Positions 1 through 64,000 of a stretch of DNA of 64,000 nucleotides are shown here, one piece after another. The stretch comes from Aliiglaciecola sp. (GTDB taxonomy: Bacteria; Pseudomonadota; Gammaproteobacteria; Enterobacterales; Alteromonadaceae). The position numbers and the translations under genes were made by a program. The notes below the pieces were generated by a model. It ran no database searches. It saw only the letters and a list, made by a program, of their open reading frames with translations, and was not told the origin of the DNA. The stretch is taken from NCBI RefSeq assembly GCF_039982535.1, contig NZ_JBDWYG010000039.1, positions 164,743 to 228,742 of the forward strand, in the 5' to 3' direction. Numbering within the stretch: position 1 is the stretch's first letter; each line of letters starts with the position of its first letter.

Positions 1-2
1 AG

Positions 3-482
3 TGCGAAAATTTGGTCTTAGTGGCAAGCTCGCCTAAGTTTTCCGAAGCAGAAAACTGGCCAGGCATAAAAGCGAACGTTTTACAGATATTTACTCAACA
101 ACTGGAAAAGGACTTTAGTAAAACCCTTGACCGTTTTATGGCAATTCAGGCTATTGGAAGTGAATCTGCTAAACAAGATATTAAGTTAATCAAGTCACAC
201 ATCCAACAATACCCCATTCCCGATGATAGGGCGTTACGGGCTGGGTTAAGTATTTTGGCAAACGCGGACTTACGCTCTCAATTAGGCGATATTACCTGCC
301 CCACGTTCCGCTTGTATGGTCGCTTAGATAGTTTGGTACCCGCGAAAGCCATTCCACTAATTGAAAACTTGCAAGCCTCTAATCTAACGCATGTTTTTGC
401 CCATGCGTCCCATGCACCTTTTATTTCTCATCCTGAAGAGTTTGTGCAGATCTTGTACAAATGTTTAAACATTAGCAGCTAA
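3..482 (+). CDS. bioH: Pimeloyl-ACP methyl ester carboxylesterase, C-terminal part (5' end outside window)
   Basis: Alpha/beta hydrolase motifs LVLVASSPKF, GRLDSLVP and ASHAPFISHP; frame is open from the window start; near tex/greB as in other gammaproteobacteria. Confidence 0.88.
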   Translation, partial: CENLVLVASSPKFSEAENWPGIKANVLQIFTQQLEKDFSKTLDRFMAIQAIGSESAKQDIKLIKSHIQQYPIPDDRALRAGLSILANADLRSQLGDITCPTFRLYGRLDSLVPAKAIPLIENLQASNLTHVFAHASHAPFISHPEEFVQILYKCLNISS

Positions 483-536
483 GTTTCCAATTTAGTCTAA
501 ATAGGCTATAATTTGCACAGGTAATGGGGGTTATCT

Positions 537-857
537 ATGGCATTTGATGTAACTAATAATGTAAATTCGGCAATCATATCTGGCAGCCTTGGGTTGAACC
601 GTGCGCAGCAGGGTATTACTGAAGCATCGCTGTCGATTGCGCAGAGCAATGGTCAAGCTCAGACCACTCAAGATGTATTAACTAATGCTGCAACCCAACA
701 GTTGGGGCAAGTTAACCAATTGTTGCCTAGTGGCGGTGACTCTTTAACTGATAACTTACTTTCTTTGCAAATTAATAGTCGCAATGCGATAGCGTCTGGC
801 AAAGTATTGGAAGTGGCCAATGATACAGTAGGTCGTATCATTGATGAGCTAGCTTGA
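537..857 (+). CDS. Small protein resembling the N- and C-terminal helices of flagellar rod/hook proteins
   Basis: N-term SGSLGLNRAQQGITEASLSIA and C-term LTDNLLSLQINSRNAIASGKVLEVANDTVGRIID resemble Flg rod/hook terminal motifs; GGGGG RBS-like sequence upstream. Confidence 0.6.
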   Translation: MAFDVTNNVNSAIISGSLGLNRAQQGITEASLSIAQSNGQAQTTQDVLTNAATQQLGQVNQLLPSGGDSLTDNLLSLQINSRNAIASGKVLEVANDTVGRIIDELA

Positions 858-874
858 GTTAACGAGCCTTTGTT

Positions 875-1849
875 ATGAATATTGTCACGCCAACACCAAC
901 AGCCATATTATTCCCGACGAATAATGTTAGCACCGATGCTGTTCGTAGAGACAATCAACAACGAGAAACTATTCCGCAGACAAGTAATGCAGAAAACTCA
1001 GCAGCAGAGAGTGGTTTAGGCTCAGAATCTGATCGTGTTAAAACCCCCGGTCAACAAGTTCAGGTGACCTACGAGCGACCTCAAGCTCAGCAAAATAATC
1101 AAGCCCAAAGCGATGCAACACAAGAAAACTTTGCAGACAAAGATAATGGCGAAGATCCGAGTGCCGGCAAAGAAGATGCTGAGAGTAAACAACAGCAGCA
1201 ACAACTAGCAGATCAGCAAGAAATTGAAGAACTGAAAAGTCGTGATGCTGAAGTGCGTGCCCACGAACAAGCACATGCTTCTGTTGGAGGTCAGTATGCG
1301 GCTTCTCCTACTTACGAGTATGAAAGTGGCCCTGATGGCAATCAATATGCGGTCAGTGGAGAAGTGTCCATCGACATTTCTGAGGAAGAGACACCTGAAG
1401 AAACAGTTCGCAAAATGCAACAGGTTCGAGCGGCAGCCCTTGCGCCAGCAGATCCATCTTCACAAGATTTACGAGTAGCAAGTGAAGCTACAAAAATAGC
1501 GACAGAGGCACGTTCTGATATTGCTAAGGAAAAGGCTGAAAGTGCGAAAGATGCTGTTAGTGATAATATTGAACAACAGTTAGGTGAGTCTTATGATTCG
1601 CCCCTTGCCGAAGCAACTGAATCTCCAATCACTGCTAACGTACCAGATTTAGATGAAATCGTAGACGGATTTGCCGCAGATTTTCCTACCCGTTCGTTAG
1701 AGCAGGGTACGGATGTTGCCAGCCTTGAGAAAGACCGCGAGCGCTTGGAAAATAGAGATAGTGGGATTTTACAACGTGTGTCTGTAATCGAAAGCTTCTA
1801 TCAAAAAGTATCTGAACCTCGTACTTCACAACTACAATTCAGCGCTTAG
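875..1849 (+). CDS. SprA-related putative metalloprotease family protein
   Basis: LKSRDAEVRAHEQAH...GPDGNQYAVSGEVSID...AALAPADPSSQD core typical of the SprA-related family; HExxH at 1262-1276; Q/E-rich low-complexity flanks. Confidence 0.8.
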   Translation: MNIVTPTPTAILFPTNNVSTDAVRRDNQQRETIPQTSNAENSAAESGLGSESDRVKTPGQQVQVTYERPQAQQNNQAQSDATQENFADKDNGEDPSAGKEDAESKQQQQQLADQQEIEELKSRDAEVRAHEQAHASVGGQYAASPTYEYESGPDGNQYAVSGEVSIDISEEETPEETVRKMQQVRAAALAPADPSSQDLRVASEATKIATEARSDIAKEKAESAKDAVSDNIEQQLGESYDSPLAEATESPITANVPDLDEIVDGFAADFPTRSLEQGTDVASLEKDRERLENRDSGILQRVSVIESFYQKVSEPRTSQLQFSA

Positions 1850-1991
1850 TCAACCTCTGCAGTAAGTATTCACTTACCTCGAAGCTCCTTCTAATTATCT
1901 AAATTTTTTATATTAGGAGTTGGTTAGCTCTGCTGTCAATGTCCTCACAAACAAGTAATCACTTGTCTGTGAGGAGCAGATTACGACGTCT

Positions 1992-4340
1992 TTATTTTTG
2001 TTTTGCTTTGGCAAAAGCATCGGCAAAAGCATTGCCCATAGCCGCATTGCCTGGTGCAGAAGATTGTTTTCGCGAATTATCTCGACCTTGGTTTTTTGCC
2101 GGTCGAGGATTCTTATTGTTGCTTCTATTGTCAGTCCTCGACGGATTTTCTCTTGTCCGTTGAGGTTTAGCGGTGTTGTCATCTAGTTTCATTGTAAACG
2201 CAATTCGTTTGCGTTGTTCATCAACTTCAACCACTTTAACTTTAACAATGTCACCGGCCTTCACTACTTCTCTTGGGTCAGAAATAAACTTATTCGTCAT
2301 CGCCGAGATATGGACTAGACCGTCTTGGTGTACACCAACGTCCACAAAGGCGCCAAAGTTGGCCACATTACTGACTACGCCCTCTAGAATCATCCCTTCT
2401 TTCAGATCAGATATTTTTTCGACACCTTCTTTGAATGCTGCGGTTTTAAACTCGGGGCGAGGATCTCGTCCAGGTTTTTCAAGTTCAGCGATAATATCGG
2501 TGACTGTGGGTAAACCGAAGTTATCATTGGTATAGGTTTCAGGCGATAAGGCTTTCAAAATCTCTTTATTACCAATGAGATCGTTAACCGCACATGCGGT
2601 TTTATCGACGATTTCATTGACTACCGGATAGGCTTCGGGATGGACTGCCGAGGCATCTAACGGATTGCTACCATTGACGATTCGTAAAAATCCAGCCGCT
2701 TGTTCATAGGCCTTTGGACCTAATCTTTCTACTTTCAGTAAATCTTTACGTTGGCTAAATGCACCGTGCTGGTCGCGAAACATCACGATATTTTGTGCCA
2801 GCGTACGGTTCAACCCAGAGACATGGGATAACAGTGCTGGAGAGGCGGTATTCACATCCACGCCCACCGCGTTCACACAGTCTTCGATGACATGCTCGAG
2901 GGATTTACCTAGGTTACTTTGGCTAACGTCGTGTTGGTACTGACCGACTCCGATGGCCTTGGGTTCGATTTTCACAAGCTCAGCAAGGGGATCTTGTAAT
3001 CTGCGCGCAATAGACACTGCGCCGCGCAAAGATACGTCCATGCCTGGAAGTTCTTGAGAAGCTAACTCTGATGCTGAGTAAACCGATGCACCCGCTTCGC
3101 TGACAACAATCTTACGCAGATTTAATTCAGGCGCTGACTTAATCAACTCCGCCACTAGCTTGTCTGTTTCTCTAGAGCCTGTGCCATTTCCAATACTTAC
3201 TAGCTGGACTTTATGTTGTTTACACAAGTTGGCTAAGGTGCGCAGTGATTTATCCCATTGATTTTGTGGTACATGGGGGAAGATAGTATTGGTAGCAACA
3301 ACTTTACCTGTGGTATCTACCACTGCTACTTTTACGCCCGTTCTTAACCCTGGATCTAAGCCCATGGTGACTTTGGCACCTGCCGGTGCTGCCATCAGTA
3401 AGTCGTTTAGGTTGCGGGCAAATACGCCAATAGCCTCTTCTTCGGCTTGTTCTCTAATAGCGCCGAATAATTCTGATTCCATGTGCAATTGGATTTTTAC
3501 TTTCCAAGTCCACTGCACTACCGTAGTTAACCATGCGTCTGCGGGTTGACCGCTAAATTGCAAATCTAAATGGTCGCGAATGATAGTTTCACAGTAGGCA
3601 CTGCGGTCGTTTTCTTCTCGTTGTGGATCAGCATCAAGGTTAACTTGAAGTAAGCCCTCATTGCGTCCACGAAACATTGCCAGTGCGCGGTGAGAGGGAA
3701 CTTTACTGATTTTTTCACTATGGGAGAAATAATCTGAGTATTTAGCCGCTTCTTTTTCTTTACCACTAACCACAGTGCTTTTGATATGTGCATTTTGCTG
3801 TAAATAGCGACGGACTTTTTGCAGTAGGGTCGCATCTTCTGAGAAGCGCTCCATTAAAATATATTTTGCTCCGTCTAGAGCCGCTTTTACATCTGCCACT
3901 CCGGCATCTGGATTGACGAAACTTTCAGCTTCCGCTTGAGGATCTAGTTGCTGATCTGCAAATAACTTATCTGCTAGTGGCTCAAGGCCCGCTTCTATGG
4001 CAATTTGCCCTTTAGTTCGTCGTTTAGGTTTGAACGGCAAATATAAATCTTCTAACTCGGTTTTATTTTCAGCCCCTTGAATCTTATGACTTAACTCTGG
4101 GGTCAACTTGCCCTGCTCATCAATAGATTTGAGAATGACTACTTTGCGTTCCTGAATTTCACGCAAGTAGCCTAAACGCTGCTCTAGGGTTCTCAATTGC
4201 GCATCATCAAGGCCGAATGTGGCTTCTTTTCTGTAACGCGCGATAAATGGTACTGTGGCGCCGCCGTCTAATAGTTCAACAGCCGCATTAACTTGTTTCT
4301 GCTCAACGTTAAGTTCGTTAGCAATTTTTTCGATGATCAT
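1992..4340 (-). CDS. tex: Tex family RNA-binding transcription accessory protein
   Basis: [23 protein letters not shown] and [10 protein letters not shown] motifs, C-terminal S1 domain; start taken at MIIEKIA (4340) rather than ORF-track 4361. Confidence 0.95.
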
Positions 4341-4458
4341 ACAAGACCCTTGATAAGGCATTAATGCCTAGAAAAACTGAAAATGGGCTTCTAGCGCCCA
4401 AAAATAAACAGCCGCAACTTTACCAGTGCAACTGATGATAAAAAACACCTAACAGCGG

Positions 4459-4932
4459 TTATTTTTCATATTCAATGCTTTTTATTAACCAATTGAACTC
4501 ACCAGCCTCCGTTCGCACGGTAGCTTCTTCATCAACTTCTTTTTTGAGCAGAGCGCGAGCCATGGGAGAATCAATGGAGATACAATCTTTACGATCAAAA
4601 ATTTCATCGTATCCGACGATTTGTAACTTTAAGGTTTTTTCGTCGTCGTTTTCTATTTCCACCCAAGCACCGAAGAACACTTTGCCTTCTTGTTGTGGTG
4701 AATAGTCGACGACTTTTAAATTTTCGAGACTTTTAGTTAGGTATCGTATGCGCCTATCTATTTCTCGTAAGCGTTTTTTATTGTATTGATAGTCTGCGTT
4801 TTCACTGCGATCACCTAGGCTCGCTGCCCAAGTCACCTTTCTTGTTGTTTCGGGCCGATCAACTCGCCAAAGATGGTCGCGCTCGTTTTGTAATTTTTGA
4901 TAACCCTTGCGGGTGATTAATGGGGTTCTCAA
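4459..4932 (-). CDS. greB: Transcription elongation factor GreB
   Basis: AASLGDRSENADYQYNKKRLREIDRR and ISIDSPMARAL; TTG start with GAGG upstream. Confidence 0.96.
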   Translation of the reverse strand: MRTPLITRKGYQKLQNERDHLWRVDRPETTRKVTWAASLGDRSENADYQYNKKRLREIDRRIRYLTKSLENLKVVDYSPQQEGKVFFGAWVEIENDDEKTLKLQIVGYDEIFDRKDCISIDSPMARALLKKEVDEEATVRTEAGEFNWLIKSIEYEK

Positions 4933-5407
4933 ATGAAAAACCTCTTATTTATTAAACACTGTTTTGTATTCAAAGACTTAGTAAATGGCCGCTATCTGGC
5001 AACCTAACAATAAATTATAACCGTTATTTTTTTAGTCAAAAACATTCCAAAAAACGATGAAATTTAGCAGGAAAAAATGCCATGTTAGGCTAATATTAAA
5101 GATAGTTAAACGACGTCCTGAAGCTTAAAGTAAATTGTAAAAATGTCGTCTTAACGTGCGCTGTAACTGACTTTCCTACCGAGTATGTTACAGGGTTTTT
5201 TTACATAACGTAAATAAATCGAGGGTGACTTTTAAAAGGAGGCCTATCGGTAAAAACTGTTGGTGTTGAACATGATATATGTTGCACCTTCAATACAATT
5301 AGGTAGTACAATTTGATACACAAACCCGAATTAATTTTGGGCCTTAAGGTCGAATAGAAAGACCAATAAAAAGCGTGGAATTAGGTTCAGCAGGGATGAT
5401 GCTGATA

Positions 5408-5452
5408 GAAAAAATAAAGCCGGAAGTCATTTTTGACTTCCGGCTTTTTATT
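5408..5452. terminator. Intrinsic terminator after fkpA (A/T tracts on both sides, likely bidirectional)
   Basis: 14-bp stem AAAGCCGGAAGTCA / TGACTTCCGGCTTT. Confidence 0.88.
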
Positions 5453-5476
5453 GATTTAGCTATTTTGAGTGAAACT

Positions 5477-6208
5477 TTACTCAGTAGCTTCTTTGGTTAA
5501 GATATCTAGTAACTCAACTTCAAAAATAAGTGTTGAATTTGGTGTGATTTTACCCGTAGCGCGCTCGCCATAAGCAAGTTCTGATGGAATATAAAATTTA
5601 TACTTAGAACCCACAGTCATTAATTGAACACCTTCAGTCCAACCAGAAATTACACGGTTTAGTGGGAAAGTAGCAGGCTCGCCTCGGCTATAAGATGAAT
5701 CAAATTCAGTGCCATCTAATAGAGTACCGCGGTAATGTACTTGCACGGTATCTTCTGCTGCAGGGCTATCGCCTTCTGAAGAAATCAATACTTCATATTG
5801 TAAACCTGACTCAGTCTCAGTGACGTTTTCTTTTTTAGCATTCTCAGCTAACCACTGTTTACCTTTTTCGATATTTTTTTCTGCTAATAACAATTGACCA
5901 GCTTGCATTGCTTTATCAATATCAGCATTCAATTTTTGAATTTCGCCTTGCTCCAATTGAGATTGTGCTTGCATTGCTGCTGCAAAACCTTTCAAAATTA
6001 ATGCTCTGTCTAGTTCAACACCCATGCTCTCTTGGGTAGCTAAACGTTGCTCAACAAAACCACCAACACTTGCGCCAAACGCATATGCTTGCTCTTCTTC
6101 AGCAGACGTAAATTTAATTTCTTCAACCTGTAATGGGTCGGCTTTTTGTTGACAAGCAGTTATGCCGAAAACAGATGCGACGACTAATGCAATAGCTGCC
6201 TTTTTCAT
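5477..6208 (-). CDS. fkpA: FKBP-type peptidyl-prolyl isomerase (lipoprotein-like signal)
   Basis: FKBP_N domain plus [24 protein letters not shown] and IPSELAYG; divergent from the WD40-slyX unit. Confidence 0.9.
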
Positions 6209-6495
6209 TCAATTTCTCCAAAATTTCTTAAAAAATCAATTTGCTTATTTGCACAAGCAAAAATTCAAATACGTCTTTTCATTGTTGGGTAAATGTCCCA
6301 ACGTCCTCAAATAATTTGCGAGGCAGTTTAAATCGATCTGCTTAAACATGCTAGCAACAAACTGTAAAGGAGTAGCTGTTATTACTCCCATGCTGTTTCG
6401 TATTCAATTTGCCAATCGTTGTGAAACGCGCATTTTAAGGTGACTTGGGTATATACTAAACGAACTGAACTAATACACAAACTTGAATAGACAGT

Positions 6496-7515
6496 ATGTA
6501 CAAAACAGCGGACCGAATGATTTCACAATCTCAACTTAGAAAAACTTGGATAGTCTTTGTACTGATGCTTACCGGGTGCAGTGGTGCTATTAGTGAGCCT
6601 GATAAATCTGTACGCCATGCTATCGAAGGAGCTTATGCAGCAGACATTTCTAGCGATAATAAAATCGCGGTTGTCTCCACAGCCCAACAGGGAATTTTAG
6701 TGTGGGATTTGGTTGCACAAACTGAAAAATTTAAATGGAGCCATGAAGAAGAAGGTCATGTTGTTAATACTGTTGGCATCGTGCATATAGCGGCCGACAG
6801 CAGTTATGTGGTAACTGCCGATCGGGAAGCTTTTGCGCTATGGAATTTGTCCACTGGTGAGCCTGAAGGTTTTTGGCGAATTGATGAAGCTAGCGTTCGT
6901 GATATCGCTGTGAGTAACAATGGTCGGGGAATATTGGTCGGCAGAGGTAATGGCAAAGCTATGTTTTTTGAACCTACCAGCGGACGCCGGTTAGAGTTCC
7001 TTGGTCATCAAGAAAAAATCAACAGTGTGGATATATCGCCTAACGGGTTTTACGCGCTAACGGGTGGTAACGACTATGTTGCTTACTTATGGGATACTCG
7101 CAGTGGGCAGGTTATTCACCGTTTTACTCATTCCAGTCGTGTCACTAAAGTTGCTTTAGATGATGCTGGTCGATACGCCTTCACCGCAGACAGTAAAAGA
7201 GGGGCCAAAATTTGGGATGTGCAAACGGGTGAAGAGATAAGCCAGTTATCTTTCATACAACGTCAAAAGATCTTCAGTGCAGCTACGTTTTCAGAAGATG
7301 GAAAATATTTAGCTACAGGTTCACCCGGCAGGGCCCTAAACCTTTGGTCGGTATCTACAGGAAGTGAGGTGCAAGAGTGGCGTGTTACCCCTAAAGACGG
7401 GACACAACCTCAAAGTGCGGTGGTCTATGCGGTGAGCTTCGAACAAAAAAATCAGTTATTATCTGAAAGCAGTAGTGGCCTTGCTGAATATTGGGCATTT
7501 GAACAGGAAAATTAG
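6496..7515 (+). CDS. WD40-repeat beta-propeller lipoprotein
   Basis: Lipobox LTGC; repeated GH...WD-type units (GHQEKINSVDISPNG...LWD, AKIWDVQTG). Confidence 0.85.
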   Translation: MYKTADRMISQSQLRKTWIVFVLMLTGCSGAISEPDKSVRHAIEGAYAADISSDNKIAVVSTAQQGILVWDLVAQTEKFKWSHEEEGHVVNTVGIVHIAADSSYVVTADREAFALWNLSTGEPEGFWRIDEASVRDIAVSNNGRGILVGRGNGKAMFFEPTSGRRLEFLGHQEKINSVDISPNGFYALTGGNDYVAYLWDTRSGQVIHRFTHSSRVTKVALDDAGRYAFTADSKRGAKIWDVQTGEEISQLSFIQRQKIFSAATFSEDGKYLATGSPGRALNLWSVSTGSEVQEWRVTPKDGTQPQSAVVYAVSFEQKNQLLSESSSGLAEYWAFEQEN

Positions 7516-7521
7516 TTAAAT

Positions 7522-7737
7522 ATGAGTAACGATTTACACAATGAAATAGCACACTTGCAGACGCAGTTGGCGTTTCAGGAAGACACCATAGAACAGCTTA
7601 ACAAAGCTTTAGCGGATCAGCAGATTCAAATCGACAGAATGGCGTTTCAGCTAAAACATATGACTGAAAGAATGAAACAGATTGAGCCTTCTAATATTGC
7701 TGATTCAACCGAAGAAGCTCCACCACCTCACTATTAG
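7522..7737 (+). CDS. slyX: SlyX family protein
   Basis: LQTQLAFQEDTIEQLN and C-terminal PPPHY. Confidence 0.93.
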   Translation: MSNDLHNEIAHLQTQLAFQEDTIEQLNKALADQQIQIDRMAFQLKHMTERMKQIEPSNIADSTEEAPPPHY

Positions 7738-7840
7738 CCTAGCGCTGCCGACTTATACTCCCTAGCGTTATACTTCTCGATTGTTAATAGTGCTGTCTAT
7801 CAAAGGTGAGTTGAGTATTTTTATTTGCCAGCAATGGTTT

Positions 7841-8044
7841 TTAAGGCTTAAATACGCCAATAACACTTTCATTTTGTCGTTTAGCGGAGTCAACTTGCTT
7901 TTCAGTTTGTGATTCCGTGTAGTCGCATGCGACACAAGCTAACTTTTCCACATTGTTTTCGAAAAACAACATTATGGTGTCTTGTGCTTTACATTTTGGG
8001 CATATGGCGCCGGCGACAAAGCGTTTTTTCGTTTTGTTAGTCAT
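7841..8044 (-). CDS. yheV: YheV family putative zinc-ribbon protein
   Basis: KKRFVAGAICPKC...CVAC; divergent from yheS. Confidence 0.9.
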   Translation of the reverse strand: MTNKTKKRFVAGAICPKCKAQDTIMLFFENNVEKLACVACDYTESQTEKQVDSAKRQNESVIGVFKP

Positions 8045-8161
8045 TAATTTCTACTACTTGATTAGGGTAATTAGCTTTTCATTGTTGCACAAACGCGCAA
8101 TTTAAAGCGGTATCGGTATATAATACGCCAATTCAACTAATTTGATTAGTATTCTTCGTAA

Positions 8162-10096
8162 ATGATCCAAATTTCAGAACTGATTTTATTGCGAGGCAGT
8201 AAAGTCCTCCTCGAACACGCTTCCGCGACTATTTATCCTGGCCATAAAGTGGGACTTATAGGTTCAAATGGTTGTGGCAAATCTAGCCTATTTGCTTTGC
8301 TGCGACAGGAGTTACAACCTGACGCTGGTGAGTGCCAAATTCCTAAAAATTGGCAAATTGTATCGGTGGCCCAAGAAACCCCTGCTTCAAATCGCAGCGC
8401 CTTAGATTATGTGATTGATGGGGATGTTTTATATCGCCAATTACAGCAAAAGTTAGAAGAGGCTGAAACAAACCATGATGGAGAGAAGATAGCCGTACTG
8501 CATGGTCAATTGGAACAAGCTGGTGCCTACGATATCGAATCAAGAGCAGCAACCATTTTGGCGGGTCTAGGATTCAGTCATCAACAAATTAAAAACCCAG
8601 TAACCGATTTTTCAGGTGGCTGGAGAATGCGCCTAAATTTGGCGCAAGCATTGTTATGTCATTCTGACTTGTTGCTGCTAGATGAACCTACTAACCACTT
8701 GGATTTAGACGCGGTAATTTGGTTGGAAAGGTGGCTAACGAGATATACAGGAACATTGATTCTTATATCCCATGATAAGTCCTTTTTGGATAACACTGTG
8801 ACGGAAATTCTCAGTGTGGAAAGCCAAAAATTAATTGCCTATACCGGTAATTATGCCTCCTTTGAACGCCAGCGTGCAGAGCGATTACGTTTACAAGATT
8901 TGGAGTACCAAAAGCAACAGGCGAAAGTCGCTCACCTTGAATCTTTTATTAATCGCTTTAAAGCCAAAGCAAGTAAAGCAAAGCAGGCGCAAAGTCGGAT
9001 TAAACAATTAGAAAAAATGGAAGATTTGCTGCCCGCTCATGCCCAATCGCAGTTTTCATTTGAGTTTTTTGCGCCCCCTAAATTGCCCAATCCATTGGTA
9101 AAAATGGAGCATGTACAGGTGGGTTATGACGACACTGTGATAATCGATAGTTTGCATCTTAATTTGGTTCCGGGTAGTCGAATCGGTTTGTTGGGACGCA
9201 ATGGTGCGGGTAAGTCGACGTTAATTAAGTTGTTAGCAAACGAAAAGACGCCCATGAATGGTGAGTATATGACCTCTGCGGGCTTGAGCATTGGTTATTT
9301 TGCTCAGCACCAGCTTGAATTTTTGCGACCTCAAGATAGTGCCTTAGATCATCTTTATCGCCTTGATAAGCAGGCTCCAGAGCAGGCTTTGCGTGACTTC
9401 TTAGGTGGTTTTGGGTTTCATGGTGATCAGGCTCTTGGGAAAGTTGAACCTATGTCTGGTGGCGAAAAAGCCCGCTTGGTTCTGGCATTGTTGGTGTATC
9501 AAAAGCCAAACTTATTGTTATTGGATGAACCTACCAACCACCTCGACCTTGAAATGCGCCATGCCCTCAATATTGCATTGCAGAGTTTTGAAGGGGCAAT
9601 GGTTTTGGTATCACATGACCGTTTTTTACTAACCTCTGTTTGCGATGATTTTTATTTGGTCGACAGTGGTAAAGTGCAGCCTTTTGATGGTGACTTAGAT
9701 GACTATCGGGATTGGTTATTAAAGGATTCAAGTCAGAAAGCAAATAACAAGAACAATGATTCTTCAACAGAAAAGCCGGTAGATACTAAAATCGATCGGA
9801 AAAATCTCAAACGTTTGGAAGCTGAATTTAGACAAGCCACACAAGGATTACGTAAAGCCATTCAAACGGCAGAAAAGCAAATGAATCAATGTTCGACAAA
9901 GTTAGAAAAGTTAGAAGCAGCGCTTACTGACGTTGACCTTTACCTCGATGAAAATAAAGCTAAGCTAAAAGAACTATTGCTTGAGCAGGCCAATATCAAG
10001 GGAGACTTGGAAGAAGCTGAAATGGGCTGGATGGAAGCCCAAGAAGAACTAGAATTAAAACAACAGGTATTTGATGAACAACAATTGGTTAGCTGA
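8162..10096 (+). CDS. yheS: ABC-F family ATPase
   Basis: Two ABC domains (GSNGCGKS, FSGGWRMR, LLLLDEPTNHLD; GRNGAGKS, MSGGEKAR), no TM segments, C-terminal coiled coil. Confidence 0.9.
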   Translation: MIQISELILLRGSKVLLEHASATIYPGHKVGLIGSNGCGKSSLFALLRQELQPDAGECQIPKNWQIVSVAQETPASNRSALDYVIDGDVLYRQLQQKLEEAETNHDGEKIAVLHGQLEQAGAYDIESRAATILAGLGFSHQQIKNPVTDFSGGWRMRLNLAQALLCHSDLLLLDEPTNHLDLDAVIWLERWLTRYTGTLILISHDKSFLDNTVTEILSVESQKLIAYTGNYASFERQRAERLRLQDLEYQKQQAKVAHLESFINRFKAKASKAKQAQSRIKQLEKMEDLLPAHAQSQFSFEFFAPPKLPNPLVKMEHVQVGYDDTVIIDSLHLNLVPGSRIGLLGRNGAGKSTLIKLLANEKTPMNGEYMTSAGLSIGYFAQHQLEFLRPQDSALDHLYRLDKQAPEQALRDFLGGFGFHGDQALGKVEPMSGGEKARLVLALLVYQKPNLLLLDEPTNHLDLEMRHALNIALQSFEGAMVLVSHDRFLLTSVCDDFYLVDSGKVQPFDGDLDDYRDWLLKDSSQKANNKNNDSSTEKPVDTKIDRKNLKRLEAEFRQATQGLRKAIQTAEKQMNQCSTKLEKLEAALTDVDLYLDENKAKLKELLLEQANIKGDLEEAEMGWMEAQEELELKQQVFDEQQLVS

Positions 10097-10559
10097 TGAC
10101 TTTTGGCAGTTTTCTTTATTCCATTATGCCAACTCGGAAGTCAAACGATTAACCCTGCTGCTGCAGAATGACTATTCATTGAACGTTAACCTGCTACTCT
10201 TTTGTGGATTTTTAGATGCCCACAAGCGACAGCTAAGTGGGTCTCAATTTATCGAGTTAGCTAAGTTTATCGCCCTTTCGGTTGAGGAAGTTGAGAGAAT
10301 TAGGGCCTTGCGGTTAGATGCAAAGAGCAAGCATTCGGCGGCCTATGCTCAACTTTTACAGCAAGAGTTAGAAGCTGAAAAAATGCAACAAAGGCTTATT
10401 ATTCAATTTTGTAATCAAACCAGCTTAGGAAAACAAAGCAAATCCAACTTTGAACACTATTTAGCTTCACTTGAATCCCAAGGTGCAGGTGATTTAAAGT
10501 GTATTGTGCAGCAACTGGCTGAGATCATTTCTAACAATCAAACTAATTCTGATATATGA
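10071..10559 (+). CDS. TIGR02444/DUF2390-like protein
   Basis: FWQFSLFHY...LLLQNDYSLNVNLLLFC; lies between yheS and yheT. Confidence 0.75.
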   Translation: MMNNNWLADDFWQFSLFHYANSEVKRLTLLLQNDYSLNVNLLLFCGFLDAHKRQLSGSQFIELAKFIALSVEEVERIRALRLDAKSKHSAAYAQLLQQELEAEKMQQRLIIQFCNQTSLGKQSKSNFEHYLASLESQGAGDLKCIVQQLAEIISNNQTNSDI

Positions 10560-11593
10560 ACGATAAATTTAAAGTGGGAACTAACCCTAATAAAAATAGA
10601 ATAAAACGTAGCGAATTCAAAGCGCCGTTTTGGGCTAAAAATCGTCATGTTCAAACCTTATGGCCAAGGTTCATTCAGCGTCGTCGTCCGCTAGCGTTAC
10701 GTATGGAGAAATTACAATTACCAGATAGTGACGAAGTTAGCGTTGTTTGGGGACAACCTGAAGTTACCCAAAACAGTAAAGGTATCGCGGTGATATTCCA
10801 TGGTTTAGAAGGGTCGGTTAAATCCCACTATGCCAATGATTTGATGGCGGAACTGCAGTCTCAAGGCTGGCAAACTGTGTTAATGCACTTCCGTGGCTGT
10901 GGTGGCGAGCCCAACTCTACTGCCCGTGCCTATCACTCGGGTGAAACCGAAGATGCGAGCTTTTTCATGGAATGGTTGAATAAACAGTTTCCAGACTTAC
11001 CCAAAGTGGCAATCGGCTTTTCATTGGGTGCCAATATGCTCCTTAAATTTTTAGGAGAGAGCCCTAAACAAAGGTTTTTAAAAGCGGCGGTGGCGGTGTC
11101 CACTCCGTTTAAGTTAGCCGAGTGTGCTGAGAGTATTAATCAAGGCTTTTCCAAGGTATACCAAAGCTATTTACTTAAAAGTATGGTGAAAACTCTGCGC
11201 TCAAAAATGCGGGTTATCGACTACAAAGGTTTGCTAACCATCGATGATAAAAAGGCGGCCAAGTTAGCTAACTTTAAAGAATTTGATCAAAACGTTACTG
11301 CCCCTTTACACGGTTTTGCAGATGCCGATGACTATTACCAAAGGTGCAGTGCAATTGGCTTTCTTAAATATATCGAAACACCCACCTTAGTGCTTCACTC
11401 TATCGACGATCCATTTATGAATGAGGCCGTTTTACCTCAAGAGCATGAACTATCTGAAGCAGTACAATTAGAATTAAGTGATACTGGCGGCCATGTGGGC
11501 TTTTTACAAGGCACGCCCTGGAAGCCTAACATTTGGTTTCATAAACGTATTTCTGATTTTATTGCGCCCTTTGCTATCAACACAAGTGTATAA
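10556..11593 (+). CDS. yheT: YheT family alpha/beta hydrolase
   Basis: [35 protein letters not shown]. Confidence 0.9.
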
Positions 11594-11595
11594 GA

Positions 11596-11814
11596 ATGAT
11601 TATTCCTTTAAATGAAATAGCCCCAGAAACCCTGCAAAACCTAGTAGAAGCTTTTGTTCTTCAAGAAGGGACAGATTATGGTGAGATGGAATATGATCTC
11701 GAGCAGAAAGTGAATCATGTGATGATGCAACTCAAATCTGGCCAAGCGTTTGTGCAATATTCCGAGCTGCATGAAAGCGTCAATATAGTCTGCAAAGACC
11801 AAATCGAGAATTAA
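11596..11814 (+). CDS. yheU: YheU family protein
   Basis: MIIP...[15 protein letters not shown]...[10 protein letters not shown]. Confidence 0.92.
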
Positions 11815-11828
11815 ATCCAAGGCAGCCA

Positions 11829-12393
11829 CAACCTGTAGGCAGATGCTTTAGCCCCGCGAGATATGAGATAGATTCCATGGCCTAAAGGCCATGCTACAGG
11901 AAAACCCCATCAATTGTAGGCGGTGGCTTCAGCCCCGTGAGATATGAGATAGATCCCATGACCTAAAGGCCATGCTACAGGAAATCACGTCAATTGTAGG
12001 TGGCTGCTTCAGCCCCGTGAGATGTGAGATAGATCCCATGGCCTAAAGGCCATGCTACAGGGAATCACGTCAATTGTAGGTGGCTGCTTCAGCCCCGTGA
12101 GATATGACATAGATCCCATGACCTAAAGGCCATGCTACAGGGAATCACGTCAATTGTAGGCGGTGGCTTCAGCCCCGTGAGATATGAGATAGATTCCATG
12201 GCCTAAAGGCCATGTTACAGGGGCACCCTACCACCTGTAGGCGGTGGATTCAGCCCCGTGAGATATGAGATAGATTCCATGGCCTAAAGGCCATGCTACA
12301 GGGGCACCCCATCAATTGTAGGCGGGTGCTTCAGCCCCGGAAGGGTTGAGATGGGCTTCCACCACCTGTAGGTGGTGGCTTTAGCCCCACGAG
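11829..12393. repeat. REP/BIME-like tandem array of about 80-bp units (6 complete plus 2 partial)
   Basis: Each unit has TGTAGGCGGTGGCTTCAGCCCCG and an oppositely oriented CATGGCCTAAAGGCCATGCTACA; GTAG tetranucleotide at each palindrome foot; between convergent yheU and yceI. Confidence 0.9.
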
Positions 12394-12403
12394 ATAAATA
12401 CGG

Positions 12404-12982
12404 TTATTTTTTAAATGTGACGGAAAACGTCATTGGTACGGTTAAACCGATGCTTTTTAGACCGGCAAGTTCTTGTAGTTTGGCAATGCCTGGATCCAAA
12501 TCATGGCTTGCGGCCTTTATGAGAACTGGCTTAACGGTTGTGCCATGGAAGCTACCATCTTGATCTTTATTAACACTTAATTCAAGGCTGTAAGGCGCAG
12601 ACTTCCCTTTGATTGTGATTTCGCTATCAAGGGTTACCATTGCAGTGGTGCCCGCCTTCATATCCATTACAGCTTTCGGAATTTGCGCTGTAATCATCGC
12701 CTCAGGAGTATTTTCCACATCAAACAGGTAAGTTTGCATACGTTCGTTACGAATGGGAATGTTGGTTTCCACTGAACTCAAATGTACCGCAGCCTTAAGT
12801 TCACCTGCGTCACTTAGTTTCCCGGATAATTTAGTGAATTTGTGAATTTCACTAATGTGTTCATTCTTGGTTGAAATGAAACTCACACTTGATGAATCAT
12901 TATCGAGGGTCCAGCTTGCATGGGAGAATGCAGCGAATGTTGTCAAACAAACGGCTAAACTTATTAGACTAGGTGTTCTCAT
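12404..12982 (-). CDS. YceI family periplasmic lipid/polyisoprenoid-binding protein
   Basis: Signal peptide; WTLDNDSSSVSFISTK and VETNIPIRNERM. Confidence 0.88.
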   Translation of the reverse strand: MRTPSLISLAVCLTTFAAFSHASWTLDNDSSSVSFISTKNEHISEIHKFTKLSGKLSDAGELKAAVHLSSVETNIPIRNERMQTYLFDVENTPEAMITAQIPKAVMDMKAGTTAMVTLDSEITIKGKSAPYSLELSVNKDQDGSFHGTTVKPVLIKAASHDLDPGIAKLQELAGLKSIGLTVPMTFSVTFKK

Positions 12983-12992
12983 TTATGATTCC

Positions 12993-13817
12993 TTATTTAT
13001 ATTCGACGATTGATTGCCAATTTACTTGATGATCCCCTAACACTACGAAGTCTGGGTTGTCAGTCGTATCTCGTCGGTTATAAGTAAGTGGTTGGAATTC
13101 AGCTGAAAGTACAGTACCTCCAGCTTCTTCAACGATACATTGGGAAGCACCGGTATCCCACTCACCAGTTACCCCAACGCGTAAAAATACGTCTGCTTTC
13201 CCCTCTGCGATAAAGCAGGCCTTAAGAGAACAACTTCCTAGGGGGAGCGTTTGGTATGAGCGTGAATCGCTCATATGGTTCATTATTCTTTCACGGGGTT
13301 GTCTGCGGCTGATAGCGATCATAACCACATCAGTTTCGGGCTCTTCAAATTTACGCACATGAATTTGTTTATTATTTTCTAAAGAGCAAGATTTAAACGC
13401 GCCATGTCCTTTGCTGGCAAAATAAAGCGTTTCTCCAGCGGGCCAATAAATAACTCCTAAGGCAGGCTCGTTATTTTCAATCAAAGCTATATTGACAGCA
13501 AAATCACCACTTCTAGCGATAAATTCCTGGGTACCATCGATAGGATCTATTAGCCAATATCGTTGCCAATGTTTGCGGCTGGATAAGTCACCGTTATTGC
13601 TTTCCTCCGACATGATAGGTATGTCTGGAGTTTCTTTCAGCAGAATATCCATGATAATTTCGTTGGCTTTATAATCTGCAGAGGTGACTGGAGATTCATC
13701 TTCTTTTTCGTATGCTTTGAAGTCGCCACTATCATAGATCTTTAACACTTCTTCGCCTGCGGTTTTTGCCGCAAACTTAGCGATGTCTAACAAGTCTTGT
13801 CGAGGGTTTACAGCCAT
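12993..13817 (-). CDS. cysQ: 3'(2'),5'-bisphosphate nucleotidase
   Basis: SPVTSAD, MSEE, WLIDPIDGT, EWDTGA; start at MAVNPRQ overlapping the nudE stop (TAATG). Confidence 0.93.
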   Translation of the reverse strand: MAVNPRQDLLDIAKFAAKTAGEEVLKIYDSGDFKAYEKEDESPVTSADYKANEIIMDILLKETPDIPIMSEESNNGDLSSRKHWQRYWLIDPIDGTQEFIARSGDFAVNIALIENNEPALGVIYWPAGETLYFASKGHGAFKSCSLENNKQIHVRKFEEPETDVVMIAISRRQPRERIMNHMSDSRSYQTLPLGSCSLKACFIAEGKADVFLRVGVTGEWDTGASQCIVEEAGGTVLSAEFQPLTYNRRDTTDNPDFVVLGDHQVNWQSIVEYK

Positions 13818-14395
13818 TATTTTTCCCCTGATGAATTTTTCGCCAAATACTTTTGCACTAAAAACAATGCGGCAATACAACGAGCCTCGATAAAGTCGTC
13901 ACGTGCCAACAACGAGTCTAAGTCGTGTACAGACCATGGAATAACTTCTAAGGGTTCAGGTTCATCCCCTTCCAATCTGCATTCATACAAATCTTCGGCT
14001 AATAGGATATTCATTTTGGCATCAAAAAAAGTAGGAGCCATACTTACAGTATGGATCTGTTTTAATGAATTTGCCCCATATCCTGCTTCTTCTTTTAATT
14101 CTCTGTCACCAGCCTCAAGGGGAGATTCTCCAGGGTCAATCAAACCTTTAGGAAAGCCTAATTGATAAGAGTGGGTACCCGCGGCATACTCACGAATAAG
14201 CAAAATGGTTTCAGAATCGATGAATGGAACAATCATTACGGCACCGTTACCAGAGCCTGCCATTCTTTCAAATTGGCGAGTTGCACCATTGGAAAATTCG
14301 AGATCTACACGTTCGACACGAAATAAACCGCTCTTAGCGACGATTTCTCGTTGATGAATTTGGGGCAGAGTTTTATTCGGGTCTATTTTATTCAT
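13817..14395 (-). CDS. nudE: ADP compounds hydrolase (Nudix)
   Basis: LEFSNG, REYAAG and Nudix box GLIDPGESPLEAGDRELKEEAGYG. Confidence 0.94.
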   Translation of the reverse strand: MNKIDPNKTLPQIHQREIVAKSGLFRVERVDLEFSNGATRQFERMAGSGNGAVMIVPFIDSETILLIREYAAGTHSYQLGFPKGLIDPGESPLEAGDRELKEEAGYGANSLKQIHTVSMAPTFFDAKMNILLAEDLYECRLEGDEPEPLEVIPWSVHDLDSLLARDDFIEARCIAALFLVQKYLAKNSSGEK

Positions 14396-14495
14396 TTACC
14401 TATCACGTTAAACTAACGGCAGTTTCCACGTTTTGGATGCTGCGCTTTAAACTACTACTTTGTCTTACTTTAACTCATGGATAACTGACTTGCCA

Positions 14496-15170
14496 ATGTT
14501 GCCCTGGAACCAAATTAAAACTGTCTTACTCGATATGGATGGAACTTTACTCGACTTGCACTTCGACAACCATTTTTGGATGGAAGTTGTACCGCAAAAG
14601 ATAGCACACAAAAAAGCCATCAGTCTCGAAAAAGCTAAAGAATATATTCACATAGAATATCAAAAAGTGATGGGAACAATAAATTGGTACTGCCTTGATT
14701 ATTGGGCAGAAAAACTCGATATGGATATTATTGAGGCAAAACGCCAAATCAAACATTTAATTAGTATGCGAGAAGACACTTTGCCATTTCTAGATGCTCT
14801 GCATAGCAGCGGCAGGCAAGTTGTATTGGTAACCAATGCTCATCCTGGTAGTTTGTCATTAAAGATAGAGCAGACTCAATTAGACAGCCATATCGATACC
14901 TTAATTTCTACCCATGAGTTCGGGGTAACCAAAGAGTCTCAATTATTGTGGCAAAAGCTGCAAGCACGTTTAGGGTTTGATAGCCGTAGTACTTTGTTTG
15001 TGGACGATAGTGTGCCAATTTTACAGGCGGCGAAAGAGTTTGGTATTGCCCATTTGCTCGCGGTTGAAAATCCCGATAGCCAAGGTGAAATTCGACAAAG
15101 TGACGACTTTACGGGTATTCAAGACTATCGGTTCTTAATTGATGATATTAACAACAATCCAATCAAATAG
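14496..15170 (+). CDS. yrfG: GMP/IMP nucleotidase (HAD family)
   Basis: LLDMDGTLLDLHFDNHFW, LVTNAH, LFVDD; start placed at MLPWNQ (TTG at 14460 is an alternative). Confidence 0.92.
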   Translation: MLPWNQIKTVLLDMDGTLLDLHFDNHFWMEVVPQKIAHKKAISLEKAKEYIHIEYQKVMGTINWYCLDYWAEKLDMDIIEAKRQIKHLISMREDTLPFLDALHSSGRQVVLVTNAHPGSLSLKIEQTQLDSHIDTLISTHEFGVTKESQLLWQKLQARLGFDSRSTLFVDDSVPILQAAKEFGIAHLLAVENPDSQGEIRQSDDFTGIQDYRFLIDDINNNPIK

Positions 15171-15222
15171 ACTGCTGCCACAACACAACTACAGAGGAAA
15201 CCAAGGTGTTTCCTCTATCAGT

Positions 15223-15984
15223 TTAAAGTTTTAACTTATAAAACCCTTGGTTATCAGCACGACCAAAGAATTTTGCGGCATCCTGTACTTGTTTAGGTAG
15301 GCTGTTATCGGGTTTAAACTGACCATTCAGTTTAACTTTGAAATTTTGGGGGATCCGCGCGTCAGCAGTTAAATTAAATATATTAGGTGGCGTGATTTTG
15401 ACTAGGATGTCATCTTCAATACAACTCAAATTTGCTTCGAAATTGCCTAAGCTTAGTGGCTCATTCAGGCCTATTAATCCTTCGAGTTTGGCATTTAACC
15501 ATTGGCCATTGCCTGATAAATCGATACATTTTCCTGCGTAATCCAATTCAGTTAAAGCCACTTTAAAGCGCCCTCCCGCATTAACAGCTATGGGCAAAGG
15601 CACTTGGGCTATAGCCATATCGGCTGGCAAATACACTGTTAAGTCCGACGATTGCACATGGTTGGGATCAAACATATTGATGCTGACTAAGCCCTTAATT
15701 GAGACTTTGTCATTTGCACGTAAGTCGCCACCATCAATGTCTAACGTTAGTTGACCAATCAGTAAGTCCCAAAACGAAACCTGCCAATTAACATCTTCAA
15801 TGGTTAAATTATTCGCGCTAATGCTGCTGGCCGATGCGTTCCAAATTGTTCCTTGTACACCCTCAATGCTCAGATCACTAGATTGATTGGCGCGATAAAT
15901 AACTTGGCTAGCGGGTAACTTAATAATGAGTAAAACCAAAAAGGCTAATAGTCCTAAAAGACTCCATTTAACAACTTGCTTCAT
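15223..15984 (-). CDS. gspN: Type II secretion protein N
   Basis: N-terminal TM, LPASQV, VQGTIWNA; last gene of the gsp operon. Confidence 0.88.
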   Translation of the reverse strand: MKQVVKWSLLGLLAFLVLLIIKLPASQVIYRANQSSDLSIEGVQGTIWNASASSISANNLTIEDVNWQVSFWDLLIGQLTLDIDGGDLRANDKVSIKGLVSINMFDPNHVQSSDLTVYLPADMAIAQVPLPIAVNAGGRFKVALTELDYAGKCIDLSGNGQWLNAKLEGLIGLNEPLSLGNFEANLSCIEDDILVKITPPNIFNLTADARIPQNFKVKLNGQFKPDNSLPKQVQDAAKFFGRADNQGFYKLKL

Positions 15985-16460
15985 GATTTTCCTAACTGCA
16001 AACTTCTAACTTTTACCATGCCAGATACGTTGGCTTCCGCCAAATCAACATTGATAATGCGTATTCCAAGGTTTTCCAAGCTTTGTAGCCAACTCACTAC
16101 ATCGTTAAAGGGCGCTTGATCTACCCATACTTTTAACTCGTCGCCCTGAGGCTGCATTCGCGATATGGCAATATTCACTCGTCCCGCAGTTTGATTAACC
16201 GCTTGTGGAAGAGAGCCGGTAAATACTGCTGTGCCACCATTACCACTGCGCATTTGGATCGCACGATTGGCGTTCTGTTTGAACCAAATTAGATCCGTTT
16301 GTTTAGTGGCTACTAATTTACTTTGCGTTTGTAATGACTTATCGATGGGCGCCCAAACTAAGTAATAAAACAGGAAGATGATTAGTAACACCCCAGATAC
16401 TGCGACTAAGACTCTTTCACGCTCTGACAGCTGATTAAATTTATCCAATAAATCTTTCAT
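15981..16460 (-). CDS. gspM: Type II secretion protein M
   Basis: LSERER plus TM, RMQPQG...VWVD...WL; operon position. Confidence 0.9.
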   Translation of the reverse strand: MKDLLDKFNQLSERERVLVAVSGVLLIIFLFYYLVWAPIDKSLQTQSKLVATKQTDLIWFKQNANRAIQMRSGNGGTAVFTGSLPQAVNQTAGRVNIAISRMQPQGDELKVWVDQAPFNDVVSWLQSLENLGIRIINVDLAEANVSGMVKVRSLQLGKS

Positions 16461-16461
16461 A

Positions 16462-17655
16462 TCAGCTCCTTATTGATAACGAACCAATAACTTGGTTGTC
16501 TTTGTTGTTAATTGCACCTTGTTGAACCTCAAAGCCTTTATCCTGCGCTAGGCGCTTGAACTCTTCTAATGCTTCAAAGTTGTTGGCTACGGCTTGTAGT
16601 CGCAACTCTGAGCGGGCGCTGTCGAAGCGTATGGTTTGTGGCTTAACTTGGCTACTTTGAAAGGCTTCGGTAAGCTGTGACATCATTGCCAACATGGAAG
16701 CTTGACCACCGCCGTTACTGAGTTTATTTAGTTCCCTTTCCATTGCTGTGCGGATTCGAATGGGCTTAGGTTGATTCGGAAAGGCTTTGGCAAATTGCTC
16801 ATGCATCTGTTTGGTTAGATCAGCGCTTTGTTGTTTAAGTTGGTTAACTTGTATGCCTTTATCCACCAATGTTACCAATAGAGCGGCAACCGCAAGTACC
16901 GCAGCCACTCGCCATTTTCGCCACTCACTACTACTTTGTTGTTTAGCTTTAAACTCGCCTTGTAGCAGGTTAAACGAGGTTTTCAGGGCACCCGTTGCTA
17001 GTAATTGCATGGGTAAATCGAGTTGTTGTTCGATCTGTTCAACATTGGCCAAATTAGAAATATCTAAATCACTGTGATTGGCTACTTTTAACGGAGTTGT
17101 TTGCTGTTTTGCAAAATGCTCAGTGGCTTGTAATAACCAGCTTGCATCTCCTTGTAAACCTTGCCATTGATCCTGACGAATAATGGCTTGTTGGCCTAGG
17201 GTGACTAAGCTCCATGCATCTTCTACATAGGGAAGGGCAAGTACATCTGGAAGCATTTTGTTGCAGTATAAACCGGCTTGTTCGATGGCCTGTAACCAGT
17301 CTTGCATCTTATCTCGGCTAACTACGGCAACTGCTTGCATATTGCCGTCTTTTTCCCCTAAGGCGAAAAACTGCTCACTAATGTCCATGCTTAAATCTTC
17401 TTCAAGCATGTATGGTATTGCTGTTAGCGCTTTTCGAGACGCCTTTGCAGGCATGGCGACCCATTTTAGTAAAAAGTCACAACCTGGGACTAAGGCTGTA
17501 ATTGGCCGCTTACCGGCTCGTTCAGATAAAGAGCTCAACTGTTCTGCGTTATCTAGTACGCCAGAGGCAATAATTTCATGCTCTTGACCAGACCAAACTA
17601 ACCAATTTACAGGATCTAGAGTGGTTGAGCCTAGGCGTATAACCAGATGTTCCAT
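16462..17655 (-). CDS. gspL: Type II secretion protein L
   Basis: IPYMLEEDL, PDVLALP, FNLLQGEF, single TM. Confidence 0.92.
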   Translation of the reverse strand: MEHLVIRLGSTTLDPVNWLVWSGQEHEIIASGVLDNAEQLSSLSERAGKRPITALVPGCDFLLKWVAMPAKASRKALTAIPYMLEEDLSMDISEQFFALGEKDGNMQAVAVVSRDKMQDWLQAIEQAGLYCNKMLPDVLALPYVEDAWSLVTLGQQAIIRQDQWQGLQGDASWLLQATEHFAKQQTTPLKVANHSDLDISNLANVEQIEQQLDLPMQLLATGALKTSFNLLQGEFKAKQQSSSEWRKWRVAAVLAVAALLVTLVDKGIQVNQLKQQSADLTKQMHEQFAKAFPNQPKPIRIRTAMERELNKLSNGGGQASMLAMMSQLTEAFQSSQVKPQTIRFDSARSELRLQAVANNFEALEEFKRLAQDKGFEVQQGAINNKDNQVIGSLSIRS

Positions 17656-18734
17656 TAAAGTACTCCTCCAAATTCTCGTCGTATGACAATCACTTGGTCG
17701 TTATTTTCTACTTTCAGTAGGGAAGACATAGCAAATGTGGCGTTATTGTAACGGGTCTTGGTATGTAATAGAAAGTATTCTGTTTTTACATCAAACCAAC
17801 TTTGTTGTTGGTCAGTTAAAGTGTGGTTAGTAAACAGTGTTTCAGCTAAAAAGTCCTGCACATTTTGATAGCCATCGGGTTCACGGTTACTAATGAGATT
17901 TTGTATGTCTGATACAGGCGCTCCGGTTAAAGCCGCTAACACCGGTGCTTTCTCTTCAGTGATGGTGTTCACGTTAATTTTCATTTCTGAGACATTGGGG
18001 ATTACACAGATCATTGGCAGCAATTCAGTAATCCACTGGGCATTTACACCGTTCACTAAACGGATTTCCGATTTGCTTACCATTAGGTTGTTAGCGGCTA
18101 AGTAAGGGTTCACTAACGCTGCGTAATCAGCATCTTCAGCGCCGCTTTGTGACATATTGTCATCTTGGTCTAGCCAATCAATTAAGGAGTCTCTGACCAC
18201 CTCTACCGAATAGTTATCTAATTCAGGAACGCTGCTAGAAAGCAGACGTTCGAAAGCTAAGGCTTCTTCAGGTGCGGTGTTAATATCGCCACTAGTGTTT
18301 CCACGCACAACCTCCTTTACTTCACTATTGCCGTTGCTATTATCACTATTATTATCATTTTGGCTACTTTGTTGTACTCGGTTAACCGAGTCAATGGCAT
18401 TCAAATTTAAACACGTTTGCATATCGGTTAACTGCGCTTGTATACCTCCCCCTTCTAATGGAAAAGTAAACTCTTCAGACCAACCTCCTTCTAACGAAAC
18501 CACATCTGAATCCGACTCTAATAATAGACGAACAGACTTGATAGCATATTGCTCGGCTCCCATTGCATACCAAAAGGCTTGGTTATTATCTTTAATATTG
18601 GTTGCGCGGGTTACTTGTAGCTGTAACCGAGAGCCCATTTCTGTGGCAATAATGGCAACCAAGGCAACAATCATTAACACAATGATTAATGCAACGCCTT
18701 GTTGCTTAGCTGGATGTAAAAACCGATTATTCAC
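17655..18734 (-). CDS. gspK: Type II secretion minor pseudopilin K
   Basis: QQGVALIIVLMIVAL prepilin leader, DWLDQD, KINVNT. Confidence 0.93.
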   Translation of the reverse strand: MNNRFLHPAKQQGVALIIVLMIVALVAIIATEMGSRLQLQVTRATNIKDNNQAFWYAMGAEQYAIKSVRLLLESDSDVVSLEGGWSEEFTFPLEGGGIQAQLTDMQTCLNLNAIDSVNRVQQSSQNDNNSDNSNGNSEVKEVVRGNTSGDINTAPEEALAFERLLSSSVPELDNYSVEVVRDSLIDWLDQDDNMSQSGAEDADYAALVNPYLAANNLMVSKSEIRLVNGVNAQWITELLPMICVIPNVSEMKINVNTITEEKAPVLAALTGAPVSDIQNLISNREPDGYQNVQDFLAETLFTNHTLTDQQQSWFDVKTEYFLLHTKTRYNNATFAMSSLLKVENNDQVIVIRREFGGVL

Positions 18735-19360
18735 GAGTCTTCAGTGCTCATTAAAAATTGTCGCTGAATTACGCCGAAGTCTTGGCTGGTGATGGTCACT
18801 CTGACGGCTACGGGAAGTGTGTCTTGAGCGTAGGAGTCATCCCAGCTTTCCGAATCTGCAGAATCTTCGTCAGCATTTAATAAAAATTGAACTTGAAAGT
18901 CCTCTATGTTGCTTAACAACACCCGGACTTTGGGTTCGAAACCAACGACGTTATCCACGTAATTACCAAACAGACGCTCTAACTTTCCTTCTTGCATACG
19001 GTAAGCAACACTTTGCAGTGTGCTACGCTGCAACATTAATTGCGGGTTCTGCCAACCTGTTCGTACAAATGCAAACCCATCGGCTTCGCTTTCTAATAGG
19101 TTTTTTTCCCCTTGCATTACTTGGCTGTTTTCTTGACCCTCTATGCGAACCGCTCGAGGAACAGCTTGCAGTAAATCCCGCTCTATAGTGAGCATGGCTC
19201 TTTGCAAGGTTTGTAACTTTTCAAAACGATTTTCAGATAATTCGTCACTGTCGATTACCGCGGTCATGACGCTGGTGGAAGCAATCCCAATAAGTGTGAA
19301 GATTGCTACTGCAATCATAATTTCAATTAGGGTGAATCCTTGATGCTTTAGTCCGTTCAT
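18731..19360 (-). CDS. gspJ: Type II secretion minor pseudopilin J
   Basis: QGFTLIEIMIA, RTGWQNP, LQSVAYR. Confidence 0.93.
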   Translation of the reverse strand: MNGLKHQGFTLIEIMIAVAIFTLIGIASTSVMTAVIDSDELSENRFEKLQTLQRAMLTIERDLLQAVPRAVRIEGQENSQVMQGEKNLLESEADGFAFVRTGWQNPQLMLQRSTLQSVAYRMQEGKLERLFGNYVDNVVGFEPKVRVLLSNIEDFQVQFLLNADEDSADSESWDDSYAQDTLPVAVRVTITSQDFGVIQRQFLMSTEDS

Positions 19361-19746
19361 CGGGTGATGCTCTTGGGTTGCGCCAGATAGGTGGTAACAC
19401 TGGTGATGGTGCGCTCGAAGTTTTCATCCTTACCCACGACGATTTCAACCCCGATTAAAGCGTCATCGGGTGTGGCTAGTAACTTCTGTTGCCAATACCA
19501 AGTTGTGCCCGCCATCTTTTCTTCACCCTTCAGATTGTCTTTTAATGGCCAGCTGTTTTCGATATTGATTTGGGTTAGGCGATTATTGGCAACCCAAGTG
19601 GCAAAAGTAATATCTTCTATTTGGCTAACGCCGTTTAAATGATCTGTGGCTGATTTCATGATAGCTGTGCCGGTAATAGCAAAGATTAACAGCGCTAACA
19701 TCACTTCTAGCAAGGTAAAACCTTGTTGCTGGTGGTTATGTCTCAT
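19357..19746 (-). CDS. gspI: Type II secretion minor pseudopilin I
   Basis: QGFTLLEVMLAL, ATWVANNRL. Confidence 0.93.
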   Translation of the reverse strand: MRHNHQQQGFTLLEVMLALLIFAITGTAIMKSATDHLNGVSQIEDITFATWVANNRLTQINIENSWPLKDNLKGEEKMAGTTWYWQQKLLATPDDALIGVEIVVGKDENFERTITSVTTYLAQPKSITR

Positions 19747-20369
19747 AAATCACTATCCAAGGGCCCTAACCTTTCTATGGGCACGGTATCATAGGAATTT
19801 AACTTGAAATAAACAGGATCATCATTAGAAAAGTCAGGTTCATACATCATGGTCAAGCTAAAAGGCGTTACGTCTCCGCTGGATAACAACATGATTTGCG
19901 GTGGCGGAAGTTTTTTCTCTTCTTCTTCATTGCCAATATCAACACGGTCTTCATCAAAGGATAGGGATTCGTCAAATATGCCATCGCTAAACAAATTGCT
20001 TTCTTCTACCCAAGGTAAATCGTCTAATTCTAATTCCAGCGAGTAGGGTTCGGGCAATTGATAACGGCCAAACGCTTGTTGTCCTTCCAGTAATTGCCAA
20101 TTTTGCTCATCATCTAACCACATAAATATGTATTCAGCGGTTTCAGGTTCGATGCGAATGCCAATTTCTTGCTGGTTTAATACTGCAAAATCAGAGGCCA
20201 TATCAACAACAATTTGGAAACGTTTGGCTTGCTTTTCTAACTCTTCAGATGGGGTGGGCGCAAAGTTATTAAACGATATAACACTTATTACAATTCCCAT
20301 AATTGCTAGCACCGCCATGATCTCGATGAGAGTAAATCCTGAATGGTACTTAGGTGACCGTGCTCGCAT
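19743..20369 (-). CDS. gspH: Type II secretion minor pseudopilin H
   Basis: SGFTLIEIMAV, PPQIMLLSSGDVTPF. Confidence 0.92.
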   Translation of the reverse strand: MRARSPKYHSGFTLIEIMAVLAIMGIVISVISFNNFAPTPSEELEKQAKRFQIVVDMASDFAVLNQQEIGIRIEPETAEYIFMWLDDEQNWQLLEGQQAFGRYQLPEPYSLELELDDLPWVEESNLFSDGIFDESLSFDEDRVDIGNEEEEKKLPPPQIMLLSSGDVTPFSLTMMYEPDFSNDDPVYFKLNSYDTVPIERLGPLDSDL

Positions 20370-20386
20370 TATGGGTAACTCAATGG

Positions 20387-20827
20387 TTAGTTAAGGTAAT
20401 CGCCAAGATTCCAATTACCAATATCGTCTTCTGTGCCTGGTTCGCCATCTGGGCCATTTGAAAACACATCGATTACGCCTAATTCACCAGGACTTAATAG
20501 CTGGTAAGGATTATCCCAAGGATCATTGGGTAGACGGTTAATGTAGCCGCCGGTGGGATAATTACGAGGAATAGGATCTATTGTAGGCTCACTCACTAAG
20601 GCTTCTAAACCTTGTTCTGTGGTTGGGAAGCGGTTATTACTCAATTTATAGCGAGTTAATGCACTTTCTAGGGATTGAATATCAATGGCTGCAGCTTTAC
20701 GTTGTGCCTCTTCTTGGTTTCCAAGAATTTGCGGCGCCACTAAACCTGCCATGATTCCTATAATCAATAACACCACCATTACCTCAATTAAGGTAAAACC
20801 AGACTGTCTAGGGTTGTTCTTTTTCAT
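20387..20827 (-). CDS. gspG: Type II secretion major pseudopilin G
   Basis: SGFTLIEVMVV, FPTTEQGLEALV, LPNDPWDNPY, DDIGNW. Confidence 0.96.
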   Translation of the reverse strand: MKKNNPRQSGFTLIEVMVVLLIIGIMAGLVAPQILGNQEEAQRKAAAIDIQSLESALTRYKLSNNRFPTTEQGLEALVSEPTIDPIPRNYPTGGYINRLPNDPWDNPYQLLSPGELGVIDVFSNGPDGEPGTEDDIGNWNLGDYLN

Positions 20828-22050
20828 TACATATTCACCATATTATTAAGCGCTAAAATCGGTTGTAGGATAGCCAGTACAATAAACAATACAATTGCTG
20901 CCATACTCACAATCAAAATTGGTTCAAAAACTTTCAACGAGACACCCACTAGGGCTTCAAATTCCCTATCTTGGTTGTCTGCTGCTCGTTTTAACATTTG
21001 TTGAAGTTCACCACTTCTTTCACCGGATGCAATCATATGCATCATCATTGGTGGAAACATTTTAGTTTTTTCTAAGGCTCCTCGTAAGCTAGAACCTTCT
21101 TTTACTTTAACTGCGGCCTCTGCCACAGCTTCTCTAATGTGCAAATTTTCGAGTACATCACCAGCTATACGCATGGCTTCTAATAACGGCACCGCACTGG
21201 CGGTTAAGATACTCAAGGTGCTAGCAAAACGCGCCGTGTTCAAACCTTTAGATACTTTACCAATTAAAGGCACTTCTAAAATAAACTTGTGATAGCGCTT
21301 TTTCATCAGTGGTTTTTGGAGTATTCGTTTAATGACAATAACCAAGACAACAATGACTACCATGGCTATTAGTCCATAGCTTTGCAACCAGGTACTGACT
21401 GATATTAAGATGCTAGTAATGGCTGGAAGTTCCTGCCCCATGTTGTCAAATTGTCCAACTATTTTCGGTACAACAACCGTTAGCAGTAGGAAAATAATAC
21501 CAAAGGCAAAAAATAACATAATGGCAGGATAGACCAGCGCCTGAGTGATTTGACTGCGAGTACGCTGGCTTTTCTCGGTGTAGTCAGCCAGTCGATTCAG
21601 CACTGTGTCTAAATGTCCCGACTTTTCCCCAGCGGCTACCATGGCACGAAAGAGCTCGTCGAATACTTGTGGGAACTCGCCCATGGCATCGGCCAGTGAG
21701 TGTCCTTCCACTACTTTACTGCGAACAGCCATCATCATATTTTTATGACGGGGCTTCTCACATTGTTCAGCAACGGCTAAAAGGGCTTCCTCGATGGGCA
21801 AAGCGGATTCAACTAAGGTAGCGATTTGGCGTGTTAAAAGGGCGAGATCGCTGGCAGATATTCCGCGCTTGAATAAGGTGAATCGATTTTTGTTGTCACG
21901 TTGCTGTTGTTCAGTTACCTGCTCAACTTCTAAAGGAATAAGCTCTAGTTCCCGTAATTGTTGACGGATATGCCGAGCATTATCACCCTCTAAAACACCA
22001 CTTTTGTTGCGACCAGATTGACTTATCGCTTTATAAGCATAGGCGGCCAC
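20827..22050 (-). CDS. gspF: Type II secretion inner-membrane protein F
   Basis: TRQIATLV, AGEKSGHL, GERSGEL; three TMs. Confidence 0.96.
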   Translation of the reverse strand: MAAYAYKAISQSGRNKSGVLEGDNARHIRQQLRELELIPLEVEQVTEQQQRDNKNRFTLFKRGISASDLALLTRQIATLVESALPIEEALLAVAEQCEKPRHKNMMMAVRSKVVEGHSLADAMGEFPQVFDELFRAMVAAGEKSGHLDTVLNRLADYTEKSQRTRSQITQALVYPAIMLFFAFGIIFLLLTVVVPKIVGQFDNMGQELPAITSILISVSTWLQSYGLIAMVVIVVLVIVIKRILQKPLMKKRYHKFILEVPLIGKVSKGLNTARFASTLSILTASAVPLLEAMRIAGDVLENLHIREAVAEAAVKVKEGSSLRGALEKTKMFPPMMMHMIASGERSGELQQMLKRAADNQDREFEALVGVSLKVFEPILIVSMAAIVLFIVLAILQPILALNNMVNM

Positions 22051-22052
22051 TA

Positions 22053-23627
22053 TTAATCCTCTCGGGTAACACGGAGTACTTCTTCTAAGGACGTAAATCC
22101 AAGAAGTACTTTGTTACAGCCATCTTCGCGAATACTCGGTGTGTTTTTACGAACGTGTTTTTCTATTGCCTGTTCGCCATGACCATTGTGCATAATGTCG
22201 CGGGTTGCTTCGTCAACAACCAATAGCTCGTGAATACCGGTTCGACCGCGATAGCCAGTTTGATTACAAGCTGCACAGCCTTTAGGACTGTATATCTCTT
22301 GGCTATTGGTGGCATGTTCTAAACCGAGGATTTGACACTCTGCTTCGCTCGGTAGGTGCGGAGTTTTACAGTCGGCGCAAAGAGTTCTTACCAAGCGCTG
22401 AGATAAAACGGCCAGTAAACTAGAAGATAATAAGAAGGGTTCAATTCCCATATCTTCAAGTCGTGTAATCGCCCCTGCTGCGGTATTGGTGTGTAACGTA
22501 GACAATACCAAGTGACCGGTTAAACTGGCTTGCACACCAATTTGCGCGGTTTCAAGGTCACGGATCTCACCAATCATGACCACATCTGGATCTTGACGCA
22601 ATATGGCCCTCAGGCCACGAGCAAAAGTCATGTCTACACGAGGGTTAACCTGAGTTTGACCAATGCCTTGTAAATCAAATTCGATGGGATCTTCTACCGT
22701 TAAGATATTACGGTCTTTAGAATTGATTTCACTAAGCCCTGCATACAAAGTGGTACTTTTCCCTGAACCTGTAGGGCCAGTTACTAAGATAATGCCATGG
22801 GGTTTACGAATCAAAGCGGAAAAGATTTCGCGATTTTTTAATGTCATGCCTAAATCCGTTAGATTTAGACGGGCATTATTTTTATCCAATAAACGTAAAA
22901 CCACTCGTTCGCCGTGACTTGAAGGCATGGTCGAAACCCGCACATCTACTGCACGTCCTGCGATTCTTAGGGTGATTCGACCATCTTGAGGGACGCGCTT
23001 TTCGGCAATATCTAACTTCGCCATGACTTTTATACGGGAAACCAACATGGACGAAAGTTTGCGGTTTGGTCGCAGTATTTCCCGTAATACACCATCTACC
23101 CGAAAACGCACAATTAATTGGTTTTCAAAGGTTTCAATATGAATGTCTGAAGCACCTTCTTTGATTGCTTCACTTAACATGGCGTTTATTAATTTGATGA
23201 TAGGCGCATCATCTTCATTTTCTAATAAGTCTTCGGTATCGGGCAGCTCTTCTGCTAAGGCAAATAAATCGCTCTCGTTACCTATATCTTCCATTAACTG
23301 CTTGGCAGCCGATGAGTCCCGCTGAAAGGCTTTGGTCAATAGATTTTCAAATTGTTCGTCGGCTATTTCTTTTAATTGGAAATCCGCCTGCAAGAAGCGT
23401 CTAACTTCAATAAAAATAGAAAAGTCAGTCATTGCCGTATGATATAAAATAGCCGGCTCTTCACCTGTATCTAACAACACTTTATGTCGCTTAGCGAAGC
23501 TAAACGCCAATTGTTTGTGCTGCTCTATTTCTTCACCTGGCGCAGCCTCAGCTGGCTGCACTGGGTCAACATCGAGGAGCGCCTGTTCTGACTTGAGCTC
23601 AGCATTATCAGCTGTTTCAATACTCAT
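22053..23627 (-). CDS. gspE: Type II secretion ATPase E
   Basis: [24 protein letters not shown], CxxC zinc motifs. Confidence 0.96.
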
Positions 23628-25693
23628 TAGTTCTCGCTTTCCTGCTCTTTTTCTAATAAATATTCGTCAAAAGTGGGTGGCAAGGCTAACTCATCGTCCC
23701 ATTCCGGTAATACAGGGGCCTCTTGAGTCGGCATTAATGGAATTCCCGCTGCACTGCGTTTTAATTGTTGTGCTCGAATATAGTTGTACTTTTTGTGGCT
23801 GATGCTATTCATAGTTGCGCCATCACGGACGATGGTCGGACGAATAAACACCATTAGGTTGCGTTTGGTTGTGCTGGTGGTAGTTGACTTAAACAAATTA
23901 CCTAAGAATGGAATATCTCCTAAAATAGGCACCTTAGAGATACTTTCTTGTACTTGATCGTCAATTAAGCCGCCTAAAACGATAGTGCCACCATCATCTA
24001 CAATTACCGTGGTTTTGATTTCACGTTTGTTAATCGCAATATCAACTGAAGTTGCGCCACTGACGCTGGACACTTCCTGTTCAATTAACAGTTGTACCGC
24101 ATCCCCTTCGTTAATTTGCGGGGTAACTTTAAGTTTAATACCTACTTCTTGACGTTCAACAGTTTGGAATGGGTTTGCGTTGTTTGAGCCTGTGGAAGAC
24201 CCTGTAATAATTGGCACTTCCTGGCCGACAATAAAGAAAGCTTCTTCATTATCTAGGGTAGTTAAATGTGGGGTAGACAACACATTAGAGTTTGTATCTG
24301 TGCTGACCGCTTGTAATACCGCTCCCCAACCATCTTTCACTACACCTACCAACAAACCGTTTAGGCCGCCAAGTAACGACGCCAATGAGGTAAAATCACC
24401 AGTGGTGACTGAGTCGTAGGAATAGGGGTCACCATCATCATCGAAACCTGTAGTGGTAGTTACTTGGTCTTCAGCTTCATCAGCAGCAACGGCTAACGAG
24501 CCAATTCCAACCACACCGTTAGTAAATTGTTGACCGCCACCGTCTTCACTTGCCCATTGAACACCTAAAGTGGTTCCGTCACCTTCATAAACTTCTACAA
24601 TGATGGCTTCAACCGTAACTTGGGCACGGCGAATATCTAATTGGCGTATAACTTCTTCTAATGAGCGCATCATGTCAGGCTCAGCTGTTATTACTAAAGC
24701 GTTTGAGTCTGGATGGGCATCAATACTCACTTCTCTATTACTCGAGGAGCTACTTCTGGAGTTAGCGCTAGATTGCCCGCCTTTTTCTTCTGCTTGAATG
24801 CTGGCACTGACACCTTGTAACACCTTAACTAAATCTTCAGCTTTGGCGTAATTGACAAAAATGACACGGGTATTACCACTGGTTTCCAGCTCTTGGTCCA
24901 TTTTGGTGATGAGATCAATGAGGCGTTTACGGCTTTTATTATCACCAGATACGATAACACTATTGGTTCGATCATCAGCAACAAGGCGGGGTTCTGATTT
25001 ACCCGTTGATTGGGCTTTGGTGGATGTTTTATTGATATTTTCAATAATTCTCACCATTTCCGATGCAGAGGCGAACTTAAGCTTAATAATTTCTACTTCT
25101 TCATCACCGGCCTGATCCACTCGCTCAATGATTTCCACCAAACGGTTCACAACCGCTGCTCGGCCGGTCAACATCATCACATTGGAAGGGTCATGACTGA
25201 CGACATTACCACCGCCAGCTTGGTCGTTAAGCTGTCGAAGTATAGGTGCAAGTTCTCTTACAGGTACGTTATAAACAGGTACTACACGGGTGATCATTTC
25301 GTCACCATCAAAAGGTGTGCCTTGAATAACTGGGATATTAGATGTTTTTGCGTCTTTGGCTCTGACTACTTTTAGTATGCCATTTGGCATTTCTACCACG
25401 GCAAAATCGTAGACTTGCAAAACGTTAAGGAAAAATTGGTAATATTGCTCTTCATTCAAAAGATCATAGCTGCGTACGCTTATCTTGCCGCGGACATCAG
25501 GGCTAACAATAATGGTTTTTTGCAGGTTTTTACCGACAATATTAATAAATTCGGAGATCTCAGCATTTTTAAAATTGGGTGAATACTCTTTCGCTGATGC
25601 CAAGGTTGACACCGTTAAAAACACTGCACACACTGCCAAACATAAGCCTCTGAATCTACTACGGCTTGTTTGCGTCATAGGGATAATCCTCAT
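23627..25693 (-). CDS. gspD: Type II secretion secretin D
   Basis: N-domains, [31 protein letters not shown]. Confidence 0.96.
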
Positions 25694-26637
25694 ATATCTT
25701 GTTCTTCTTCCCCATCAGGGAAATTTAAATACAAAGTGAGGACTTCCTCACTTCGACTAATTGATAGTTGGAGCGAATCTGCTTGATTTAATGCTGCTAA
25801 GGCTTCAATAGCCTGCTCAGGGTCAGTCAAATCCAATCCATTTATTTCTGTAATTATATCGCCTACTTTAAATCCGGCGCCTTTAAATAAGCTTGGGTTT
25901 TTACCAGGTGCAATTTTATAGCCGGCTATTAATCCATCTTGGCCTTGAACAGGTGAAACCATAAAATATTCAGTAAAGCCGCTTGGATTACGACGTATTT
26001 CTTTGGTTGTTTTCACCATATCAGCAGATAATTCTTTATGTTGTTCTTTTTCAGCCACTCTGTAGTCCACAAAGGGTTCAACAGGTGCTTGATAAGCCTG
26101 GCTTTCTTTCGAGTATTCTAACCCGTCTAACATTAAGGTTTCTCGCCTAGGACCATTTTTAATAATTACCCTATCTGCGAAGACTTCAACTAAGCTTGCG
26201 TTTGTACCATCAATTTCATCATCGATGCCATAGGTATTTTGTGAACCTCGGTTTTCAATAATTGCTGCACCAATGCCTGGCTCATCAGTTTCGACGACAC
26301 CGGTTAAGGTTAAGTTCAAACGAGTTTCAGGGGCTTCAGTGATCTCCTGTTTGACCGGGGCATTTTCTTTTGCAGTTAAGTCGCCAAACAAGTTTAAACT
26401 TTTTAATTGCGACAAACTTACCCGTGAACTTGAATTACTCGAATTATTGCCAGTTTGATTGGTTTGAAAACTCGGTTTTGCGGTAGATTCTGGTTCTGGA
26501 ATTAGACGCCAAGTCATCTCAGCTAAAAAAGCCAATAGATACAAAACCAACAAAATAACCACCAACAGATTAATCTGTGATTGATATTTGCTAATTTGCA
26601 GCCATATTTGACTTAAGTTTGTACTACTAAGGCTCAT
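25690..26637 (-). CDS. gspC: Type II secretion protein C (HR plus PDZ)
   Basis: TM, APETRLNLTLTGVV, C-terminal PDZ (GFKVGDIITEING). Confidence 0.94.
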   Translation of the reverse strand: MSLSSTNLSQIWLQISKYQSQINLLVVILLVLYLLAFLAEMTWRLIPEPESTAKPSFQTNQTGNNSSNSSSRVSLSQLKSLNLFGDLTAKENAPVKQEITEAPETRLNLTLTGVVETDEPGIGAAIIENRGSQNTYGIDDEIDGTNASLVEVFADRVIIKNGPRRETLMLDGLEYSKESQAYQAPVEPFVDYRVAEKEQHKELSADMVKTTKEIRRNPSGFTEYFMVSPVQGQDGLIAGYKIAPGKNPSLFKGAGFKVGDIITEINGLDLTDPEQAIEALAALNQADSLQLSISRSEEVLTLYLNFPDGEEEQDI

Positions 26638-26781
26638 CTTTTACCACTTCTTGGTCGATTATTGTCGCTAAACGGGGACAATGATAACCAGTAGATTAGA
26701 GGGTCACAACTATTAAAGATTAACATTACCATTTAATTACAGTTCACAGGTTTTTAAGCTTACGCGCAATAGGCTCTATAT

Positions 26782-27186
26782 ATGAAGAATAAGACAGACA
26801 ACAAAAACACTGAAATAGTTCGCTTAGACAAGTGGCTTTGGGCTGCACGGTTTTTTAAAACCCGATCTTTAGCTCGAGACATGGTGCAATCTGGCAAGGT
26901 GCAATATAATGAACAAAGAGCAAAGGCCAGTCGAAGTGTCGAATTGGGTGCGACAATTGTGCTCCCTGCCGGATTCGATAGCAAGGAAGTAATTGTTGAG
27001 GGGTTAAGTGATAAACGTGTTAGTGCGCCCCAAGCTCAATTACTTTATGCGGAAACGGAAAAAAGTATCGCGCAACGTGAAAAAAATGCAGAGGCGCGAA
27101 AATTAAGCGCATTTCATAGTCCACGACCTGAGAGTCGACCGGATAAAAAGCAGCGTCGCAAAATTATTCAATTTAAACAGCAGTAA
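26782..27186 (+). CDS. hslR: Ribosome-associated heat shock protein Hsp15
   Basis: S4 motif RLDKWLWAARFFKTRSLA, RPDKKQRR. Confidence 0.96.
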   Translation: MKNKTDNKNTEIVRLDKWLWAARFFKTRSLARDMVQSGKVQYNEQRAKASRSVELGATIVLPAGFDSKEVIVEGLSDKRVSAPQAQLLYAETEKSIAQREKNAEARKLSAFHSPRPESRPDKKQRRKIIQFKQQ

Positions 27187-27195
27187 GAGAAAGTT

Positions 27196-28092
27196 ATGTC
27201 CCAATTTGATCAGTTACATCGTTATGTTTTTACCAACGCCAACGTACGCGGTGAACTTGTCCAACTCGAAAATAGTTATCAAGAAATTCTCGATTCACAG
27301 GAATACCCTCCAGTTATTCAACAGTTGCTCGGTGAGCTTATGGCAGCGGCATCTCTTTTAACTGCAACCTTAAAGTTTAAAGGAGAAATTGCTTTGCAAC
27401 TGCAAAGTGAAGGCAGTATTAAATATGCAGTGATAAATGGCACCCATGATCAAAAACTGCGTGGTGTAGCAAGGTGGGATAATGATGTAACCGAATTGCC
27501 CACATCTCTTACCGAGCTGTTACCTAAAGGTGTGTTGGTCATTACCATTACCCCTGAAGAAGGCGAGCGTTATCAAGGAATTGTTGCTGTCGATAAACCA
27601 ACCTTATCTGAATGTTTAGAAGGGTACTTTAGCCAATCTGAACAACTACCAACCAAGGTTATTTTAAAAACCTCTTTAAGTGGTGATGTGAATAGAGCGG
27701 GTGGTTTGTTCTTGCAAGTTTTGCCAACTAGTAGCGAAATGACCAATGAGTCTGAACATACTGAATTTGCTCATTTAAGCACTATTAGCCAAACGATTAC
27801 TGCTGAGGAATTGTTAGGTTTGCCCGCCACTGAAGTACTGCACAGACTTTATCACCAAGAGGAAGTCGAACTATATCCTGCTCAAGAGGTTAAATTTTCC
27901 TGTAGTTGCAGTAAAGAGCGAAGTGCCGCAGCAATTGCCAATGTGGATAAACAAGAGTTGTTAAATATTGTAGCTGAAGACGGTGCGGTACGACTAAATT
28001 GTCAATACTGCCATCGAGAATACAGCTTTGATGCCATCGATATCGAATCTATCCATAACGGCGCATACGCTGCTCCAAAACAAACACAGTAG
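27196..28092 (+). CDS. hslO: Hsp33 redox-regulated chaperone
   Basis: GELMAAASLLTATLKF, YFSQSEQLPT, CSCS...CQYC zinc centre. Confidence 0.96.
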   Translation: MSQFDQLHRYVFTNANVRGELVQLENSYQEILDSQEYPPVIQQLLGELMAAASLLTATLKFKGEIALQLQSEGSIKYAVINGTHDQKLRGVARWDNDVTELPTSLTELLPKGVLVITITPEEGERYQGIVAVDKPTLSECLEGYFSQSEQLPTKVILKTSLSGDVNRAGGLFLQVLPTSSEMTNESEHTEFAHLSTISQTITAEELLGLPATEVLHRLYHQEEVELYPAQEVKFSCSCSKERSAAAIANVDKQELLNIVAEDGAVRLNCQYCHREYSFDAIDIESIHNGAYAAPKQTQ

Positions 28093-28140
28093 CGCTGCTT
28101 CTGCAAAGTCTAGTGCGTCAGCACGAGATAAAGACCTAAC

Positions 28141-28186
28141 AAAAAGGCCGCCAAATCATAACTACAAGTATCATTTGGCGGCCTAT
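28141..28186. terminator. Hairpin between convergent hslO and the M14 peptidase gene
   Basis: 11-bp stem GGCCGCCAAAT / ATTTGGCGGCC; A-tract at 28141 gives a U-tract on the - strand. Confidence 0.7.
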
Positions 28187-28238
28187 ATATGGGTGTCTTG
28201 TCTGATTTTATGGTCTTTTTAGGGCCCTTGATGATTCG

Positions 28239-30824
28239 CTAAGGTGCGCTAAAAAGGGTTGAGAAAAACAGGCTGTTTAAAAACAGTTTTTCGGTACCGT
28301 AAAAATAGCCTCGGAAGTTCGGATCGTCAGTAAATAAAATCACACTACCTTTGCCTTTTCTTTCTGCGACTAAACTGGTTTTGCCCGCTAACTTTTGTTG
28401 ATTTTCAGCCGACGCATAACCACTTAAAAGGGAATCTGGAGTAATCTTAACCACACTGGCGTAAGGGTTTTGAGGCGGTTCAAAGGCTAACAATCCACTG
28501 CGCTGACTGGCAATTTCTCGACGGGTATATCCGTAACCTAATGGGTGGCTAATATCCAAATCACCAGCCATCACTGCTCCACCGATAATGTCTTGTGCTT
28601 TGACCATCGACTTATCTGCATAATCTATTCGCGGTTGTGAGGCCAATTTACCTTTGCCAATATCGGCCAAAGTAAGGTTCAATAGATTCAATCCAGCCCA
28701 GCGCGCACCATCGCCAATTCCCACCAAGGCACCGCCGTTTCGTACCCATGTTGTGATCTTATTCTGCAATGAATCACTGATATCTGAATATTTGCCGTTG
28801 GTCATAACCAAATGGGTATAAGCTGACAAATCTACGTTGGATAGCCTCTGTTTTTCAATCAAAGTAACTGGTATCTGCATACGTTTGTCGAGTAAATGCC
28901 ATACTTCACCAGCCTGATAGGGAGACATACCAGCACCAATTACTAACGCGACTTTTGGTAAGCTAACTGCATCTAAACTATTACTGCCTAAGTCCATGCC
29001 AATGCTACTGGTATGGGAGCTGTTTAGGGCATGGATTTTAACACCATCTTGAATGGCAGCCTGTTGCATTATTTTATACAAGTTGTCGCTATTCGCATTG
29101 GAGTAACCGCTAATTTTATTGTTCACCGGAACAATTACACTGCCACGGCCAAAGGATTGGCTACCTGAGTCGGTTTGAGCGGTAAAAGGTTTAGTGGCAA
29201 TGCGAGGTAGATAGCCTTGCTCGAGTAATTCGTATAAGACTTTCGGGCCATTGTAATGGCTCCAGTCAAACCCATACGCAACCGTTGCTTTACTCGGCGG
29301 CTGCTGGGATGGAAATTCCACTGTTATGGCTGAATCGGCTTTGTACCTTGTACGGGTCAAAGGTTCGAAGTCTATGCCAAAGGCTAACGGTAAGGTCCAG
29401 CCAGAGACATCATAAAAGGTGTTATTTTCAAAGGTGGTAATTTTTGAAAATACGCCTTTGAGCATCCGGTAATTTTCTTGCTCAGACTCAACAATAAAGG
29501 CCTCACCTTTACGAAATGTTTTTCCGTTAACCTCAAAATCTTTCGCCAGTGGTTTAATCTGGATTTTGTTACGGGTTAACAGTTGATTGAAATGGAATAG
29601 TCTGACGGGATCTTCAGGGGCACTGTAAATATAAGCTTTGATGTCGTCTCGATCTGCCATTTTTTCTGAATTACGGACAAAATCTTGTTGGAAAGACAGC
29701 AATGCTTGACGTTTTTCTGCCGCATTTTCCAGCAGTGCTATTGCGACATGATAATAGGTGCGAATATTTTCTCGAAACGAAAGCAGACCTCGTGGGGTTT
29801 CCAGAATTCCTGCTGAACTTGCTTGCTCAAATAATATGCCTAAGCTGCCGAATAAATGGGGATATGTAGCGCCTTTGCCTAAATAAAAATTATCATATGA
29901 CTCTTGGTTAAAATACAGTTTAGCTTCGCTATCCATGAAGTCTCGGGGTCCTTGCACTACTTCATTGAGCAGTTCCATGGCCTGATCATCAATTAGTGGG
30001 TGAACACGGTCTGGCGCTCCAGGATGGAAATAGAAGGTTTTATATGAACGCATTTCATGGAAATCTGCGACTATGTTAGGCCGCCATTGATGGAATTTTT
30101 TCACCCAACTTACGGGTTCAGGTTGTTGTTGCAACATCCACTGTCGATTTAAGTCAAACCAATAATGATTGGTTCTGCCTGAAGGCCAAGGGGAACCATG
30201 TAAAGCATGATTTGGATCGGTAATAACCACATTAGACGAATATTGCCAATTCCAAGTAGACTCACGAGTATTACCATCTGGGTTGAAGCTAGCTGTGAGC
30301 AGAATGACACTGTTTTCCAATAACGAATCAATCTCTTGGCCTTGGGCTGCTGCAAGGTGGTAGGCAACGGGCATGGCAGAGTCTGTTGAACTGACTTCAC
30401 CACCATGAACACCAAAGTTGATCCAACTAATTACCGGCATATCTGCACTGATAGTGCTTTTTTTGTCGGCTGTTTGCATGGCCATATGATTTGCTTGAAT
30501 CTGAGGCAAGTTCGCCATATTTTTAGGAGAGGTGATAGTTAAGGTGACAATAGGTCGGTTTTCATGACTATAACCAATCACTTCATAATTGACCCGCTCA
30601 GACTGCGCTGCCAACTGACGAAAGTACGCTGTCATCATATTATTTTGCACCATTTTTTGGCCTAACTCATGACCCAAAAAATCTTTCGGAGTGGTGATCT
30701 TTGGATCAAACTCAGTGCTGGCCGTATATAGGCTGTCAGTTTGCTGTGCAGCGAATACTTTATGCTGCACTGAGACAGAAAATAGAAGCGCTACAGTGGC
30801 GAAGGTGAAAAGAATGTTTTGCAT
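28239..30824 (-). CDS. Secreted M14-family zinc carboxypeptidase with C-terminal class I amidotransferase-like region
   Basis: Signal peptide from MQNILFT (30824); VHGGE (HxxE), GRTNHYWFDLNR, DFHEM zinc motifs. Confidence 0.85.
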   Translation of the reverse strand: MQNILFTFATVALLFSVSVQHKVFAAQQTDSLYTASTEFDPKITTPKDFLGHELGQKMVQNNMMTAYFRQLAAQSERVNYEVIGYSHENRPIVTLTITSPKNMANLPQIQANHMAMQTADKKSTISADMPVISWINFGVHGGEVSSTDSAMPVAYHLAAAQGQEIDSLLENSVILLTASFNPDGNTRESTWNWQYSSNVVITDPNHALHGSPWPSGRTNHYWFDLNRQWMLQQQPEPVSWVKKFHQWRPNIVADFHEMRSYKTFYFHPGAPDRVHPLIDDQAMELLNEVVQGPRDFMDSEAKLYFNQESYDNFYLGKGATYPHLFGSLGILFEQASSAGILETPRGLLSFRENIRTYYHVAIALLENAAEKRQALLSFQQDFVRNSEKMADRDDIKAYIYSAPEDPVRLFHFNQLLTRNKIQIKPLAKDFEVNGKTFRKGEAFIVESEQENYRMLKGVFSKITTFENNTFYDVSGWTLPLAFGIDFEPLTRTRYKADSAITVEFPSQQPPSKATVAYGFDWSHYNGPKVLYELLEQGYLPRIATKPFTAQTDSGSQSFGRGSVIVPVNNKISGYSNANSDNLYKIMQQAAIQDGVKIHALNSSHTSSIGMDLGSNSLDAVSLPKVALVIGAGMSPYQAGEVWHLLDKRMQIPVTLIEKQRLSNVDLSAYTHLVMTNGKYSDISDSLQNKITTWVRNGGALVGIGDGARWAGLNLLNLTLADIGKGKLASQPRIDYADKSMVKAQDIIGGAVMAGDLDISHPLGYGYTRREIASQRSGLLAFEPPQNPYASVVKITPDSLLSGYASAENQQKLAGKTSLVAERKGKGSVILFTDDPNFRGYFYGTEKLFLNSLFFSTLFSAP

Positions 30825-30831
30825 GGTTGTT

Positions 30832-32412
30832 TTACCTTGATACTGAAGGTTGACGAATAGGTTGCCCCGCAAGGGTCTGATTGACTACGCTATTTTCAAT
30901 GACAGCTTGGCCATTCAATATAAGCCATTCTACTCCCTCACTCAGTTCGGTGGGGTGCAGGTAACTAGCTTTATGTTGATAGGTATTGGGATTAAATATG
31001 ACAATATCGGCTATATAACCGGCTTTCAATTCGCCCCTGTCTTTTAATCCAAAGGTTTGAGCTGGCAGGTAAGTACTACGTTGAATAAATTCTTGGGTGC
31101 TTAACCAGCCTTTTTGTTTAACATATTCACGAAACTTTTTCGGGAAAGTACCATATTTGCGGGGATGACCTGTACTTCCATCTGAAGACGTGTTGACCCA
31201 AGGCTGGGTCATATAGGCTTTCATGTCTTGATCTGACATATTGAAACTGGCTACTCGCGCATTACCTTCTATAATAATTTTGCGAGCCGCATCAATGGGC
31301 TCCATTTCCCACAAACTAGCGACCTCGGCAAGAGTTTTACCGCGTATGTCAGGACGTTTAGGATCGCTAATCAATAATGATTCAGCCCCACCTCTGCGTC
31401 GCAAGTTTTTTGCCATTTCTAATTGTAGTGCTGGCCACAAAAAGTCATCCTTCATTCTGGCCATGTAAGCTTCTTTGCTGCCAGCCATGATATATCTGGG
31501 AACTAAGCTACCTGCCACACTAGTGCCAGAAGCGCGCCACGGATATTGATCTGCGGTTACATCAATTCCCTGTTGTCTAGCCTCGTTAATAAGTTGGATA
31601 ACCTCGGCGCTTTTCCCCCACACATCTACACCAAGGGATTTGATATGGGCGACATGGACTGGAATATCTGCTTGCTCACCAATTTGAATCACTTCTTTAA
31701 TAGCATTCACAAGGCCTATGCTATAGCTGCTTTCATCGCGAATATGACTGTCATATGCGCCGTTATATTGGGCTGCCACTTTTGCCAACTCTACGACTTC
31801 ACTGGTCATAGCGTAATTCCCCGGAACATAATACAAACCTGTAGATAGTCCCAAAGCTCCAGCTTGCATCGCTTGTTCAACTAGGTTTTTCATTTCTTCA
31901 AGCTCAGCATTGCTTGGGACGCGATCTTCAATTCCCATAACCGCTCTACGAATGGAACCGTGACCAACATATAAGGCGACATTCGTACCAATACCTTGTT
32001 CTTCATATTGTTTCAGTGTTCCGGCAACATCCACATTACCGCCGCCATCGACGTTGCAAAAAACAGTGGTCACACCCTGAGTTGTGTAGTTGATATTGGA
32101 ATTGGGTTCGCCTTTACCAAAATCATTGCAGGCATGGGTATGGGTATCAATAAAGCCGGGGGCAATGATGTTGTCACCAGCATCTATGTTGGTAATTGCT
32201 GTGATATGTTCAGGCACAGAGTCGCTTACAAATGAAATCTTGCCTTGATCTATCCCAATATAACCAGCAAAGGGAGTTTGTTCATTACCACTATAGATGT
32301 TGTTACCAGTGATAATGATGTCAATTTGCTCAGCTTTTTGCGTGCAAGCGGCACAAAAGGTGATAGTGAGAAGAATCAGTGAAAAGAATCGCAATTGGCA
32401 ATTTTGGTACAT
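30832..32412 (-). CDS. N-acyl-D-amino-acid deacylase (D-aminoacylase family), predicted lipoprotein
   Basis: APGFIDTHTHAC, QGVTT, GLSTGLYYVPG, SHIRDE, HIK, DQYPW, SSDG, HPRKYGTF; signal peptide ending in CAAC. Confidence 0.88.
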   Translation of the reverse strand: MYQNCQLRFFSLILLTITFCAACTQKAEQIDIIITGNNIYSGNEQTPFAGYIGIDQGKISFVSDSVPEHITAITNIDAGDNIIAPGFIDTHTHACNDFGKGEPNSNINYTTQGVTTVFCNVDGGGNVDVAGTLKQYEEQGIGTNVALYVGHGSIRRAVMGIEDRVPSNAELEEMKNLVEQAMQAGALGLSTGLYYVPGNYAMTSEVVELAKVAAQYNGAYDSHIRDESSYSIGLVNAIKEVIQIGEQADIPVHVAHIKSLGVDVWGKSAEVIQLINEARQQGIDVTADQYPWRASGTSVAGSLVPRYIMAGSKEAYMARMKDDFLWPALQLEMAKNLRRRGGAESLLISDPKRPDIRGKTLAEVASLWEMEPIDAARKIIIEGNARVASFNMSDQDMKAYMTQPWVNTSSDGSTGHPRKYGTFPKKFREYVKQKGWLSTQEFIQRSTYLPAQTFGLKDRGELKAGYIADIVIFNPNTYQHKASYLHPTELSEGVEWLILNGQAVIENSVVNQTLAGQPIRQPSVSR

Positions 32413-32433
32413 TTTGTAGGGTACTCTATTGTG

Positions 32434-32455
32434 AAAAAGGGCGACTAAGTCGCCC
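32434..32455 (-). terminator. Intrinsic terminator-like hairpin after the TonB receptor gene
   Basis: GGGCGAC-TTA-GTCGCCC followed by TTTTT on the - strand. Confidence 0.7.
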
Positions 32456-32477
32456 GATTAAAGTGTAAAAACGCTAT

Positions 32478-35400
32478 TTAATCAAAACTCATACTTACAT
32501 TAAGATAGAAATAACGTCCTTCTGCGCTATGTAAGCTGGCTTCGTAACCATAAGTTTCATCGGCCAAAGGTGGTGCTTCATCGAAAAGATTACGTACGCC
32601 TAGACGCATTTTTGTCCCTTCCAATGATCCTTGTTCGAAGGTGTATTGACCATAAACACTAAATGTTGTCCAGCTATCTACTAACCAAAATTCACCAGAG
32701 GTATCGTTAACTGCGCCGGTGTCGTAGAAGTCGCCAACATATTTTCCATAAACCCCTGCACCCCAATTATTATAGCGCCAAGTGATTGTTCCACTTGCTT
32801 GCCATTCAGGTCGTCCGTCTAACTGAATTAAGTCACCCACGTCGTCTAGAGTCAAACCTAGCTCTTGTAGTTTTGCCGACTCAGAATCGATTGATTGGTA
32901 CGCTTTTAATAATTTAGCAGCGTTAAATTTGAATGAGAAATCACCGATTTCTGTATTGTTTAACTTATAGTAAGCGCCAATATCGAGACCTTCTGTGACA
33001 CGAGAATCTAGGTTTTCGAATAAACCGATAATCTCAGTCATATCGCCCACGGCTTCTAAACCTGAACCTTCATAAAACGCAATGTCATCGGCATTTGCTT
33101 CTTCACGAATAACATTTGGATTAGAACTACCATTTAAACGTTGATAATAATCTAAATCAGCAATGTTTTGATTAGAGCGAATACCAATTAAGTCTTCTTG
33201 TTCGATACGCCAGTAATCTGTAGTTAAGGTTAGATTATCGATAAATTCAGGAGTAAACACCAATCCTAAACCGTAGTTGTAATCTTTCTCTGGTTTCAGT
33301 TCGGTGTTACCGTAACGAATGTTTTCAGCACTATCACCACTGCTACATTGGCTGATGCTGTCTAACTCACCCTTGTTAATTTGTGCTTGGCAGCGATAGT
33401 AATCAATTGGATAGTTTACTCGCGTGGTGCTAGCCGTGTGCAATTGTTCTAGGTTAGGCGCACGGAAGCCTTCGGCGTATGAGCCACGAATTTGCACAGA
33501 CTCAACTGGATACCAGCTTAAAACTGCTTTGGGTTTAAATACATCACCAACGTCATTATAACGCTCATAGCGACCAGCCACTTGGAAGTCCAATTTATGT
33601 ACAAGTGGAATATCCATTTCAGGATTAACTAATGGACCTGCAAACTCAACGAAGGCTGATAACACGTTACGTGAACCATCTGAATTTGGTTGTCCACTGG
33701 AACCCATTACATCCGTTGCGTATGCTGCGCCTGTGACACTATCAGTGTAAACCGTCGTACCGTTTAGTCTGTCATCATAGATATTTTCGAAGCTTTCATA
33801 GCGCCATTCGGTACCAAAAGCTGCACCTACATTGCCTGCTGGCAAACTGAAAAGGTTTGCGTTAGAAAATTTGAAATCCACTAGACCTAAGCCGGTTTCC
33901 CCTGAACGACTTACATCAATCAGGAAACTATCGATTGTTTCTTGGGAGTTGCAAGTTGCGCCGCAAAAGGTGTTATAAGCAGTATCATCTAGACGATTTA
34001 CTGCATCTTGGAACAAACTTAGACTAATACGGTTATGGGTGGTATCAACGGTTTTAGCTTCAGAATAAAGGGCTGCAGAGTCCCATTCCCAATCATTGTA
34101 TGAGCCAGTAGCACCACCTAAAACACGGAAAGAGGTATTTTTCACGTTGATTTTACGGGTTCCGGCATCTACTACGCGGTAAGCATTAATTGAAATGTCT
34201 AAACCTTCAGCGGGCGTATCATATCCAGGTATTCTATTTGGACCACTACCTAGAGGGTTCCAGTAAGCAGTGTTAGCAATGGTAACTGGAGCGGAGGTTA
34301 GTGTGGCGGTCTCAGCACGTTGAGAGTTGGACTCTGCCCAATAATAACCAAGTTCACCGTACAGGCTAACCTCATCGTTTAGTTCATGATTTAAATAAAC
34401 GAAGGTATTTAATCGCTCCGTTTCTGGGATCATAGTACGTACGCTATTGGTATTGTAGGCTTGCGTATTGGTGGTAATACTGCCGCTATCTACACATAAA
34501 CCATTGTCCAGAACACATTGCTGATTTGTGTCTGTAGCATCAACGGGCTCAATGTGAAAACGTCCTGCAGAAGATGTAAGGCCAGTCACTGCTTGAGTGG
34601 CATCAAATCGACCCCACGGGGTTGTGGTAGATGTATTGCGGAAGTTAGTGTCTCCTTCCCAATCTGTGCCCACTAAATAGCTGCGTCTATCCGCATCTGC
34701 GGCGTAATCTAGTTCAGAGGCCATGACTTCTGAACCATGATAGTAATTTACTGCGGTGGTGATATTGGTCATGCCATCGTTAATATCCCAGCCCGCTAAA
34801 GCATTTAAGTTTACTTTTTCTCTGCTGGTATTTTCTGCTTGGCCATACTGGACGTCGAATTTGTAGCCAGCAAAATCTTTACTCATTTCAGTGTTTACTA
34901 CACCTGCTACGGCATCAGAGCCATAAATAGCGGCGGCACCGTCGTGTAGGATCTCAACTCGGTCGATTCCTAATACAGGAATAGAGTTCATATTTACGGT
35001 GGTAACTGGTACAGAGTTTTCTGTTTGTGTGCCTGGGTGTTGCACCATTCTTCTGCCATTAAACAGCACTAAGGTGTTACCTGTACCAATGCTGCGCAGG
35101 TTAATTGATGCGACATCACCACGGGATTGGTATACACCGCTGACTACGTCGTTACCATTAAAGTTGACATTACCATTGCTCGGAATAGACGCGAATAATT
35201 CAATTCCTGAGGTTGCGCCAATCGCTTCTATATCAGCAGCGTCAATTAATGTAACAGGTAACGCACCGGTTATATTTGCGCCTTTAATGCTAGAACCTAC
35301 GACAATAATCTTTTCTACGTCTTTAGCTTCGTCCTTCCCATCAACCTTAGGAGCAACTTGTTCTACGCTAGTTTGCTGGTTTTGTTTTTCAATGGATAGA

Positions 35401-35522
35401 TTAGCTTGATCATTTTGCTGCTGTGCTGTGGCTAAGCCAGAAATGGAAAGTGATCCGATGGCAGCGAGTATCGCAATATTTAGTCTACTTCTTCGGTAGT
35501 GAGATGTGTTGGACTTTGGCAT
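32478..35522 (-). CDS. TonB-dependent receptor
   Basis: Signal peptide, TonB box EKIIVVGS, plug motifs (INLRSIGTGNTLVLFNGRR, IDRVEIL, AIYGSDAVAGVVN), barrel ending RNLFDEAPP...GRYFYLNVSMSF. Confidence 0.94.
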   Translation of the reverse strand: MPKSNTSHYRRSRLNIAILAAIGSLSISGLATAQQQNDQANLSIEKQNQQTSVEQVAPKVDGKDEAKDVEKIIVVGSSIKGANITGALPVTLIDAADIEAIGATSGIELFASIPSNGNVNFNGNDVVSGVYQSRGDVASINLRSIGTGNTLVLFNGRRMVQHPGTQTENSVPVTTVNMNSIPVLGIDRVEILHDGAAAIYGSDAVAGVVNTEMSKDFAGYKFDVQYGQAENTSREKVNLNALAGWDINDGMTNITTAVNYYHGSEVMASELDYAADADRRSYLVGTDWEGDTNFRNTSTTTPWGRFDATQAVTGLTSSAGRFHIEPVDATDTNQQCVLDNGLCVDSGSITTNTQAYNTNSVRTMIPETERLNTFVYLNHELNDEVSLYGELGYYWAESNSQRAETATLTSAPVTIANTAYWNPLGSGPNRIPGYDTPAEGLDISINAYRVVDAGTRKINVKNTSFRVLGGATGSYNDWEWDSAALYSEAKTVDTTHNRISLSLFQDAVNRLDDTAYNTFCGATCNSQETIDSFLIDVSRSGETGLGLVDFKFSNANLFSLPAGNVGAAFGTEWRYESFENIYDDRLNGTTVYTDSVTGAAYATDVMGSSGQPNSDGSRNVLSAFVEFAGPLVNPEMDIPLVHKLDFQVAGRYERYNDVGDVFKPKAVLSWYPVESVQIRGSYAEGFRAPNLEQLHTASTTRVNYPIDYYRCQAQINKGELDSISQCSSGDSAENIRYGNTELKPEKDYNYGLGLVFTPEFIDNLTLTTDYWRIEQEDLIGIRSNQNIADLDYYQRLNGSSNPNVIREEANADDIAFYEGSGLEAVGDMTEIIGLFENLDSRVTEGLDIGAYYKLNNTEIGDFSFKFNAAKLLKAYQSIDSESAKLQELGLTLDDVGDLIQLDGRPEWQASGTITWRYNNWGAGVYGKYVGDFYDTGAVNDTSGEFWLVDSWTTFSVYGQYTFEQGSLEGTKMRLGVRNLFDEAPPLADETYGYEASLHSAEGRYFYLNVSMSFD

Positions 35523-35631
35523 TATGTGTTTTCCTAGGTTCTTCCTAATTTACTTAGAAATTTATTATTTTTGCGGCTACTACACTCTACAATTATGTTT
35601 CTCAACACAATTGATAAATAATCTGCTAGTT

Positions 35632-35646
35632 ATAGCCTGTGGTTAT
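35632..35646. promoter_or_regulatory. Candidate LysR recognition site upstream of the TonB receptor operon
   Basis: ATAGC-CTGTG-GTTAT, T-N11-A core; matches the 36734-36748 palindrome with one arm mismatch. Confidence 0.55.
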
Positions 35647-35840
35647 GGGTTGGTGTAGAAAGACTCTGTATTTCTACTTGGCAAGTATTGTTGTGTGCAG
35701 CAAGCTTAGGTTAGTGTTTCAAGTTGTAATGTTTTTTGCAGTTTCTTAATTTTAAATTAAGAGGCCATGACACTGCAAATGTTAATGCTGTCAAAATCAC
35801 CCTTATGTTATCCTGCGACGATTCCAACTTGGGGAAGTTA

Positions 35841-36737
35841 ATGCGTTTACGTCATATCGAAGTATTTCATGCTATTTACACAACAGGTTCAATAACTAAC
35901 GCGGCTAAATTACTCTATGTATCTCAGCCTTCCGTTTCTAAAGTGTTGTCTCATGCAGAACAACAGCTCGGGTTTGATCTATTCCTACGTAATAAAGGAA
36001 AACTGATCCCCACAAGCGAGGCCAAAACCCTTTTTCCGGAGATAGATAAACTATATAAACAGCTTCGTTCGATAAATGCGTTAGCTGAAAATATTCATCG
36101 AAGTGATAGTGGCATCATTGATATAGCGCTAACCCCCGGACTTGGGTTTGGTGTTATTCCTCGCGCCATTGCTAAATTTAAAGAAGTGCATCCCCATGTC
36201 CAGTTTAAATTACAAACTATGCACAATGATGATGCCCTGCAAACCTTATTGGAACATAAGTGTGACTTAGCGCTGCTGTATTCCTCTCCTCCTCTACCGG
36301 GGATCCAAGAAGTTGAATTAGGGACCAGTGAAGTTGTCATTTTATACCCTAAAAAATCATTTCCCGAGAATAGCCAAAAAGTTAATCTTGAGTCTCTCGC
36401 TGAGCATGAATTGATTAGTATTTGGGACAGTGGACCGCTTGGGGATTTAGTTTTAGGTCGCTTCGAGTCGTTAGGAATGGAAACCCACAGTAATATGCAG
36501 GTTGATACCTATTTCATTGCCGCGAGTTTGGTGGATAAAGGGGTGGGATGTTGCACCATTGATAAGCTGACCGCCATGAGCAATATTACCGATAATATTG
36601 GTGTCTCTGCTTTTAATCCGGCTCTCGATTTCAAAATTAAAGGGTTACATTTGGAAACCAGACCCCTATCTCGGATTTGTGAGCACTTTTTGGATTTTGT
36701 GAGGGCCGAACTGGCGCTAGTCAATACACAACAATAA
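35841..36737 (+). CDS. LysR family transcriptional regulator (DgcR-like by context)
   Basis: MRLRHIEVFHAI...SITNAAKLLYVSQPSVSK HTH; start set at 35841. Confidence 0.93.
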   Translation: MRLRHIEVFHAIYTTGSITNAAKLLYVSQPSVSKVLSHAEQQLGFDLFLRNKGKLIPTSEAKTLFPEIDKLYKQLRSINALAENIHRSDSGIIDIALTPGLGFGVIPRAIAKFKEVHPHVQFKLQTMHNDDALQTLLEHKCDLALLYSSPPLPGIQEVELGTSEVVILYPKKSFPENSQKVNLESLAEHELISIWDSGPLGDLVLGRFESLGMETHSNMQVDTYFIAASLVDKGVGCCTIDKLTAMSNITDNIGVSAFNPALDFKIKGLHLETRPLSRICEHFLDFVRAELALVNTQQ

Positions 36738-36748
36738 CCTAGAGTTAT
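36734..36748. promoter_or_regulatory. Candidate LysR recognition site upstream of dgcN
   Basis: Perfect palindrome ATAAC-CTAGA-GTTAT (T-N11-A), about 60 bp upstream of a TACCAT -10 candidate at 36792. Confidence 0.6.
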
Positions 36749-36826
36749 GACTCACCCAAATCAAACTAATTTAGTTAAGCCAAAATATCTTTACCATGGA
36801 GTAATATCTATTTTAAAGGAATCTTG

Positions 36827-37825
36827 ATGAATATTAACTATCCGTATTTGCTATTTGTAGGAAACGCTACGGATTCCCTTAGCATTAAAATGGCTCGCAG
36901 TGCTGCTGATTGGAGTCCAGAAAAATGCTTAGCAGAATACCGATTACCTGGATGCACTGTGACTACAGGTTGTCCTGCTATGAATATTCAGCAAGCGGCT
37001 CAAGCTGGCGCAAAAAGTTTCGTGCTAGGGTTTGCCAATAGCGGTGGATTCCTCGACCCTCAATGGATTCCCACCATACTGGAAGCTATGGATGCCGGTA
37101 TGGATATTGTCAGTGGATTACACGATAAACTCACCGATATTCCTGAATTGCAGCAAAAAGCCAAGGCCCTTAATTTACAGTTAATTGATATTCGCCATCC
37201 GGTTACTCGGTTTAAAACCGGAACAGGTAAAAAGCGCATTGGTAATCGTCTGCTGACCGTGGGGACAGACTGTTCCGTGGGTAAAATGTATACAACCCTT
37301 AGCCTCACAAACGAAATTCAGCGCCGCCAAGTGCCTGCCACTTTTAGGGCCACCGGCCAAAGTGGTGTGCTGGTCTCGGGTGATGGAGTTGCCATTGACT
37401 GTGTTATTGCCGATTTCATTTCCGGCGCAGCAGAAAGTCTTAGTCCAGAAAACAGCTCAGAACATTGGGATATTATAGAAGGACAAGGTTCTTTGTCACA
37501 TCCAGCGTTCGCTGGCGTAAGCTTAGGGTTATTGCACGGGTCACAACCTGACTCGCTGGTGGTTTGTCATGCACTAGGTCGGGAGCACATGCGCGGCCTC
37601 CCGTTACAGCCCTTACCCACAATTGAACAAACCATTAATCTCAATTTGGCCCATGCAAAGTTAACCAACGCCCAAGCTAGAGTGGTGGGCATTGCCATCA
37701 ACACTTCCTCGGTGGATGCTGAGCAAGCCCTGCAAATTTGCCAATCAATTAGTCAGCAAACCGGCTTACCCTGCTCTGATCCCATTCGCCACGGTGTCAC
37801 CTCAATTGTAGATAACCTGTTATGA
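36827..37825 (+). CDS. dgcN: D-glutamate N-acetyltransferase (DUF1611 family)
   Basis: PYLLFVG, LTVGTDCSVGKMYT, FRATGQSG, DFISGAAE, IEGQGSLSHP, LLHGSQPD; directly upstream of dgcA. Confidence 0.85.
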   Translation: MNINYPYLLFVGNATDSLSIKMARSAADWSPEKCLAEYRLPGCTVTTGCPAMNIQQAAQAGAKSFVLGFANSGGFLDPQWIPTILEAMDAGMDIVSGLHDKLTDIPELQQKAKALNLQLIDIRHPVTRFKTGTGKKRIGNRLLTVGTDCSVGKMYTTLSLTNEIQRRQVPATFRATGQSGVLVSGDGVAIDCVIADFISGAAESLSPENSSEHWDIIEGQGSLSHPAFAGVSLGLLHGSQPDSLVVCHALGREHMRGLPLQPLPTIEQTINLNLAHAKLTNAQARVVGIAINTSSVDAEQALQICQSISQQTGLPCSDPIRHGVTSIVDNLL

Positions 37826-38805
37826 CCTTAGCAATTAATATTAGTACTCAGTCTTTTCCTCTGAAATCCGCTTTTCGTATTTCCCGTGGGGTTAAAACGA
37901 GTGCGGAAGTGGTGGTTGTGTCTATCACTGATGGTAAATATCGTGGATGGGGTGAAGCTGTCCCTTATGCCCATTATGGCGAAACCATTGAGAGTGTTTG
38001 TGAACAGCTAAAAGGTGTTCAAAATCAAATTGTCAGTACCGAGCAGCATAGTGAACTAAGCCAGTTATTAGCTCCAGGTTCGGCTCGAAATGCCTTTGAT
38101 TGTGCCCTTTGGGACTTGCGGGCGAAACAACAAGGGCGCAGCGTTGCTGAGCTGGTTGGGGTGTCACTATGCTCGTCTTGTCATAGTGCGCAAACCATTA
38201 GTATCGACACTGTGGATAATATGGCGTTAGCGGCGCAACAGCTAAAACACAATAAAGTGATAAAAGTAAAGTTAGATGAACAGGATGTGGTGCAACGAAT
38301 TCAGGCTATTCATGCTGTTTGTCCTAACAGTCAGATTATTGTTGATGCCAATGAAGCATGGAGTCTTGAATTGCTAACACAGGTGGTGGAACCGCTACAC
38401 GCCTGTAACGTGGCATTAATTGAACAGCCTTTACCTAGTGGTAAGGATCAGGTTTTAGCTGGATTTCAATCGAGTATTCCACTTTGTGCTGATGAGTCCT
38501 GTCACACTGCAGATGACTTGGAACGTTTGCTTCCCTTATATCAAGCGGTAAACATCAAATTGGATAAAACTGGTGGATTGACTGAAGCTTTAAAGTTAAT
38601 GAAGTTGGCTAAACAGCATAATCTAAACGTTATGATAGGTTGTATGGTGGGATCATCTCTTGCTATGGCGCCAGCATACCTATTGGCTGGCGATGCGGAC
38701 TTTATTGACCTCGATGGGCCAGCGTTAATTGCTAACGACCGCCCGGGTGGTTTTGCATTTGTAGATGGCGAAATGGCGATAAATAGCCAACCTTTATGGG
38801 GTTAA
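37822..38805 (+). CDS. dgcA: N-acetyl-D-glutamate racemase / dipeptide epimerase (enolase superfamily)
   Basis: FRISRG, ARNAFDCALWD, KVK, DANE, IEQP, CADE, NIKLDKTGG, DLDG. Confidence 0.83.
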   Translation: MTLAINISTQSFPLKSAFRISRGVKTSAEVVVVSITDGKYRGWGEAVPYAHYGETIESVCEQLKGVQNQIVSTEQHSELSQLLAPGSARNAFDCALWDLRAKQQGRSVAELVGVSLCSSCHSAQTISIDTVDNMALAAQQLKHNKVIKVKLDEQDVVQRIQAIHAVCPNSQIIVDANEAWSLELLTQVVEPLHACNVALIEQPLPSGKDQVLAGFQSSIPLCADESCHTADDLERLLPLYQAVNIKLDKTGGLTEALKLMKLAKQHNLNVMIGCMVGSSLAMAPAYLLAGDADFIDLDGPALIANDRPGGFAFVDGEMAINSQPLWG

Positions 38806-38845
38806 GAAGCATAAGCTGAGTCACTTGTAATAGAGCAGGTGAGCA

Positions 38846-40138
38846 TTAACTAATTGGTAATGACACTCTGGCTACTAAGCCGCCTTGGGAATGGTTACTC
38901 AGTTCGATTTTACCTTTATGAAGGCTGACAATTCGTTTGATGATGGCTAAGCCGAGTCCTGAACCACCACTACCTCTGGCTTTATCACCTTGGGTAAATG
39001 GCTGAAACAAGTCTTCAATATTTTCTGTGGGGATGCCAGGGCCGTAATCTCGGACTTCAAAATACACCTGTTTATTACGCTTATCATGATAGCTAGTAAT
39101 CAGGATGTTTTCACTGCCATAACGAAAGGCATTTTCAATGAGGTTATCTAACACTCGTTTGATTGCAATCCGTCTTATCATCACCTTAGGTAGTTCAGTT
39201 AATTGCGTATCGATGTGGTAATTTTCTTGAATATTACGAGCATGCACAACATCTTCAATCAACTCGTTCAAAGACAACATCTCACGACGCTCTCGGGTAT
39301 CTTGACGCACATAATGAATAAACTGATCGATAATGTCGTTCATGTCTTCAATGTCGTGGACGATTCCATCTTTTATCCATAGCTGTTCGTCGGGCAGCAT
39401 TTCTGTTGCCAATCGTATGCGCGTTAAAGGGGTGCGCAAATCATGGGAAATGCCCGCAGTTAATAGCGCGCGGTCATCTTCTAACTGCTTAATACCCTTC
39501 GACATTTGATTAAACGCGCTGGTGACCGCAATTAACTCACTTGCCCCTTCTTCTTCTAATGGTGCCGGGACCTTTCCCTTAGCTACTTCTAGCGCTGCCA
39601 TTTGTAAGGCGTGAATGGGTTTGTTTAAGCGTCGCACAAAAATCCATCCGCCAGCGACACTCAAAATACCGATGACGATCAAATAAATGGTAAGGGGAGA
39701 GATATCGCCTTCACTAAAGCTTGCCATGGGAATGGATATCCACACGTTTGGATCTTGTGGCGGGTTTACCCAAATTAAGAAAGGTTCTGAGGCTGAGATC
39801 CTAACGTCTGCTTCTCCACCGAGTAAATCGGAAATCTGACGAGAGAAAAATTGGTAATAAATAGCCTGCTGCAATCCACTTTCCACAGCTTGTTTTTCGC
39901 TGTATATGCGAATATTTGTAGCATCAAAAATGTGACTTTGGGTTTGCGGATTGAGGTAATCGACCTCATCCAGAAACACCATGTTAATTTGCTTGGCGAT
40001 TAATGAATTTATCTGTTGATAATTAGGCCGGATAAAATAATAAGTGACTGATAGATAGGACACCACTTGGTTAATCAGCAGCAATACACCAATTAATAAG
40101 ACGGTTTGTCCAAATGCACTTTTAGGAAAGATTCTCAC
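38846..40138 (-). CDS. envZ: Osmolarity sensor histidine kinase
   Basis: [43 protein letters not shown]. Confidence 0.94.
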
Positions 40139-40177
40139 CAGTTTTGATTCAACCTAACTAACTTGGGGTAAACACAT

Positions 40178-40900
40178 TTATTGCGCTTCGCCATCGGGTA
40201 CAAATACATATCCTAATCCCCAAACAGTTTGAATATAACGGGGATTGGCAGGATCGACTTCAAGCATCCTACGTAAACGCGATACTTGAACATCAATGCT
40301 ACGCTCTAATGCACTGTAATCACGGCCTCTGGCCAAGTTCATTAGTTTGTCTCTTGATAACGGCTCTCTAGGGTGGGTTACTAAGGATTTTAACACCGCA
40401 AACTCGCCACTGGTTAAGGTAAGGGCTTCCCCGTCTGCAAACATTTCGCGGGTGGCAAGGTTCAATTTATACTTACCAAATTCCACAATCTGCATTTCTT
40501 GCGAGGGCGCACCTGGGGCTTCGTTGGTTTTACGACGTAGTACGGCTTTAGCTCGGGCCAGTAGTTCTCTAGGGTTAAAGGGTTTAGGCAGGTAGTCATC
40601 AGCGCCCATTTCTAAACCAATGATGCGGTCTACTTCATCACCTTTAGCGGTCAACATTATAATTGGAATTTCATTTTCTTTTTGGCGTAGACGTCGACAG
40701 ATTGAGAGGCCATCTTCACCTGGCAACATTAAATCCAGTACTAACAAATGAAAGTTCTCGCGTTCTAATAAACGATCCATTTGCTCAGAGTTAGCAGCTG
40801 AACGAACTTGATAGCCCTGTTCTACTAAGTAGCGTTCTAGCAAGCTACGTAGGCGCATATCATCATCAACAACCAATACTTTCTGTGTTTCTTGTCCCAT
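40178..40900 (-). CDS. ompR: Response regulator OmpR
   Basis: KVLVVDDDMRLRSLLERYL, DLMLPGEDGLSICRRLR, RYIQTVWGLGYVFVPDG; start at MGQETQK. Confidence 0.96.
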   Translation of the reverse strand: MGQETQKVLVVDDDMRLRSLLERYLVEQGYQVRSAANSEQMDRLLERENFHLLVLDLMLPGEDGLSICRRLRQKENEIPIIMLTAKGDEVDRIIGLEMGADDYLPKPFNPRELLARAKAVLRRKTNEAPGAPSQEMQIVEFGKYKLNLATREMFADGEALTLTSGEFAVLKSLVTHPREPLSRDKLMNLARGRDYSALERSIDVQVSRLRRMLEVDPANPRYIQTVWGLGYVFVPDGEAQ

Positions 40901-41047
40901 GTCGACCCTCAAAAGGAAATACCCGTTAATCACACCACTATAAATGAATACTAGGGAATTCAAAAGATTAGCTAAGTAACAATGTTATGTGGAGTGTTAC
41001 AAATTGTTTGTGAGAAGCCGTATAAACAACATTTAATAAAAACCTTG

Positions 41048-42031
41048 TTACAACACACCCAATATTTTGTCCATGATCCAATTGGTATGGCTGGCGATAG
41101 CAGCTTGGCTGGGATGGCTATTTCCCCCCTTTAAATGCTCAGCTATGGCTTGCACAAACGGGCCCTGAATTGGATCAGGTGTAGGCATAGCTATGGTTTC
41201 GCTGCCCTTGTCTGTATAAATAGTTGCTGGGTTGTCACCAAAAATAGCAAACTTTAGATGACCTTTACTACCGAGTATTTGTACTTTGTCTTGATATATA
41301 TGACCGCCGAAGTTCCAGCTTCCTATGCCAGTTACACCAGATTCGAACAATAAGTTGGCAACGATGGCGTCGTGGGCGGTGTATAAACCCTGTTGATTGC
41401 CGCAAATTCCTTGGGCTTGTTTTACTGGTCCCAGCAAAAACGTCATGATATTTAAACCGTGACTAGCCAAGTCGTCAAAGTATCCTCCAAGGGCAACACT
41501 TTTGTCGGTACGCCAGTTAGGAGTTTGACTTAAATCTTTAGCAGATGGAAAGCGGCTGTATTGCCAAGATATATGCCTAACATCACCAATTAACCCTCTC
41601 TCGATGATGTTTTTGAGCGTTATAAAACCTGGTAAGGAGCGCCGATAATAAGCGACAAAAAGAGGTAGAGCCTGAGATTCAAAGGCATTCTCTATTTTTT
41701 TGCTTTCGGCGAAATTTAACGCCATCGGCTTTTCAATGCAGCAAATTTTGTTTGCTTTGGCGACCTTTAATGCCAAATCACAATGACTATCTGGTGGTGT
41801 CGCTATATAAACAGCATCAATATTTGGATCATCAATCATAGCTTGAGCACAGGTATAATGATGGGGGATATTATGGCGTGAGGCAAAATCTAGCGCTTTT
41901 CCTGGTGTGCGAGCGCATACTCCGTATAGTTCGAATTCTGTAGTTTGCTGATAGGCAGGGCCGCTTTTCTTTTCGCAGACACTGCCGCAACCAATCATTC
42001 CCCAACGAATTGAGTCAGATTGGTTGTCCAT
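41048..42031 (-). CDS. Gfo/Idh/MocA family oxidoreductase
   Basis: WGMIGCG, DAVYIATPPDSH, CIEKPMA, GGYFDDLASH. Confidence 0.9.
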   Translation of the reverse strand: MDNQSDSIRWGMIGCGSVCEKKSGPAYQQTTEFELYGVCARTPGKALDFASRHNIPHHYTCAQAMIDDPNIDAVYIATPPDSHCDLALKVAKANKICCIEKPMALNFAESKKIENAFESQALPLFVAYYRRSLPGFITLKNIIERGLIGDVRHISWQYSRFPSAKDLSQTPNWRTDKSVALGGYFDDLASHGLNIMTFLLGPVKQAQGICGNQQGLYTAHDAIVANLLFESGVTGIGSWNFGGHIYQDKVQILGSKGHLKFAIFGDNPATIYTDKGSETIAMPTPDPIQGPFVQAIAEHLKGGNSHPSQAAIASHTNWIMDKILGVL

Positions 42032-42933
42032 TAATCTTTGCTAACCCAATCCATTTGAAAACCAGCTTTGCGTTTACGTTCTAAAAGCTCTTCAATTAAT
42101 GGCGACAAGATCAACTCCATGGCTAATCCCATTTTACCGCCAGGAACCACTAAGGTGTTGATTCTCGACATAAAAGCGCCATCAATCATCTTTAATAAGT
42201 ACGGAAAATCCACGGTTCTCATTTCGCGGCGAAATCTTACTACTACAAAACTCTCGTCTTGCGTGGGAATTTCTCGAGCGCTGAAGGGGTTACTGGTATC
42301 GACCGTTGGGACCCGCTGAAAATTCACATGGGTATTGGAAAACTGCGGAGTAATATAATGAAAATAATCTTCCAAACTACGCACAATACTACTCATCACT
42401 GCTTCTCGCGTGTGACCGCGGTCTGTGGTATCTCGAATAATCTTTTGAATCCACTCAAGGTTTACAATAGGTACCATGCCCACAAGTAAATCAACATGCT
42501 TAGCGACATCGGCTTCTGGGGTTGTAACCCCGCCATGTAACCCTTCGTAAAACAACAAGTCGGTGTTTTCGGGAAGGTCCTGCCACGGCGTAAAGGTGCC
42601 TGGCATTTGATTAAATGGAACTGCTTCGTCGAAAGTATGTAAATACTGGCGGTGTTGACCCGTACCTGTTTCACCATACTGAGCAAATAGCTTTTCGAGC
42701 ATGATGAAGTCGTTAGCTCTTGGACCAAAATAGCTAATGTGTCGACCTTGCTCTTGGGCTTTACGTATTTCAACTTCCATTTCTGGTCGTGTGAAGCGGT
42801 GAAAACTATCGCCCGCAACAGAGGCCGCGTTAACAGTTAAATTACGAAAAATATGCCTGATAGCATTAGTTGTCGTAGTTGTACCTGCTCCAGAGGAACC
42901 TGTTATTGCAATAATTGGGTGTTTTACAGACAT
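42031..42933 (-). CDS. prkB: Phosphoribulokinase family protein
   Basis: KHPIIAITGSSGAGTTT, LLFYEGLHG, PIVNLEWIQK, VVPGGKMGLAME. Confidence 0.93.
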   Translation of the reverse strand: MSVKHPIIAITGSSGAGTTTTTNAIRHIFRNLTVNAASVAGDSFHRFTRPEMEVEIRKAQEQGRHISYFGPRANDFIMLEKLFAQYGETGTGQHRQYLHTFDEAVPFNQMPGTFTPWQDLPENTDLLFYEGLHGGVTTPEADVAKHVDLLVGMVPIVNLEWIQKIIRDTTDRGHTREAVMSSIVRSLEDYFHYITPQFSNTHVNFQRVPTVDTSNPFSAREIPTQDESFVVVRFRREMRTVDFPYLLKMIDGAFMSRINTLVVPGGKMGLAMELILSPLIEELLERKRKAGFQMDWVSKD

Positions 42934-43034
42934 AGTGAACGTTTCGAGGAATAAGGACCATTAGTTATAAGCAAGGCGAGCTCAATGGTCAAGTCATTTA
43001 CGCTGACAATATCTAATTCAACAAGTAAATGAGG

Positions 43035-43427
43035 CTAGATTGGAGCGCTTGAATTCTGGGTTCCTTCGCCGGGTGTTATAAATAGTAAATTTGTTCGCTT
43101 GTCACAATGAGCGGTATGCCAATGGGCTTTGGGAATTACGGCAAAGTCACCTTGCTGTTTAAGCGCTATATGTTTATCGGCGTTTCCTATGCGAATAATT
43201 AATTCACATTGCCCAGACATTAAAACGACTAATTCATCGCCAGTTGGGTGCATTTCCCAGGTCTGCCAGTTTTCGGTAAAAGTATGGGCAGCAACTAAGG
43301 AGTGATTTTTAAACGACGCATACTGTTGATCTAGTTGTTGATAAAGCTGTTCAGTAACATCTTCTGTGGCCACTGAAAGGTTAGGTTTTATAACAGCAAA
43401 GGTTTCAAATAGTGTTTTTGTTAGCAT
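43035..43427 (-). CDS. Cupin domain protein
   Basis: WEMHPTGDELVVLMSG and IPKAHWHT cupin motifs. Confidence 0.85.
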   Translation of the reverse strand: MLTKTLFETFAVIKPNLSVATEDVTEQLYQQLDQQYASFKNHSLVAAHTFTENWQTWEMHPTGDELVVLMSGQCELIIRIGNADKHIALKQQGDFAVIPKAHWHTAHCDKRTNLLFITPGEGTQNSSAPI

Positions 43428-43450
43428 CTTAATTTCACCTTAGAGTCTGT

Positions 43451-43885
43451 CTATTTTCTTTTATGTCTGGATTTACCCCAAGTAATTCCCATTAGCTCTA
43501 CTAAGAATGCGGCATTCAAGCCAAATACCAGCAATCCATTTACCGCACTTAGTGCGCCCATAATTCGCCACTGATGGCTTAAAATGACATCTCCAAACCC
43601 AAGGGTAGTAAAAGAGGCGATGGCAAAATAAAGGGCTTCTTCAAGCTCGTTGAATTCACCCACAAACAAGAACGCAAACGCCCAAATCCACATATCGATA
43701 GTGATGCCCAACACTAACCATAACACCGACAATATAATGATAATGGGGCTTTTGATATGTTTATAATCTTTCGATTCTAATTGACGTATTAGCTCAAACT
43801 TCGAGGATAAAATACCTAAAAATATCACTTGAACAATAATTGTTAAAATGATGATGACCGAACCTACTACTATTTGATTTAACAT
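43451..43885 (-). CDS. Small potassium channel-family protein (Ion_trans_2)
   Basis: Pore helix and filter LYFAIASFTTLGFGDV flanked by TMs; no RCK domain. Confidence 0.85.
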   Translation of the reverse strand: MLNQIVVGSVIIILTIIVQVIFLGILSSKFELIRQLESKDYKHIKSPIIIILSVLWLVLGITIDMWIWAFAFLFVGEFNELEEALYFAIASFTTLGFGDVILSHQWRIMGALSAVNGLLVFGLNAAFLVELMGITWGKSRHKRK

Positions 43886-43956
43886 AATGGTTTGACTTTA
43901 AGTATTTGTGCGACATTATTAGTTTATGACTAAACTAACTATATGCTTTGTGAAAA

Positions 43957-44568
43957 TTGATGCAAGTTATTGAGTGTGTGCTGTTTGATACGGAGTTTAC
44001 CGCTTGGTTGGGCTCTAAGCAGCGTAATTGGTCTGAAAGCTGGGAACATCGGGAACTCATTCAAATTGCTGCTGTAAAATTGCGGATTAGCAGTGACTCG
44101 GCTTCAACACTGGCTAGCTTCAATGAATTAATACGTCCTACCATTAATCCTCAACTTAGTGATTACATAATCGATTTAACGGGTATTGAACAAACTACGA
44201 TTGAGCAAATGGGTGTCGACTTTGCCTCTGCATTAAAGCAATTTCATCTATTTTGTAATCAAGGTGATATCCCTATATTTTCATGGGGCAATGACTTGTC
44301 TGTATTGCAACAAAACTGTGAGTTATATGCTTTAGAGTTTCCTGATTTTCGATGTGGTTTTCACAACTTGCAGTTGATTATTCGTAATTTAGGTTTGCCG
44401 GGATTTGAGCAATCAAGTGGTGGGTTGGCGAGTTTCCACGGAATAGCATTGCAGGGTCACATTCACAACGCGCTTTATGATGTGCGAAGCTTGGCTGCGA
44501 CCCTTGATATGTGGCTACGTAAGCGTGCGCTTACTATCGATGATCTACTTCTTACAGAACGTAGATAA
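43957..44568 (+). CDS. DEDDh 3'-5' exonuclease (ERI-1/KapD-like)
   Basis: FDTEF, ELIQIAAV, LTGIEQ, WGND, HNALYD. Confidence 0.85.
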   Translation: MMQVIECVLFDTEFTAWLGSKQRNWSESWEHRELIQIAAVKLRISSDSASTLASFNELIRPTINPQLSDYIIDLTGIEQTTIEQMGVDFASALKQFHLFCNQGDIPIFSWGNDLSVLQQNCELYALEFPDFRCGFHNLQLIIRNLGLPGFEQSSGGLASFHGIALQGHIHNALYDVRSLAATLDMWLRKRALTIDDLLLTERR

Positions 44569-44784
44569 ATATAGCTCTTCAACTTTTTTACGAGCCCAAG
44601 GTGTTCTTCTAAGAAACTTTAAACTAGAGCTCATACTCGGGTTTTCAATAAAGCATTTTACTTTAATTCTCCAACCCAAGCCCTCAAAGCCATATTCTTT
44701 TTGTAGCTCTTCAAGCATTTTTTTCAGGGTGATGCCGTGTAACGGATCACCCTGTTTGCCTGGTTTGTTATCGTTAGTATCCAA
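44545..44784 (-). CDS. VF530/DUF2132 family small DNA-binding protein
   Basis: DPLHGITL...PSMSSSLKFLRRTPWARKKVEELY; TTG start just after the purD stop (start inferred). Confidence 0.85.
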   Translation of the reverse strand: MDTNDNKPGKQGDPLHGITLKKMLEELQKEYGFEGLGWRIKVKCFIENPSMSSSLKFLRRTPWARKKVEELYLSTFCKK

Positions 44785-44785
44785 T

Positions 44786-46072
44786 TTAATTTTGTTCTCT
44801 AGCAATGGCGCGATAAGCAATATCATCTCGATAAAACATACCGTCCCAATTAATTTTATTGACTAAATTATAGGCATTTTTTTGTGCTTCTGTGACTGAA
44901 TTTCCTAATGCGGTGGCACACAATACTCGTCCACCATTAGTAGTGACCTTATTGTCCACTAATTTAGTACCAGCATGGAATACCTTGCCTTCTGTTTGCG
45001 AGGCAAGATCAAGCCCTAGAATTTCTTCACCTTTTGCATAACTGCCAGGATAACCACCTGCCGCTAGCACCACGCCTACAGCCGCTCTAGAATCAAATTT
45101 AATATTGGCTTCGTCAAGTTTGCCAGCTGTGGCTTGCAAACAAAGATCAACAATGTCTGATTGTAGGCGCAACATGATAGGTTGAGTTTCAGGGTCACCG
45201 AATCGACAATTGTATTCAATAACTTTGGGGGTACCGTCAGCCATAATCATCAGTCCAGCATATAAAAAGCCAGAATAAGGATTGCCTTCACTTGCCATGC
45301 CTTCCACCGTGGGATAAATCACTTCGTCCATAATTCGCTGATGGATTTCAGGTGTTACCACAGGTGCCGGCGAGTACGCTCCCATGCCGCCAGTGTTCGG
45401 ACCGGTATCACCGTTGCCTACACGCTTGTGGTCTTGGCTGGTGGCAAAAGACAGGACGTTTTTACCATCTACCATTACGATGAAGCTGGCTTCCTCACCG
45501 TCTAAAAATTCTTCAATAACCACACGGCTACCGGCGTCACCGAAAGCATTTCCTGCTAACATATCACGAATAGCATCTTCAGCTTCTTGTTCAGTCATGG
45601 CAACAATAACGCCTTTACCCGCGGCTAAACCGTCGGCTTTAATAACGATTGGTGCACCTTTTTGTTTTAAATATGCCAGAGCAGGTTCAATTTCAGTAAA
45701 GTTTTCATAGTCACCTGTTGGGATTTTATGACGGGCAAGAAAATCTTTAGTAAAGGCTTTTGAGCCTTCCAACTGTGCCGCAGCCTTAGTCGGCCCAAAA
45801 ATGGTTAAGCCTTTGGCTTGAAATGCATCAACTACGCCTATGACCAATGGAGCTTCTGGACCTACTATGGTTAAATCAATGGCATTTTGTTCTGCGAATT
45901 CGAGTAACCCGCCGACGTCGTCTGCTTGGATATCGACATTGACCAATTTATCTTCTATTGCGGTGCCGGCGTTCCCAGGCGCTACATAAACGGTTTCTAC
46001 ATAGTCATTTTGAGCTGATTTGAATGCTAGAGCGTGTTCGCGACCACCGCCGCCGATGATAAGTATTTTCAT
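44786..46072 (-). CDS. purD: Phosphoribosylamine-glycine ligase
   Basis: GGGGREHALA, KADGLAAGKGV, QDHKR, TGGMGAYSP, EYNCRFGDPE. Confidence 0.98.
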   Translation of the reverse strand: MKILIIGGGGREHALAFKSAQNDYVETVYVAPGNAGTAIEDKLVNVDIQADDVGGLLEFAEQNAIDLTIVGPEAPLVIGVVDAFQAKGLTIFGPTKAAAQLEGSKAFTKDFLARHKIPTGDYENFTEIEPALAYLKQKGAPIVIKADGLAAGKGVIVAMTEQEAEDAIRDMLAGNAFGDAGSRVVIEEFLDGEEASFIVMVDGKNVLSFATSQDHKRVGNGDTGPNTGGMGAYSPAPVVTPEIHQRIMDEVIYPTVEGMASEGNPYSGFLYAGLMIMADGTPKVIEYNCRFGDPETQPIMLRLQSDIVDLCLQATAGKLDEANIKFDSRAAVGVVLAAGGYPGSYAKGEEILGLDLASQTEGKVFHAGTKLVDNKVTTNGGRVLCATALGNSVTEAQKNAYNLVNKINWDGMFYRDDIAYRAIAREQN

Positions 46073-46148
46073 GAATCGATTATCTTATTAACTGATTGAG
46101 TAAGGAATGGAGCTTCATAATGGTGGGAATTGTACAGAATAAAAGCGC

Positions 46149-46176
46149 AAAAAGCGTGTTTAACTGCACGCTTTTT
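46149..46176. terminator. Intrinsic terminator after the small PspB/C-like gene
   Basis: AAAAAGCGTG / CACGCTTTTT stem. Confidence 0.8.
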
Positions 46177-46211
46177 ATAGTGAATTTGCTTCTAGGTTAT
46201 TAATTAGCAGA

Positions 46212-46433
46212 TTATAATTTGGAAAATTCCTGCTTAAGCTGATATTTGTCGTCGGTAACAATAGCCTCAAGGGTGTTAAGGCGTTCTTTAATTGCTTTCA
46301 ATTCAGCTTCTAAGGCCGCCACATTGCCCGACCCTGCTTCTAATTTTACCTTTGCATCCATCATTTTTTGTTTATGCGCAAAAACCATCCCCAAAATAAC
46401 AATGGGTAAAACAAATACTAGTAAAATGTCCAT
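46212..46433 (-). CDS. Small membrane-anchored coiled-coil protein, PspB/PspC C-terminus-like
   Basis: N-terminal TM, then LKAIKERLNTLEAIVTDDKYQLKQEFSKL resembling PspB/PspC C-termini; GAGGAAG RBS; own promoter and terminator. Confidence 0.7.
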   Translation of the reverse strand: MDILLVFVLPIVILGMVFAHKQKMMDAKVKLEAGSGNVAALEAELKAIKERLNTLEAIVTDDKYQLKQEFSKL

Positions 46434-46480
46434 ATATCTTCCTCTTTGAGACTGTCGTTGTGTGCTTTGATACTTATAAA

Positions 46481-46496
46481 AGCAAATTGAATACCA
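46481..46496 (-). promoter_or_regulatory. Sigma54 promoter (-24/-12)
   Basis: - strand TGGTATTCAATTTGCT, exact GG-N10-GC spacing, 48 bp upstream of the ATG at 46433. Confidence 0.72.
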
Positions 46497-46513
46497 ATTG
46501 AAAAATACAATAA

Positions 46514-46526
46514 AATCAAATGCTTG
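46514..46526 (+). promoter_or_regulatory. IHF site
   Basis: AATCAA-ATGC-TTG is an exact WATCAANNNNTTR, with a 5' A/T tract, between the sigma54 site and the UAS. Confidence 0.65.
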
Positions 46527-46555
46527 TATATTGATCGTTTTGTTGTTCTGGTTTT

Positions 46556-46583
46556 TAGCACGATTAATTAGTCAAAAATACTA
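46556..46583. promoter_or_regulatory. Candidate PspF-like upstream activating sequence
   Basis: TAG-TCAAAAATA-CTA (TAG-N9-CTA) at 46569-46583 plus a degenerate TAG-N9-TTA at 46556; about 100 bp upstream of the predicted TSS. Confidence 0.45.
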
Positions 46584-46668
46584 CTTAGCTGTGTCATTTG
46601 CAAAGTTCTTCGATCCGTCCTCCGTTTACAGAAGGTTGAACACCTGCAAACGGGATTCAACCGCCAAT

Positions 46669-47127
46669 CTATTTCTTTGTAGCGCGGGCTTCAGCCCGTG
46701 GGGGAAAACCACACCAAACCTGCACGGGGCTAAAGCACCCGCCTACAGGCGATGCACAGGTTAATCTATTTCTCTGTAGCACGGGCTTCAGCCTGTGGGG
46801 TAAAACACAGCTAACCTGCACGGGGCTAAAGCACCCGCCTACAGGTGATGCACAGGTTAATCTTTTTTCTGTAGCACGGGCTTTAGCCCGTGGGAAAAAC
46901 CACACCCAACCTGCACGGGGCTAAAGCACCCGCCTACAGACAATGCACAGGTTAATCTATTTTCTGTAGCATGGCCTTCAGGCCATGAAAAAAACACAGC
47001 CAACCTGCACGGGGCTAAAGCACCCGCCTACAGACGATGAACAAGTTAATCTATTTCTCTGTAGCACGGGCTTCAGCCTGTGGGGTAAAACACAGCCAAC
47101 CTGCACGGGGCTAAAGCACCCGCCTAC
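46669..47127. repeat. REP/BIME-like tandem array, five units of about 95-97 bp
   Basis: Units start at 46678, 46775, 46870, 46965, 47060: GTAG-CACGGGC-TTCA-GCCCGTG-type REP, spacer, inverted CGGGGCTAAAGCACCCGCCTACA. Confidence 0.9.
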
Positions 47128-47159
47128 GGGGGCCTAAGGTAAAGACATATTTTTGAGGC

Positions 47160-47187
47160 AAAAAAAATCCGGCGATAGCCGGATTTT
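47160..47187 (-). terminator. Intrinsic terminator after purH
   Basis: AAAATCCGGC-GATA-GCCGGATTTT with a long T tract on the - strand. Confidence 0.85.
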
Positions 47188-47209
47188 AAGATTATGTTTT
47201 TACAGAAGC

Positions 47210-48793
47210 TTAGTGTTTGAAATGACGCATGCCAGTGAACACCATAGCAATGTCATGTTCATCCGCTGCGGCAATGACTTCGTTATCACGCATTGAACCA
47301 CCTGGCTGAATCACTGCAACTATTCCCGCTGCTGCTGCAGCATCGATACCGTCTCTGAATGGGAAGAATGCATCAGATGCCATTACTGAACCTTTTACTT
47401 CAAGGTTTTCATCTGCGGCTTTTATGCCTGCGATTTTGGCAGAATAGACACGGCTCATTTGCCCTGCGCCCACACCGATTGTCATACTATCTTTGCAGTA
47501 CACAATGGCGTTGGATTTAACGTATTTAGCCACTTTCCAAGTGAACATAAGGTCTTTTAACTGTTCTGCTGTAGGTTGACGTTTGCTGACAACCGTTAGG
47601 TCTTGCTCTTCAACCATCCCGAAATCACGCTCTTGCACTAACAAACCACCGTTGACACGCTTAAAGTCGTATCCATCAGTTAGTTGACCTAACCAGTCAC
47701 CACATTCTAATAAGCGAACGTTTTTCTTAGTGGCTACTATTTCAATGGCTTCTTGACTCACTTTAGGAGCAATAATAACTTCAACGAATTGACGATCCAC
47801 TATCGCTTGAGCGGTTTTAGCATCTAACTCTCGGTTAAACGCAATAATGCCACCGAATGCTGAAGTAGGGTCAGTTTTGTATGCGCGGTCGTATGCCGTA
47901 AATATATCGTCGCCTAAGGCTACGCCACAAGGGTTTGCGTGTTTAACAATAACACAGGCGGGTTCTTCAAATTCTTTTACACACTCTAAAGCGGAATCCG
48001 TATCAGCGATGTTATTAAATGATAACTCTTTTCCCTGAAGTTGCTTAGCGGTGGCAACTGAGGCTTCTTGAATTTGATTCTCAACATAAAATGCAGCTGA
48101 CTGATGGCTGTTTTCGCCATAGCGAAGATCTTGTTTTTTGCTTAACTGCATATTGAACGTGCGCGGGTACTCGCTATCTGCATCACTAGAATCGGAATCA
48201 ATACGAGCACCAAAATAGTTGGCGATCATGCCGTCGTATTCTGCCGTGTGCTCGAAGGCTGCGATAGCTAAATCAAAACGGGTTTTGTAAGTTAATGAGC
48301 CGTTGTTCTCGGCCATTTCAGATAATACACGTTGATAGTCTTTGGCATTCACAACTATGGTCACATCTTTATGGTTTTTTGCCGCAGCACGCACCATAGT
48401 GGGACCGCCAATATCAATGTTTTCGATGGCATCTTCTAAAGAGCAATCTTCATTGGCTACAGTTGCAGCGAAGGGGTATAAATTAACCACAACTAAATCA
48501 ATTGCTTGAATGTCATTTTCTTGCATTACTGCTTCATCGGTGCCGCGGCGAGCTAAAATGCCACCATGAACTTTTGGATGCAATGTTTTTACTCTGCCGG
48601 CCATAATTTCGGGGTGACCCGTATAATCAGATACTTCAGTTACATTAAGGCCTGCGTCAGCAAGTAATTTGGCAGTGCCACCTGTGGAGAGCAGTTCAAC
48701 TCCTTGTTCAACTAAGGAAGTGGCAAATTCAACGATGCCAGATTTATCTGAAACACTTAATAGGGCGCGGCGGATGGGTTTAGCAGATGTCAT
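47210..48793 (-). CDS. purH: Bifunctional AICAR transformylase/IMP cyclohydrolase
   Basis: [54 protein letters not shown]. Confidence 0.98.
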
Positions 48794-48852
48794 TCTTATA
48801 CTCTTGATTATGTGAAGATTAAGTTGACCAAATAGTCAGGTATAGCGAAAAC

Positions 48853-48878
48853 AAAAAGAGCACCATGAGGTGCTCTTT
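48853..48878 (-). terminator. Intrinsic terminator after fis
   Basis: AAAGAGCACC-ATGA-GGTGCTCTTT. Confidence 0.8.
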
Positions 48879-48922
48879 AAATTAAATTGTTACTAAAAAC
48901 ATAATGTGGGAAAACCCGATCA

Positions 48923-49216
48923 TTAGTTCATTCCGTATTGCTTTAACTTTTTACGAAGCGTACCACGGTTGATACCCATCATGATAGCTGCGCGAGTTTG
49001 GTTACCGCGAGTGAAAGTCATTATCTCTTCCAATAAAGGCGCTTCCACCTCAGCTAAAACTAATTCATAAACATTTTCAACGTCAGTGTTATCTAACTGT
49101 CTTAAATACTTATTAACAGCTTGTTTAACAGAATCTCTCAAAGGCTTTTGAGCTTGAGTTTGAGATGGAGTTGTCACTGTAGTAGTGAAAGGTGAAGTCA
49201 CATTTTGATCGAACAT
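48923..49216 (-). CDS. fis: Nucleoid protein Fis
   Basis: MFDQNV...[10 protein letters not shown]...[27 protein letters not shown]; start at 49216. Confidence 0.97.
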
Positions 49217-49247
49217 AAACATCGTGCTCTTTAGTTGATAAAAAAAA

Positions 49248-50240
49248 TTAAGCAGCAGGTGACATTGAATGACACTCTGCCAGTTTTTCAAAATACGTAT
49301 TCAATTGGTCGAGTTGCTCTTGAGCATCTTCGATTAAATTGAATTTAGCTCGAAATACGCGTTCCTTGTCGTGATCTGCTAAATACCACCCCACATGCTT
49401 GCGGGCTATTCTGGCTCCCATAAAATCACCATAAAATTGGTGAACATTACTGACGTGTTCAAGCAAAACACTACGAACTTCGTCAATAGTTGGCGCGGGA
49501 AGCTCTGCGCCGGTGTTCAGGTAATGTAATATTTCACGAAATATCCAAGGGTTGCCTTGGGCTCCGCGACCTATCATCAATGCATCAGCATTCGTCATTT
49601 CCAGCACTTCTTTGGCTTTCAACGCACTGCTGATATCACCATTTGCAACAACAGGAATGGATACAGATTGCTTTATTTTCGCAATCGTTTCGTATTCCGC
49701 ATTGCCTTTGTACATACAGGCTTTAGTTCGTCCATGCACAGCCAGAGATTGGATACCATTGTTTTCGGCAATCTTCGCGATTTCTACACCGTTTCGATTA
49801 TCTTGGTTCCAACCCGTTCTAATTTTTAATGTAACGGGTACATCGACGGCATTCACCACAGATTGAACAATTTCTTCAACCAGTTTGGGGTACTGCAACA
49901 ATGCAGACCCAGCCATCTTTTTATTAACTTTTTTAGCAGGGCACCCCATATTGATATCAATAATCTGAGCACCGTTACTAACATTTAATTGTGCTGCTTG
50001 AGCCATAAGTTGTGGATCTGCACCAGCTATCTGTACGGAACGAATACCAGATTCACCCGTATGATCCATCCGCTGCTTTGATTTGTCTGTGTTCCAAACC
50101 TTCGGATTAGAAGACAGCATTTCTGACACCACAAGCCCAGCACCCAAACGTTTACACATTTGTCTGAAGGGTCTATCTGTAACACCTGCCATAGGTGCTA
50201 ACATGAGATTATTGTCTAATTCGTACTGACCAATCTGCAT
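49248..50240 (-). CDS. dusB: tRNA-dihydrouridine synthase B
   Basis: [41 protein letters not shown]; upstream of fis. Confidence 0.97.
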
Positions 50241-50289
50241 GAGTTAATAGGCCCTTATGTTGAACAATAAATGTTCGGCTAGTCAAAAC

Positions 50290-50325
50290 GGGCGCTATGT
50301 TACGGTTTTTTGACCGTTTTGAAAA
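50290..50325 (-). promoter_or_regulatory. Probable dusB-fis sigma70 promoter with GC-rich discriminator
   Basis: - strand TTTTCA-17 bp-TAACAT-AGCGCCCG, resembling stringently controlled fis promoters. Confidence 0.55.
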
Positions 50326-50654
50326 GGCTAATTTTTAAACAAAAGTGTAATTTATTTGCGTTCCAGATCTTGACAGACGTGGCTTTCCATGGCCCGACCA
50401 GCCTTTAAGTTGTTTTTTAATCTGTTGTTTTGACAAAATATTATTTGTTAAACAAAACCTTATGTTATTTCATTGCATTTGGTGATGTTTTGTTACAAAT
50501 TTTTAGAGTGGACTAATTGGTCTGTTTTTATTTTTTAAAAAAATTTAAAATTGAAGCTTTATGACGTTGCAAGTTGGTTAATTGCCAGTATAAAGCTTCG
50601 AATTAAACTAAAAATGAAGACTAATTATGTAAATTAAAAGTTGGTTTGGGCGTT

Positions 50655-51539
50655 TTAACCCTTTATTTTCTTACCTGAGACTCTCGCCCAATCGCCATCT
50701 ATGGCAATCGGCTCCATTTCAAAGTCTGCGGAATAAAGTTGGTTTATTTCTTCAGCCTGGTTGGCCAATATACCGGATAAAACAAGTAATCCTCCGGGCT
50801 TACAATAATCGGTTATAACTTGGCGCAACTCTCTTAATGGACCAGCTAAAATATTGGCTAGCACGATATCAGCCTGCAGATCTGGCTGATCTTTGGGTAA
50901 AAAGACACTAATTTTATCTGCTACTTCATTCCGTCCAGCGTTGTCCATGCTGGCCAATAGGGCTTGTGGGTCAATATCAATTCCCACCACTGATTCGGCA
51001 CCTAATTTTAATGCTGCTATGCCCAAAATACCTGAACCACAACCAAAATCGACTACGCTTTTATTTTCTAATGTCAGTGCGTCTAACCAGCGTAAACATA
51101 ACGAGGTAGTAGGGTGAGTACCAGTGCCAAAGGCGAGTCCAGGATCCAACATCACGTTAACCGCTGTGGGGTCTGGGATATCTCGCCAACTTGGACAAAT
51201 CCAGAGTCGCTTGCCAAATTGAATCGGGTGGAAGTTATCCATCCATTCCCGCTCCCAATCTTTATCTTCTAGCTGATCTAATTTGTGCGTAAATCCTTTG
51301 CCTAAAATTTTGGACTTTTCAAGTTTGGATACAACGCGCTGCATATCGAATTCGGCATCATATAAACCAACCACTTGGGTATCAGGCCAAAGCATGACCT
51401 CTCCCGGCTTAGGTTCATACATGGGTGTATCTTTAGCATCAGTGAATGTTACAGCTTGCGCGCCATTGGCCGATAACATATCACCTATTTGTTCTGCGTT
51501 TTCTGCATGTGTGTCGATTATTAGTTGAATCCAAGGCAT
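50655..51539 (-). CDS. prmA: Ribosomal protein L11 methyltransferase
   Basis: [54 protein letters not shown]. Confidence 0.97.
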
Positions 51540-51631
51540 CGGGGTTTCCTATAAAGTCAATTTACAATAGTATCAAGTTAACAAAAGATCGGCTTATTAA
51601 TTTTTAACTATTTCGGAATCAAACATTTTTC

Positions 51632-52423
51632 ATGATAAACAATAAATTTTTTATTGCGCTGTTTTGTCTGACAAATTTGATAGTGTCAAGCTTCGCATGG
51701 GCTCAACAAAGCTTATTTGTAGCCATAGGTTGGGATAAGCCGCCTTATGTGATGAGCAACGCTCGAGCTGGTTTTGAAGTTGAGATGTTACGAGACATTA
51801 TGCAAAACATCGGCTACGAGGTGCAATTTATCCAAATACCTTATGGTCGCTCGTATGATATTTTTAATATGAATAATATTGATGCCGTTGCCACTTTGAG
51901 TAGCAAACGTCAGGCTAAGCAGGTACACCTTTCCGATGCTTATATTCAATACCAAAATGTAGTTGTAACCTTAGCCTCTTCCAACATAGTGCTAGATAGC
52001 GTTGAAGATATGTCGAATGTATCAACCGTTGGTTTCCAGTCGGCTTTTAAGCTCTTAGGGAGTGAGTTTACTAAAATGGCGACAGACAACGCCGCCTATA
52101 GAGAAATACCTGACCAAGGACGTCAAGTTAAATTACTATTTAGTAAAAAGACCCAAGCTATCGTATTGGATGTCAATATCTTCAATCACTTAAGTCGCAC
52201 AATAATAAATACAGCTGATGAACAACCCGTTATTATTCATCAGCTTTTTGCACCTAGCCTTTATAGAGTAGGGTTTCGTGACCCAGAAATTCAGGTTAAG
52301 TTTGATCAAGCCCTAAGCGCGTACTTAACATCTGAAAAGTACGCCACCTTGAGCAAAAAGTACCATTTTTATAATGCCCTTATTGCTACAGAAAACAGCT
52401 CAACATTACCTTTTACGGAATAA
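51632..52423 (+). CDS. Orphan periplasmic substrate-binding protein (family 3-like)
   Basis: Signal peptide; KPPYV, GFEVE, PYGR, VGFRD; no permease gene adjacent. Confidence 0.78.
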   Translation: MINNKFFIALFCLTNLIVSSFAWAQQSLFVAIGWDKPPYVMSNARAGFEVEMLRDIMQNIGYEVQFIQIPYGRSYDIFNMNNIDAVATLSSKRQAKQVHLSDAYIQYQNVVVTLASSNIVLDSVEDMSNVSTVGFQSAFKLLGSEFTKMATDNAAYREIPDQGRQVKLLFSKKTQAIVLDVNIFNHLSRTIINTADEQPVIIHQLFAPSLYRVGFRDPEIQVKFDQALSAYLTSEKYATLSKKYHFYNALIATENSSTLPFTE

Positions 52424-53918
52424 TAAAGGCTCTAATATCTTCAACTAGTGATTTGAGGGATGGTTCGTGAATGTACATCATATGTCCAGCCTCATAATAC
52501 TTCATCGTGACACGGTTAAGATCTATGCCATGATGATTCATGGAATGTTCAGTCGCAAAAAACGGAGTGGCTAAATCGTAATAACCATTTGCTACAAATA
52601 CTCTGAAGTCTTTATTTTGACGCATGCCTTTTGAAATGAACGGCGTAACGTTCATGAATCCTTGGCTACGTGCAGATTTCCCATATAACCAATTCCAATT
52701 CACAAATACTTCGCCACTTAATACATGATATGGCTCAGAGCGCTTCACATTAATGTCATTGGCAAAGTAATGTTGTATTGCCGCAGTATAAGCACCATCA
52801 ATTGCATAAGATGCTGGGTCAGCTTCAAAGTGGTCTACGACAATGTTAGCGTCTTCACCAAGGTATCGGCTGTCTAAGCGACCAATCACTTTGCCTTCGT
52901 CTCGCATAAGCTCTTTCATAAACAAGAATTCGCTAACACGTAGTTTGGATTGTTCGATGTATTGTTTTTTTAAGCCCGTATATGCATGCAATTTATTAAT
53001 GACGTTGCTCACTTCTTCAGGGGTAGCGAGCGCGCCTTTTAATAATACTGTGGCATATTCATTAAGAGCAAAATCTCGCGTATCAGCTATGAAGTCCTGC
53101 AAGCTATTCCACTGAGATTTATTCGGCACTTTATTGTGATACCAAGCTGTTGCGGCATAAGTTGGCAAGAATGTGACATAGGGTAAGTCATTACCTTCTG
53201 TGAAGTCTCCGGTTTGAAAATCAATAATAGATGAAATCAATAAAATTCCGTTTAAATCGATGGATCCCCAACCTTCCTGCAGTTCTTTGACCATTGCACC
53301 AGCGCGGGTGGTTCCATAACTTTCACCGGCTAAATATTTAGGAGAGTTCCAGCGGTTATTTTCAGTGATGTACACTCGCACAAATTCAGCAAGTATCTCC
53401 GCGTCTTCTTTGACTCCCCAAAATGCTTTGCCTTCATATTCGCCAAGGGGCTTTGAAAATCCGGTACCAACAGGGTCAATAAAGACTAAATCTGCAACAT
53501 CCAAAAGACTTAACGGATTATCTTTCAGATTGAAAGGCGCAGCCCCCATAGGTTCAGCATCACTTGGTAATACCACTCGTTTAGGGCCGAACAATCCCAT
53601 GTGCATCCAAACTGACGATGAACCTGGGCCACCATTGAATACAAATAATAAGGGTCTAGATTCAGTATTCTTTTTATCTGTTCGGGTATAAGCAATATGG
53701 AATATGCTGGCTTTAGGTTTGCCTTTAGCATCTAGTAAGTGGCTGTCTCCGGCACTGACTTTGTACTTAATAGAGGTGCCGTTAAATTTTCCTTTGTGTT
53801 CGGTAACACTCATTTGTGCTTCGGGAACAGATTGCGGACTTTCGCTATTCGGTTCATTTGCTTCAACGTGAAATGTTAGCAACAGAACAGTGCTTAATGT
53901 CATTATAATTTTTTTCAT
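52413..53918 (-). CDS. S10 family serine carboxypeptidase, secreted
   Basis: FNGGPGSSS, FIDPVGTGFS, GESYG (Ser), GYYDLATP (Asp), YEAGHMMY (His). Confidence 0.92.
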   Translation of the reverse strand: MKKIIMTLSTVLLLTFHVEANEPNSESPQSVPEAQMSVTEHKGKFNGTSIKYKVSAGDSHLLDAKGKPKASIFHIAYTRTDKKNTESRPLLFVFNGGPGSSSVWMHMGLFGPKRVVLPSDAEPMGAAPFNLKDNPLSLLDVADLVFIDPVGTGFSKPLGEYEGKAFWGVKEDAEILAEFVRVYITENNRWNSPKYLAGESYGTTRAGAMVKELQEGWGSIDLNGILLISSIIDFQTGDFTEGNDLPYVTFLPTYAATAWYHNKVPNKSQWNSLQDFIADTRDFALNEYATVLLKGALATPEEVSNVINKLHAYTGLKKQYIEQSKLRVSEFLFMKELMRDEGKVIGRLDSRYLGEDANIVVDHFEADPASYAIDGAYTAAIQHYFANDINVKRSEPYHVLSGEVFVNWNWLYGKSARSQGFMNVTPFISKGMRQNKDFRVFVANGYYDLATPFFATEHSMNHHGIDLNRVTMKYYEAGHMMYIHEPSLKSLVEDIRAFIIP

Positions 53919-54195
53919 AGTGTTCTACTTGTTATTGTTCTAATTGAAAATAGTGTTTGATAAACATTTTACCCAAGCAAATTTAATTTGGATATGGTTA
54001 ATGCCCCCTTACCTTAAAAATCCCTAAGCCAAAGGTAAAGTAAAGTTAACAGTCTGATTATAAGATTAAAAATCGAATATAAATTCAACAATAATATGCA
54101 TGGAAGCAAATTTTATATTGCCAAAATTTCTGTATTAATACTGTACAGCAGCAAATTAAATACCAGATTTTATTGAATTAATTTACAGATTTAAT

Positions 54196-54223
54196 TTGAC
54201 ACAACCTTAAAGTAAGGTATGCT
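54196..54223 (+). promoter_or_regulatory. Sigma70 promoter of the cold-shock gene
   Basis: TTGACA-16 bp-TATGCT, implying a 5' UTR of about 140 nt. Confidence 0.65.
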
Positions 54224-54368
54224 TCAAGCAGCTAAGAAAACCTCGTTAAAGATCTACATGTTCGTTGTTATATCGTTGTTCTTCGTCCTGTCGTTTTTAA
54301 GTTCGGTCTCTTTTTATGCTAAACCGCCAATTTTGGCACCCAATTTAATTTTTACAGGAAGATATAAT

Positions 54369-54578
54369 ATGTCTGATAAAGTAGTAGGAACTGTTAAGTG
54401 GTTCAACGAAGATAAAGGTTTTGGTTTCATCGAGCAGCAAGGCGGCCCTGATGTTTTCGCTCATTTCCGTTCAATCGTTGGTGACGGCTTCAAGACTCTT
54501 AAAGAAGGTCAAAAAGTTGAATTCACTATCGGCCAAGGCCAAAAAGGTCCTCAAGCTGAGAACATTCAAGTTATCTAA
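54369..54578 (+). CDS. Cold-shock protein (CspA family)
   Basis: [15 protein letters not shown] (RNP1), VFAHF (RNP2); start MSDK at 54369 with ACAGGAAG RBS; ORF-track N-extension is spurious. Confidence 0.95.
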
Positions 54579-54622
54579 TTCAATTTATCGTTAGACTTGT
54601 CTGACGAATTGATAGAAAACTC

Positions 54623-54652
54623 AAAAAAGGCAATCTTATGATTGCCTTTTTT
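54623..54652. terminator. Bidirectional intrinsic terminator
   Basis: AAAAAAGGCAATC-TTAT-GATTGCCTTTTTT. Confidence 0.88.
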
Positions 54653-54681
54653 ATTGTCTTTTTTTAGGTTATTTGCACTTA

Positions 54682-55590
54682 TTAACGGTTTTCTTTAACC
54701 GGTACAAATGGGCTAATTCGCTGCCACACTTCCTCTGGTTCTAAGCGTGACTTACTGCCCACGACACAAAATAACCCTGGGCAGTCTTTAGAAAAACTCT
54801 TTTGCGTATCCCAAGTTTCATAGGGGTGGGAGTCGTGTATCAACAATAGTTGAGGGTGAGTTTGAGTGCCTGCCGTGATGTGAAAGTCATCGAGGTTTCG
54901 TTTTTTCATGGCGCATAAATAATAAAGAGAATACTCCGTCCATTTAAGCATCAAGAATCGTGAAATCCGCCAATTTCTTGGATCTTTAGGGTTATGTAAC
55001 GAACAGACGGCTTTTGCCCAATCCTTTTTCCAAAGAGTGCTTAACTCCTCCGTTAACTGTTTAGCCAACTTAGTGGATAATATTGCTGGAGTGACATGCA
55101 TTCCTTTTGATGTGTCTCCCACATTTGCCGACATTTTTAACAGTCGAGCAGATGACTTCCACCATTTAGGGTGAAAACTGCGGGGTTCGTATTGCAACAG
55201 TGCTTTACCTTGGTCAATTAGCTTTTCTATGGACAAGGGTTTTAAACAAATCACATCGGCATCAAAGGTAATATAAAACTCATCTGTAAATTGGCTGTGT
55301 GCGGCTATTTTTACAATTTGTTGTTTCCGCCAGCCGCGCATGTGTTCATGTTGGCTTAATTCTGGAACCAAGTCTTCTTCCGACATAACCACTGGATTAA
55401 ACTGTGACCAGCGCTGCACTTTTTCAGTGACTATCTGTACTTCGTCTGGTGGCGTCACAATCAAAAATTTTGAGAATAAACCGGGTTCACAGAATGCATC
55501 TAAGGTTTTGAATAGAATTTCAGTTCTACCTAAGTCGTCTACATCATAACTACCCCTAACACTCAAAGGTAAAATTGCACCTATTGTCAT
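54682..55590 (-). CDS. DUF6492-like, glycosyltransferase-like protein
   Basis: GWRKQQIVKI and YITFDADV (DxD); no signal peptide. Confidence 0.6.
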   Translation of the reverse strand: MTIGAILPLSVRGSYDVDDLGRTEILFKTLDAFCEPGLFSKFLIVTPPDEVQIVTEKVQRWSQFNPVVMSEEDLVPELSQHEHMRGWRKQQIVKIAAHSQFTDEFYITFDADVICLKPLSIEKLIDQGKALLQYEPRSFHPKWWKSSARLLKMSANVGDTSKGMHVTPAILSTKLAKQLTEELSTLWKKDWAKAVCSLHNPKDPRNWRISRFLMLKWTEYSLYYLCAMKKRNLDDFHITAGTQTHPQLLLIHDSHPYETWDTQKSFSKDCPGLFCVVGSKSRLEPEEVWQRISPFVPVKENR

Positions 55591-55775
55591 TCTTGAATCC
55601 TATTTAAAACATTTGTACTTCGGGACATAACTCAATCGGCTAATCTAATCGTAAAGGCTATGTAGTTATATTGCATCACTTTACTTTACTAGGGGCTGAA
55701 ATCAAAAGGCAATTCATTCACTTGCCTAAGATTTATCAAATAGCCATGATGGCTGTCCATATTTTATAAAGGCGG

Positions 55776-56678
55776 CTACCAAAAACACCAGTGTTTACAG
55801 TCTTGTTGCTGAAGGAATAACTCGGCGTCTTTACCTTGCAATAATGCCAAGGTTGCCAGCAAGCCACTTTGAATGCATTGCGGGGCTGCCACTGTCACCG
55901 AGCGTGGTGCCTGTTGTATGGGGTAGCCAGTTTTAGGGTTTAAAACATGGCCATATCGCAAGCCATCTTTTAATAGATAGCGGTTTGCATCACCGCTTGT
56001 GGCAAGTCCACCGGTGGCAATATTTACCATGGCTAAGCCCTTAGAAAGATTACTTGGGTCTTCAATACCCACTTGCCAATAAGGATGGTTTTTGCGGGCT
56101 TGTGTTACTTGTATATCACCACCGAAGTTAACTAAAACCGATACATTTGGTGCTAATTGCTGACAAGCTTTAGCAACACAATCAACCGCATATTCCTTAC
56201 CAATACCGCCAAAGTCCAATTCAAAACCTGTGGGTAAGGTGATTGAGTTGGCGGTAAATGATACCTGTTGCCAACCAATAAAAGGCAGCAATGCGGTTAT
56301 TTGTGGGTGTGTTGGGATCCTGTCAGAACCATCAAATTTCCAAACTTTTCTTAATACCCCAGAGGTGATATCAAATAATCCATCACTAATTTGATAACAA
56401 GTATCAGCGAACGTCAGCAGTTTTGCAGTTTCCGCATCAATAGTGACAGCTTGATTGTTGCTCTGATTTATTTCGAACATCAAATTGTTGTGCTGATAAC
56501 GGCTGTATTTGTTCTCGATGCGTTTGCATTCTAGGTAGGCGACTTGTGTAAGCTCTTTTGCGAGTTCGCTATCCCCACTATCCACTAAAATCTCACAGGG
56601 GCTCGCCATCGCAGAAAAGCGACCACAAATATGGTCGCTACGCTTTTCTATGGACAAAGGCAATTCAGAGCTTTGCAT
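55776..56678 (-). CDS. apbE: FAD:protein FMN transferase (ApbE family)
   Basis: FDITSG, LDFGGIGKEYAVD, VNFGGD, LATSGD, YGHVLNPKTG, SVTV. Confidence 0.92.
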   Translation of the reverse strand: MQSSELPLSIEKRSDHICGRFSAMASPCEILVDSGDSELAKELTQVAYLECKRIENKYSRYQHNNLMFEINQSNNQAVTIDAETAKLLTFADTCYQISDGLFDITSGVLRKVWKFDGSDRIPTHPQITALLPFIGWQQVSFTANSITLPTGFELDFGGIGKEYAVDCVAKACQQLAPNVSVLVNFGGDIQVTQARKNHPYWQVGIEDPSNLSKGLAMVNIATGGLATSGDANRYLLKDGLRYGHVLNPKTGYPIQQAPRSVTVAAPQCIQSGLLATLALLQGKDAELFLQQQDCKHWCFW

Positions 56679-56702
56679 ATATTGTTATACCCTAACAAGG
56701 GG

Positions 56703-57995
56703 CTAAAAACTGTAGCTTACCTGTGCTATCACCGCTTTTAAAGAAGGATATAAATCTTCGTCTGCTAATGTCCCTGGTTGTTCGAATCCGGCATTGTCTG
56801 GGGTTTGTTGATAATATTCCAAGCGAAATGCTAACTCGTTACCGTTTTCCAATTGCATACCGTATTTTAGCCCTAGGGTAATTGCTGTCATTTTTCCTAA
56901 CCGGTAGTCAGCACTGGCATGCTCAGGAAGTGCGGTTCCTTGAGACAAAAATGGATTGTAAAACTCTGCTTCATTTTGTTGGTAATAACGAATATGCGGT
57001 TGTATGTAGCTGGTTTCCGATAGGTTATATCGAAAACGAGAGTCAATCGTATGAGAGTCTATATCCCAATCATCCGTAGCAAAACGATAGGAAAAATCTA
57101 CTACACCTTGATCAAGGGCATACTTGGTTTGCCAATACATGCTGTGTTTGGTTCGTTCTGTGGGGCGAGATTCATAGACCACATCTTGGGTTAAACCTTG
57201 CTGATCCACAACACTAAGCACTTTGTAGGGGTCATTGTGATAACCATCCGACATGGACAAACTATAGTTAAACTGCATTAACATGCGACGATTAATCACT
57301 TGGGTGACACCCAACAATAAATCTACCGTATCTTTTTGTTCACTGCCTTGTAGACGAGTGGCATCAAAGGCTTGTTGATAAGCTTCTGAACTGTCGAACT
57401 GCCCGTTATCAACTACCATGCTAGAAAGATCTACGGGGCGACCTCCCACGGGATCTATACTATCAAACGCATAGGAAATGCCCGCCGACAGGGTGGTATT
57501 TCTCTGATTAAGATCCATATCCAGTGAGCCATTACCCACAATGGATAAATAGTCGTATTCTTTGGAAGCTTGTAAACCACCACTAATTCGGTAATTTTCA
57601 CCGATAGGCTGTGTCCATTGTCCACTGGCTTGTACACGGGTATCGTGAAATGTGTCATCTAGCGGTGTTTCACCTGCTTCAACGGTATAGGTTTCATTAC
57701 CTGAAGGACGAGTAAATGTTTGCACACCAGATTGGGCAACCGCGCCTGAGGCAGAAGCTCCGGTGAGTGTATCGATCACCAGTTTGCCATTAAAATAATG
57801 TTCATCGCCGAAGTCTTTGTTGGCATTAAATACCCCTTCAACTAGTTGTACCCGATCTGTTTCACCGTAATACAAAATAGCAGTATCAAACTTCCATTCT
57901 TCGCTGTTGTCTTCAGCTTGGACAGATGTGCCTAACAATGCGCATGAAGCTGCGGCAAGAGTAGCACTGACGTTTTTAGTTTGTTTTAGTTGCAT
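56703..57995 (-). CDS. DUF3570-like outer-membrane beta-barrel protein
   Basis: Signal peptide, DTLTGAS motif, YRFATDDWDIDSHT, SADYRLG, C-terminal aromatic strand QVSYSF; overlaps the DUF4266 stop. Confidence 0.8.
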   Translation of the reverse strand: MQLKQTKNVSATLAAASCALLGTSVQAEDNSEEWKFDTAILYYGETDRVQLVEGVFNANKDFGDEHYFNGKLVIDTLTGASASGAVAQSGVQTFTRPSGNETYTVEAGETPLDDTFHDTRVQASGQWTQPIGENYRISGGLQASKEYDYLSIVGNGSLDMDLNQRNTTLSAGISYAFDSIDPVGGRPVDLSSMVVDNGQFDSSEAYQQAFDATRLQGSEQKDTVDLLLGVTQVINRRMLMQFNYSLSMSDGYHNDPYKVLSVVDQQGLTQDVVYESRPTERTKHSMYWQTKYALDQGVVDFSYRFATDDWDIDSHTIDSRFRYNLSETSYIQPHIRYYQQNEAEFYNPFLSQGTALPEHASADYRLGKMTAITLGLKYGMQLENGNELAFRLEYYQQTPDNAGFEQPGTLADEDLYPSLKAVIAQVSYSF

Positions 57996-58210
57996 CCACA
58001 ACCTCCGCCTGCAAATGAACGACCACCACTTGTGGCTTCTTTACTAAAATAAATGTGATCATCCAAGCCAATGTCTACCCCTTCAGAATCAAGGGCCATT
58101 TCATCCTTAGCGAGTAAATCACGCTCCCAGGGTTGCACACCTAAATTTGCACAGCCTGCAAGTTGCATCACGGCCATAATGGTAATAATAACTATGGTTT
58201 TTCGTTTCAT
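57986..58210 (-). CDS. DUF4266-like small lipoprotein
   Basis: Lipobox LAGC, VQPWERDLLA, HIYFSKEA, C-terminal GGGCGCN. Confidence 0.85.
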   Translation of the reverse strand: MKRKTIVIITIMAVMQLAGCANLGVQPWERDLLAKDEMALDSEGVDIGLDDHIYFSKEATSGGRSFAGGGCGCN

Positions 58211-58223
58211 TTTCTCGGCTCTC

Positions 58224-58679
58224 CTATTGTTTTAGTAGCGCGACGATTTCTTGTTCATAAGATGCGGATTTATCTAAATGAAATCCTTTGTGAGCGACCA
58301 CAAGTTCACCTTGTTTGTTGATCAAGTAACTGGTCGGCATACCTGGAATTTTGTATTGGCTGGCTAAACTGCCTTGGGGATCGTAGGCAATATTGAATTG
58401 CGCAGGGTATTTGCGTAAGAATTTTTGGGCTAATTTGGCATCGGTATCCAAATTTACAGCCAACACCACCAATCCCTCAGAGGCGTATTTATTGGTAATT
58501 TCATTCATCCAAGGAAAGGACTTTCGGCAGGGTTTACACCAGGAGGCCCAGAAATCTAAATATACTACTTTGCCTTTGTAATCACTTAACTGAATGTCTT
58601 GCAATCGAAAGTCAGGCGCAGGTAAAGCACTAGATGGTAAGTGCACTAGTAACAGTAGGGTTAACAGTAAAAGACGCAT
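58224..58679 (-). CDS. TlpA family thiol-disulfide oxidoreductase, exported
   Basis: Signal peptide, LDFWASWCKPC, cis-Pro GMPTSY. Confidence 0.92.
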   Translation of the reverse strand: MRLLLLTLLLLVHLPSSALPAPDFRLQDIQLSDYKGKVVYLDFWASWCKPCRKSFPWMNEITNKYASEGLVVLAVNLDTDAKLAQKFLRKYPAQFNIAYDPQGSLASQYKIPGMPTSYLINKQGELVVAHKGFHLDKSASYEQEIVALLKQ

Positions 58680-58709
58680 AAAATACTTACTCTAAACAAC
58701 AATGCTTAT

Positions 58710-58742
58710 AGAGTAAGTTATCAACCTTAAGGGAATCTTAAG
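58710..58742 (-). promoter_or_regulatory. QseB/PmrA-type direct-repeat box and -10 for the tlpA operon
   Basis: - strand CTTAAG-ATTCC-CTTAAG-GTTGATAACT-TACTCT. Confidence 0.7.
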
Positions 58743-58797
58743 CTAAATGAATGAGAATTATATTTTTTACTGAGTGGCTGGTTTTACGGTATGAATA

Positions 58798-59511
58798 TTA
58801 AAATTCGTACTCAAGAACAAAGCGCAAAGTATGATCTTTATTGTCGCCATTCAAGCCAGAGATAAAACCTAATTCCCATTTTAATTGTTTTTGGCCTTGG
58901 TAACGTTGAATCCCCATAAATGCTGGACCAATTCCGACGAACTTTTCTCCCGTGTAGATTTCCACTGAAGGTTGTAACCATGGGTGCCAACGATATCTGT
59001 ATTTGAGTCTGAATTGGGGAATAACCTCGCTTTCAGTGTCAATGTCTCTATCGCTTCCCCAGGTATAAGTCAGTAAAAAGTTAGTGGTTAAACTGGTTTG
59101 CCCAAATTCTTTTTCAATCAAGATGCCAGATGTGGCTTCCCAAAGATCTTTGCTATGGGCTTTTTCAACTTCAAACAACGCGCCCCAATCAGCCCAATAT
59201 TGCCCTTGTTCTGTGAGCATCCAGCGAGCCTCGACTTCATAGGAAGCTAAACCAAAATCATCGTTTTCATCTCTGGCGCCCACTAAATAAAACTCTAACA
59301 TCAAATGCTCTGAAACTGCTTTTCCAAAAGCAAAACGTTGGGTCAGCAGATTACCATCATCATTTTGGCGAGAAGCAAATCGCCATTCCACTTCCCGTTC
59401 ATTGGGTAAAACATAGGGGTGGTAGACTTTATCTACTGAGCCTTCATCGGCGAAGGCTACCGGGCAGAGCATTATGTTTACGAGTAAACTTAAGAAACTG
59501 AAAAACCTCAT
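58798..59511 (-). CDS. Uncharacterised exported protein, predicted small beta-barrel
   Basis: Signal peptide, DKVYHPYV, alternating amphipathic strands, C-terminal LEYEF. Confidence 0.7.
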   Translation of the reverse strand: MRFFSFLSLLVNIMLCPVAFADEGSVDKVYHPYVLPNEREVEWRFASRQNDDGNLLTQRFAFGKAVSEHLMLEFYLVGARDENDDFGLASYEVEARWMLTEQGQYWADWGALFEVEKAHSKDLWEATSGILIEKEFGQTSLTTNFLLTYTWGSDRDIDTESEVIPQFRLKYRYRWHPWLQPSVEIYTGEKFVGIGPAFMGIQRYQGQKQLKWELGFISGLNGDNKDHTLRFVLEYEF

Positions 59512-60266
59512 AGGTTTGGCTCCTTATTTACTTTTTTAGTTGAGTTGCTGAAACGCCTTAGCAAAACAGGCAGTATTAACGCGACTAAGTAGATCAAAAT
59601 ATATAATCCTGTGGGAGATGACTCATAACCTATTAATGTGGCAAGAAACTGACCTATTTCATTTTCATCTGAAATGAATTGTTTGCTACTCCAAATTTGT
59701 TGTGAAGTGACTAAATCTGTTTGTTGCAGCAGGTAGGCAATGTGGGAAAACTGACCCACAACAAAGACTAAAAACAGATAGCGCGCTACCTTCACTTTTT
59801 GTAGCGGTTTTAATAGCAATACCAGCAATGTTGCAATGCTGGTACAGATACCAACCCCTAAAATTAACCCTAAAAATAGCGAATGACTCTGCTCATTCAC
59901 ACGCCAGAAACTGACATAAAACAGCAGTAAGTTACTGGCATTAAGAATAATGATACAAGTGACAAACACAGTGGCTAAAAGCCGCCCTGTGAAATTGTAC
60001 CTGAGTTGATGATTCACGAAAAAGGCACCGGCAATAAGGTAACCGATGATCAGCAACAGGATTTTAAGAAACTCAAACCCCAAACCATCGGCGAATTGGG
60101 AAATATAACCGATGTTATTGAACACCAGTAAACAAACAATCGTTCCGCAGCCAATACCCAGCGGTAACCAGTGTCGCCAATTGGGTATCAACACTATTAA
60201 AATGGCTATGGCCCAAAATATCGGCAAAGCATCTTTTAGGAACAGTACCACTGTACTACTTAGCAT
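59508..60266 (-). CDS. FTR1/FtrC-like permease (degenerate)
   Basis: About seven TMs, GLILGVGIC, GQFLATLIGYESSP; follows the cupredoxin; canonical RExxE motifs absent; start at MLSSTVV. Confidence 0.68.
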   Translation of the reverse strand: MLSSTVVLFLKDALPIFWAIAILIVLIPNWRHWLPLGIGCGTIVCLLVFNNIGYISQFADGLGFEFLKILLLIIGYLIAGAFFVNHQLRYNFTGRLLATVFVTCIIILNASNLLLFYVSFWRVNEQSHSLFLGLILGVGICTSIATLLVLLLKPLQKVKVARYLFLVFVVGQFSHIAYLLQQTDLVTSQQIWSSKQFISDENEIGQFLATLIGYESSPTGLYILIYLVALILPVLLRRFSNSTKKVNKEPNL

Positions 60267-60600
60267 TTTGACGCTCCTCAACGGGTACCACGTTAACGAA
60301 GCCAATGGCTGTATTTGGATGATACTCGCCAAAATAACGATACCTTCCTGCATCTAAAGGACCTACATAGATACTCGACCGGCTTTTGGCAAATACGACT
60401 TTTTCTCTATTGAGGTCAAAACTATCAATTTCTTCAGGGGTGTCATCCAGATTGATAAAGGTGATTTTTACTTTTTTGTGCTGGGGAATATCAACTTCTG
60501 GTGGGTAAAACAAATGGTTCCGAATGGTGATAGTAATTTCGTCGATAGCACAGGCTTTAAATGACAGGGCAAGTAACATTAGCATCATGAATTTTTGCAT
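60256..60600 (-). CDS. FtrB/EfeO-like cupredoxin
   Basis: Signal peptide; FYPPEVDIP, EEIDSFDLNREK, YFGEYH; no Cys in the mature C-terminal loop; start at MQKFM. Confidence 0.82.
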   Translation of the reverse strand: MQKFMMLMLLALSFKACAIDEITITIRNHLFYPPEVDIPQHKKVKITFINLDDTPEEIDSFDLNREKVVFAKSRSSIYVGPLDAGRYRYFGEYHPNTAIGFVNVVPVEERQNAK

Positions 60601-60632
60601 GATGTTTTCAAGTACTTTTCTGCGCACGTTAC

Positions 60633-61931
60633 TCATGCCGATTTAAGCTCAACAAGCACACTCAAACCACCTAAGTCTGATTTACCTAGTGTGAGTTTGC
60701 CATCGTGCATAGCGACAATTTGCTCGACTATGGATAGACCCAATCCACTGCCTTCAATTTTACTCTTTTGATGACTTTGACCTCGATAAAAGCGCACTGT
60801 GGATTTATGTTGTTCGTGCTCTGGAATTCCTGGGCCAGAATCATCAACGCGAAGGCGTAAACATCCGTCATCAAGGGTTAAGTTTATGCGTATATCGCTG
60901 TTCTCTGGTGTGTATTTATTGGCATTGCTAATGAGGTTTTGTAGCAAGGTATATAGGGCAAATTCATTGCCTTTAAATTCACAGGACTCACCATTGAGTT
61001 CGATGTTTTGATTCTTTTTATCAATATTCACATAGCTATCGGAAATAACTTTTTGGGCTATTTTGTAGGGGTCACAAATATCAAAGTTAGCTGAGATAAT
61101 TTCAGGGTTAGTACGACTGAGTAGCAAAATTTGATTAACCACGTGGATCATTCTATCTGTGTCTTGTTGTAGCTGTTGAATCTCCTCGTATTCGCAGCCT
61201 TGGCTCTGCTGTAAATTATGCAAATTTATTTTCAGGACACTCAGGGGAGTTCTTAGTTCATGGGCGGCATGGCTGGCGAATTGTTTTTCCCGCTCGAAGG
61301 CCGAATCCAACCGGTTCAACAAGCTATTCAGAGTACTCACCGTGGGCAACAACTCCTCGGGGGTTCGTGACAAAGCAATAGCAGAAAAATCATTTTCTCG
61401 GCGCGTAGACAATTGACTGGTGAGTTCCCTAAGGGGAGCTAAACCGTAGGTAACTAGCAGGAATATGGCTAAGGCTAAAACGGGAATGGCGAGAAAAAAT
61501 GGTGTCATTGCCGATATCATCATTTCTTCGGTTAGCTCAAATCTGGTTTTTAGTGGTTGAGCGACAAAAACCCAAACAGAGGTTTGTTGATTGAAGCTGG
61601 CATAAACCCGCCACCGTTGAGCGTTAAAGTTCTGGTCAGAATACCCTACTTCGAAGGGAGCGATGGCAGTTAAAGGCACATTGCTGGTGCGTAAAACCAA
61701 ATCTTCATCAGACCAACTTTGAATGGCTAAATCTTCATTTGAAGCGGCAATAGTCTCGCTAATTTGCGTGGGTAAGTTAGTCATGCTTTGGGCGAGAGTT
61801 TTCAATTCAGCATCGAATAACACCGAAGACATCTGCATTCCTGAACGATACCCTTGTAGTGCCGCAATAAAACTAATCAGCGCAATAGCACTGATAAGCA
61901 GTAAGGTCAGGTATTTACGAATTGAATCCAT
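60633..61931 (-). CDS. QseC/PmrB-like sensor histidine kinase
   Basis: Two TMs, LFDAEL periplasmic motif, HAMP, FASHAAHELRTPL, NANKY, GSGLGLSI. Confidence 0.92.
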   Translation of the reverse strand: MDSIRKYLTLLLISAIALISFIAALQGYRSGMQMSSVLFDAELKTLAQSMTNLPTQISETIAASNEDLAIQSWSDEDLVLRTSNVPLTAIAPFEVGYSDQNFNAQRWRVYASFNQQTSVWVFVAQPLKTRFELTEEMMISAMTPFFLAIPVLALAIFLLVTYGLAPLRELTSQLSTRRENDFSAIALSRTPEELLPTVSTLNSLLNRLDSAFEREKQFASHAAHELRTPLSVLKINLHNLQQSQGCEYEEIQQLQQDTDRMIHVVNQILLLSRTNPEIISANFDICDPYKIAQKVISDSYVNIDKKNQNIELNGESCEFKGNEFALYTLLQNLISNANKYTPENSDIRINLTLDDGCLRLRVDDSGPGIPEHEQHKSTVRFYRGQSHQKSKIEGSGLGLSIVEQIVAMHDGKLTLGKSDLGGLSVLVELKSA

Positions 61932-62603
61932 TTATCCAGGGTAAGCTCGCTGATTAATGCTATAGCCTACACCACGAACCGTTTTAATAAACTCGTTAGG
62001 TAATTTTTTACGTAAATTATGAATATGAACTTCAATTGTATTGCTTGCCACTTCATCGCCCCATTCGTAAAGCTTAGATTCCAATTGTTGTTTAGATTGA
62101 ATGCGCCCAAGGTTTTCCATTAATGACTTCAGCAGGGTGAACTCACGACGAGAAGTTTCTACCGGCTGATCATTTATAATCAGTAAGTGATGAGTAATAT
62201 CGAGACTCACGGGACCGCAGGATACTAGGGATTGTTGCGAAGTACCTAAGCGTCTTTCCATTACCCGTAAGCGGGCTAGCAACTCTGACATTTCAAATGG
62301 TTTAGGTAAATAATCATCAGCGCCTTTATCTAAACCTTGTATTTTATCGGAGGTTGAGTCCCGTGCGGTTAATATTAATGTTGGTATGTTGTTTTTCTGC
62401 TTGCGGATTTTATCGAGTAAGGTTAATCCGTCCATATCGGGCAACCCAAGGTCAAGGATCATTAAATTACAGTCATCTGAGGCCAGTGCAGCTATGGCAT
62501 CTTTGCCGTTAAAAACACAATTAACCGCATAACCCTGCTTGCGCAATGATTTGCTTAAGGCTTCAGATAAAGCGAGATCGTCCTCGACTAATAAAATACG
62601 CAT
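61932..62603 (-). CDS. QseB/PmrA-like response regulator
   Basis: MRILLVEDD, LDLGLPDMDG, SNTIEVHIHNLRKKL, IKTVRGVGY; start at 62603. Confidence 0.93.
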   Translation of the reverse strand: MRILLVEDDLALSEALSKSLRKQGYAVNCVFNGKDAIAALASDDCNLMILDLGLPDMDGLTLLDKIRKQKNNIPTLILTARDSTSDKIQGLDKGADDYLPKPFEMSELLARLRVMERRLGTSQQSLVSCGPVSLDITHHLLIINDQPVETSRREFTLLKSLMENLGRIQSKQQLESKLYEWGDEVASNTIEVHIHNLRKKLPNEFIKTVRGVGYSINQRAYPG

Positions 62604-62693
62604 AATAGTGGGTTCTTTTTCGTTTGCAGCAATGGCGTAGCATATTGGCAATAGTTTAATTGAATGACAATTTGTATTGTGATCGTCCCTATC

Positions 62694-62726
62694 ATTATAA
62701 GAAGTTTACCTTAAAGTAATCTTAAC
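62694..62726 (-). promoter_or_regulatory. QseB/PmrA-type direct-repeat box and -10 for the two-component operon
   Basis: - strand GTTAAG-ATTAC-TTTAAG-GTAAACTTCT-TATAAT; same geometry as 58710-58742. Confidence 0.7.
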
Positions 62727-62762
62727 GCGGCTTCTTTAGCAAGGTTGTTTCTATGCGCCAAC

Positions 62763-62790
62763 AAAAATGGGCACCGAAGTGCCCATTTTT
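62763..62790. terminator. Intrinsic terminator after ompW
   Basis: AAAAATGGGCAC-CGAA-GTGCCCATTTTT. Confidence 0.88.
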
Positions 62791-62807
62791 ATAACGTTTT
62801 AGTCCGT

Positions 62808-63458
62808 TTAGAATTTATAACCAACAGTGAGTGAATAAACAAATGGGTCAATATCTACATCAACAGTTCCAGCTGAACCACCATTAGTAAATGTCGCTTC
62901 AGTGCTGATATCAATGTAACGTGCAGAAGCATTAACAAACCAATTGTCATCCAACATATAATCAAAACCAATTTGAGCAGATAAACCAACAGAGTCATCT
63001 AACTCCAAATCATCAAAGCCTGCTTCTTGATTGGCAGCAGTGAATTCTTCACTGAAGAAAATAGTGTAGTTAATACCTAAACCAACATAGGGTTGAAACG
63101 CACTATCGGCTTCTAAAAAGTGATAATTAGCTGAAATAGTTGGTGGTAAATGTTTTGTAGAACCTAAGGCACCAACGGTGTTTAAACCAATATCATGTTC
63201 AAAAGGGGTTGCTGCCAATACTTCAATTGCCCAATTAGGTGACAAGAAATACGCAAAGTTTAATCCCAATTGAGAGTTGTTATCGACATTTACACCAACA
63301 CCAACATCTGCACCGCCAATAAAAACATTACTGCTTGATTCGTCTGGGGCTACGGTAGTGACACCTGCACGTAGGATCATATCGCCAGTTGTATATGCTT
63401 GTGCTTGAGTGGCGCTAAGTGCGACTGCTACCGCTAGGTAAACTGCTAATTTTTTCAT
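62808..63458 (-). CDS. ompW: Outer membrane protein OmpW
   Basis: GDMILRAG, IEVLAATPFEH, KHLPPT, PYVGLGINYTIFF, IDPFVYSLTVGYKF; start at MKKLAV. Confidence 0.95.
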   Translation of the reverse strand: MKKLAVYLAVAVALSATQAQAYTTGDMILRAGVTTVAPDESSSNVFIGGADVGVGVNVDNNSQLGLNFAYFLSPNWAIEVLAATPFEHDIGLNTVGALGSTKHLPPTISANYHFLEADSAFQPYVGLGINYTIFFSEEFTAANQEAGFDDLELDDSVGLSAQIGFDYMLDDNWFVNASARYIDISTEATFTNGGSAGTVDVDIDPFVYSLTVGYKF

Positions 63459-63527
63459 GTGTTTCTCCATCGATATAATGTGTTTAAATTTGATGGAGAA
63501 AGCTTACCCAATTGAATTTTTCTGATA

Positions 63528-63573
63528 TTGATCTGGCTCAACCAAAAAGATTCAAAAGATTGATGTAAATCAA
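63528..63573. promoter_or_regulatory. Two FNR-type boxes upstream of ompW
   Basis: TTGAT-GTAA-ATCAA (63560-63573, perfect) and TTGAT-CTGG-CTCAA (63528-63541, centred about 41 bp upstream of the TSS implied by TAAGCT at 63501-63506). Confidence 0.75.
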
Positions 63574-63624
63574 AGTTTTATAATACACCCCTAAAAAGCA
63601 GTGAGCGCAAGCTAGTATCGGTGT

Positions 63625-64000
63625 TTAATTTTGGTATTCGCTGCTTTTTCTAATTTGCCAAACTATTCCTGCGCCAACCGCATAATTGTTGTTTTCCACC
63701 AACAAGGGGCTGTCGCTATTGGCCGCGTTATTTTGGAAGCGATAGGACGCGCTCATGAACATGCGTACAGTTGGAGTAACGTTAAACATGTAACCTGTAG
63801 ATAAGGTAAGGCCTAGATAGCCCGCTTTTGCATCGTATTCAGGCCTTTGCTGAGTGGCGAATTGGGTATCCACTTGATAAAAATAGTCATGTAATTTTTC
63901 TGTGGCCCAAACAGGTGAAACGCTAAACCGGAACCTATCTTCAGATTGAAACGCTCCAACGTATTGATAGGTTAATTCAGGATTCAATACATACCCACGA
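63625..64000 (-). CDS. MipA/OmpV family outer membrane protein, C-terminal part (5' end outside window)
   Basis: WATEKLHDYFYQV, YDAKAGYLG, NAANSDSPLL, GAGIVW. Confidence 0.78.
   Translation of the reverse strand, partial: RGYVLNPELTYQYVGAFQSEDRFRFSVSPVWATEKLHDYFYQVDTQFATQQRPEYDAKAGYLGLTLSTGYMFNVTPTVRMFMSASYRFQNNAANSDSPLLVENNNYAVGAGIVWQIRKSSEYQN

Follow-up and report, generated by a model that had tools for sequence, protein, structure and literature searches.

Marine organic nitrogen includes a large, slowly cycling pool of D-amino acids in peptidoglycan remnants. A DgcR-DgcN-DgcA pathway for D-glutamate catabolism was reportedly described in Pseudoalteromonas sp. CF6-2 by Yu et al. in 2023; in it, DgcN is said to acetylate D-Glu and DgcA to racemise N-acetyl-D-Glu to N-acetyl-L-Glu, and the pathway as published reportedly starts from free D-Glu. 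DgcN and DgcA account for the use of free D-Glu, not for its release from conjugates or its capture at low concentration. In Aliiglaciecola sp., a TonB-dependent receptor and two exported hydrolases are encoded beside lysR-dgcN-dgcA, which raises the question of whether they belong to the same system and supply the missing step. We analysed this locus within a 64-kb stretch of DNA (64,000 nucleotides), hereafter the window. On balance we favor the view that the block is one regulon for scavenging D-glutamate, with peptides or acyl compounds that contain D-Glu as its source. No characterisation of the receptor/hydrolase arm was found in the literature searched.

Organization of the locus

The block is flanked by hslO and envZ, and its G+C content does not differ from that of the neighboring DNA. 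The genes for the receptor, the amidohydrolase and the M14 carboxypeptidase are co-oriented and divergent from lysR-dgcN-dgcA (Table 1). A sequence-only reading had placed six genes at 28239-38805, and ORF and domain checks found all six at those positions.

Table 1 Features of the locus and its flank, in window coordinates
Feature	Coordinates	Strand	Remarks
Inverted repeat with decayed DgcR box	28146..28183	-	just 3′ of M14 gene; alignment to L169
M14 zinc carboxypeptidase	28239..30824	-	861 aa, predicted Sec-exported; Pfam M14 domain
Lipoprotein amidohydrolase, D-aminoacylase / N-acyl-D-Glu deacylase family	30832..32412	-	526 aa
Terminator-like hairpin between receptor and amidohydrolase genes	32439..32455	-	stem-loop then TTTTT
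TonB-dependent outer-membrane receptor	32478..35522	-	1014 aa; signal peptide, Plug, beta-barrel
Predicted DgcR (LysR) operator ATAGCCTGTGGTTAT	35632..35646	.	110 nt 5′ of receptor start codon
LysR-family regulator, probable DgcR orthologue	likely 35841..36737	+	identity to other Alteromonadales LysRs
Predicted DgcR operator ATAACCTAGAGTTAT	36734..36748	.	overlaps lysR stop; 79 nt 5′ of dgcN start codon
DgcN, D-glutamate N-acetyltransferase (DUF1611 family)	36827..37825	+	NCBIfam NF041892
DgcA, N-acetyl-D-glutamate racemase, enolase superfamily	37822..38805	+	NCBIfam NF042940

DgcN, DgcA and the LysR regulator

The window DgcN matched the NCBIfam equivalog NF041892 over its full length at 491.7 bits (cut-off 480) and shares 88% identity with proteins annotated as DgcN by NCBI. 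DgcA scored 434.3 against NF042940 (cut-off 400) and 312.3 against the YcjG model PRK15129, under the cut-off of 343 for that model. The dgcA start overlaps the dgcN stop codon and the LysR gene lies directly 5′ of dgcN, and the lysR-dgcN-dgcA order is reportedly that of the CF6-2 pathway. The LysR protein is 50-60% identical to LysRs encoded 5′ of dgcN or divergently from the receptor in other Alteromonadales, with 50-56% for those at the corresponding position next to dgcN and 60% for the Bowmanella protein, and it is a probable DgcR orthologue. Unlike the CF6-2 pathway, as it has reportedly been described, the predicted DgcR operator of the window also fronts a receptor and exported hydrolases.

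A predicted operator shared by both arms

A LysR-type palindrome, ATAAC-N5-GTTAT, precedes the receptor operon and, on the other side, dgcN, and these two sites, one per regulatory region, are the only ones in the 64-kb window. The same motif occurred 37 times in 1.40 Mb of dgc loci (4.0 expected), as against no occurrence in 1.01 Mb of loci with the M14 gene only (4.6 expected). In over 20 loci it precedes dgcN by 60-135 nt, in five it precedes the receptor by 104-158 nt, and the receptor-side box of the window is conserved in a four-genome footprint. Predicted operators were further found 5′ of receptor/hydrolase operons with no adjacent dgcNA, in Bowmanella (L004) and Paremcibacter (L005 and L086). 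Both arms therefore appear to share one regulator through this predicted operator.

Conservation of the gene neighborhood

Aliiglaciecola aliphaticivorans carries the gene set, extended by an nhaC, at the chromosomal position it has in the window, and Pseudoalteromonas sp. KG3 carries it on a single strand, again with nhaC. The alphaproteobacterium Luteithermobacter has a co-linear series of LysR, a PGA_cap protein, DgcN, DgcA, the receptor (60% identical to that of the window), an M14D::amidohydrolase fusion (58%) and an 867-aa M14 (55%). In Bowmanella, Alteromonas sp. C1M14 and Paremcibacter, the receptor/amidohydrolase/M14 module stands apart from dgcNA.

The neighborhood of dgcN was surveyed in 80 species-representative loci, 26 of which had an adjacent LysR gene. 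An amidohydrolase homologue lay ≤10 kb from dgcN in 12 loci and a receptor homologue (≥40% identical) was present in 7, while about 85% of the 80 dgcNA loci contained none of the receptor/hydrolase partners. When neighboring genes were clustered without bias, the amidohydrolase came next after DgcA, DgcN and LysR, tied with an ABC-transporter ATPase. The conservation beside dgcNA that the sequence-only reading implied was borne out in part, for the amidohydrolase, for the receptor and for the full set in three genera; the 861-aa M14 family, by contrast, is normally not near dgcNA and was found in none of the 80 loci. The amidohydrolase and the receptor thus accompany dgcNA more constantly than the M14 does. 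The functional tie between the receptor/hydrolase arm and dgcNA that the same reading had proposed is strengthened by synteny across gamma- and alphaproteobacteria, by the M14-amidohydrolase fusion and by the shared predicted LysR operator. In all, four independent lines, namely recurrence, the M14 partner and fusion pattern, the operator and amidohydrolase export, appear to tie both arms together.

The TonB-dependent receptor

The receptor gave weak matches to haem and siderophore receptor models, at about 70 bits compared to cut-offs >316, and scored 20.6 for the SusC signature, below the cut-off of 46.2. A Plug and barrel receptor co-oriented with exported degradative enzymes, as in the block, is a feature of polysaccharide utilization loci (PULs); in the CUT and PUL-like loci of Proteobacteria, genes for exported hydrolases likewise come after that of the receptor and are governed by a regulator encoded locally. 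No SusD-like lipoprotein partner is encoded in the block and, as the SusC signature is also below cut-off, the locus is PUL-like rather than a PUL. The adjacency of a receptor and a D-aminoacylase has been noticed before, since the marine TBDT 'cluster 427' adjoins a D-aminoacylase in the gammaproteobacterium NOR5-3, where N-acyl-D-amino acids were predicted as the substrate of the transporter (Tang et al. 2012, PMC3400609). The likeness to the window is one of gene adjacency, and the link to DgcR and dgcNA, the M14 partners and the operator are without counterpart in that study.

Between the receptor and amidohydrolase genes is a hairpin, GGGCGAC-TTA-GTCGCCC followed by TTTTT. A hairpin and T-run are found at the same position in seven genomes with differing stem sequences, and the element is a probable attenuator. 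As this terminator-like structure separates the receptor from the hydrolase genes, their co-transcription is not assured.

The exported amidohydrolase

The N-terminus of the amidohydrolase, MYQNCQLRFFSLILLTITFCAAC/TQ, is lipobox-like, homologous amidohydrolases have clear lipoboxes (e.g., LVGC, LAGC), and every amidohydrolase of the dgc and receptor loci examined carries a signal peptide or lipobox. Together with the signal peptide of the M14 protein, which ends ...KVFA/AQ, these features uphold the earlier labels of 'lipoprotein' for the amidohydrolase and 'secreted' for the M14. The best solved relatives of the amidohydrolase are the N-acyl-D-Glu deacylase 3GIP (2e-56) and the D-aminoacylase 1M7J. 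Profile comparison gave about 1e-80 to both Bb3285 (3GIP/3GIQ) and D-aminoacylases (1M7J, 9G5M), placing the protein at equal distance from broad D-aminoacylases (9G5M, 1M7J) and the D-Glu-specific enzyme. It has in common with these enzymes the amidohydrolase fold and the metal ligands, H91, H93, H223, H253/H256 and D411, which are invariant in the homologue alignment and align to those of 1M7J and 3GIP.

The window enzyme differs from Bb3285 and the D-aminoacylases in being an exported lipoprotein, in having an invariant Asp122 in place of the bridging Cys96 of classical D-aminoacylases, in an insertion of ~35 aa with an invariant NLRRRGG motif, and in its score of 204.9 bits against NCBIfam PRK09061, below the cut-off of 340. 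These features mark it as a member of a distinct, predicted exported subfamily. Because of the insertion, the region around Arg295 of Bb3285, which binds the D-Glu side chain, is not alignable; the specificity-loop region of the family contains the conserved basic residues R/K306, R319 and RRR338-340. Enzymes of 'cluster B' prefer hydrophobic D-residues. The bridging Cys is absent from this cluster as well, which is typified by Gox1177 (review, PMC12149444).

The M14 carboxypeptidases

The maximal M14 ORF spans 28239..30872, and the likely start at 30824 yields the 861-aa protein. It scored 61.5 bits against Pfam Peptidase_M14 (PF00246; cut-off 21.6), its zinc ligands H140-x-x-E143 and H256 are shared by all of 20 homologues and line up with those of MpaA, and its long C-terminal region weakly resembles DUF4350. 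The sequence-only reading had pointed to gamma-D-glutamyl peptidases such as MpaA, a likeness that proved weak. A PDB sequence search returned nothing at E≤0.01, a profile search returned just CPA4 (E=0.3), pairwise comparison with E. coli MpaA gave E=0.005 over the zinc motifs only, and the top Foldseek matches were carboxypeptidases A, B and T (M14A/T enzymes).

None of 79 other members of this M14 family (35-51% identical) had the amidohydrolase, dgcNA or the receptor nearby, and the pairing with dgcNA was seen in 0 of 80 M14 loci. The amidohydrolase-linked M14s, including that of the window, form one clade; by genomic context, the family is mostly stand-alone and only one subclade has been recruited. 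In five of the 80 dgcN loci, each with the receptor arm divergent from GltS- or NhaC-LysR-DgcN-DgcA, a non-orthologous, CCP-like M14 is encoded between the receptor and the amidohydrolase. The M14s of L010, L013, L014, L016 and L017 group with bacterial CCP-like M14D proteins (3L2N, PaCCP 4A37, 4B6Z) and eukaryotic CCP5, as does the M14 part of the Luteithermobacter fusion. The window M14, unlike these, belongs to another family, is 861 aa in length and is without a significant solved relative.

Proposed pathway and alternative explanations

Taken together, the locus probably serves the harvest of D-glutamate from bacterial cell-wall debris. The TonB-dependent receptor would take the substrate across the outer membrane; in the periplasm, judging from family and context, the M14 carboxypeptidase would trim residues C-terminal to D-Glu, and the membrane-anchored lipoprotein would cut the N-acyl-D-Glu amide, e.g., in L-Ala-D-Glu, to free D-Glu. 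After passage through the inner membrane, presumably by a carrier of the NhaC, GltS or SDF type, as found in the same regulon of relatives, D-Glu would be acetylated in the cytoplasm by DgcN, and DgcA would racemise N-acetyl-D-Glu to N-acetyl-L-Glu, as expected from their family assignments and the reported chemistry. DgcR is predicted to bind the ATAAC-N5-GTTAT boxes of the receptor operon and dgcN and, since boxes precede both arms, the D-Glu set free would switch on the entire system. A deacylase located outside the cytoplasm would avoid a futile cycle with DgcN, as the product of DgcN is itself an N-acyl-D-Glu. The natural substrate is most likely to be peptidoglycan stem peptides, with gamma-glutamyl polymers as the second candidate.

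A comparable set of parts is found in E. coli, where ycjG-mpaA-ycjY-pgrR-mppA also combines an enolase-superfamily epimerase (YcjG, 42% identical to the window DgcA), an M14 amidase (MpaA), a LysR (PgrR) and a component (MppA) for taking up a D-Glu murein peptide. The murein-tripeptide enzymes of E. coli are cytoplasmic and served by ABC uptake, whereas the window encodes exported hydrolases, and uptake would be TonB-dependent; the route for D-Glu would be acetylation and racemisation in the window and is dipeptide epimerisation in E. coli. With 20% identity to PgrR, the window LysR does not qualify as its orthologue.

A gamma-glutamyl polymer or oligomer (poly-gamma-D/L-glutamate) as the natural substrate, with the deacylase and M14s acting as exo-hydrolases that free C-terminal gamma-linked D-Glu, is an unlikely alternative, albeit one with several observations in its favor. 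The regulon repeatedly includes an exported protein with CarboxypepD_reg + PGA_cap domains (CapA family; L010, L013, L014, L167), in L014 with a DgcR box 92 nt upstream of its gene; in sister loci, the CCP-like M14 matches CCP5, which takes off gamma-linked Glu as a deglutamylase; gamma-glutamyltranspeptidase genes lie near dgcNA in 8/80 loci; and, in chemical terms, N-(gamma-glutamyl)-D-Glu contains an N-acyl-D-Glu bond. The window, however, has no PGA_cap, GGT or CCP-like M14 and no evident endo-depolymerase, the PGA_cap family is known from synthesis rather than degradation, and the abundance of poly-gamma-D-Glu in seawater is in doubt.

We consider it rather less probable still that the module handles N-acyl-D-amino acids or peptides of D-amino acids in general, and that it adjoins dgcNA in some lineages only because D-Glu is one product of several. 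The amidohydrolase profile is as near to the broad-specificity 9G5M and 1M7J as to the D-Glu enzyme, the bridging Cys is missing as in 'cluster B' (PMC12149444), the module occurs apart from dgcNA in the three lineages named above, and N-acyl-D-amino acids at large were the substrates proposed by Tang et al. 2012 (PMC3400609). Against this, the DgcR box and a DgcR-orthologous LysR go with the module even where dgcNA is elsewhere, glutamate-type transporters (GltS, SDF) are encoded in the same divergons, and the basic residues of the specificity-loop region are conserved. Mere coincidence, in which the receptor operon would serve a siderophore, haem or oxidised chitin products and the amidohydrolase would be an OngB-like carbohydrate de-N-acetylase, is very improbable: OngB-type deacetylases are indeed homologous to the amidohydrolase (9KB1, 7e-40), but match it less well than D-aminoacylases (140 vs 195 bits), the haem and siderophore matches of the receptor are far under their cut-offs, and the two-class synteny, the fusion protein and the shared predicted operator speak against chance.

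With D-glutamate harvest from cell-wall debris as the preferred reading, the extension of the DgcR/DgcN/DgcA pathway is real and coherent, and apparently uncharacterised. For a broader proposal the evidence is about evenly balanced, namely that DgcR governs an undescribed, taxonomically widespread 'D-glutamate harvesting' regulon, in which a dedicated TonB-dependent receptor and a modular set of exported, so far uncharacterised enzyme groups (the Cys-less lipoprotein D-aminoacylase, the 860-aa M14 clade, periplasmic CCP-like M14D, PGA_cap proteins and penicillin-amidase-like acylases) dismantle peptidoglycan-derived or gamma-glutamyl refractory marine organic nitrogen for DgcN/DgcA. The locus and its relatives provide a testable parts list for the release and capture step (a single receptor, 2-4 exported hydrolases, inner-membrane carriers of three kinds, and a regulator with a defined operator), a possible physiological role for bacterial CCP-like M14 and for the exported D-aminoacylase subfamily, both without assigned function, and marker genes for following D-Glu scavenging in metagenomes.

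Loss of the inner-membrane transporter

Neither the block nor the rest of the 64-kb window encodes an inner-membrane transporter, while relatives have transporters of the NhaC family (L001, L169), GltS (L010) or SDF (L037, L041). The inverted repeat beyond the M14 gene, GGCCGCCAAAT...ATTTGGCGGCC followed by a T-run, contains in its loop a decayed third DgcR box, AT-ACTTGTAGTTAT, and the region aligned to positions 12580-12760 of L169, the A. aliphaticivorans locus, which has a box at 12643. By this alignment, the repeat region is the leftover upstream region of an NhaC-family gene that is kept in A. aliphaticivorans, the nearest relative, and deleted here, so that in Aliiglaciecola sp. a carrier encoded elsewhere would have to serve.

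Gene content and organization of the locus

Between positions 28239 and 38805, the window encodes six intact genes on two divergent strands, and the layout described from the sequence alone proved correct in every particular. For the M14 gene, the ATG at 30824 is most likely the true start, giving a predicted product that matches the length of every homologue. The best matches of the locus proteins, from Aliiglaciecola and Alteromonas, are 84–88% identical and assign the organism to the Alteromonadaceae, and G+C content is uniform across the locus and its surroundings. DgcA scored below the cut-off of the L-Ala-D/L-Glu epimerase model. Siderophore, haem and B12 uptake were rejected as roles for the receptor, all matches falling far under the cut-offs. 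The flanks consist of housekeeping genes, gspC and gspD belonging to type II secretion, and no tie between the flanking genes and the locus was found.

Features of the locus and related elements (window positions unless another locus is named)
Feature	Position	Strand	Remarks
TonB-dependent receptor, 1014 aa	32478..35522	-	Plug and barrel domains, signal peptide; first in transcription order
Amidohydrolase, 526 aa	30832..32412	-	N-terminus MYQNCQLRFFSLILLTITFCAAC/TQ, lipoprotein-signal-like; second in transcription order
M14 zinc carboxypeptidase, 861 aa	likely ATG start 30824	-	Signal peptide ends VFA/AQ; third in transcription order
LysR-family regulator	start about 35841	+	Family assignment
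DgcN	36827..37825	+	NCBIfam equivalog NF041892, 491.7 (cut-off 480)
DgcA	37822..38805	+	NF042940, 434.3 (cut-off 400)
Predicted operator, site 1	35632-35646		110 nt upstream of receptor start
Predicted operator, site 2	36734-36748		79 nt upstream of dgcN start
GC-rich hairpin then T-run	32439-32455		Between receptor and amidohydrolase genes; best terminator-like site in the block
Remnant element	28146-28183, within 28093-28238		Hairpin then T-run; contains decayed DgcR box
Flanking genes	23627-28092 and 38846-42933		One side gspD, gspC, hslR, hslO; other side envZ, ompR, then two more
Last two flanking genes (envZ/ompR side)			Gfo/Idh/MocA oxidoreductase and phosphoribulokinase/uridine-kinase-family gene
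CarboxypepD_reg + PGA_cap protein	L010 12771-14843; L013; L014 10618-12684; L167 334-2568		Other loci compared

Linkage of the receptor and hydrolases to dgcNA

The receptor and hydrolase arm is really tied to dgcNA, as had been proposed from the window alone, by four independent lines of evidence: synteny, a survey of dgcN loci, a gene fusion and a common predicted operator. Aliiglaciecola aliphaticivorans (L169) shares both the arrangement and its chromosomal site exactly, and has an additional NhaC-family transporter gene behind the M14 gene. Pseudoalteromonas sp. KG3 (L001) encodes the receptor, amidohydrolase, M14, NhaC, LysR, DgcN and DgcA on one strand. The alphaproteobacterium Luteithermobacter gelatinilyticus (L167) is co-linear, with LysR, a PGA_cap-domain protein, DgcN, DgcA, the receptor (60% identical to that of the window), the amidohydrolase (58%) and an 867-aa M14 (55%). 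In this genome a CCP-like M14 and the amidohydrolase are joined in a single 911-aa fusion (P0263, L167 8001-10736). The genes for the receptor, DgcA, DgcN and the PGA_cap protein come before it and that for the 867-aa M14 after it.

The dgcN loci were surveyed by searching a DgcN alignment against one genome per species, which yielded 80 loci; these come from gamma- and alphaproteobacteria together with a small number of other phyla. An amidohydrolase homologue (41–48% identical) was present in 12 of these and a receptor homologue (40–44% identical, with length coverage above 80%) in 7; in unbiased clustering of neighbouring ORFs, the amidohydrolase came next after DgcA, DgcN and LysR, on a par with an ABC-transporter ATPase. 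The 861-aa M14 adjoined dgcN in none of the 80 loci; the receptor and amidohydrolase accompany dgcNA more steadily. Five gammaproteobacterial dgcN loci (Cognaticolwellia, Thalassotalea, two Pseudoalteromonas and a MAG) have another M14 between receptor and amidohydrolase, a CCP-like enzyme of 375–400 aa with 3L2N, PaCCP and CCP5 as relatives; this set of three genes is transcribed divergently from GltS- or NhaC-LysR-DgcN-DgcA. The same slot has therefore taken in two unrelated M14 lineages.

Several loci depart from this arrangement. In Alteromonas sp. C1M14 the receptor-amidohydrolase pair (L166; 74 and 61% identical to the window proteins) and lysR-dgcNA (L007) are on separate contigs, and the pair converges on a gene of the beta-lactamase family (PF00144). 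Three Pseudidiomarina loci (L009, L011 and L012, of which L011 is plasmid-borne) and a further locus, L170, have lysR-dgcN and its DgcR box; in L170, dgcN alone is divergent from the receptor operon. None of these four has an adjacent dgcA; the enzyme may come from a gene at another site or have been replaced.

A predicted DgcR operator shared by both arms

The predicted operator of the LysR regulator (a probable DgcR), ATA[AG]C-N5-G[CT]TAT, is palindromic, conforms to the T-N11-A type of LysR sites and has exactly two sites in the 64-kb window, one before each arm. Counted by strand, there are three matches against 0.46 expected, a palindromic site matching on both strands. The box lies 60–135 nt before dgcN in more than 20 loci; in five, it is 104–158 nt upstream of the receptor. 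It precedes the receptor in KG3, Bowmanella (L004), Aliiglaciecola and Luteithermobacter. In Paremcibacter (L005) and one metagenome contig, both without adjacent dgcNA, it precedes the amidohydrolase-M14 pair. Across 1.40 Mb of dgc loci, 37 sites were found against 4.0 expected from composition, and in 1.01 Mb of loci with the M14 only, there were none against 4.6 expected. In Bowmanella, the LysR gene diverges from an operon of receptor, amidohydrolase and M14 that has no dgcNA close by, yet its product is 60% identical to the LysR of the window. When the receptor-LysR intergenic region was aligned across four genomes, two footprints stood out, the box and a second conserved block ~12 nt downstream. 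The C1M14 receptor has only a one-mismatch box upstream (ATAACCCGCATCTAT). In Sphingopyxis (L073 16559-19336, L081 and L084), a DgcR-type box lies between genes for a penicillin-amidase-family (Ntn) acylase and a TonB-dependent receptor, ~8 kb from lysR-dgcN-dgcA; these may form another front end of the same regulon.

The hairpin separating the receptor and amidohydrolase genes occurs at the same position in seven genomes (the window, KG3, Bowmanella, C1M14, Luteithermobacter, A. aliphaticivorans and L170) with differing stem sequences. It is probably a conserved intra-operon attenuator that would leave more receptor than hydrolase transcript, and co-transcription of the receptor and hydrolases is therefore not assured.

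In A. aliphaticivorans the NhaC-family gene lies between the M14 gene and hslO. It is gone from the window, where the ~150 nt downstream of the M14 gene are homologous to the region upstream of that nhaC and retain a copy of its DgcR box with one base lost. No GltS-, SDF- or NhaC-type inner-membrane carrier was found anywhere in the window. The missing gene and its retained upstream remnant mark a clean deletion of the regulon's inner-membrane transporter in this strain.

The two exported hydrolases

The nearest solved relatives of the amidohydrolase are the N-acyl-D-Glu deacylase Bb3285 (3GIP, 2e-56) and the D-aminoacylases 1M7J and 9G5M, and a profile built from seven locus-associated homologues was about equally near to both. 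The metal ligands are kept. In the window enzyme and its homologues, an invariant Asp stands where classical D-aminoacylases have the bridging Cys96. The score was below the NCBIfam PRK09061 cut-off. Arg295 is described as conferring D-Glu specificity on Bb3285 (PMC12149444); no position in the window amidohydrolase could be matched to it, because the HMMER alignment breaks at a ~35-aa insertion that bears an invariant NLRRRGG motif and contains conserved basic residues. Every homologue from dgc-type loci has a signal peptide, mostly with a clean lipobox (LVGC or LAGC, for example), indicating a predicted exported subfamily, in contrast to characterised D-aminoacylase-type enzymes, which are cytoplasmic. 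An OngB-like carbohydrate deacetylase role was rejected on lower similarity and the wrong genomic context. One 732-aa homologue (P0295) is a fusion with a cyclophilin-type PPIase domain (PF00160).

Across 20 homologues, the 861-aa M14 shows no variation in its zinc ligands, H140-x-x-E143 and H256, and neither sequence nor profile searches gave a significant match to a solved relative. Its AlphaFold2 model is of moderate quality (mean pLDDT 68.6), and since the catalytic core is at low confidence, Foldseek matched it only to generic M14A enzymes (carboxypeptidases A, B and T). An MpaA-like identity was rejected, as likeness to the E. coli enzyme is restricted to the zinc motifs; the analogy drawn in the sequence-only reading thus holds at clan level and says nothing about this protein. 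Among 80 metagenomic loci encoding the 860-aa M14 family (35–52% identical), one contained the amidohydrolase and none had dgcNA or the receptor nearby, so a family-wide tie to dgcNA, absent from both surveys, was rejected, as was one to the amidohydrolase, to which only one subclade is linked. In a distance tree, all amidohydrolase-linked M14s (window, KG3, Bowmanella, Paremcibacter, locus L086 and Luteithermobacter) form a single clade. The family is accordingly a general exported carboxypeptidase, one branch of which was recruited into the regulon.

Proposed mechanism and relation to earlier work

Gene identities, export signals, linkage across genomes, the M14-amidohydrolase fusion and the operator distribution are observed directly and underlie a proposed scheme. 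In it, the receptor would import a peptide or acyl compound containing D-Glu, then the M14 would remove residues C-terminal to D-Glu, and the lipoprotein deacylase would cleave the N-acyl-D-Glu bond. A carrier would then bring D-Glu into the cytoplasm, DgcN and DgcA would convert it to N-acetyl-L-Glu, and DgcR, activated by D-Glu or a derivative, would switch on both arms. Cummings et al. 2009 are said to have found that Bb3285 hydrolyses N-acyl-D-Glu and L-Xaa-D-Glu dipeptides, and DgcN and DgcA, in the work of Yu et al. 2023, reportedly turn D-Glu into N-acetyl-L-Glu. Export of the deacylase is physiologically sensible because a cytoplasmic N-acyl-D-Glu deacylase would reverse the DgcN reaction.

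The DgcR-DgcN-DgcA module is already known (2023), and we rate the locus as a TonB-dependent utilisation locus grafted onto this known catabolic pathway, relevant to marine D-amino-acid cycling and directly testable. The strain of Yu et al. 2023 is said to be a Pseudoalteromonas; it probably has a similar cluster, and so they may already have observed part of the arm. A search of the literature other than that study found no link between DgcR-DgcN-DgcA and receptor/D-aminoacylase adjacency, no operator and no M14 roles. No characterisation of the arm was known at the sequence-only reading, and none turned up in this literature. In 2012 a D-aminoacylase had been seen beside a marine TonB-dependent transporter cluster, and N-acyl-D-amino acids were put forward as its substrate (PMC3400609).

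Candidate substrates

For the substrate, peptidoglycan stem peptides offer the most economical explanation, by analogy with the E. coli ycjG-mpaA-pgrR-mppA locus, whose logic this reading matches. Gamma-glutamyl polymers or other N-acyl-D-Glu compounds are also in play. An exported ~690–744-aa CarboxypepD_reg + PGA_cap (CapA-like) protein recurs beside dgcNA, hinting at gamma-glutamyl substrates, and in L014 its gene has a DgcR box 92 nt upstream. The CCP5-like M14s in dgc loci, the gamma-glutamyltranspeptidase and N-formylglutamate-amidohydrolase-family genes near dgcNA in alphaproteobacteria, and the sphingomonad DgcR box flanked by a penicillin-amidase-like acylase and a receptor are further reasons to retain these alternatives. 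No PGA_cap, GGT, FGase or penicillin amidase gene was found in the window.

Alphaproteobacterial dgcNA flanks (L027 and other Thalassospira/Rhodospirillales; L041, Caulobacter) often carry an N-formylglutamate-amidohydrolase-family gene and a GNAT gene (10 and 7 loci). ABC peptide transporters, SDF glutamate symporters and, in 8 loci, a gamma-glutamyltranspeptidase are encoded there too.

Follow-up and report, generated by a model that had tools for sequence, protein, structure and literature searches.

Matching predicted LysR-type operators at the dgcNA promoter and at a TonB receptor-hydrolase promoter in an Aliiglaciecola D-glutamate locus

D-Glutamate from bacterial cell walls represents a sizeable and hard-to-degrade pool of marine organic matter. 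In Pseudoalteromonas sp. CF6-2, transcription of dgcN and dgcA is reportedly activated by the regulator DgcR, and D-glutamate is said to induce dgcNA through DgcR in Pseudoalteromonas. The DgcN-DgcA route accounts for the intracellular catabolism of D-glutamate, but not for the uptake or the cutting of D-glutamate-containing material. The DgcR-DgcN-DgcA D-glutamate catabolic system of Pseudoalteromonas sp. CF6-2 (Yu et al., ISME J 2023) is cited in PMC12363236. As to the LysR-type regulators in general, the definition of their sites and the general model of their action have been laid out (PMC11495319; PMC5002191), and the published operators are 15-bp inverted repeats centered at -64 to -66 (PMC5002191; PMC11495319). 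One example is the CynR operator, ATAA-N7-TTAT, centered at -66; another is the site of Escherichia coli LysR at lysA, ATATC-N5-GATAT, at -64; a third is the strongest site of OccR, at -64 (all in PMC5002191). Some LysR-type regulators do not possess a site overlapping their own divergent promoter (reviewed in PMC11495319). In the papers that we consulted, no operator consensus, no spread across classes and no link to a TonB arm is described for this system.

The locus analyzed here is carried by a 64,000-nucleotide stretch of the genome of Aliiglaciecola sp. (contig NZ_JBDWYG010000039.1), referred to as the window, and its features are collected in Table 1. Both DgcN and DgcA score above the respective NCBIfam equivalog cut-offs, dgcN starts with the ATG at 36827, the start of dgcA overlaps the end of dgcN, and the LysR-type regulator encoded upstream is presumed to be the DgcR ortholog. 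In the left arm, the start of the M14 carboxypeptidase gene overlaps the end of the amidohydrolase gene. On the right, an EnvZ/OmpR-type pair of a histidine kinase and a response regulator (38846-40963, minus strand) is convergent with dgcA, and between the end of dgcA at 38805 and this pair we found neither a gene for an N-acetyl-L-glutamate hydrolase nor a gene for an inner-membrane transporter.

Table 1. Genes, boxes and predicted promoter elements of the locus, in window coordinates; distances are given from the box centers.
Feature	Position	Strand	Sequence, domain or family	Placement
M14 zinc carboxypeptidase, 877 aa	28239..30872	-	Pfam Peptidase_M14	left arm, gene 3
Amidohydrolase, 526 aa, D-aminoacylase-like	30832..32412	-	Pfam Amidohydro_3, Amidohydro_1	left arm, gene 2
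TonB-dependent receptor, 1014 aa	32478..35522	-	Pfam Plug, TonB_dep_Rec_b-barrel	left arm, gene 1
Predicted -10 hexamer, TonB receptor promoter	35584..35589	-	TAGAGT	starts 50 bp after box 1 center
Candidate activation site, weakly conserved	35607..35622	-	ATTAT-N5-AATTGT	17 to 32 bp after box 1 center, overlaps -35 region
Box 1, predicted LysR regulatory binding site, TonB receptor promoter	35632..35646		ATAGCCTGTGGTTAT	center 35639, about -62 from predicted transcription start
LysR-type regulator, 298 aa	35841..36737	+	Pfam HTH_1, LysR_substrate	
Box 2, predicted LysR regulatory binding site, dgcN promoter	36734..36748		ATAACCTAGAGTTAT	center 36741, about -63 from predicted transcription start
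Candidate activation site, weakly conserved (column profile)	36758..36773	+	AAA-N7-AyT	17 to 32 bp after box 2 center, overlaps dgcN -35 region
Predicted -10 hexamer, dgcN promoter (TAnnnT conservation)	36792..36797	+	TACCAT	
dgcN, N-acetyltransferase acting on D-glutamate	36827..37825	+	NCBIfam NF041892, 491.7 bits (cut-off 480); Pfam DUF1611	
dgcA, N-acetyl-D-glutamate racemase	37822..38805	+	NCBIfam NF042940, 434.3 bits (cut-off 400)	

A sequence-only reading of this DNA had placed two matching LysR boxes at 35632-35646 and 36734-36748, and both sequences are found there, each possessing the T-N11-A core that had been ascribed to them, within an imperfect dyad of about 15 bp, and each being one mismatch away from the perfect 15-base palindrome ATAACC-N3-GGTTAT. 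Box 1 sits inside the 318-bp gap that separates the TonB receptor gene, on the minus strand, from the LysR-family gene, on the plus strand. Bases 2-4 of box 2 are the lysR stop codon TAA (36735-36737), and, as the box overlaps the end of lysR, the dgcN promoter begins inside the regulator gene. The shared pattern that had been proposed does occur at these two places of the window alone, a test that is circular, as the pattern was derived from both sites. The boxes had also been put 55-65 bp upstream of the -10 elements; when distances are counted to the first base of the conserved hexamer, this stands for the 5' edges of the boxes (about 58 bp upstream of the hexamer) but not for their centers (50-51 bp).

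Conservation of the motif in orthologous promoters had been named beforehand as the test that could refute the proposal, and the motif is kept. We retrieved 80 loci with LysR homologs, of which the gammaproteobacterial ones (L001-L042) encode LysR proteins of 49-63% identity to that of the window. In 33 of these 42, lysR is followed by dgcN, with dgcA usually next, and in 13 a receptor ortholog (39-43% identity) is present along with its upstream region; the amidohydrolase gene adjoins the receptor gene in L016, L026, L031, L033, L039 and L042. Counting a box if it is positioned within 250 bp upstream of a gene, all 13 receptor genes possess one with at most one mismatch (13/13 also with at most two), and so do 25 of the 33 dgcN genes, or 31 if two mismatches are allowed. 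Upstream of dgcA no box is present at either threshold (0/19), and upstream of the amidohydrolase gene the counts are 0/9 with one mismatch and 1/9 with two. The motif also emerges with the window left out, as a count of dyads in the dgcN upstream regions returns ATAAC-N5-GTTAT as the commonest by far (27/33), the next unrelated dyad being found in four. Altogether the orthologous loci span 515 kb, in which 50 sites with at most one mismatch are present, versus about 2.5 expected at the rate of the window's own genome. The box precedes the receptor gene also where the latter does not adjoin lysR (L001, L018-L021, L038), and in L039, where the receptor gene is downstream of lysR on the same strand. 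It is kept in loci possessing the receptor arm only (L016, L027, L042) and in those possessing dgcN only (L002-L014), and therefore the two arms appear to be tied to the regulator independently. Loci of the same gene order are found in Pseudoalteromonas, with LysR proteins 51-55% identical to that of the window.

The register of box 2 and the stop codon is also shared. In the window and in L004-L007, L010-L012, L014, L022, L023, L032 and L037, the TAA stop provides bases 2-4 of the operator. Several further loci have the lysR stop in the spacer or the left arm instead, and the box of L009 is entirely within the coding end of lysR.

Could the likeness of the boxes be fortuitous, or might the sequences work at the RNA level, as hairpins or terminators, given that box 2 is positioned at the end of lysR? 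The circularity of the window test speaks in favor of chance, and so does the genome as a whole, which is hardly enriched in the motif: its 4.9 Mb (40.9% G+C) contain 24 sites with at most one mismatch to the palindrome, versus about 18 expected from the base composition. However, conservation over dozens of loci excludes chance, and, as there are just 24 such sites in the genome, the linkage of the boxes is unlikely to be a coincidence, two of the 24 being found within 1.1 kb, flanking one lysR gene. As to the hairpins, neither box is paired in the minimum-energy structures, which are weak (-2.8 and -2.9 kcal/mol), neither is followed by a U run, and a terminator scan found nothing at either box; the folds and the scan rule out the terminator or hairpin reading. 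Chance and RNA structure together are thus left with a negligible probability.

The promoters associated with the boxes have a common anatomy, with the -10 elements located from conservation and the transcription starts predicted. When the non-redundant dgcN promoters are anchored on the box, TAnnnT starts 51 or 52 bp past the box center in 26 of 28. In a close relative, G006, 82% identical over the region, both boxes are kept, with changes in the 3-bp spacer only (one base different in each box), and TAnnnT is found at both -10 positions, TAGAGT being invariant and TAATAT standing where the window has TACCAT. As the TAnnnT hexamer starts 50-52 bp after the box center, the box would be near -63, and both boxes are predicted at about -62 or -63, which is where sites of LysR-type regulators are usually found. 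The distance from the box center to the dgcN ATG is 86 bp in the window and 87-95 bp in most loci.

Between the box and the -10 element, weaker conservation is recognized. In anchored alignments, most receptor promoters possess an AATTGT-like hexamer at +27 to +32 from the box center, and AATTGT is found between the box and the -10 element also in the promoters of the PGA_cap genes described below. The dgcN promoters instead possess, in the same interval, AAA at +17 to +19 and AyT near +27 to +29. The element at 35607..35622 is conserved in G006, and between the window and this relative the DNA that separates the receptor start codon from box 1 is nearly invariant, with conservation dropping directly past the box on the lysR side. 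A good -35 hexamer is absent from both promoters. A scan for consensus promoters returned nothing in either regulatory region, which counts against the predicted promoters, although such an outcome is to be expected where a -35 element is lacking. This promoter form, with a weak intervening element and no good -35, would fit an activator-dependent promoter with a degenerate activation site.

When the full module is defined as a box with at most one mismatch, AyT at +26 to +28, TAnnnT at +49 to +54 and a downstream gene, the sites of box 1 and box 2 are the only ones in the whole genome. Two further intergenic boxes are found, and the -10 spacing of the two main sites is absent from both. One of these, C77:51232 (ATAACCTAAGGGTAT), is 175 bp upstream of a gene for a 390-aa M14 peptidase, whose orthologs in other genomes are encoded in the receptor operon or next to lysR; this box is inside an array of REP-like repeats, and the closest relatives do not possess it. 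The other, C11:45900 (ATAACCTAAGGCTAT), precedes a second TonB receptor gene by 228 bp. Both may be considered as weak candidates for further regulon members. The repeat array itself (C77:50880-51300; L082:1880-2320) lies between a redoxin gene and the gene for the 390-aa M14 peptidase and is made up of REP-like units (ctgtaggcgggcgctttagccccgcgaaagttgtatgg...), five or six in number and each about 75-80 bp long, and the weak box falls inside one of them. Immediately to the left of the window (G000:C39:161194-163617), a second large M14 carboxypeptidase is encoded, 36% identical to the 877-aa one, and no box with up to three mismatches is present in the 450 bp scanned upstream of its gene.

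As to the identity of the regulator, the nearest named family for the LysR-type protein is E. coli LysR (PRK11013), the score being below the cut-off of this family. Across L001-L042 its helix-turn-helix part is 80% identical and the remainder 43%, and across L043-L080 the respective values are 66 and 30%, the pattern that would be expected if the LysR protein itself read the box. The more distant homologs (36-44% identity), from genomes of about 65% G+C, are encoded next to similar sequences, either TTAACC-N3-GGTTAT, right after the stop codon of lysR, or ATAACC-N3-TGTTAT, immediately ahead of the gene, and in these loci the box precedes genes for a DAO-family oxidoreductase and an amino-acid-binding protein, or for a peptide ABC transporter of the Dpp type. 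One example is presented by L046-L058 (Paraburkholderia and others), in which, near position 6900, a lysR gene (about 40% identity) is followed right after its stop codon by TTAACC-N3-GGTTAT, and this box precedes genes for a DAO-family FAD oxidoreductase and a family-3 solute-binding protein. Another example is presented by L053, L060, L061 and L073, in which ATAACCTTGTGTTAT is found between lysR and the genes for the Dpp-type ABC transporter. Overall, more than 60 loci of Gamma-, Beta- and Alphaproteobacteria possess the box next to a gene of this LysR lineage, with changing target genes.

These observations bear on the possibility that the boxes are real operators but belong to another transcription factor, encoded elsewhere, with the LysR gene being a bystander. 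While A/T-rich palindromes are indeed bound by regulators of many families, such a factor would have to account for a box that stays with the LysR lineage as the targets change from dgcN and the TonB receptor to a PGA_cap protein, the DAO-family oxidoreductase and the Dpp-type transporter, for a helix-turn-helix part conserved along with the box, and for a T-N11-A form and a position near -63 that are typical of LysR-type sites. We thus find it very improbable that another factor is involved. Instead, the LysR-type regulator whose gene is positioned between the boxes very probably binds both, and it would co-regulate dgcNA and the receptor-hydrolase operon. The earlier proposal of one LysR-type regulator acting on both arms is well supported, because the box is conserved at both promoters, keeps a constant spacing to a -10 element that is itself conserved, and stays beside the LysR gene across contexts and classes.

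The genes preceded by the box in related loci extend beyond those of the window. One example is exported proteins that are about 690 aa long and combine a PGA_cap domain, of the poly-gamma-glutamate capsule family, with an N-terminal CarboxypepD_reg domain (L016:6894-8951(-), L019:9426-11507(-), L025:8788-10815(-), L028:3479-5596(-), L042:6925-9003(-)); the box is some 40-95 bp upstream of these genes, with the spacing of AyT and TAnnnT unchanged, and the proteins may be exported hydrolases of gamma-glutamyl polymers. Another example is a gene for a GltS sodium/glutamate symporter, which in L029 is divergent from the M14-amidohydrolase operon, with the box in between. Further examples are a gene for an NhaC-family transporter, divergent from the receptor gene, and an operon encoding an M14 peptidase of about 393 aa, an amidohydrolase and the receptor. 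Homologs of the PGA_cap and GltS proteins were not found in the window's own genome by tblastn. Genes whose products resemble Orn/DAP/Arg decarboxylases (PLP fold type III) are likewise preceded by the box and adjoin the gene for the LysR ortholog (L024:7096-8373(+), L029:7092-8369(+), L039:4706-5989(+)): in L024 and L029 it is between lysR and the decarboxylase-like gene, and in L039 it is upstream of the decarboxylase-like gene, which there precedes lysR. As DAP decarboxylase acts on a D-center, these proteins could be D-amino acid decarboxylases. The common theme of the box-bearing genes, as far as their predicted products indicate, would be taking up or degrading D-glutamate-containing or cell-wall-derived material.

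This spectrum of genes also raises the question of the signal. The regulator could bind both boxes but respond to a compound other than D-glutamate, such as a peptidoglycan-derived peptide, diaminopimelate, N-acetyl-L-glutamate or a gamma-glutamyl oligomer, in a broader scavenging of cell-wall material or poly-gamma-glutamate. The inducer of E. coli LysR, of the nearest named family, is diaminopimelate, and the box-bearing genes for Orn/DAP-decarboxylase-like, PGA_cap-domain and M14 peptidase proteins would suit such a signal as well. However, dgcN, whose product is above the equivalog cut-off for D-glutamate N-acetyltransferase, is the commonest target by far, a glutamate symporter gene possesses the box in L029, and dgcNA is reportedly induced by D-glutamate via DgcR in Pseudoalteromonas, so that a different signal seems unlikely to us. 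That the regulator binds, that it activates rather than represses, and that D-glutamate or N-acetyl-D-glutamate is the effector are what we infer here, and D-glutamate as the signal is suggested by the gene content (DgcN and DgcA above their cut-offs, a symporter and M14 peptidases with the box), along with the reported induction in Pseudoalteromonas.

Following the preferred explanation, with D-glutamate or its N-acetyl derivative as the effector, box 1 and box 2 would be the high-affinity sites of the regulator, each about 63 bp upstream of a transcription start. One promoter would drive dgcN-dgcA, and the other would drive the left-arm operon, from the TonB receptor gene through the amidohydrolase gene to the M14 peptidase gene; both would need an activator, because in each a -10 element is recognizable but a good -35 element is missing. 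If the regulator works as other LysR-type proteins do, one dimer would sit on the palindrome and another would touch the weak element about 25 bp downstream, and binding of the effector would shift the latter dimer so that RNA polymerase could start at both promoters. This explanation as a whole, with the boxes as high-affinity LysR sites, two activator-dependent promoters and effector-driven activation, appears highly likely from the sequence comparisons.

The usual autoregulation through a shared divergent promoter is probably not in operation here: 195 bp separate box 1 from the lysR ATG, the intervening stretch is poorly conserved, and most of the orthologous loci possess no box upstream of lysR. 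One speculation is that read-through from lysR could provide a basal expression of dgcNA, as no terminator was found between lysR and dgcN.

A conserved common operator links the TonB receptor and two hydrolases to dgcNA, and the defined 15-bp sequence is a simple predictor of further regulon members in other genomes. Going further, the box may define a multi-class proteobacterial regulon for the uptake and dismantling of D-glutamate-containing material, such as stem peptides or poly-gamma-glutamate, in which the TonB receptor, the M14 peptidases, the D-aminoacylase-like hydrolase, the PGA_cap proteins and the glutamate symporters would all feed DgcN and DgcA under one LysR-type sensor. We put this forward tentatively, giving it slightly less than an even chance. 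If true, it would assign roles to several uncharacterized protein families and would identify an outer-membrane entry route for D-glutamate-containing substrates.

In comparison with the known systems, the gene order of the locus, with dgcN and dgcA next after a gene of the LysR family, is that of the DgcR-DgcN-DgcA system of Pseudoalteromonas sp. CF6-2. Here, however, the box is also found before the operon of the TonB receptor and the two hydrolases (amidohydrolase and M14 peptidase), which is not known to belong to the described pathway. In comparison with the classical LysR-type regulators, two differences are apparent. First, one target promoter, that of dgcN, follows the regulator gene in the same orientation, and its operator overlaps the stop codon of the regulator. 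Second, some 150 bp or more separate the divergent site from the likely lysR promoter, and this distance makes the usual autorepression doubtful. Otherwise, similar to CynR, E. coli LysR and OccR, a 15-bp inverted repeat with T-N11-A is found at a predicted position near -64, with weaker sites toward -35 in those systems and a weakly conserved candidate here, and the CynR pattern ATAA-N7-TTAT is also matched by ATAACC-N3-GGTTAT. The operator arrangement is a result of the ordinary LysR-type kind.

What the first reader, a model, noticed from the sequence alone, without database searches (positions are those of the whole stretch)
46212..46583. Orphan PspB/C-like gene with a complete sigma54-IHF-enhancer promoter
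Seen: a 73-aa TM plus coiled-coil protein ending LEAIVTDDKYQLKQEFSKL. Upstream, in the expected order, are a GG-N10-GC promoter (46481-46496), an exact IHF consensus (46514-46526) and a TAG-N9-CTA palindrome (46569-46583). It has its own terminator. Known: pspA and pspG promoters use sigma54, IHF and PspF sites of similar TAG-N9-CTA form; PspC ends in a similar RLxxMExYVTS...F..L helix that signals to PspA. Inference: an unlinked, undescribed Psp regulon member that could be an effector (pspG analogue) or a PspC-tail mimic tuning PspA. The secretin GspD, a classic Psp inducer, is encoded in this window.
Basis: partly seen in the sequence, partly recalled or inferred. Interest (0 to 1): 0.66.

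Follow-up and report, generated by a model that had tools for sequence, protein, structure and literature searches.

The report
Orphan PspB-like phage-shock regulon gene
A 73-residue membrane protein gene between purH and purD of an Aliiglaciecola genome belongs to an unstudied relative of the envelope-stress proteins PspB and PspC, and it carries its own conserved sigma54 promoter with an enhancer that looks like the one on pspA promoters.

Summary
The features are conserved in six Aliiglaciecola orthologues and in a second clade that is about 50% identical.

The protein is one transmembrane helix followed by a cytoplasmic leucine-zipper helix. It belongs to a large family with no curated model. 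Profile comparison links the family to PspB (97%) and to the C-terminal tail of PspC (96%). It does not reach the PspB or PspC curated cut-offs.

In at least 17 other lineages a family member is the last gene of pspF<->pspA-pspB-pspC(-DUF2807)-X. There it sits beside a true PspB and a PspC that keeps its own tail.

The window gene is unlinked. Its enhancer consists of two tandem 15-bp sites, T[AG]G[TC]-N7-[AG]C[CT]A, 5 bp apart. All nine pspA promoters I examined have this same arrangement.

Best reading: a PspF/sigma54/IHF-dependent accessory Psp component. It is an orphan regulon member like pspG but is not homologous to it. It probably pairs with PspA, PspB or PspC through its zipper helix.

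Not shown: that Aliiglaciecola encodes PspF, any expression data, or the direction of the effect.

This is a new variant of a known kind, of moderate interest.

The parts
46212..46433 (-). CDS of the 73-aa protein. Residues 3-19 form a TM helix (ILLVFVLPIVILGMVFA), followed by the basic stretch HKQKMMDAKVK and then a helix with heptad residues L45/L52/V59/L66/L73 and the core motif R51-x3-L55-E56-x-I58-V59-T60-D61.
46438..46444 (-). Ribosome-binding site GAGGAAG, 4 nt before the ATG.
   Evidence: Read directly.
46481..46496 (-). Sigma54 -24/-12 element TGGTATTCAATTTGCT. The predicted transcription start is near 46470.
46514..46526 (+). IHF consensus AATCAAATGCTTG, between the enhancer and the -24 element. 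It is conserved as AAWCARN4TTR in orthologues and in clade 2.
46549..46563 (-). Enhancer site 2, TCGTGCTAAAAACCA (7 of 8 specified positions).
46569..46583 (-). Enhancer site 1, TAGTATTTTTGACTA (8 of 8; perfect palindrome TAGT-N7-ACTA), 87 nt upstream of the -24 TGG.
46599..46604 (-). Invariant TTTGCA block upstream of the enhancer; role unknown.
46148..46177 (-). Intrinsic-terminator-like hairpin after the gene.
47164..47187 (-). Terminator-like hairpin after purH, which separates the gene from purH transcription.

Best explanation
The gene encodes a single-pass inner-membrane protein, N-terminus out and C-terminus in. It belongs to a distinct, uncharacterised branch of the PspB superfamily, and its cytoplasmic leucine-zipper helix is of the PspC-tail type. 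It is transcribed on its own from a sigma54 promoter. The inferred sequence of events is as follows. PspF, freed from PspA under inner-membrane stress, binds two tandem 15-bp sites about 55-90 nt upstream of the -24 element. IHF bends the intervening DNA. The bound PspF then drives open-complex formation. The product then joins the membrane Psp machinery, and its helix pairs with PspA and/or the PspB-PspC complex, so it feeds back on the response. I lean towards a gain-setting or PspA-recruiting role, because the PspC tail is the element that binds PspA in the on state. Shown here: the homology, the operon linkage of the family in other lineages, the conservation of the promoter parts, and the shared enhancer grammar. 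Inferred: PspF as the activator, induction by stress, the binding partners, and the direction of the feedback.
For: 1. Homology. hhalign of the family against PspB gives 97% probability, E 1e-10, over the TM and helix. Against PspC tails it gives 95.8%, E 7e-9. NCBIfam gives local hits to the PspC C-terminus (8.5e-6) and to PspB (1.8e-4).
2. Operon linkage. A family member lies directly after pspC, or after pspC-DUF2807, in psp operons with divergent pspF. This is seen in L041, 43, 44, 47, 50, 54, 57, 58, 60, 61, 64, 65, 67, 68, 72 and 81 and in L090, the latter from precomputed Pfam.
3. Promoter conservation. The sigma54 element, IHF site and enhancer are conserved in 6 Aliiglaciecola species and in a clade about 50% identical. 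Seventeen of 62 distinct stand-alone family genes have a strong sigma54 match within 200 nt, against 3.4% expected.
4. Enhancer motif. A motif search on 6 psp promoters alone returns T[GA][GA][TC]-N7-[AG]C[CT]A. Nine of 9 pspA promoters carry two such sites 20-21 nt apart. So do all 7 Aliiglaciecola-type promoters, including the L012 metagenome contig. The background rate of such pairs is 3.7e-4 per nt.
5. Literature. PspF binds the pspA enhancer (two UAS) and the pspG enhancer (one UAS) with IHF (PMC3709507). The PspC C-terminal domain binds PspA in the on state (PMC5596341). The PspC zipper is needed for PspA interaction (PMC3068692). Alteromonas stellipolaris, in the same family as Aliiglaciecola, has PspA, PspB and PspC (PMC6361997).
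Against: - No pspF, pspA or other enhancer-binding protein gene is in the 64-kb window or in the flanks of the orthologous loci, and I could not search an Aliiglaciecola genome for them.
- There are no RNA data: the four RNA runs tried hold no reads for this region.
- The half-site consensus is short and degenerate, and I saw the window's site before I formulated it.
- Clade-2 left half-sites are weaker (TTGT).
- A 56%-identical orthologue in the same purH-X-purD position (L010) has no sigma54 promoter, so the regulation is not universal.
Confidence: 0.6

Rival explanations
1. The promoter depends on sigma54 but is driven by an enhancer-binding protein other than PspF. The protein would then be a small membrane stress protein outside the Psp circuit in this genus.
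For: PspF was not demonstrated for Aliiglaciecola. The half-sites are short. The gene lies between purine genes, not near psp genes.
Against: The same 15-bp palindrome, the same tandem spacing and a similar distance to the -24 element are found at 9 of 9 pspA promoters. The family is co-operonic with pspABC in other lineages.
Confidence: 0.2
2. It is simply this organism's PspB, relocated away from pspA and pspC.
For: UniRef calls some orthologues 'Phage shock protein B'. The architecture is PspB-like and the FVLPI transmembrane motif is shared with E. coli PspB. hhalign gives 97%.
Against: Scores are far below the PspB cut-offs: Pfam 19.7 against 25.6, and TIGR02976 21.7 against 51.7. It lacks the invariant PspB C-terminal P-x-W-R and has the PspC-type VTDxxYxLxxEF..L instead. 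In psp operons the family coexists with a true PspB.
Confidence: 0.1
3. The product is a negative-feedback element. Like the PspB cytoplasmic domain, it binds the PspC tail and silences signalling as it accumulates.
For: Full-length similarity is highest to PspB. The PspB and PspC cytoplasmic domains interact to silence the response, as shown by Flores-Kim & Darwin 2016 (cited in PMC5596341).
Against: The C-terminal 25 residues match the PspC tail rather than PspB. Nothing here tests the direction of the effect.
Confidence: 0.25
4. The promoter-like elements are not functional, and the gene is read through from purH or from an unrecognised sigma70 promoter.
For: The L010 orthologue has only a 114-bp spacer after purH and no sigma54 element.
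Against: In the window a purH terminator and a 475-bp repeat array separate the genes. The four elements are conserved as discrete blocks across species. No sense-strand sigma70-like site was found.
Confidence: 0.05

Closest known systems
PspB (PF06667 / TIGR02976), E. coli b1305
   Same: About 75 aa. N-terminal TM helix with an FVLPI-type motif, a basic stretch, and a cytoplasmic helix with the R-I/L-x2-L-E-x-I-L/V core. hhalign probability 97%.
   Different: It is below all curated cut-offs. The C-terminus is VTDDKYQLKQEFSKL rather than LDxExPxWR. It is not located between pspA and pspC. In operons it is an extra gene alongside a true PspB.
C-terminal leucine-zipper domain of PspC (TIGR02978 positions 65-121)
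   Same: Compare R-L-x2-L/M-E-x-I/Y-V-T-D/S-D-x-Y/F-x-L-x2-x-F-x2-L, which runs to the C-terminus. The local E-value is 8.5e-6 and hhalign gives 95.8%.
   Different: It has no PspC domain (PF04024). The helix is anchored by its own PspB-like TM segment.
pspG, the orphan PspF target of E. coli
   Same: A monocistronic small membrane-protein gene unlinked to the psp operon, with a sigma54 promoter, an IHF site and a PspF-type site (TAGTCAAATTCACCA in pspG).
   Different: The proteins are not homologous (hhalign 1%). pspG has one UAS, whereas this promoter has two in tandem, as pspA does (PMC3709507).
'PspB duplicates in the operon' and 'PspC fused to a divergent PspB', as described by Ravi et al. 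2024 (PMC11237479)
   Same: These describe extra or divergent PspB domains in psp operons, which is what the operon-linked family members look like.
   Different: That paper does not describe stand-alone copies with their own enhancers. I could not check that its example accession belongs to this family.

Membership tests
PspB (PF06667 / TIGR02976) | Score at or above the curated family cut-off | tested here: not met
   Pfam 19.7 bits against 25.6. TIGR02976 21.7 against 51.7. NF006993 19.4 against 90. Other family members also stay below the cut-off.
PspB (PF06667 / TIGR02976) | N-terminal TM helix plus cytoplasmic helical domain, about 75 aa | tested here: met
   Sequence. The AF2 model is one helix spanning residues 2-72. 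The hhalign alignment covers both the TM and the helix.
PspB (PF06667 / TIGR02976) | Conserved C-terminal L-D-x-E-x-P-x-W-R | tested here: not met
   P69, W71 and R72 are invariant in the 7 PspB sequences and absent from the family.
PspB (PF06667 / TIGR02976) | Encoded between pspA and pspC | tested here: not met
   The gene lies between purH and purD, and no psp gene is in the window.
PspC (PF04024 / TIGR02978) | PspC domain (amphipathic helix plus TM, GVCxGxAxYF) | tested here: not met
   No PF04024 hit. The NCBIfam hit covers only profile positions 65-121.
PspC (PF04024 / TIGR02978) | C-terminal leucine-zipper tail | tested here: met
PspF/sigma54 regulon | -24 GG / -12 GC element at a suitable distance from the start codon | tested here: met
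   46481-46496, conserved in orthologues.
PspF/sigma54 regulon | IHF site between the enhancer and the promoter | tested here: met
   Exact consensus at 46514-46526, conserved.
PspF/sigma54 regulon | PspF-type upstream activating sites | tested here: met
   Two tandem sites match the motif and the spacing found at 9 of 9 pspA promoters. This is by comparison only; binding was not tested.
PspF/sigma54 regulon | The genome encodes PspF and PspA | not testable with these tools
   Absent from the window and from the locus flanks. The PspB profile search returned only Pseudomonadales-type hits.
PspF/sigma54 regulon | RpoN- and PspF-dependent, stress-induced expression | not testable with these tools
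   No transcriptome holds this organism.
PspG / PspD | Sequence homology | tested here: not met
   hhalign 1.1% (PspG) and 0.06% (PspD).

The most novel reading that the evidence does not exclude
The family is a fourth conserved signalling component of proteobacterial Psp systems. It would act as a membrane-anchored copy of the PspC tail supplied in trans, setting the gain of the PspA/PspF switch. In Alteromonadales it has left the operon and multiplied into at least two paralogues (purH-purD and tadA-adjacent), each with its own PspF enhancer. PspF regulons would then be larger and more modular than the E. coli picture of the pspA operon plus pspG.
Probability: 0.35. Interest if true: 0.65.

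Novelty: new variant of a known kind. Interest (0 to 1): 0.5.

Why it matters
In the E. coli and Yersinia model systems the PspF regulon is described as the psp operon plus pspG. How PspB and PspC pass the signal to PspA is still debated.

This family is widespread: 406 representative clusters, and about 1200 clusters at 90% identity. It is operon-linked in many lineages and separately enhancer-controlled in others. It consists of little more than the interaction helix on a membrane anchor.

That makes it a natural minimal tool for asking which partner the PspC-type tail binds, and whether feedback through that tail sets the amplitude of the response. It also supplies a comparative definition of the PspF enhancer: two 15-bp palindromes 20 bp apart.

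Tried and rejected
- **RNA evidence.** Public runs that hold this DNA are metagenomic DNA only. The four RNA runs tried gave zero reads.
- **Finding an Alteromonadaceae psp operon.** tblastn of a marine PspA against plasmids found only enterics and a few others. The PspB-profile search listed only Pseudomonadales-type proteins. The contexts of Colwellia, Litorilituus, Alteromonas and Paraglaciecola family members held no psp genes.
- **Structure.** The AF2 model is a single helix (pLDDT 74). I judged it uninformative and ran no fold search.
- **Homology to PspD and PspG.** Rejected. PspD was tested because it occupies the same operon slot in E. coli.
- **Split PspC.** I considered that the family might replace a PspC that had lost its tail. 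This is rejected because operon PspCs keep their own tails.
- **Second sigma54-like match.** The match at 54150-54165 has no PspF-type site upstream and is probably chance.
- **FleQ- or NtrC-type sites.** Compared with the enhancer by eye and from memory only; they do not fit.

Full report
**Observation.** The minus strand at 46212-46433 encodes a 73-aa protein, MDILLVFVLPIVILGMVFAHKQKMMDAKVKLEAGSGNVAALEAELKAIKERLNTLEAIVTDDKYQLKQEFSKL. It lies between purH (47210-48793) and purD (44786-46072). Reading upstream on the same strand, the elements are:
- GAGGAAG, a ribosome-binding site;
- TGGTATTCAATTTGCT at 46496-46481;
- an exact IHF consensus at 46514-46526;
- TAGTATTTTTGACTA at 46583-46569.

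A terminator-like hairpin follows the gene (46177-46148), and another follows purH (47187-47164).

Taken singly the motifs are weak evidence. The strict sigma54 pattern occurs twice in the window against 0.6 expected. The IHF consensus occurs ten times. Conservation is what gives them weight.

**Organism and orthologues.** The closest proteins are from Aliiglaciecola species, at 95-62% identity. Five genomes keep the fis-purH-X-purD arrangement. I aligned the six upstream regions. The surrounding sequence has diverged, but four blocks survive:
- TTTGCA;
- TAGTAYTTTTRACYAAT plus the next 20 nt;
- AAWCARN4TTR;
- TGGTAYTYAWYTTGCY.

This phylogenetic footprint argues that the promoter parts are functional.

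**The protein family.** Pfam and NCBIfam give only sub-threshold hits. PspB scores 19.7 bits against a cut-off of 25.6. The C-terminal third of PspC gives E 8.5e-6. TIGR02976 (PspB) scores 21.7 against 51.7.

An exhaustive profile search finds 406 representative clusters, and the word-indexed search finds about 1200 clusters at 90% identity. Nearly all are 70-90 aa: one hydrophobic N-terminal helix, a basic stretch, and a helix ending in R-[ILV]-x2-L-E-x-I-V-T-D-x2-Y-x-L-x2-E-[IF]-x2-L.

Profile-profile comparison gives 97% probability (E 1e-10) against PspB over the full length, and 95.8% (E 7e-9) against PspC C-terminal tails. This agrees with Ravi et al. 2024 (PMC11237479), who state that the PspC tail is a divergent PspB domain.

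The family has the PspB architecture, including the FVLPI transmembrane motif, but a PspC-type C-terminus. It lacks the P-x-W-R that is invariant in PspB. It is not related to PspD or PspG. AlphaFold gives a single long helix. The basic residues after the TM segment predict an N-out, C-in topology, as in PspB (inference from the positive-inside rule).

**Link to Psp from gene order.** I examined 74 metagenome loci holding family members. In at least 16 of them the gene lies directly downstream of pspA-pspB-pspC, with pspF divergent. This was found by tblastn with the E. coli proteins and confirmed by reading the ORFs. In L090 the precomputed Pfam annotation shows Sigma54_activat <-> PspA_IM30, PspB, PspC, X.

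Several operons insert a DUF2807 (Toastrack-type) gene between pspC and X, and L054 has two copies of X. In these operons PspB is canonical and PspC keeps its own tail. The family is therefore an additional component, not a split PspC and not a replacement PspB. The named top hits to the true-PspB profile built from these loci are Pseudomonadales MAGs.

**Stand-alone copies and sigma54.** A second clade (L013-L036 and others, 45-52% identical, marine) is also monocistronic. One example lies between ABC-permease genes and a Na+/H+ exchanger. This clade keeps the same layout: a GG-N10-GC element (typically TGGTCTAAACTATGCT) about 60 nt before the ATG, an IHF-like AACTCATTGTTTATT, and a conserved upstream block.

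A second paralogue, divergent from tadA, occurs in Alteromonas pelagimontana, Paraglaciecola and an unnamed 3.8-Mb genome. It too has sigma54 elements: TGGCAAAGCGCTTGCA, TGGTCAAATATTTGCT, TGGTCAATAATTTGCT and TGGTTAGAAACTTGCT.

I then applied a stringent score, which misses many clade-2 sites. Seventeen of 62 distinct stand-alone genes have a match within 200 nt, against 3.4% expected (P about 1e-11; relatedness among the loci inflates this).

There is one exception. The 56%-identical orthologue in L010 keeps the purH-X-purD position but has a 114-bp spacer and no sigma54 element.

**The enhancer.** I took the 110 nt upstream of the sigma54 element from nine pspA promoters (E. coli and eight metagenome loci) and from E. 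coli pspG. A seed-and-refine motif search on six non-redundant promoters, without any family promoter, gave two related solutions. One is the 15-bp palindrome T[GA][GA][TC]-N7-[AG]C[CT]A. The other is the junction between two such sites. Examples of the tandem arrangement:
- E. coli pspA: TGATGAAATTCGCCA-CTTGT-TAGTGTAATTCGCTA
- L062: TGACGAAAATGACCA-GTTAA-TGGTTAAAAAGGCTA
- L047: TGGTTAGAATCGCTA-ACACGA-TGGTTTTTCTCACCA

All nine pspA promoters have such a pair (at least 14 of 16 specified positions, start-to-start 20-21 nt), beginning 100-122 nt upstream of the -24 TGG. pspG has a single site. This matches the literature count of two UAS for pspA and one for pspG (PMC3709507).

The window promoter reads TAGTATTTTTGACTA-ATTAA-TCGTGCTAAAAACCA (15 of 16), beginning 87 nt upstream of the TGG. 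Every Aliiglaciecola orthologue has a pair at the same place. The substitutions stay within the motif; for example, A. litoralis has TAGTACTTTTAACCA-ATTAA-TGGTGACAACTAGCA. Most clade-2 promoters and the tadA-adjacent paralogues also have a pair.

The background rate of such pairs over 668 kb is 3.7e-4 per nt, or about 4% per 100-nt window.

Two caveats apply. The half-sites are short, and I had seen the window's palindrome before I wrote the degenerate pattern, although the motif finder recovered it independently. I also could not check the E. coli sites against published footprints.

**What is missing.** No pspF, pspA or other enhancer-binding protein gene lies in the window or in the orthologous flanks. 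I could not search an Aliiglaciecola genome.

Literature shows that Alteromonas stellipolaris, in the same family, has PspA, PspB and PspC (PMC6361997). The only public runs that hold this DNA are metagenomic DNA, and the four RNA runs tried gave no reads. Sigma54 and PspF dependence is therefore an inference from sequence.

**Mechanism.**
- Shown: a PspB-superfamily membrane protein with a PspC-type tail; a family that is co-operonic with pspABC elsewhere; and a conserved sigma54/IHF/tandem-UAS promoter with the grammar of pspA promoters.
- Inferred: under inner-membrane stress PspA releases PspF. PspF occupies the two sites, IHF bends the DNA, and sigma54-RNA polymerase opens the promoter near 46470. 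The product accumulates in the inner membrane.
- Literature context: the PspC C-terminal domain binds PspA in the on state, and the PspB and PspC cytoplasmic domains bind each other to silence the system (PMC5596341 and references there; PMC3068692).
- Consequence: a free-standing, membrane-anchored copy of that helix would either titrate PspA to the membrane, or free the PspC tail from PspB (positive feedback and effector recruitment). Alternatively it would behave like PspB and damp signalling.

I lean to the positive-feedback reading because the most conserved C-terminal residues follow PspC rather than PspB. The evidence does not decide the direction. GspD, a possible Psp inducer, is encoded 20 kb away, which is circumstantial.

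**Comparison with known systems and novelty.** The gene works like pspG in being an orphan, monocistronic PspF-type target, but it is not homologous to pspG. It is homologous to PspB and to the PspC tail, but it fails the membership tests for both families. No Pfam or NCBIfam model covers it at threshold.

Ravi et al. mention PspB duplicates in psp operons. I found no description of stand-alone copies with their own enhancers, and no experimental work on this family. I rate it a new variant of a known kind and moderately interesting.

Noticed in passing
window 46673-47148: Five tandem copies of a ~95-bp unit lie between the purH terminator and the enhancer. Each unit contains GC-rich hairpin-like segments (GGGCTTCAGCCC, CGGGGCTAAAGCACCCGCCTACAGG). 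The array occurs only here in the window. In metagenome runs it reaches 10-50 times the flanking depth, so the unit is dispersed in the genome or genomes, like a REP/BIME element. Related sequence sits upstream of the orthologues in L001 and L002.
   Followed up: partly
window 54150-54165 (-): A second strict sigma54-like match, TGGTATTTAATTTGCT, lies about 230 nt upstream of a secreted S10 serine carboxypeptidase gene (52413-53918) and next to the cspA thermoregulator on the other strand (54201-54654, Rfam RF01766). It has no PspF-type site upstream and is probably chance.
   Followed up: partly
L009 6001-6234; L086, L087 7001-7243; L088 7001-7237: A second paralogue of the family lies divergent from tadA (purL-mltF-...-tadA <-> X2) in Alteromonas pelagimontana, two Paraglaciecola genomes and an unnamed 3.8-Mb genome. 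Each has its own sigma54 element and candidate tandem PspF-type sites. Whether the window's organism has this paralogue is unknown.
   Followed up: partly
L010 5886-6001: An orthologue at 56% identity, in the same purH-X-purD position in a 3.8-Mb genome, has only 114 bp upstream and no sigma54 element. The same genome's tadA-adjacent paralogue (L088) has one.
   Followed up: no
L047 4151-4801; L061 3923-4651; L064 1648-2454; L054 4323-4550 and 4783-5040: In several marine psp operons a DUF2807 (Toastrack-type) gene sits between pspC and the family member, and L054 carries two tandem family copies. PspC in these operons has a long, highly charged N-terminal extension.
   Followed up: partly
window 46599-46604 (-): The TTTGCA hexamer just upstream of the enhancer is invariant in all six Aliiglaciecola promoters. 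It does not fit the PspF-type site pattern, and its role is unknown.
   Followed up: no
window 15223-26637 (-): A run of same-strand ORFs looks like a type II secretion cluster. Pfam confirms GspC (25690-26637), the secretin GspD (23627-25693) and GspE (22053-23627); the remaining ORFs were not scanned.
   Followed up: partly

Follow-up and report, generated by a model that had tools for sequence, protein, structure and literature searches.

Two adjacent minus-strand operons in a marine Aliiglaciecola sp. join an Ftr-derived sensor operon to a DUF3570 flavinylation module, a combination that is undescribed and whose mechanism we infer below. We propose, with a confidence somewhat short of even, that they form an iron-responsive envelope regulon similar to those of PmrAB and BqsRS, in which the first operon would act as sensor and co-receptor and the second as effector, in the form of a thiol-to-flavin relay. 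The signal would most probably be periplasmic iron (Fe2+ and/or Fe3+), judging by family resemblance only. The basis of this proposal consists of gene content, motifs, conservation of a regulator box, recurrent linkage, and folds, along with published work on ApbE flavinylation of DUF3570, the BqsR box, and the FtrB residues.

Two operons and a common regulator box

All nine genes were found at their expected positions on the minus strand, between 55776 and 62651 of the 64-kb window (i.e., the whole stretch of DNA analysed). The two operons and their features are as follows:

Operon 1, (-): regulator, kinase, FtrB-type cupredoxin, FTR1 homologue, and 12-strand barrel
62710..62725 (-): regulator box 1, TTAAGattactTTAAG, in the operon 1 promoter
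61932..62603 (-): OmpR-family response regulator, PmrA/QseB/BqsR-like (Pfam Response_reg 4.6e-29, Trans_reg_C 1.6e-21)
60633..61931 (-): sensor histidine kinase with two TM segments (Pfam HisKA, HATPase_c, 2CSK_N)
60256..60636 (-): periplasmic FtrB/EfeO-type (Cup-II) cupredoxin with signal peptide (Pfam Cupredoxin_1 7.8e-22)
59508..60266 (-): FTR1/FtrC-homologous inner-membrane protein, ~7 TM (profile-profile comparison)
58798..59511 (-): 12-strand outer-membrane beta-barrel with signal peptide and C-terminal YEF (AF2 pLDDT 86.8)
Operon 2, (-): TlpA, DUF4266, DUF3570, and ApbE
58726..58741 (-): regulator box 2, TTAAGattcccTTAAG, in the operon 2 promoter
58224..58679 (-): periplasmic TlpA/ResA-like thiol:disulfide oxidoreductase with signal peptide (Pfam AhpC-TSA/Redoxin/Thioredoxin)
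57986..58210 (-): DUF4266 lipoprotein (Pfam DUF4266 2.3e-21)
56703..57995 (-): DUF3570 large (~18-strand) outer-membrane beta-barrel, ApbE substrate (Pfam 7.5e-170)
55776..56678 (-): ApbE FAD:protein FMN transferase (Pfam ApbE 8e-62)

The coordinates and Pfam assignments bear out the tight packing and gene content described in the initial annotation. The regulator and kinase genes abut, overlaps of 4 nt join the kinase to the cupredoxin gene and the FTR1-like to the barrel gene, the cupredoxin and FTR1-like genes overlap by 11 nt, and those for DUF4266 and DUF3570 by 10-16 nt; the 118-nt spacer between the barrel and TlpA genes is the sole real gap. The regulator probably starts at MRILLVEDD, with an open reading frame reaching 62651. 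The immediate flanks of the cluster encode OmpW and DUF6492, and neither P19 nor a polyferredoxin is present in the cluster or these flanks, as previously stated. DsbD is not encoded within the 64-kb window, its gene lying elsewhere in this organism.

The box shared by the two operons, also recognized in the initial annotation, is a TTAAG-N6-TTAAG direct repeat, located 10 nt upstream of a -10-like TATAAT (62694-62699) in operon 1 and 15 nt upstream of a -10-like TATAAG (58705-58710) in operon 2. With zero mismatch, it occurs at only two sites in the whole 64 kb, one per promoter. Non-redundant related loci totalling 899 kb contain 58 exact boxes, compared to 3.9 expected from base composition, and all 18 TlpA orthologues having upstream sequence (18/18) carry a same-strand exact box at most 65 nt from the ORF boundary. 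The TlpA gene of an unlinked operon 2 cluster (L040) is among those with the box. In related loci, an equivalent box lies upstream of the regulator gene or, where a TPR gene comes before it, of that gene. In Paraglaciecola, a second kinase-regulator pair lies directly upstream of TlpA and could be the true regulator there.

This repeat has exactly the form of the BqsR box as defined by experiment (PMC4358008, PMC13522522) and, as in BqsRS, lies over the -35 region (PMC4358008). BqsS senses Fe2+ via an RExxE motif, and arnB, pmrAB, and feo belong to the BqsR regulon (PMC4358008, PMC13522522), which places feo-mediated Fe2+ acquisition under BqsR control (PMC13522522). The same box stands before arnC/DedA/arnT-like genes, a classic PmrA-type output, in Alteromonas, Bowmanella, and Fluctibacter. 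We also looked for a conserved Fur box at these operons, and none was present. A PmrA/BqsR-type activator box together with the lack of a conserved Fur box fits induction by the presence of metal better than starvation-induced uptake, and weakens the uptake side of the reading first given to this cluster.

Operon 1 is invariant in all ~50 related loci. Its arrangement relative to operon 2 takes five forms (tandem, convergent, divergent with one shared box, fused into a nine-gene operon, and unlinked), and the linked forms have different flanks. These recurring architectures, along with the box found before every TlpA gene examined, agree with the initial annotation that the two modules are functionally linked. 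In about two thirds of the species-level loci, however, operon 1 is present without operon 2 nearby, so that a physical partnership of the two modules is putative; it can also stand alone or adjoin box-bearing arnC/arnT-like lipid A genes. As operon 1 is invariant and also occurs without operon 2, the latter looks like one target module of the regulon instead of an obligate part. The box-based pairing gives the DUF3570 redox gene set its first experimental handle.

The two-component system and Ftr-derived proteins of operon 1

The best NCBIfam match of the regulator is PmrA (238 bits; equivalog cut-off 330), while the kinase scores 188 bits against QseC and 184 bits against PmrB, both below cut-off. 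Like PmrAB (BasRS) in Enterobacteriaceae and BqsRS/CarRS in Pseudomonas aeruginosa, this system pairs an OmpR-family regulator with a two-TM kinase, has an apparently autoregulated operon and (here in relatives) arnC/arnT-like lipid A targets, and carries an ExxE-type acidic motif on the periplasmic face of the kinase. Similarly, its operon also encodes accessory membrane proteins, as that of BqsRS in Pseudomonas does with bqsP/bqsQ. It differs in not reaching the PmrA, PmrB, and QseC equivalog cut-offs, in having a ~115-aa 2CSK_N periplasmic domain instead of the short PmrB loop, in containing FtrB-like, FTR1-like, and barrel genes unlike any described PmrAB or BqsRS operon, and in having a DUF3570 flavinylation cluster as a target. 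The acidic motif, R-F-E-L-x-E (residues 130-135; 61527-61544), is located just before TM2 and conserved in 36 orthologues; as an R-x-E-x-x-E pattern it differs from RExxE, and it may instead be common to 2CSK_N domains in general.

The cupredoxin matches Brucella FtrB (PDB 8vuk) with an E-value of 2.5e-10. Its acidic triad in PEEIDSFDLNREK (60400-60438), equivalent to the Fe-binding residues E84/E86/E93 of FtrB, is invariant in a 56-orthologue alignment. The copper-ligand positions are not conserved in these 56 orthologues, D118 being always G and H121 being H or N (residue roles from PMC11966278), and a type-1 copper site is absent.

The next protein had no Pfam match even at E<=10, although profile-profile comparison identified it as a full-length FTR1 homologue (probability 100%, E 1e-50). 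In place of the two REXXE motifs it has KDALP (60222-60236) and NASNL (59928-59942), a loss that spans >100 representative clusters, in which the periplasmic loops remain conserved; here these loops are DGLGFE (60072-60089) and SDENEIG...GYESSP (59652-59672). The FTR1 homology claimed for this “permease” was thus upheld; with both motifs gone and the cupredoxin copper ligands not conserved, however, the module departs from the canonical Ftr systems. Some ion transport may still be allowed by the conserved R/K-D...P in TM1 and the polar N-x-x-N in TM4. Further, a sister operon of the same architecture (L060) encodes a permease with intact REVLE/REGSE, which shows that a real permease can occur in this setting and suggests that the module originated in transport and may retain some transport role. 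Nevertheless, the loss of REXXE with the loops kept, the non-conserved copper ligands, and the lack of a conserved Fur box make it more likely that the Ftr-derived pair receives or handles iron in the periplasm than that it works as a canonical uptake permease.

We compared operon 1 to FtrABCD of Bordetella, Brucella, and Burkholderia, along with EfeUOB and yeast Fet3-Ftr1. It shares with FtrABCD a Cup-II cupredoxin homologous to FtrB with an E/D/E iron site, translational coupling of the cupredoxin and permease genes, and a 7-TM FTR1-family protein whose periplasmic DG.G.E and D.SE.G loops are conserved. Unlike FtrABCD, it lacks P19/FtrA, the polyferredoxin FtrD, both REXXE motifs, and conserved copper ligands, contains a dedicated outer-membrane barrel, and is set in a two-component operon instead of being Fur- or acid-regulated. 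Transporter-like co-sensors (“transceptors”) include UhpC/UhpB, DctA/DcuS, BceAB/BceS, and yeast Snf3/Rgt2. By analogy, and not by membership, operon 1 resembles them in placing a transporter homologue beside a kinase, with transport motifs lost or down-graded and ligand-facing parts kept; we know of no transceptor of the FTR1 family.

The barrel predicted in the initial annotation is modeled by AlphaFold2 as a confident 12-strand beta-barrel, with no sequence match in Pfam, NCBIfam, or PDB. It has 845 homologues in Alteromonadaceae and carries E/R/K/H at alternate strand residues, and its best Foldseek matches are FapF, a COG4313 channel, PcoB, Tsx, and KdgM. It could function in export in place of import.

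The thiol and flavin redox genes of operon 2

The TlpA active site is WCKPC (58527-58541). The DUF4266 lipoprotein has an LAGC lipobox with alanine at +2, from which sorting to the outer membrane is predicted, and a Gly-rich C-terminal tail ending in GGGCGCN (CGC, 57992-58000). The DUF3570 protein terminates in SYSF, and the long loop that follows its strand 3 begins with the flavinylation motif TGASASGAV (57738-57764). The signal peptides, lipobox, CxxC, CGC, and [S/T]GA[S/T] are all conserved among orthologues, of which 12 were aligned for DUF4266. By alignment and hydropathy, ApbE lacks both a signal peptide and any hydrophobic segment, as it does in 11 orthologous loci, which is awkward for an extracytosolic flavoprotein unless flavinylation of DUF3570 precedes its Sec export. 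In Psychrosphaera, operon 2 has DsbD as its fifth gene, and in 11 Paraglaciecola loci DsbD adjoins operon 1.

Large outer-membrane barrels are co-encoded with small periplasmic or lipoprotein partners in porin-cytochrome conduits (MtrAB) and plug-and-barrel pairs (LptDE). Operon 2 resembles these, with the partner here carrying a redox group; unlike in MtrAB, electrons would be carried by covalent FMN and disulfides instead of haems. The DUF3570 model (AF2 pLDDT 74.9) retrieved generic large outer-membrane barrels in Foldseek, with MtrB ranking second; TM-scores of 0.4-0.5 point to a generic barrel similarity, and trans-membrane electron transfer here is putative.

Clusters of apbE, DUF3570, DUF4266, and thioredoxin genes were correctly given in the initial annotation as lacking a defined function: they were described as such by Méheust et al. 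(2021; PMC8238504), who also showed experimentally that ApbE flavinylates a DUF3570 family member, noted the C-terminal CXC motif of DUF4266, and reported VIT1 iron transporters in DUF3570 clusters elsewhere and FMN-binding or thioredoxin-like genes recurring in P19/FTR1 clusters. Operon 2 is this flavinylation cluster, and agrees with the DsbD-type DUF3570 system of that study in its ApbE, DUF3570 motif, DUF4266 tail, and thioredoxin-like protein, in the DsbD genes linked in Psychrosphaera and nearby in Paraglaciecola, and in its hints of iron. It differs in the PmrA/BqsR-type box, in ApbE without an export signal, in having DsbD outside this window, and in its recurrent link or fusion to the Ftr-derived sensor operon, which was not found in the main text of PMC8238504.

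Proposed mechanism and competing explanations

In the proposed regulon, the nine genes would form two transcription units. Operon 1 would be an autoregulated sensing unit, in which the kinase and regulator are co-transcribed with the FtrB-like, FTR1-like, and barrel genes. The charge-lined 12-strand channel may let metal in, and the FtrB-like/FTR1-like pair may bind it at the outer face of the inner membrane, acting chiefly as a kinase co-receptor or periplasmic iron handler instead of a ferroxidase-dependent permease. The phosphorylated regulator would then bind TTAAG-N6-TTAAG, overlapping the -35 region both at its own promoter and at that of operon 2. Operon 2 would be the effector, a thiol-to-flavin electron relay ending at the outer membrane: electrons may pass from DsbD to the CxxC of TlpA, then to the DUF4266 lipoprotein, with its flexible C-terminal CGC tail as a shuttle disulfide, and finally to the FMN covalently attached by ApbE to the DUF3570 barrel loop. 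The thiol oxidase Erv2p, in which a Cys-Gly-Cys on a flexible C-terminal tail shuttles electrons beside a flavin, is a precedent for this tail. The likely task of the relay would be redox chemistry during metal stress, at the outer membrane or across it; the reaction that we favour is the reduction of surface-bound or extracellular Fe(III).

The FtrB match, the invariant triad, FTR1 homology, the L060 permease, the kinase motif, the VIT1 links, and the FMN-binding or thioredoxin-like genes of P19/FTR1 clusters speak for iron. The initial interpretation is supported in part; its suggestion that the conduit replaces FtrD is unsupported, as FtrD is an inner-membrane polyferredoxin while the relay is periplasmic and outer-membrane, and DsbD, where linked, appears to feed it reductively.

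An unlikely alternative, in essence that of the initial annotation, is reductive iron uptake, a bacterial counterpart of yeast Fre-Fet3-Ftr1 in which the relay stands in for P19/FtrD and reduces extracellular or chelated Fe(III), and the resulting Fe(II) passes the barrel, is bound and oxidised by the cupredoxin, and is imported by the FTR1-like protein. It would agree with the homology of the cupredoxin and permease to FtrB and FTR1, the invariant Fe-binding triad, the intact REXXE in L060, the fused nine-gene operons, the recurrence of FMN-binding or thioredoxin-like proteins with FTR1 systems (PMC8238504), and the control of Fe2+ acquisition via feo by BqsR through the same box (PMC13522522). 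However, both REXXE translocation motifs are lost throughout the DUF3570-linked clade, the copper ligands required for ferroxidase activity are not conserved, P19 and a conserved Fur box are missing, operon 2 is often not near operon 1, and the arn-like lipid A genes in the regulon are typical of metal excess or cationic stress instead of starvation.

More doubtful is a general envelope-stress regulon whose cue would be cationic peptides, low Mg2+ or pH, or oxidative stress on thiols instead of metals, with unrelated structural or signalling roles for the Ftr-derived proteins and repair of oxidised envelope proteins or lipids by the DUF3570 module. Several envelope cues drive PmrAB and PhoPQ-type systems, arnT-like targets were found, oxidised periplasmic proteins are repaired by TlpA/DsbD-fed pathways, and oprH-phoPQ likewise has an outer-membrane protein gene within a two-component operon. 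The oprH gene is mentioned in PMC4358008. Strict conservation of the iron triad and FTR1 loops is nevertheless hard to explain without a metal ligand, and the conserved ExxE-type motif in the kinase and the VIT1 links of DUF3570 clusters elsewhere also argue against this explanation.

Least probable is homeostasis of or resistance to copper (or another non-iron metal, the sensor cue being Cu, Zn, or Al), in which copper in the periplasm would be dealt with by the cupredoxin and a PcoB-like barrel, while the relay keeps envelope cysteines reduced or alters copper redox state: the cupredoxin fold, some barrel homologues named “copper resistance protein” in databases, the structural match to PcoB (7pge, E 8.8e-5), a kinase score of 178.6 bits against the heavy-metal sensor family TIGR01386, and the known role of TlpA-type proteins in copper-site maturation are consistent with it, but that score is below the family cut-off, none of the ~50 loci contains a gene for CopA, CusCBA, or a multicopper oxidase, Pfam gave no CopB/PcoB match for the barrel even at E<=10, the barrel matches FapF and COG4313 channels better than PcoB, and the cupredoxin has no type-1 site or conserved Cup-II copper ligands, whereas its iron triad is invariant.

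Gene content and borders

Nine reading frames, packed with almost no spacers, run on the - strand from 62651 down to 55776. Operon 1 encodes a response regulator (RR), a histidine kinase (HK), an FtrB-type cupredoxin, an FTR1-like membrane protein and a 12-strand barrel, and operon 2, located 3' of it, encodes TlpA, DUF4266, DUF3570 and ApbE (referred to below as the DUF3570 module). Pfam and NCBIfam together assigned a family to seven of the nine genes, and neither database matched the membrane protein or the secreted protein encoded after it. The public Aliiglaciecola sp. SL4 shows a protein identity of 99%.

Features of the locus and its flanks (window positions)
62808-63470, -, OmpW gene (NCBIfam, 3.4e-76), just upstream of box 1
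62775-62800, clean intrinsic terminator, GGGCACttcgGTGCCC followed by a T-run
62710-62725, box 1, operon 1 promoter
59508-60266, -, FTR1-like membrane protein
58798-59511, -, secreted protein, 12-strand barrel
58726-58741, box 2, operon 2 promoter
55776-56678, -, ApbE
54682-55590, -, DUF6492 gene (Pfam, 3e-101)

The terminator goes with the OmpW gene, and the two form the upstream border of operon 1. At the other end, the DUF6492 gene lies 185 nt past ApbE, carries no box, and occupies the same position in the Aliiglaciecola loci L001 and L007 while missing from a metagenome relative (L002); it probably lies outside the system. Two further features of the window were noted: a cold-shock-domain gene at 54219-54578 (+), of which the listed 119-aa reading frame probably begins internally, leaving a long 5' leader, and another RR/HK pair at 38846-40963 (-), which is distant from the pair studied here (107 and 55 bits).

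The Ftr-derived proteins and the barrel

The membrane protein had been described in the initial annotation as an FTR1-like permease. It has no Pfam match even at E<=10, and phmmer and word-indexed searches returned only six close homologues and one weak match to a true FTR1 (P0007, E 1e-5). An exhaustive profile search retrieved 728 representative clusters; about 100 of the best 150 start with MLINTVILFLRDALP and are missing both REXXE motifs, and true FTR1 proteins (with REVLE and REGSE) appear only lower in the ranking. When 40 members of this family were compared with 19 true FTR1s, profile to profile, the match extended over 245 columns with a probability of 100% and an E-value of 1e-50. 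The protein has 6-7 transmembrane (TM) segments by hydropathy. In TM1, the REVLE of FTR1 aligns to RDALP in the family (KDALP in the window protein), and in TM4, REGSE aligns to NGSNF (NASNL in the window protein), while the REXXE-less group and true FTR1s alike keep the periplasmic loops DG.G.E and D.SE.G..L..L.GYEA.P. Given the full-length profile match and the loss of both motifs, the protein is, by sequence, a genuine FTR1 homologue minus its defining translocation motifs: it has the 7-TM core in common with the FTR1 family (PF03239; FtrC/EfeU/Ftr1p), but lacks the two REXXE motifs that form the iron path. The homology implied by the earlier label thus holds over the full length, but the permease motifs of TM1 and TM4 do not. 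As the R/K-D...P of TM1 is conserved, residual transport of some ion may persist.

The nearest relative with intact motifs (P0195; REVLE, REGSE) is encoded on a metagenome contig of 52% GC (L060, 470-4345), in the order TPR-RR-HK-cupredoxin-FTR1-barrel, the same architecture as in the REXXE-less loci. Therefore this operon type probably began with a working permease, whose motifs were then lost in the Alteromonadales-type branch. That branch is large and previously unnamed (more than 100 representative clusters), sits in the sensor operon at every locus recovered, and together with its intact-motif sister provides a natural experiment on a permease turning into something else. PDB sequence searches returned nothing for this family, nor for a true FTR1.

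The cupredoxin matches Pfam Cupredoxin_1 (7.8e-22) and the crystal structure of Brucella FtrB (PDB 8vuk, E 2.5e-10). In Brucella FtrB, E84, E86 and E93 bind Fe, and D118 and H121 are the proposed Cu2+ ligands and are needed for ferroxidase activity (PMC11966278). Across 56 orthologues the equivalents of the three iron residues (E/D/E, within EE[IF]DSF.LNREK) are invariant, whereas the D118 equivalent is G in 56/56 and the H121 equivalent, H in the window protein, is N in about half. This FtrB/Cup-II cupredoxin thus keeps the fold and the Fe-binding residues but not the Cu2+ ligands, and since the former are invariant and the latter not conserved, it looks more like a periplasmic iron binder than a copper-dependent ferroxidase. 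The Alteromonas cupredoxin of the literature is a different gene, linked to merR-copA.

The secreted protein, which has 845 homologues in Alteromonadaceae, had been predicted to be a barrel, and AlphaFold2 gives a confident 12-strand beta-barrel (pLDDT 86.8). Its structural likeness is to small outer membrane channels (FapF, COG4313, PcoB, Tsx, KdgM), none of them family-specific. The strands carry alternating E/R/K/H residues, so that the lumen would be charged and cation-friendly. Identity with CopB/PcoB was rejected, as PF05275 is unmatched at E<=10 and PcoB (7pge) ranks 22nd (TM 0.44), behind the FapF and COG4313 channels. A PDB sequence search with the barrel returned nothing, and an exact-protein look-up found neither the window barrel nor the protein P0032 on record.

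FtrABCD encodes FtrA (P19) and FtrD (a polyferredoxin) along with FtrB and FtrC. No gene for P19 or for a ferredoxin-like/FtrD protein was found in the cluster or in about 50 related loci, which bears out the initial annotation on this point. With both missing and the REXXE motifs lost, membership in a canonical FtrABCD or EfeUOB system was rejected. Because the periplasm-facing parts are kept and the residues for translocation and catalysis have been lost, we favor a role of the Ftr-derived pair as a putative receptor or handler. The first rival is a genuine reductive uptake pathway, to which the FtrB and FTR1 homology lends some weight, and against which stand the lost REXXE motifs and the missing P19. 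The second is a copper or other-metal system: the cupredoxin fold would suit it, but the D118 equivalent is G throughout and the barrel matches FapF and COG4313 channels better than PcoB.

The regulator box and linkage across relatives

The RR is of the OmpR family, with PmrA as its top NCBIfam model (238 bits, equivalog cut-off 330) and QseB below (196 bits, cut-off 345). The HK has two TM segments and a periplasmic 2CSK_N domain, and scores 188 bits against QseC (cut-off 475) and 184 bits against PmrB (cut-off 314). All these scores fall under the equivalog cut-offs, those for PmrA/PmrB (BasRS) included. For the kinase of a PmrA/BqsR-type regulon, a periplasmic (R/H)ExxE motif that senses Fe would be expected; the HK here has R-F-E-L-x-E beside TM2, which is kept in 36 orthologues and differs in spacing from RExxE.

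The PmrA box has the same geometry as TTAAG-N6-TTAAG, of which exactly two copies without mismatch exist in the whole window, one per operon promoter. Box 1 lies 10 nt upstream of TATAAT, ahead of the RR gene, and box 2 lies 15 nt upstream of TATAAG, ahead of tlpA. TTAAG-N6-TTAAG is the BqsR box as established by experiment (PMC4358008; PMC13522522). The predicted site at both promoters is likewise a direct repeat overlapping the -35 region, a trait of PmrA/BqsR-type regulons. In 899 kb of related loci, 58 exact boxes were observed against 3.9 expected, and a same-strand box precedes all tlpA genes that have upstream sequence (18/18), including that of an unlinked cluster (L040). A common regulator box, as first proposed, is thus present in exact form at both promoters and kept in relatives. 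Fur control of operon 1 was rejected: a 13/19 Fur-box match over the -10 is not kept in relatives, whose 9-12/19 matches amount to noise, and no conserved Fur box was found ahead of the RR gene across related loci.

The related loci comprise 33 species-level genome loci, 14 metagenome loci and several contigs from an exact-protein look-up; the genome scan started from 13 sequences with a narrow peptide pattern, which makes the taxonomic spread a minimum estimate. The unit RR-HK-cupredoxin-FTR1-like-barrel is invariant at every locus recovered, and a DUF3570 module is no more than 10 kb away in 10/33 genome loci and in many other loci. The two stand in tandem in Aliiglaciecola, as they do in a metagenome contig whose flanks are wholly different. 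They converge in Paraglaciecola, Psychrosphaera and Saliniradius, diverge from a single shared box in L046, and are fused in L053, L055, L057 and L043, where tlpA leads, the ApbE stop abuts the RR start and there is a single box; the DUF3570 cluster is unlinked in Paraglaciecola sp. 20A4 (L040). Chance adjacency was rejected in view of these five arrangements, the differing flanks and the box ahead of 18/18 tlpA genes, and linkage that survives rearrangement argues strongly that the operons are functionally tied.

Operon 1 also occurs without a DUF3570 module nearby (e.g., in Colwellia and some Paraglaciecola). An exact box likewise precedes a trio of GT2 (ArnC-like), DedA/VTT and PMT_2 (ArnT-like) genes (L005, 8729-12005; L014, L028, L029, L033), which directly follows operon 1 in Alteromonas (L005 is from A. 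mediterranea) and lies within 10 kb of it in Fluctibacter and Bowmanella. Output of this kind is the hallmark of PmrA-type regulons. Since operon 1 can stand alone or with the boxed trio, the DUF3570 module is best described, on comparative grounds, as a conserved and often linked target of the sensor and not as an obligate machine subunit. Co-occurrence of the nine genes is partial: the modules recur together, fused ones included, but operon 1 also stands alone. The third rival, a non-metal envelope-stress regulon, could draw on the lipid A genes but sits poorly with the invariant iron residues of the cupredoxin.

Often the box and the RR gene are separated by a gene for a secreted TPR-like protein (~224 aa), giving a six-gene operon (L016, 6913-7587; also L026, L030, L031, L036, L037, L023, L028, L029, L033, L051, L056, L060); the protein has no homologue in the window at E<1e-5. 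A third exact box in Alteromonas precedes a cluster (L005, 12060-16671) of T_hemolysin-family, AMP-binding, haem-oxygenase-like and short-chain dehydrogenase genes, which includes a homologue of this TPR-like gene. A gene of the MntP manganese-exporter family immediately precedes the RR gene in Saliniradius amylolyticus (L041, 12228-12767).

The DUF3570 module and a proposed circuit

Clusters of ApbE, DUF3570, DUF4266 and a thioredoxin-like protein, often with DsbD, were described by Méheust et al. in 2021 (more than 500 DUF3570/DUF4266/ApbE gene clusters; 316 clusters in which no DsbD is linked). The cognate ApbE flavinylates DUF3570 at [S/T]GA[S/T], as demonstrated for the Chlorobium luteolum pair only, and DUF4266 bears a C-terminal CXC (PMC8238504). 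Their function was called "uncertain", the hint being 25 clusters that contain VIT1 (PMC8238504). The initial annotation had described such clusters correctly, and Pfam found all four genes here. The DUF3570 motif TGASASGAV, conserved in 12 orthologues, holds TGAS followed by SGAV (TGAV in relatives), the second of which deviates from [S/T]GA[S/T] in the final residue. The lipoprotein DUF4266 (LAGC) has an invariant C-terminal GGGCGCN, and the TlpA/ResA-like thioredoxin-fold protein has the active site WCKPC. The gene set and motifs thus agree with the published system, but the DsbD link does not: no DsbD homologue is present in the 64-kb window. In Psychrosphaera, operon 2 has DsbD as its fifth gene (L008, 11637-13442), and in 11 Paraglaciecola loci (L015-L018, L021, L026, L027, L030, L031, L036, L037) DsbD is a divergent neighbor of operon 1, ~1-1.5 kb upstream in most and ~4 kb in L026. 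This linkage supports a reductive feed into TlpA.

AlphaFold2 models DUF3570 as a large barrel of ~18 strands (pLDDT 74.9). The flavinylation motif opens a long loop that follows strand 3 and is modeled with low confidence; given the standard topology of outer membrane proteins, this loop would be external or folded into the lumen. The structures matched are large barrels of a generic kind, MtrB ranking second (TM 0.42), and a PDB sequence search returned nothing. The ApbE lacks a signal peptide, a lipobox and a hydrophobic segment, and so does the ApbE of each of 11 orthologous loci (L001, L002, L008, L017, L018, L021, L026, L027, L030, L031, L036). With DUF3570 secreted, either flavinylation precedes Sec export or a different ApbE acts.

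Analogues for a relay in this module are the CGC shuttle of Erv2p and the conduits formed by porins and cytochromes. By such analogy, and from motifs and localization signals, we favor a path in which electrons would pass from DsbD to TlpA, to the CGC tail of DUF4266 and then to the FMN of DUF3570, the favored acceptor being surface Fe(III). In the best-supported reading, the nine genes would belong to a PmrAB/BqsRS-like, probably iron-responsive regulon: the sensing operon would hold a dedicated channel and an Ftr-derived pair that binds iron in the periplasm, and its direct targets would include the thiol-to-flavin outer membrane relay and, in relatives, also lipid A modification.

A far bolder version, which we consider improbable, makes the nine genes a complete sense-and-respond circuit for cell-surface reductive iron chemistry. 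The relay inside the DUF3570 plug-and-barrel would then be a flavin-based trans-outer-membrane conduit, equivalent to MtrAB but without haem, for the reduction of Fe(III) at the surface or outside the cell; the resulting Fe(II) would pass in through the dedicated 12-strand channel and be read by the FtrB/FtrC pair, a transporter decayed to a kinase co-receptor. If true, this would be the first FTR1-family "transceptor", and an outer membrane flavin conduit would add a new class to the known devices for extracellular electron transfer.

Each component belongs to a known family; full-text literature searches returned no description of the operon type, the REXXE-less FTR1 branch or a regulator of the DUF3570 cluster. 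The conserved simple activator box and the dedicated sensor offer the first concrete handle on the function of the DUF3570 cluster, which thereby becomes testable. The carriers (Alteromonas, Paraglaciecola, Colwellia) are abundant marine particle- and alga-associated bacteria, lineages in which cell-surface iron redox chemistry is ecologically important.

Some relatives carry a second regulatory pair beside operon 2. In L018 (14960-17474), tlpA is directly preceded, on its own strand, by an unrelated HK (567 aa, HAMP) and RR; a second HK/RR is also found upstream of tlpA in the Paraglaciecola loci L017, L021, L026, L027, L030, L031 and L036, and in Paraglaciecola the box falls between the second RR and tlpA.
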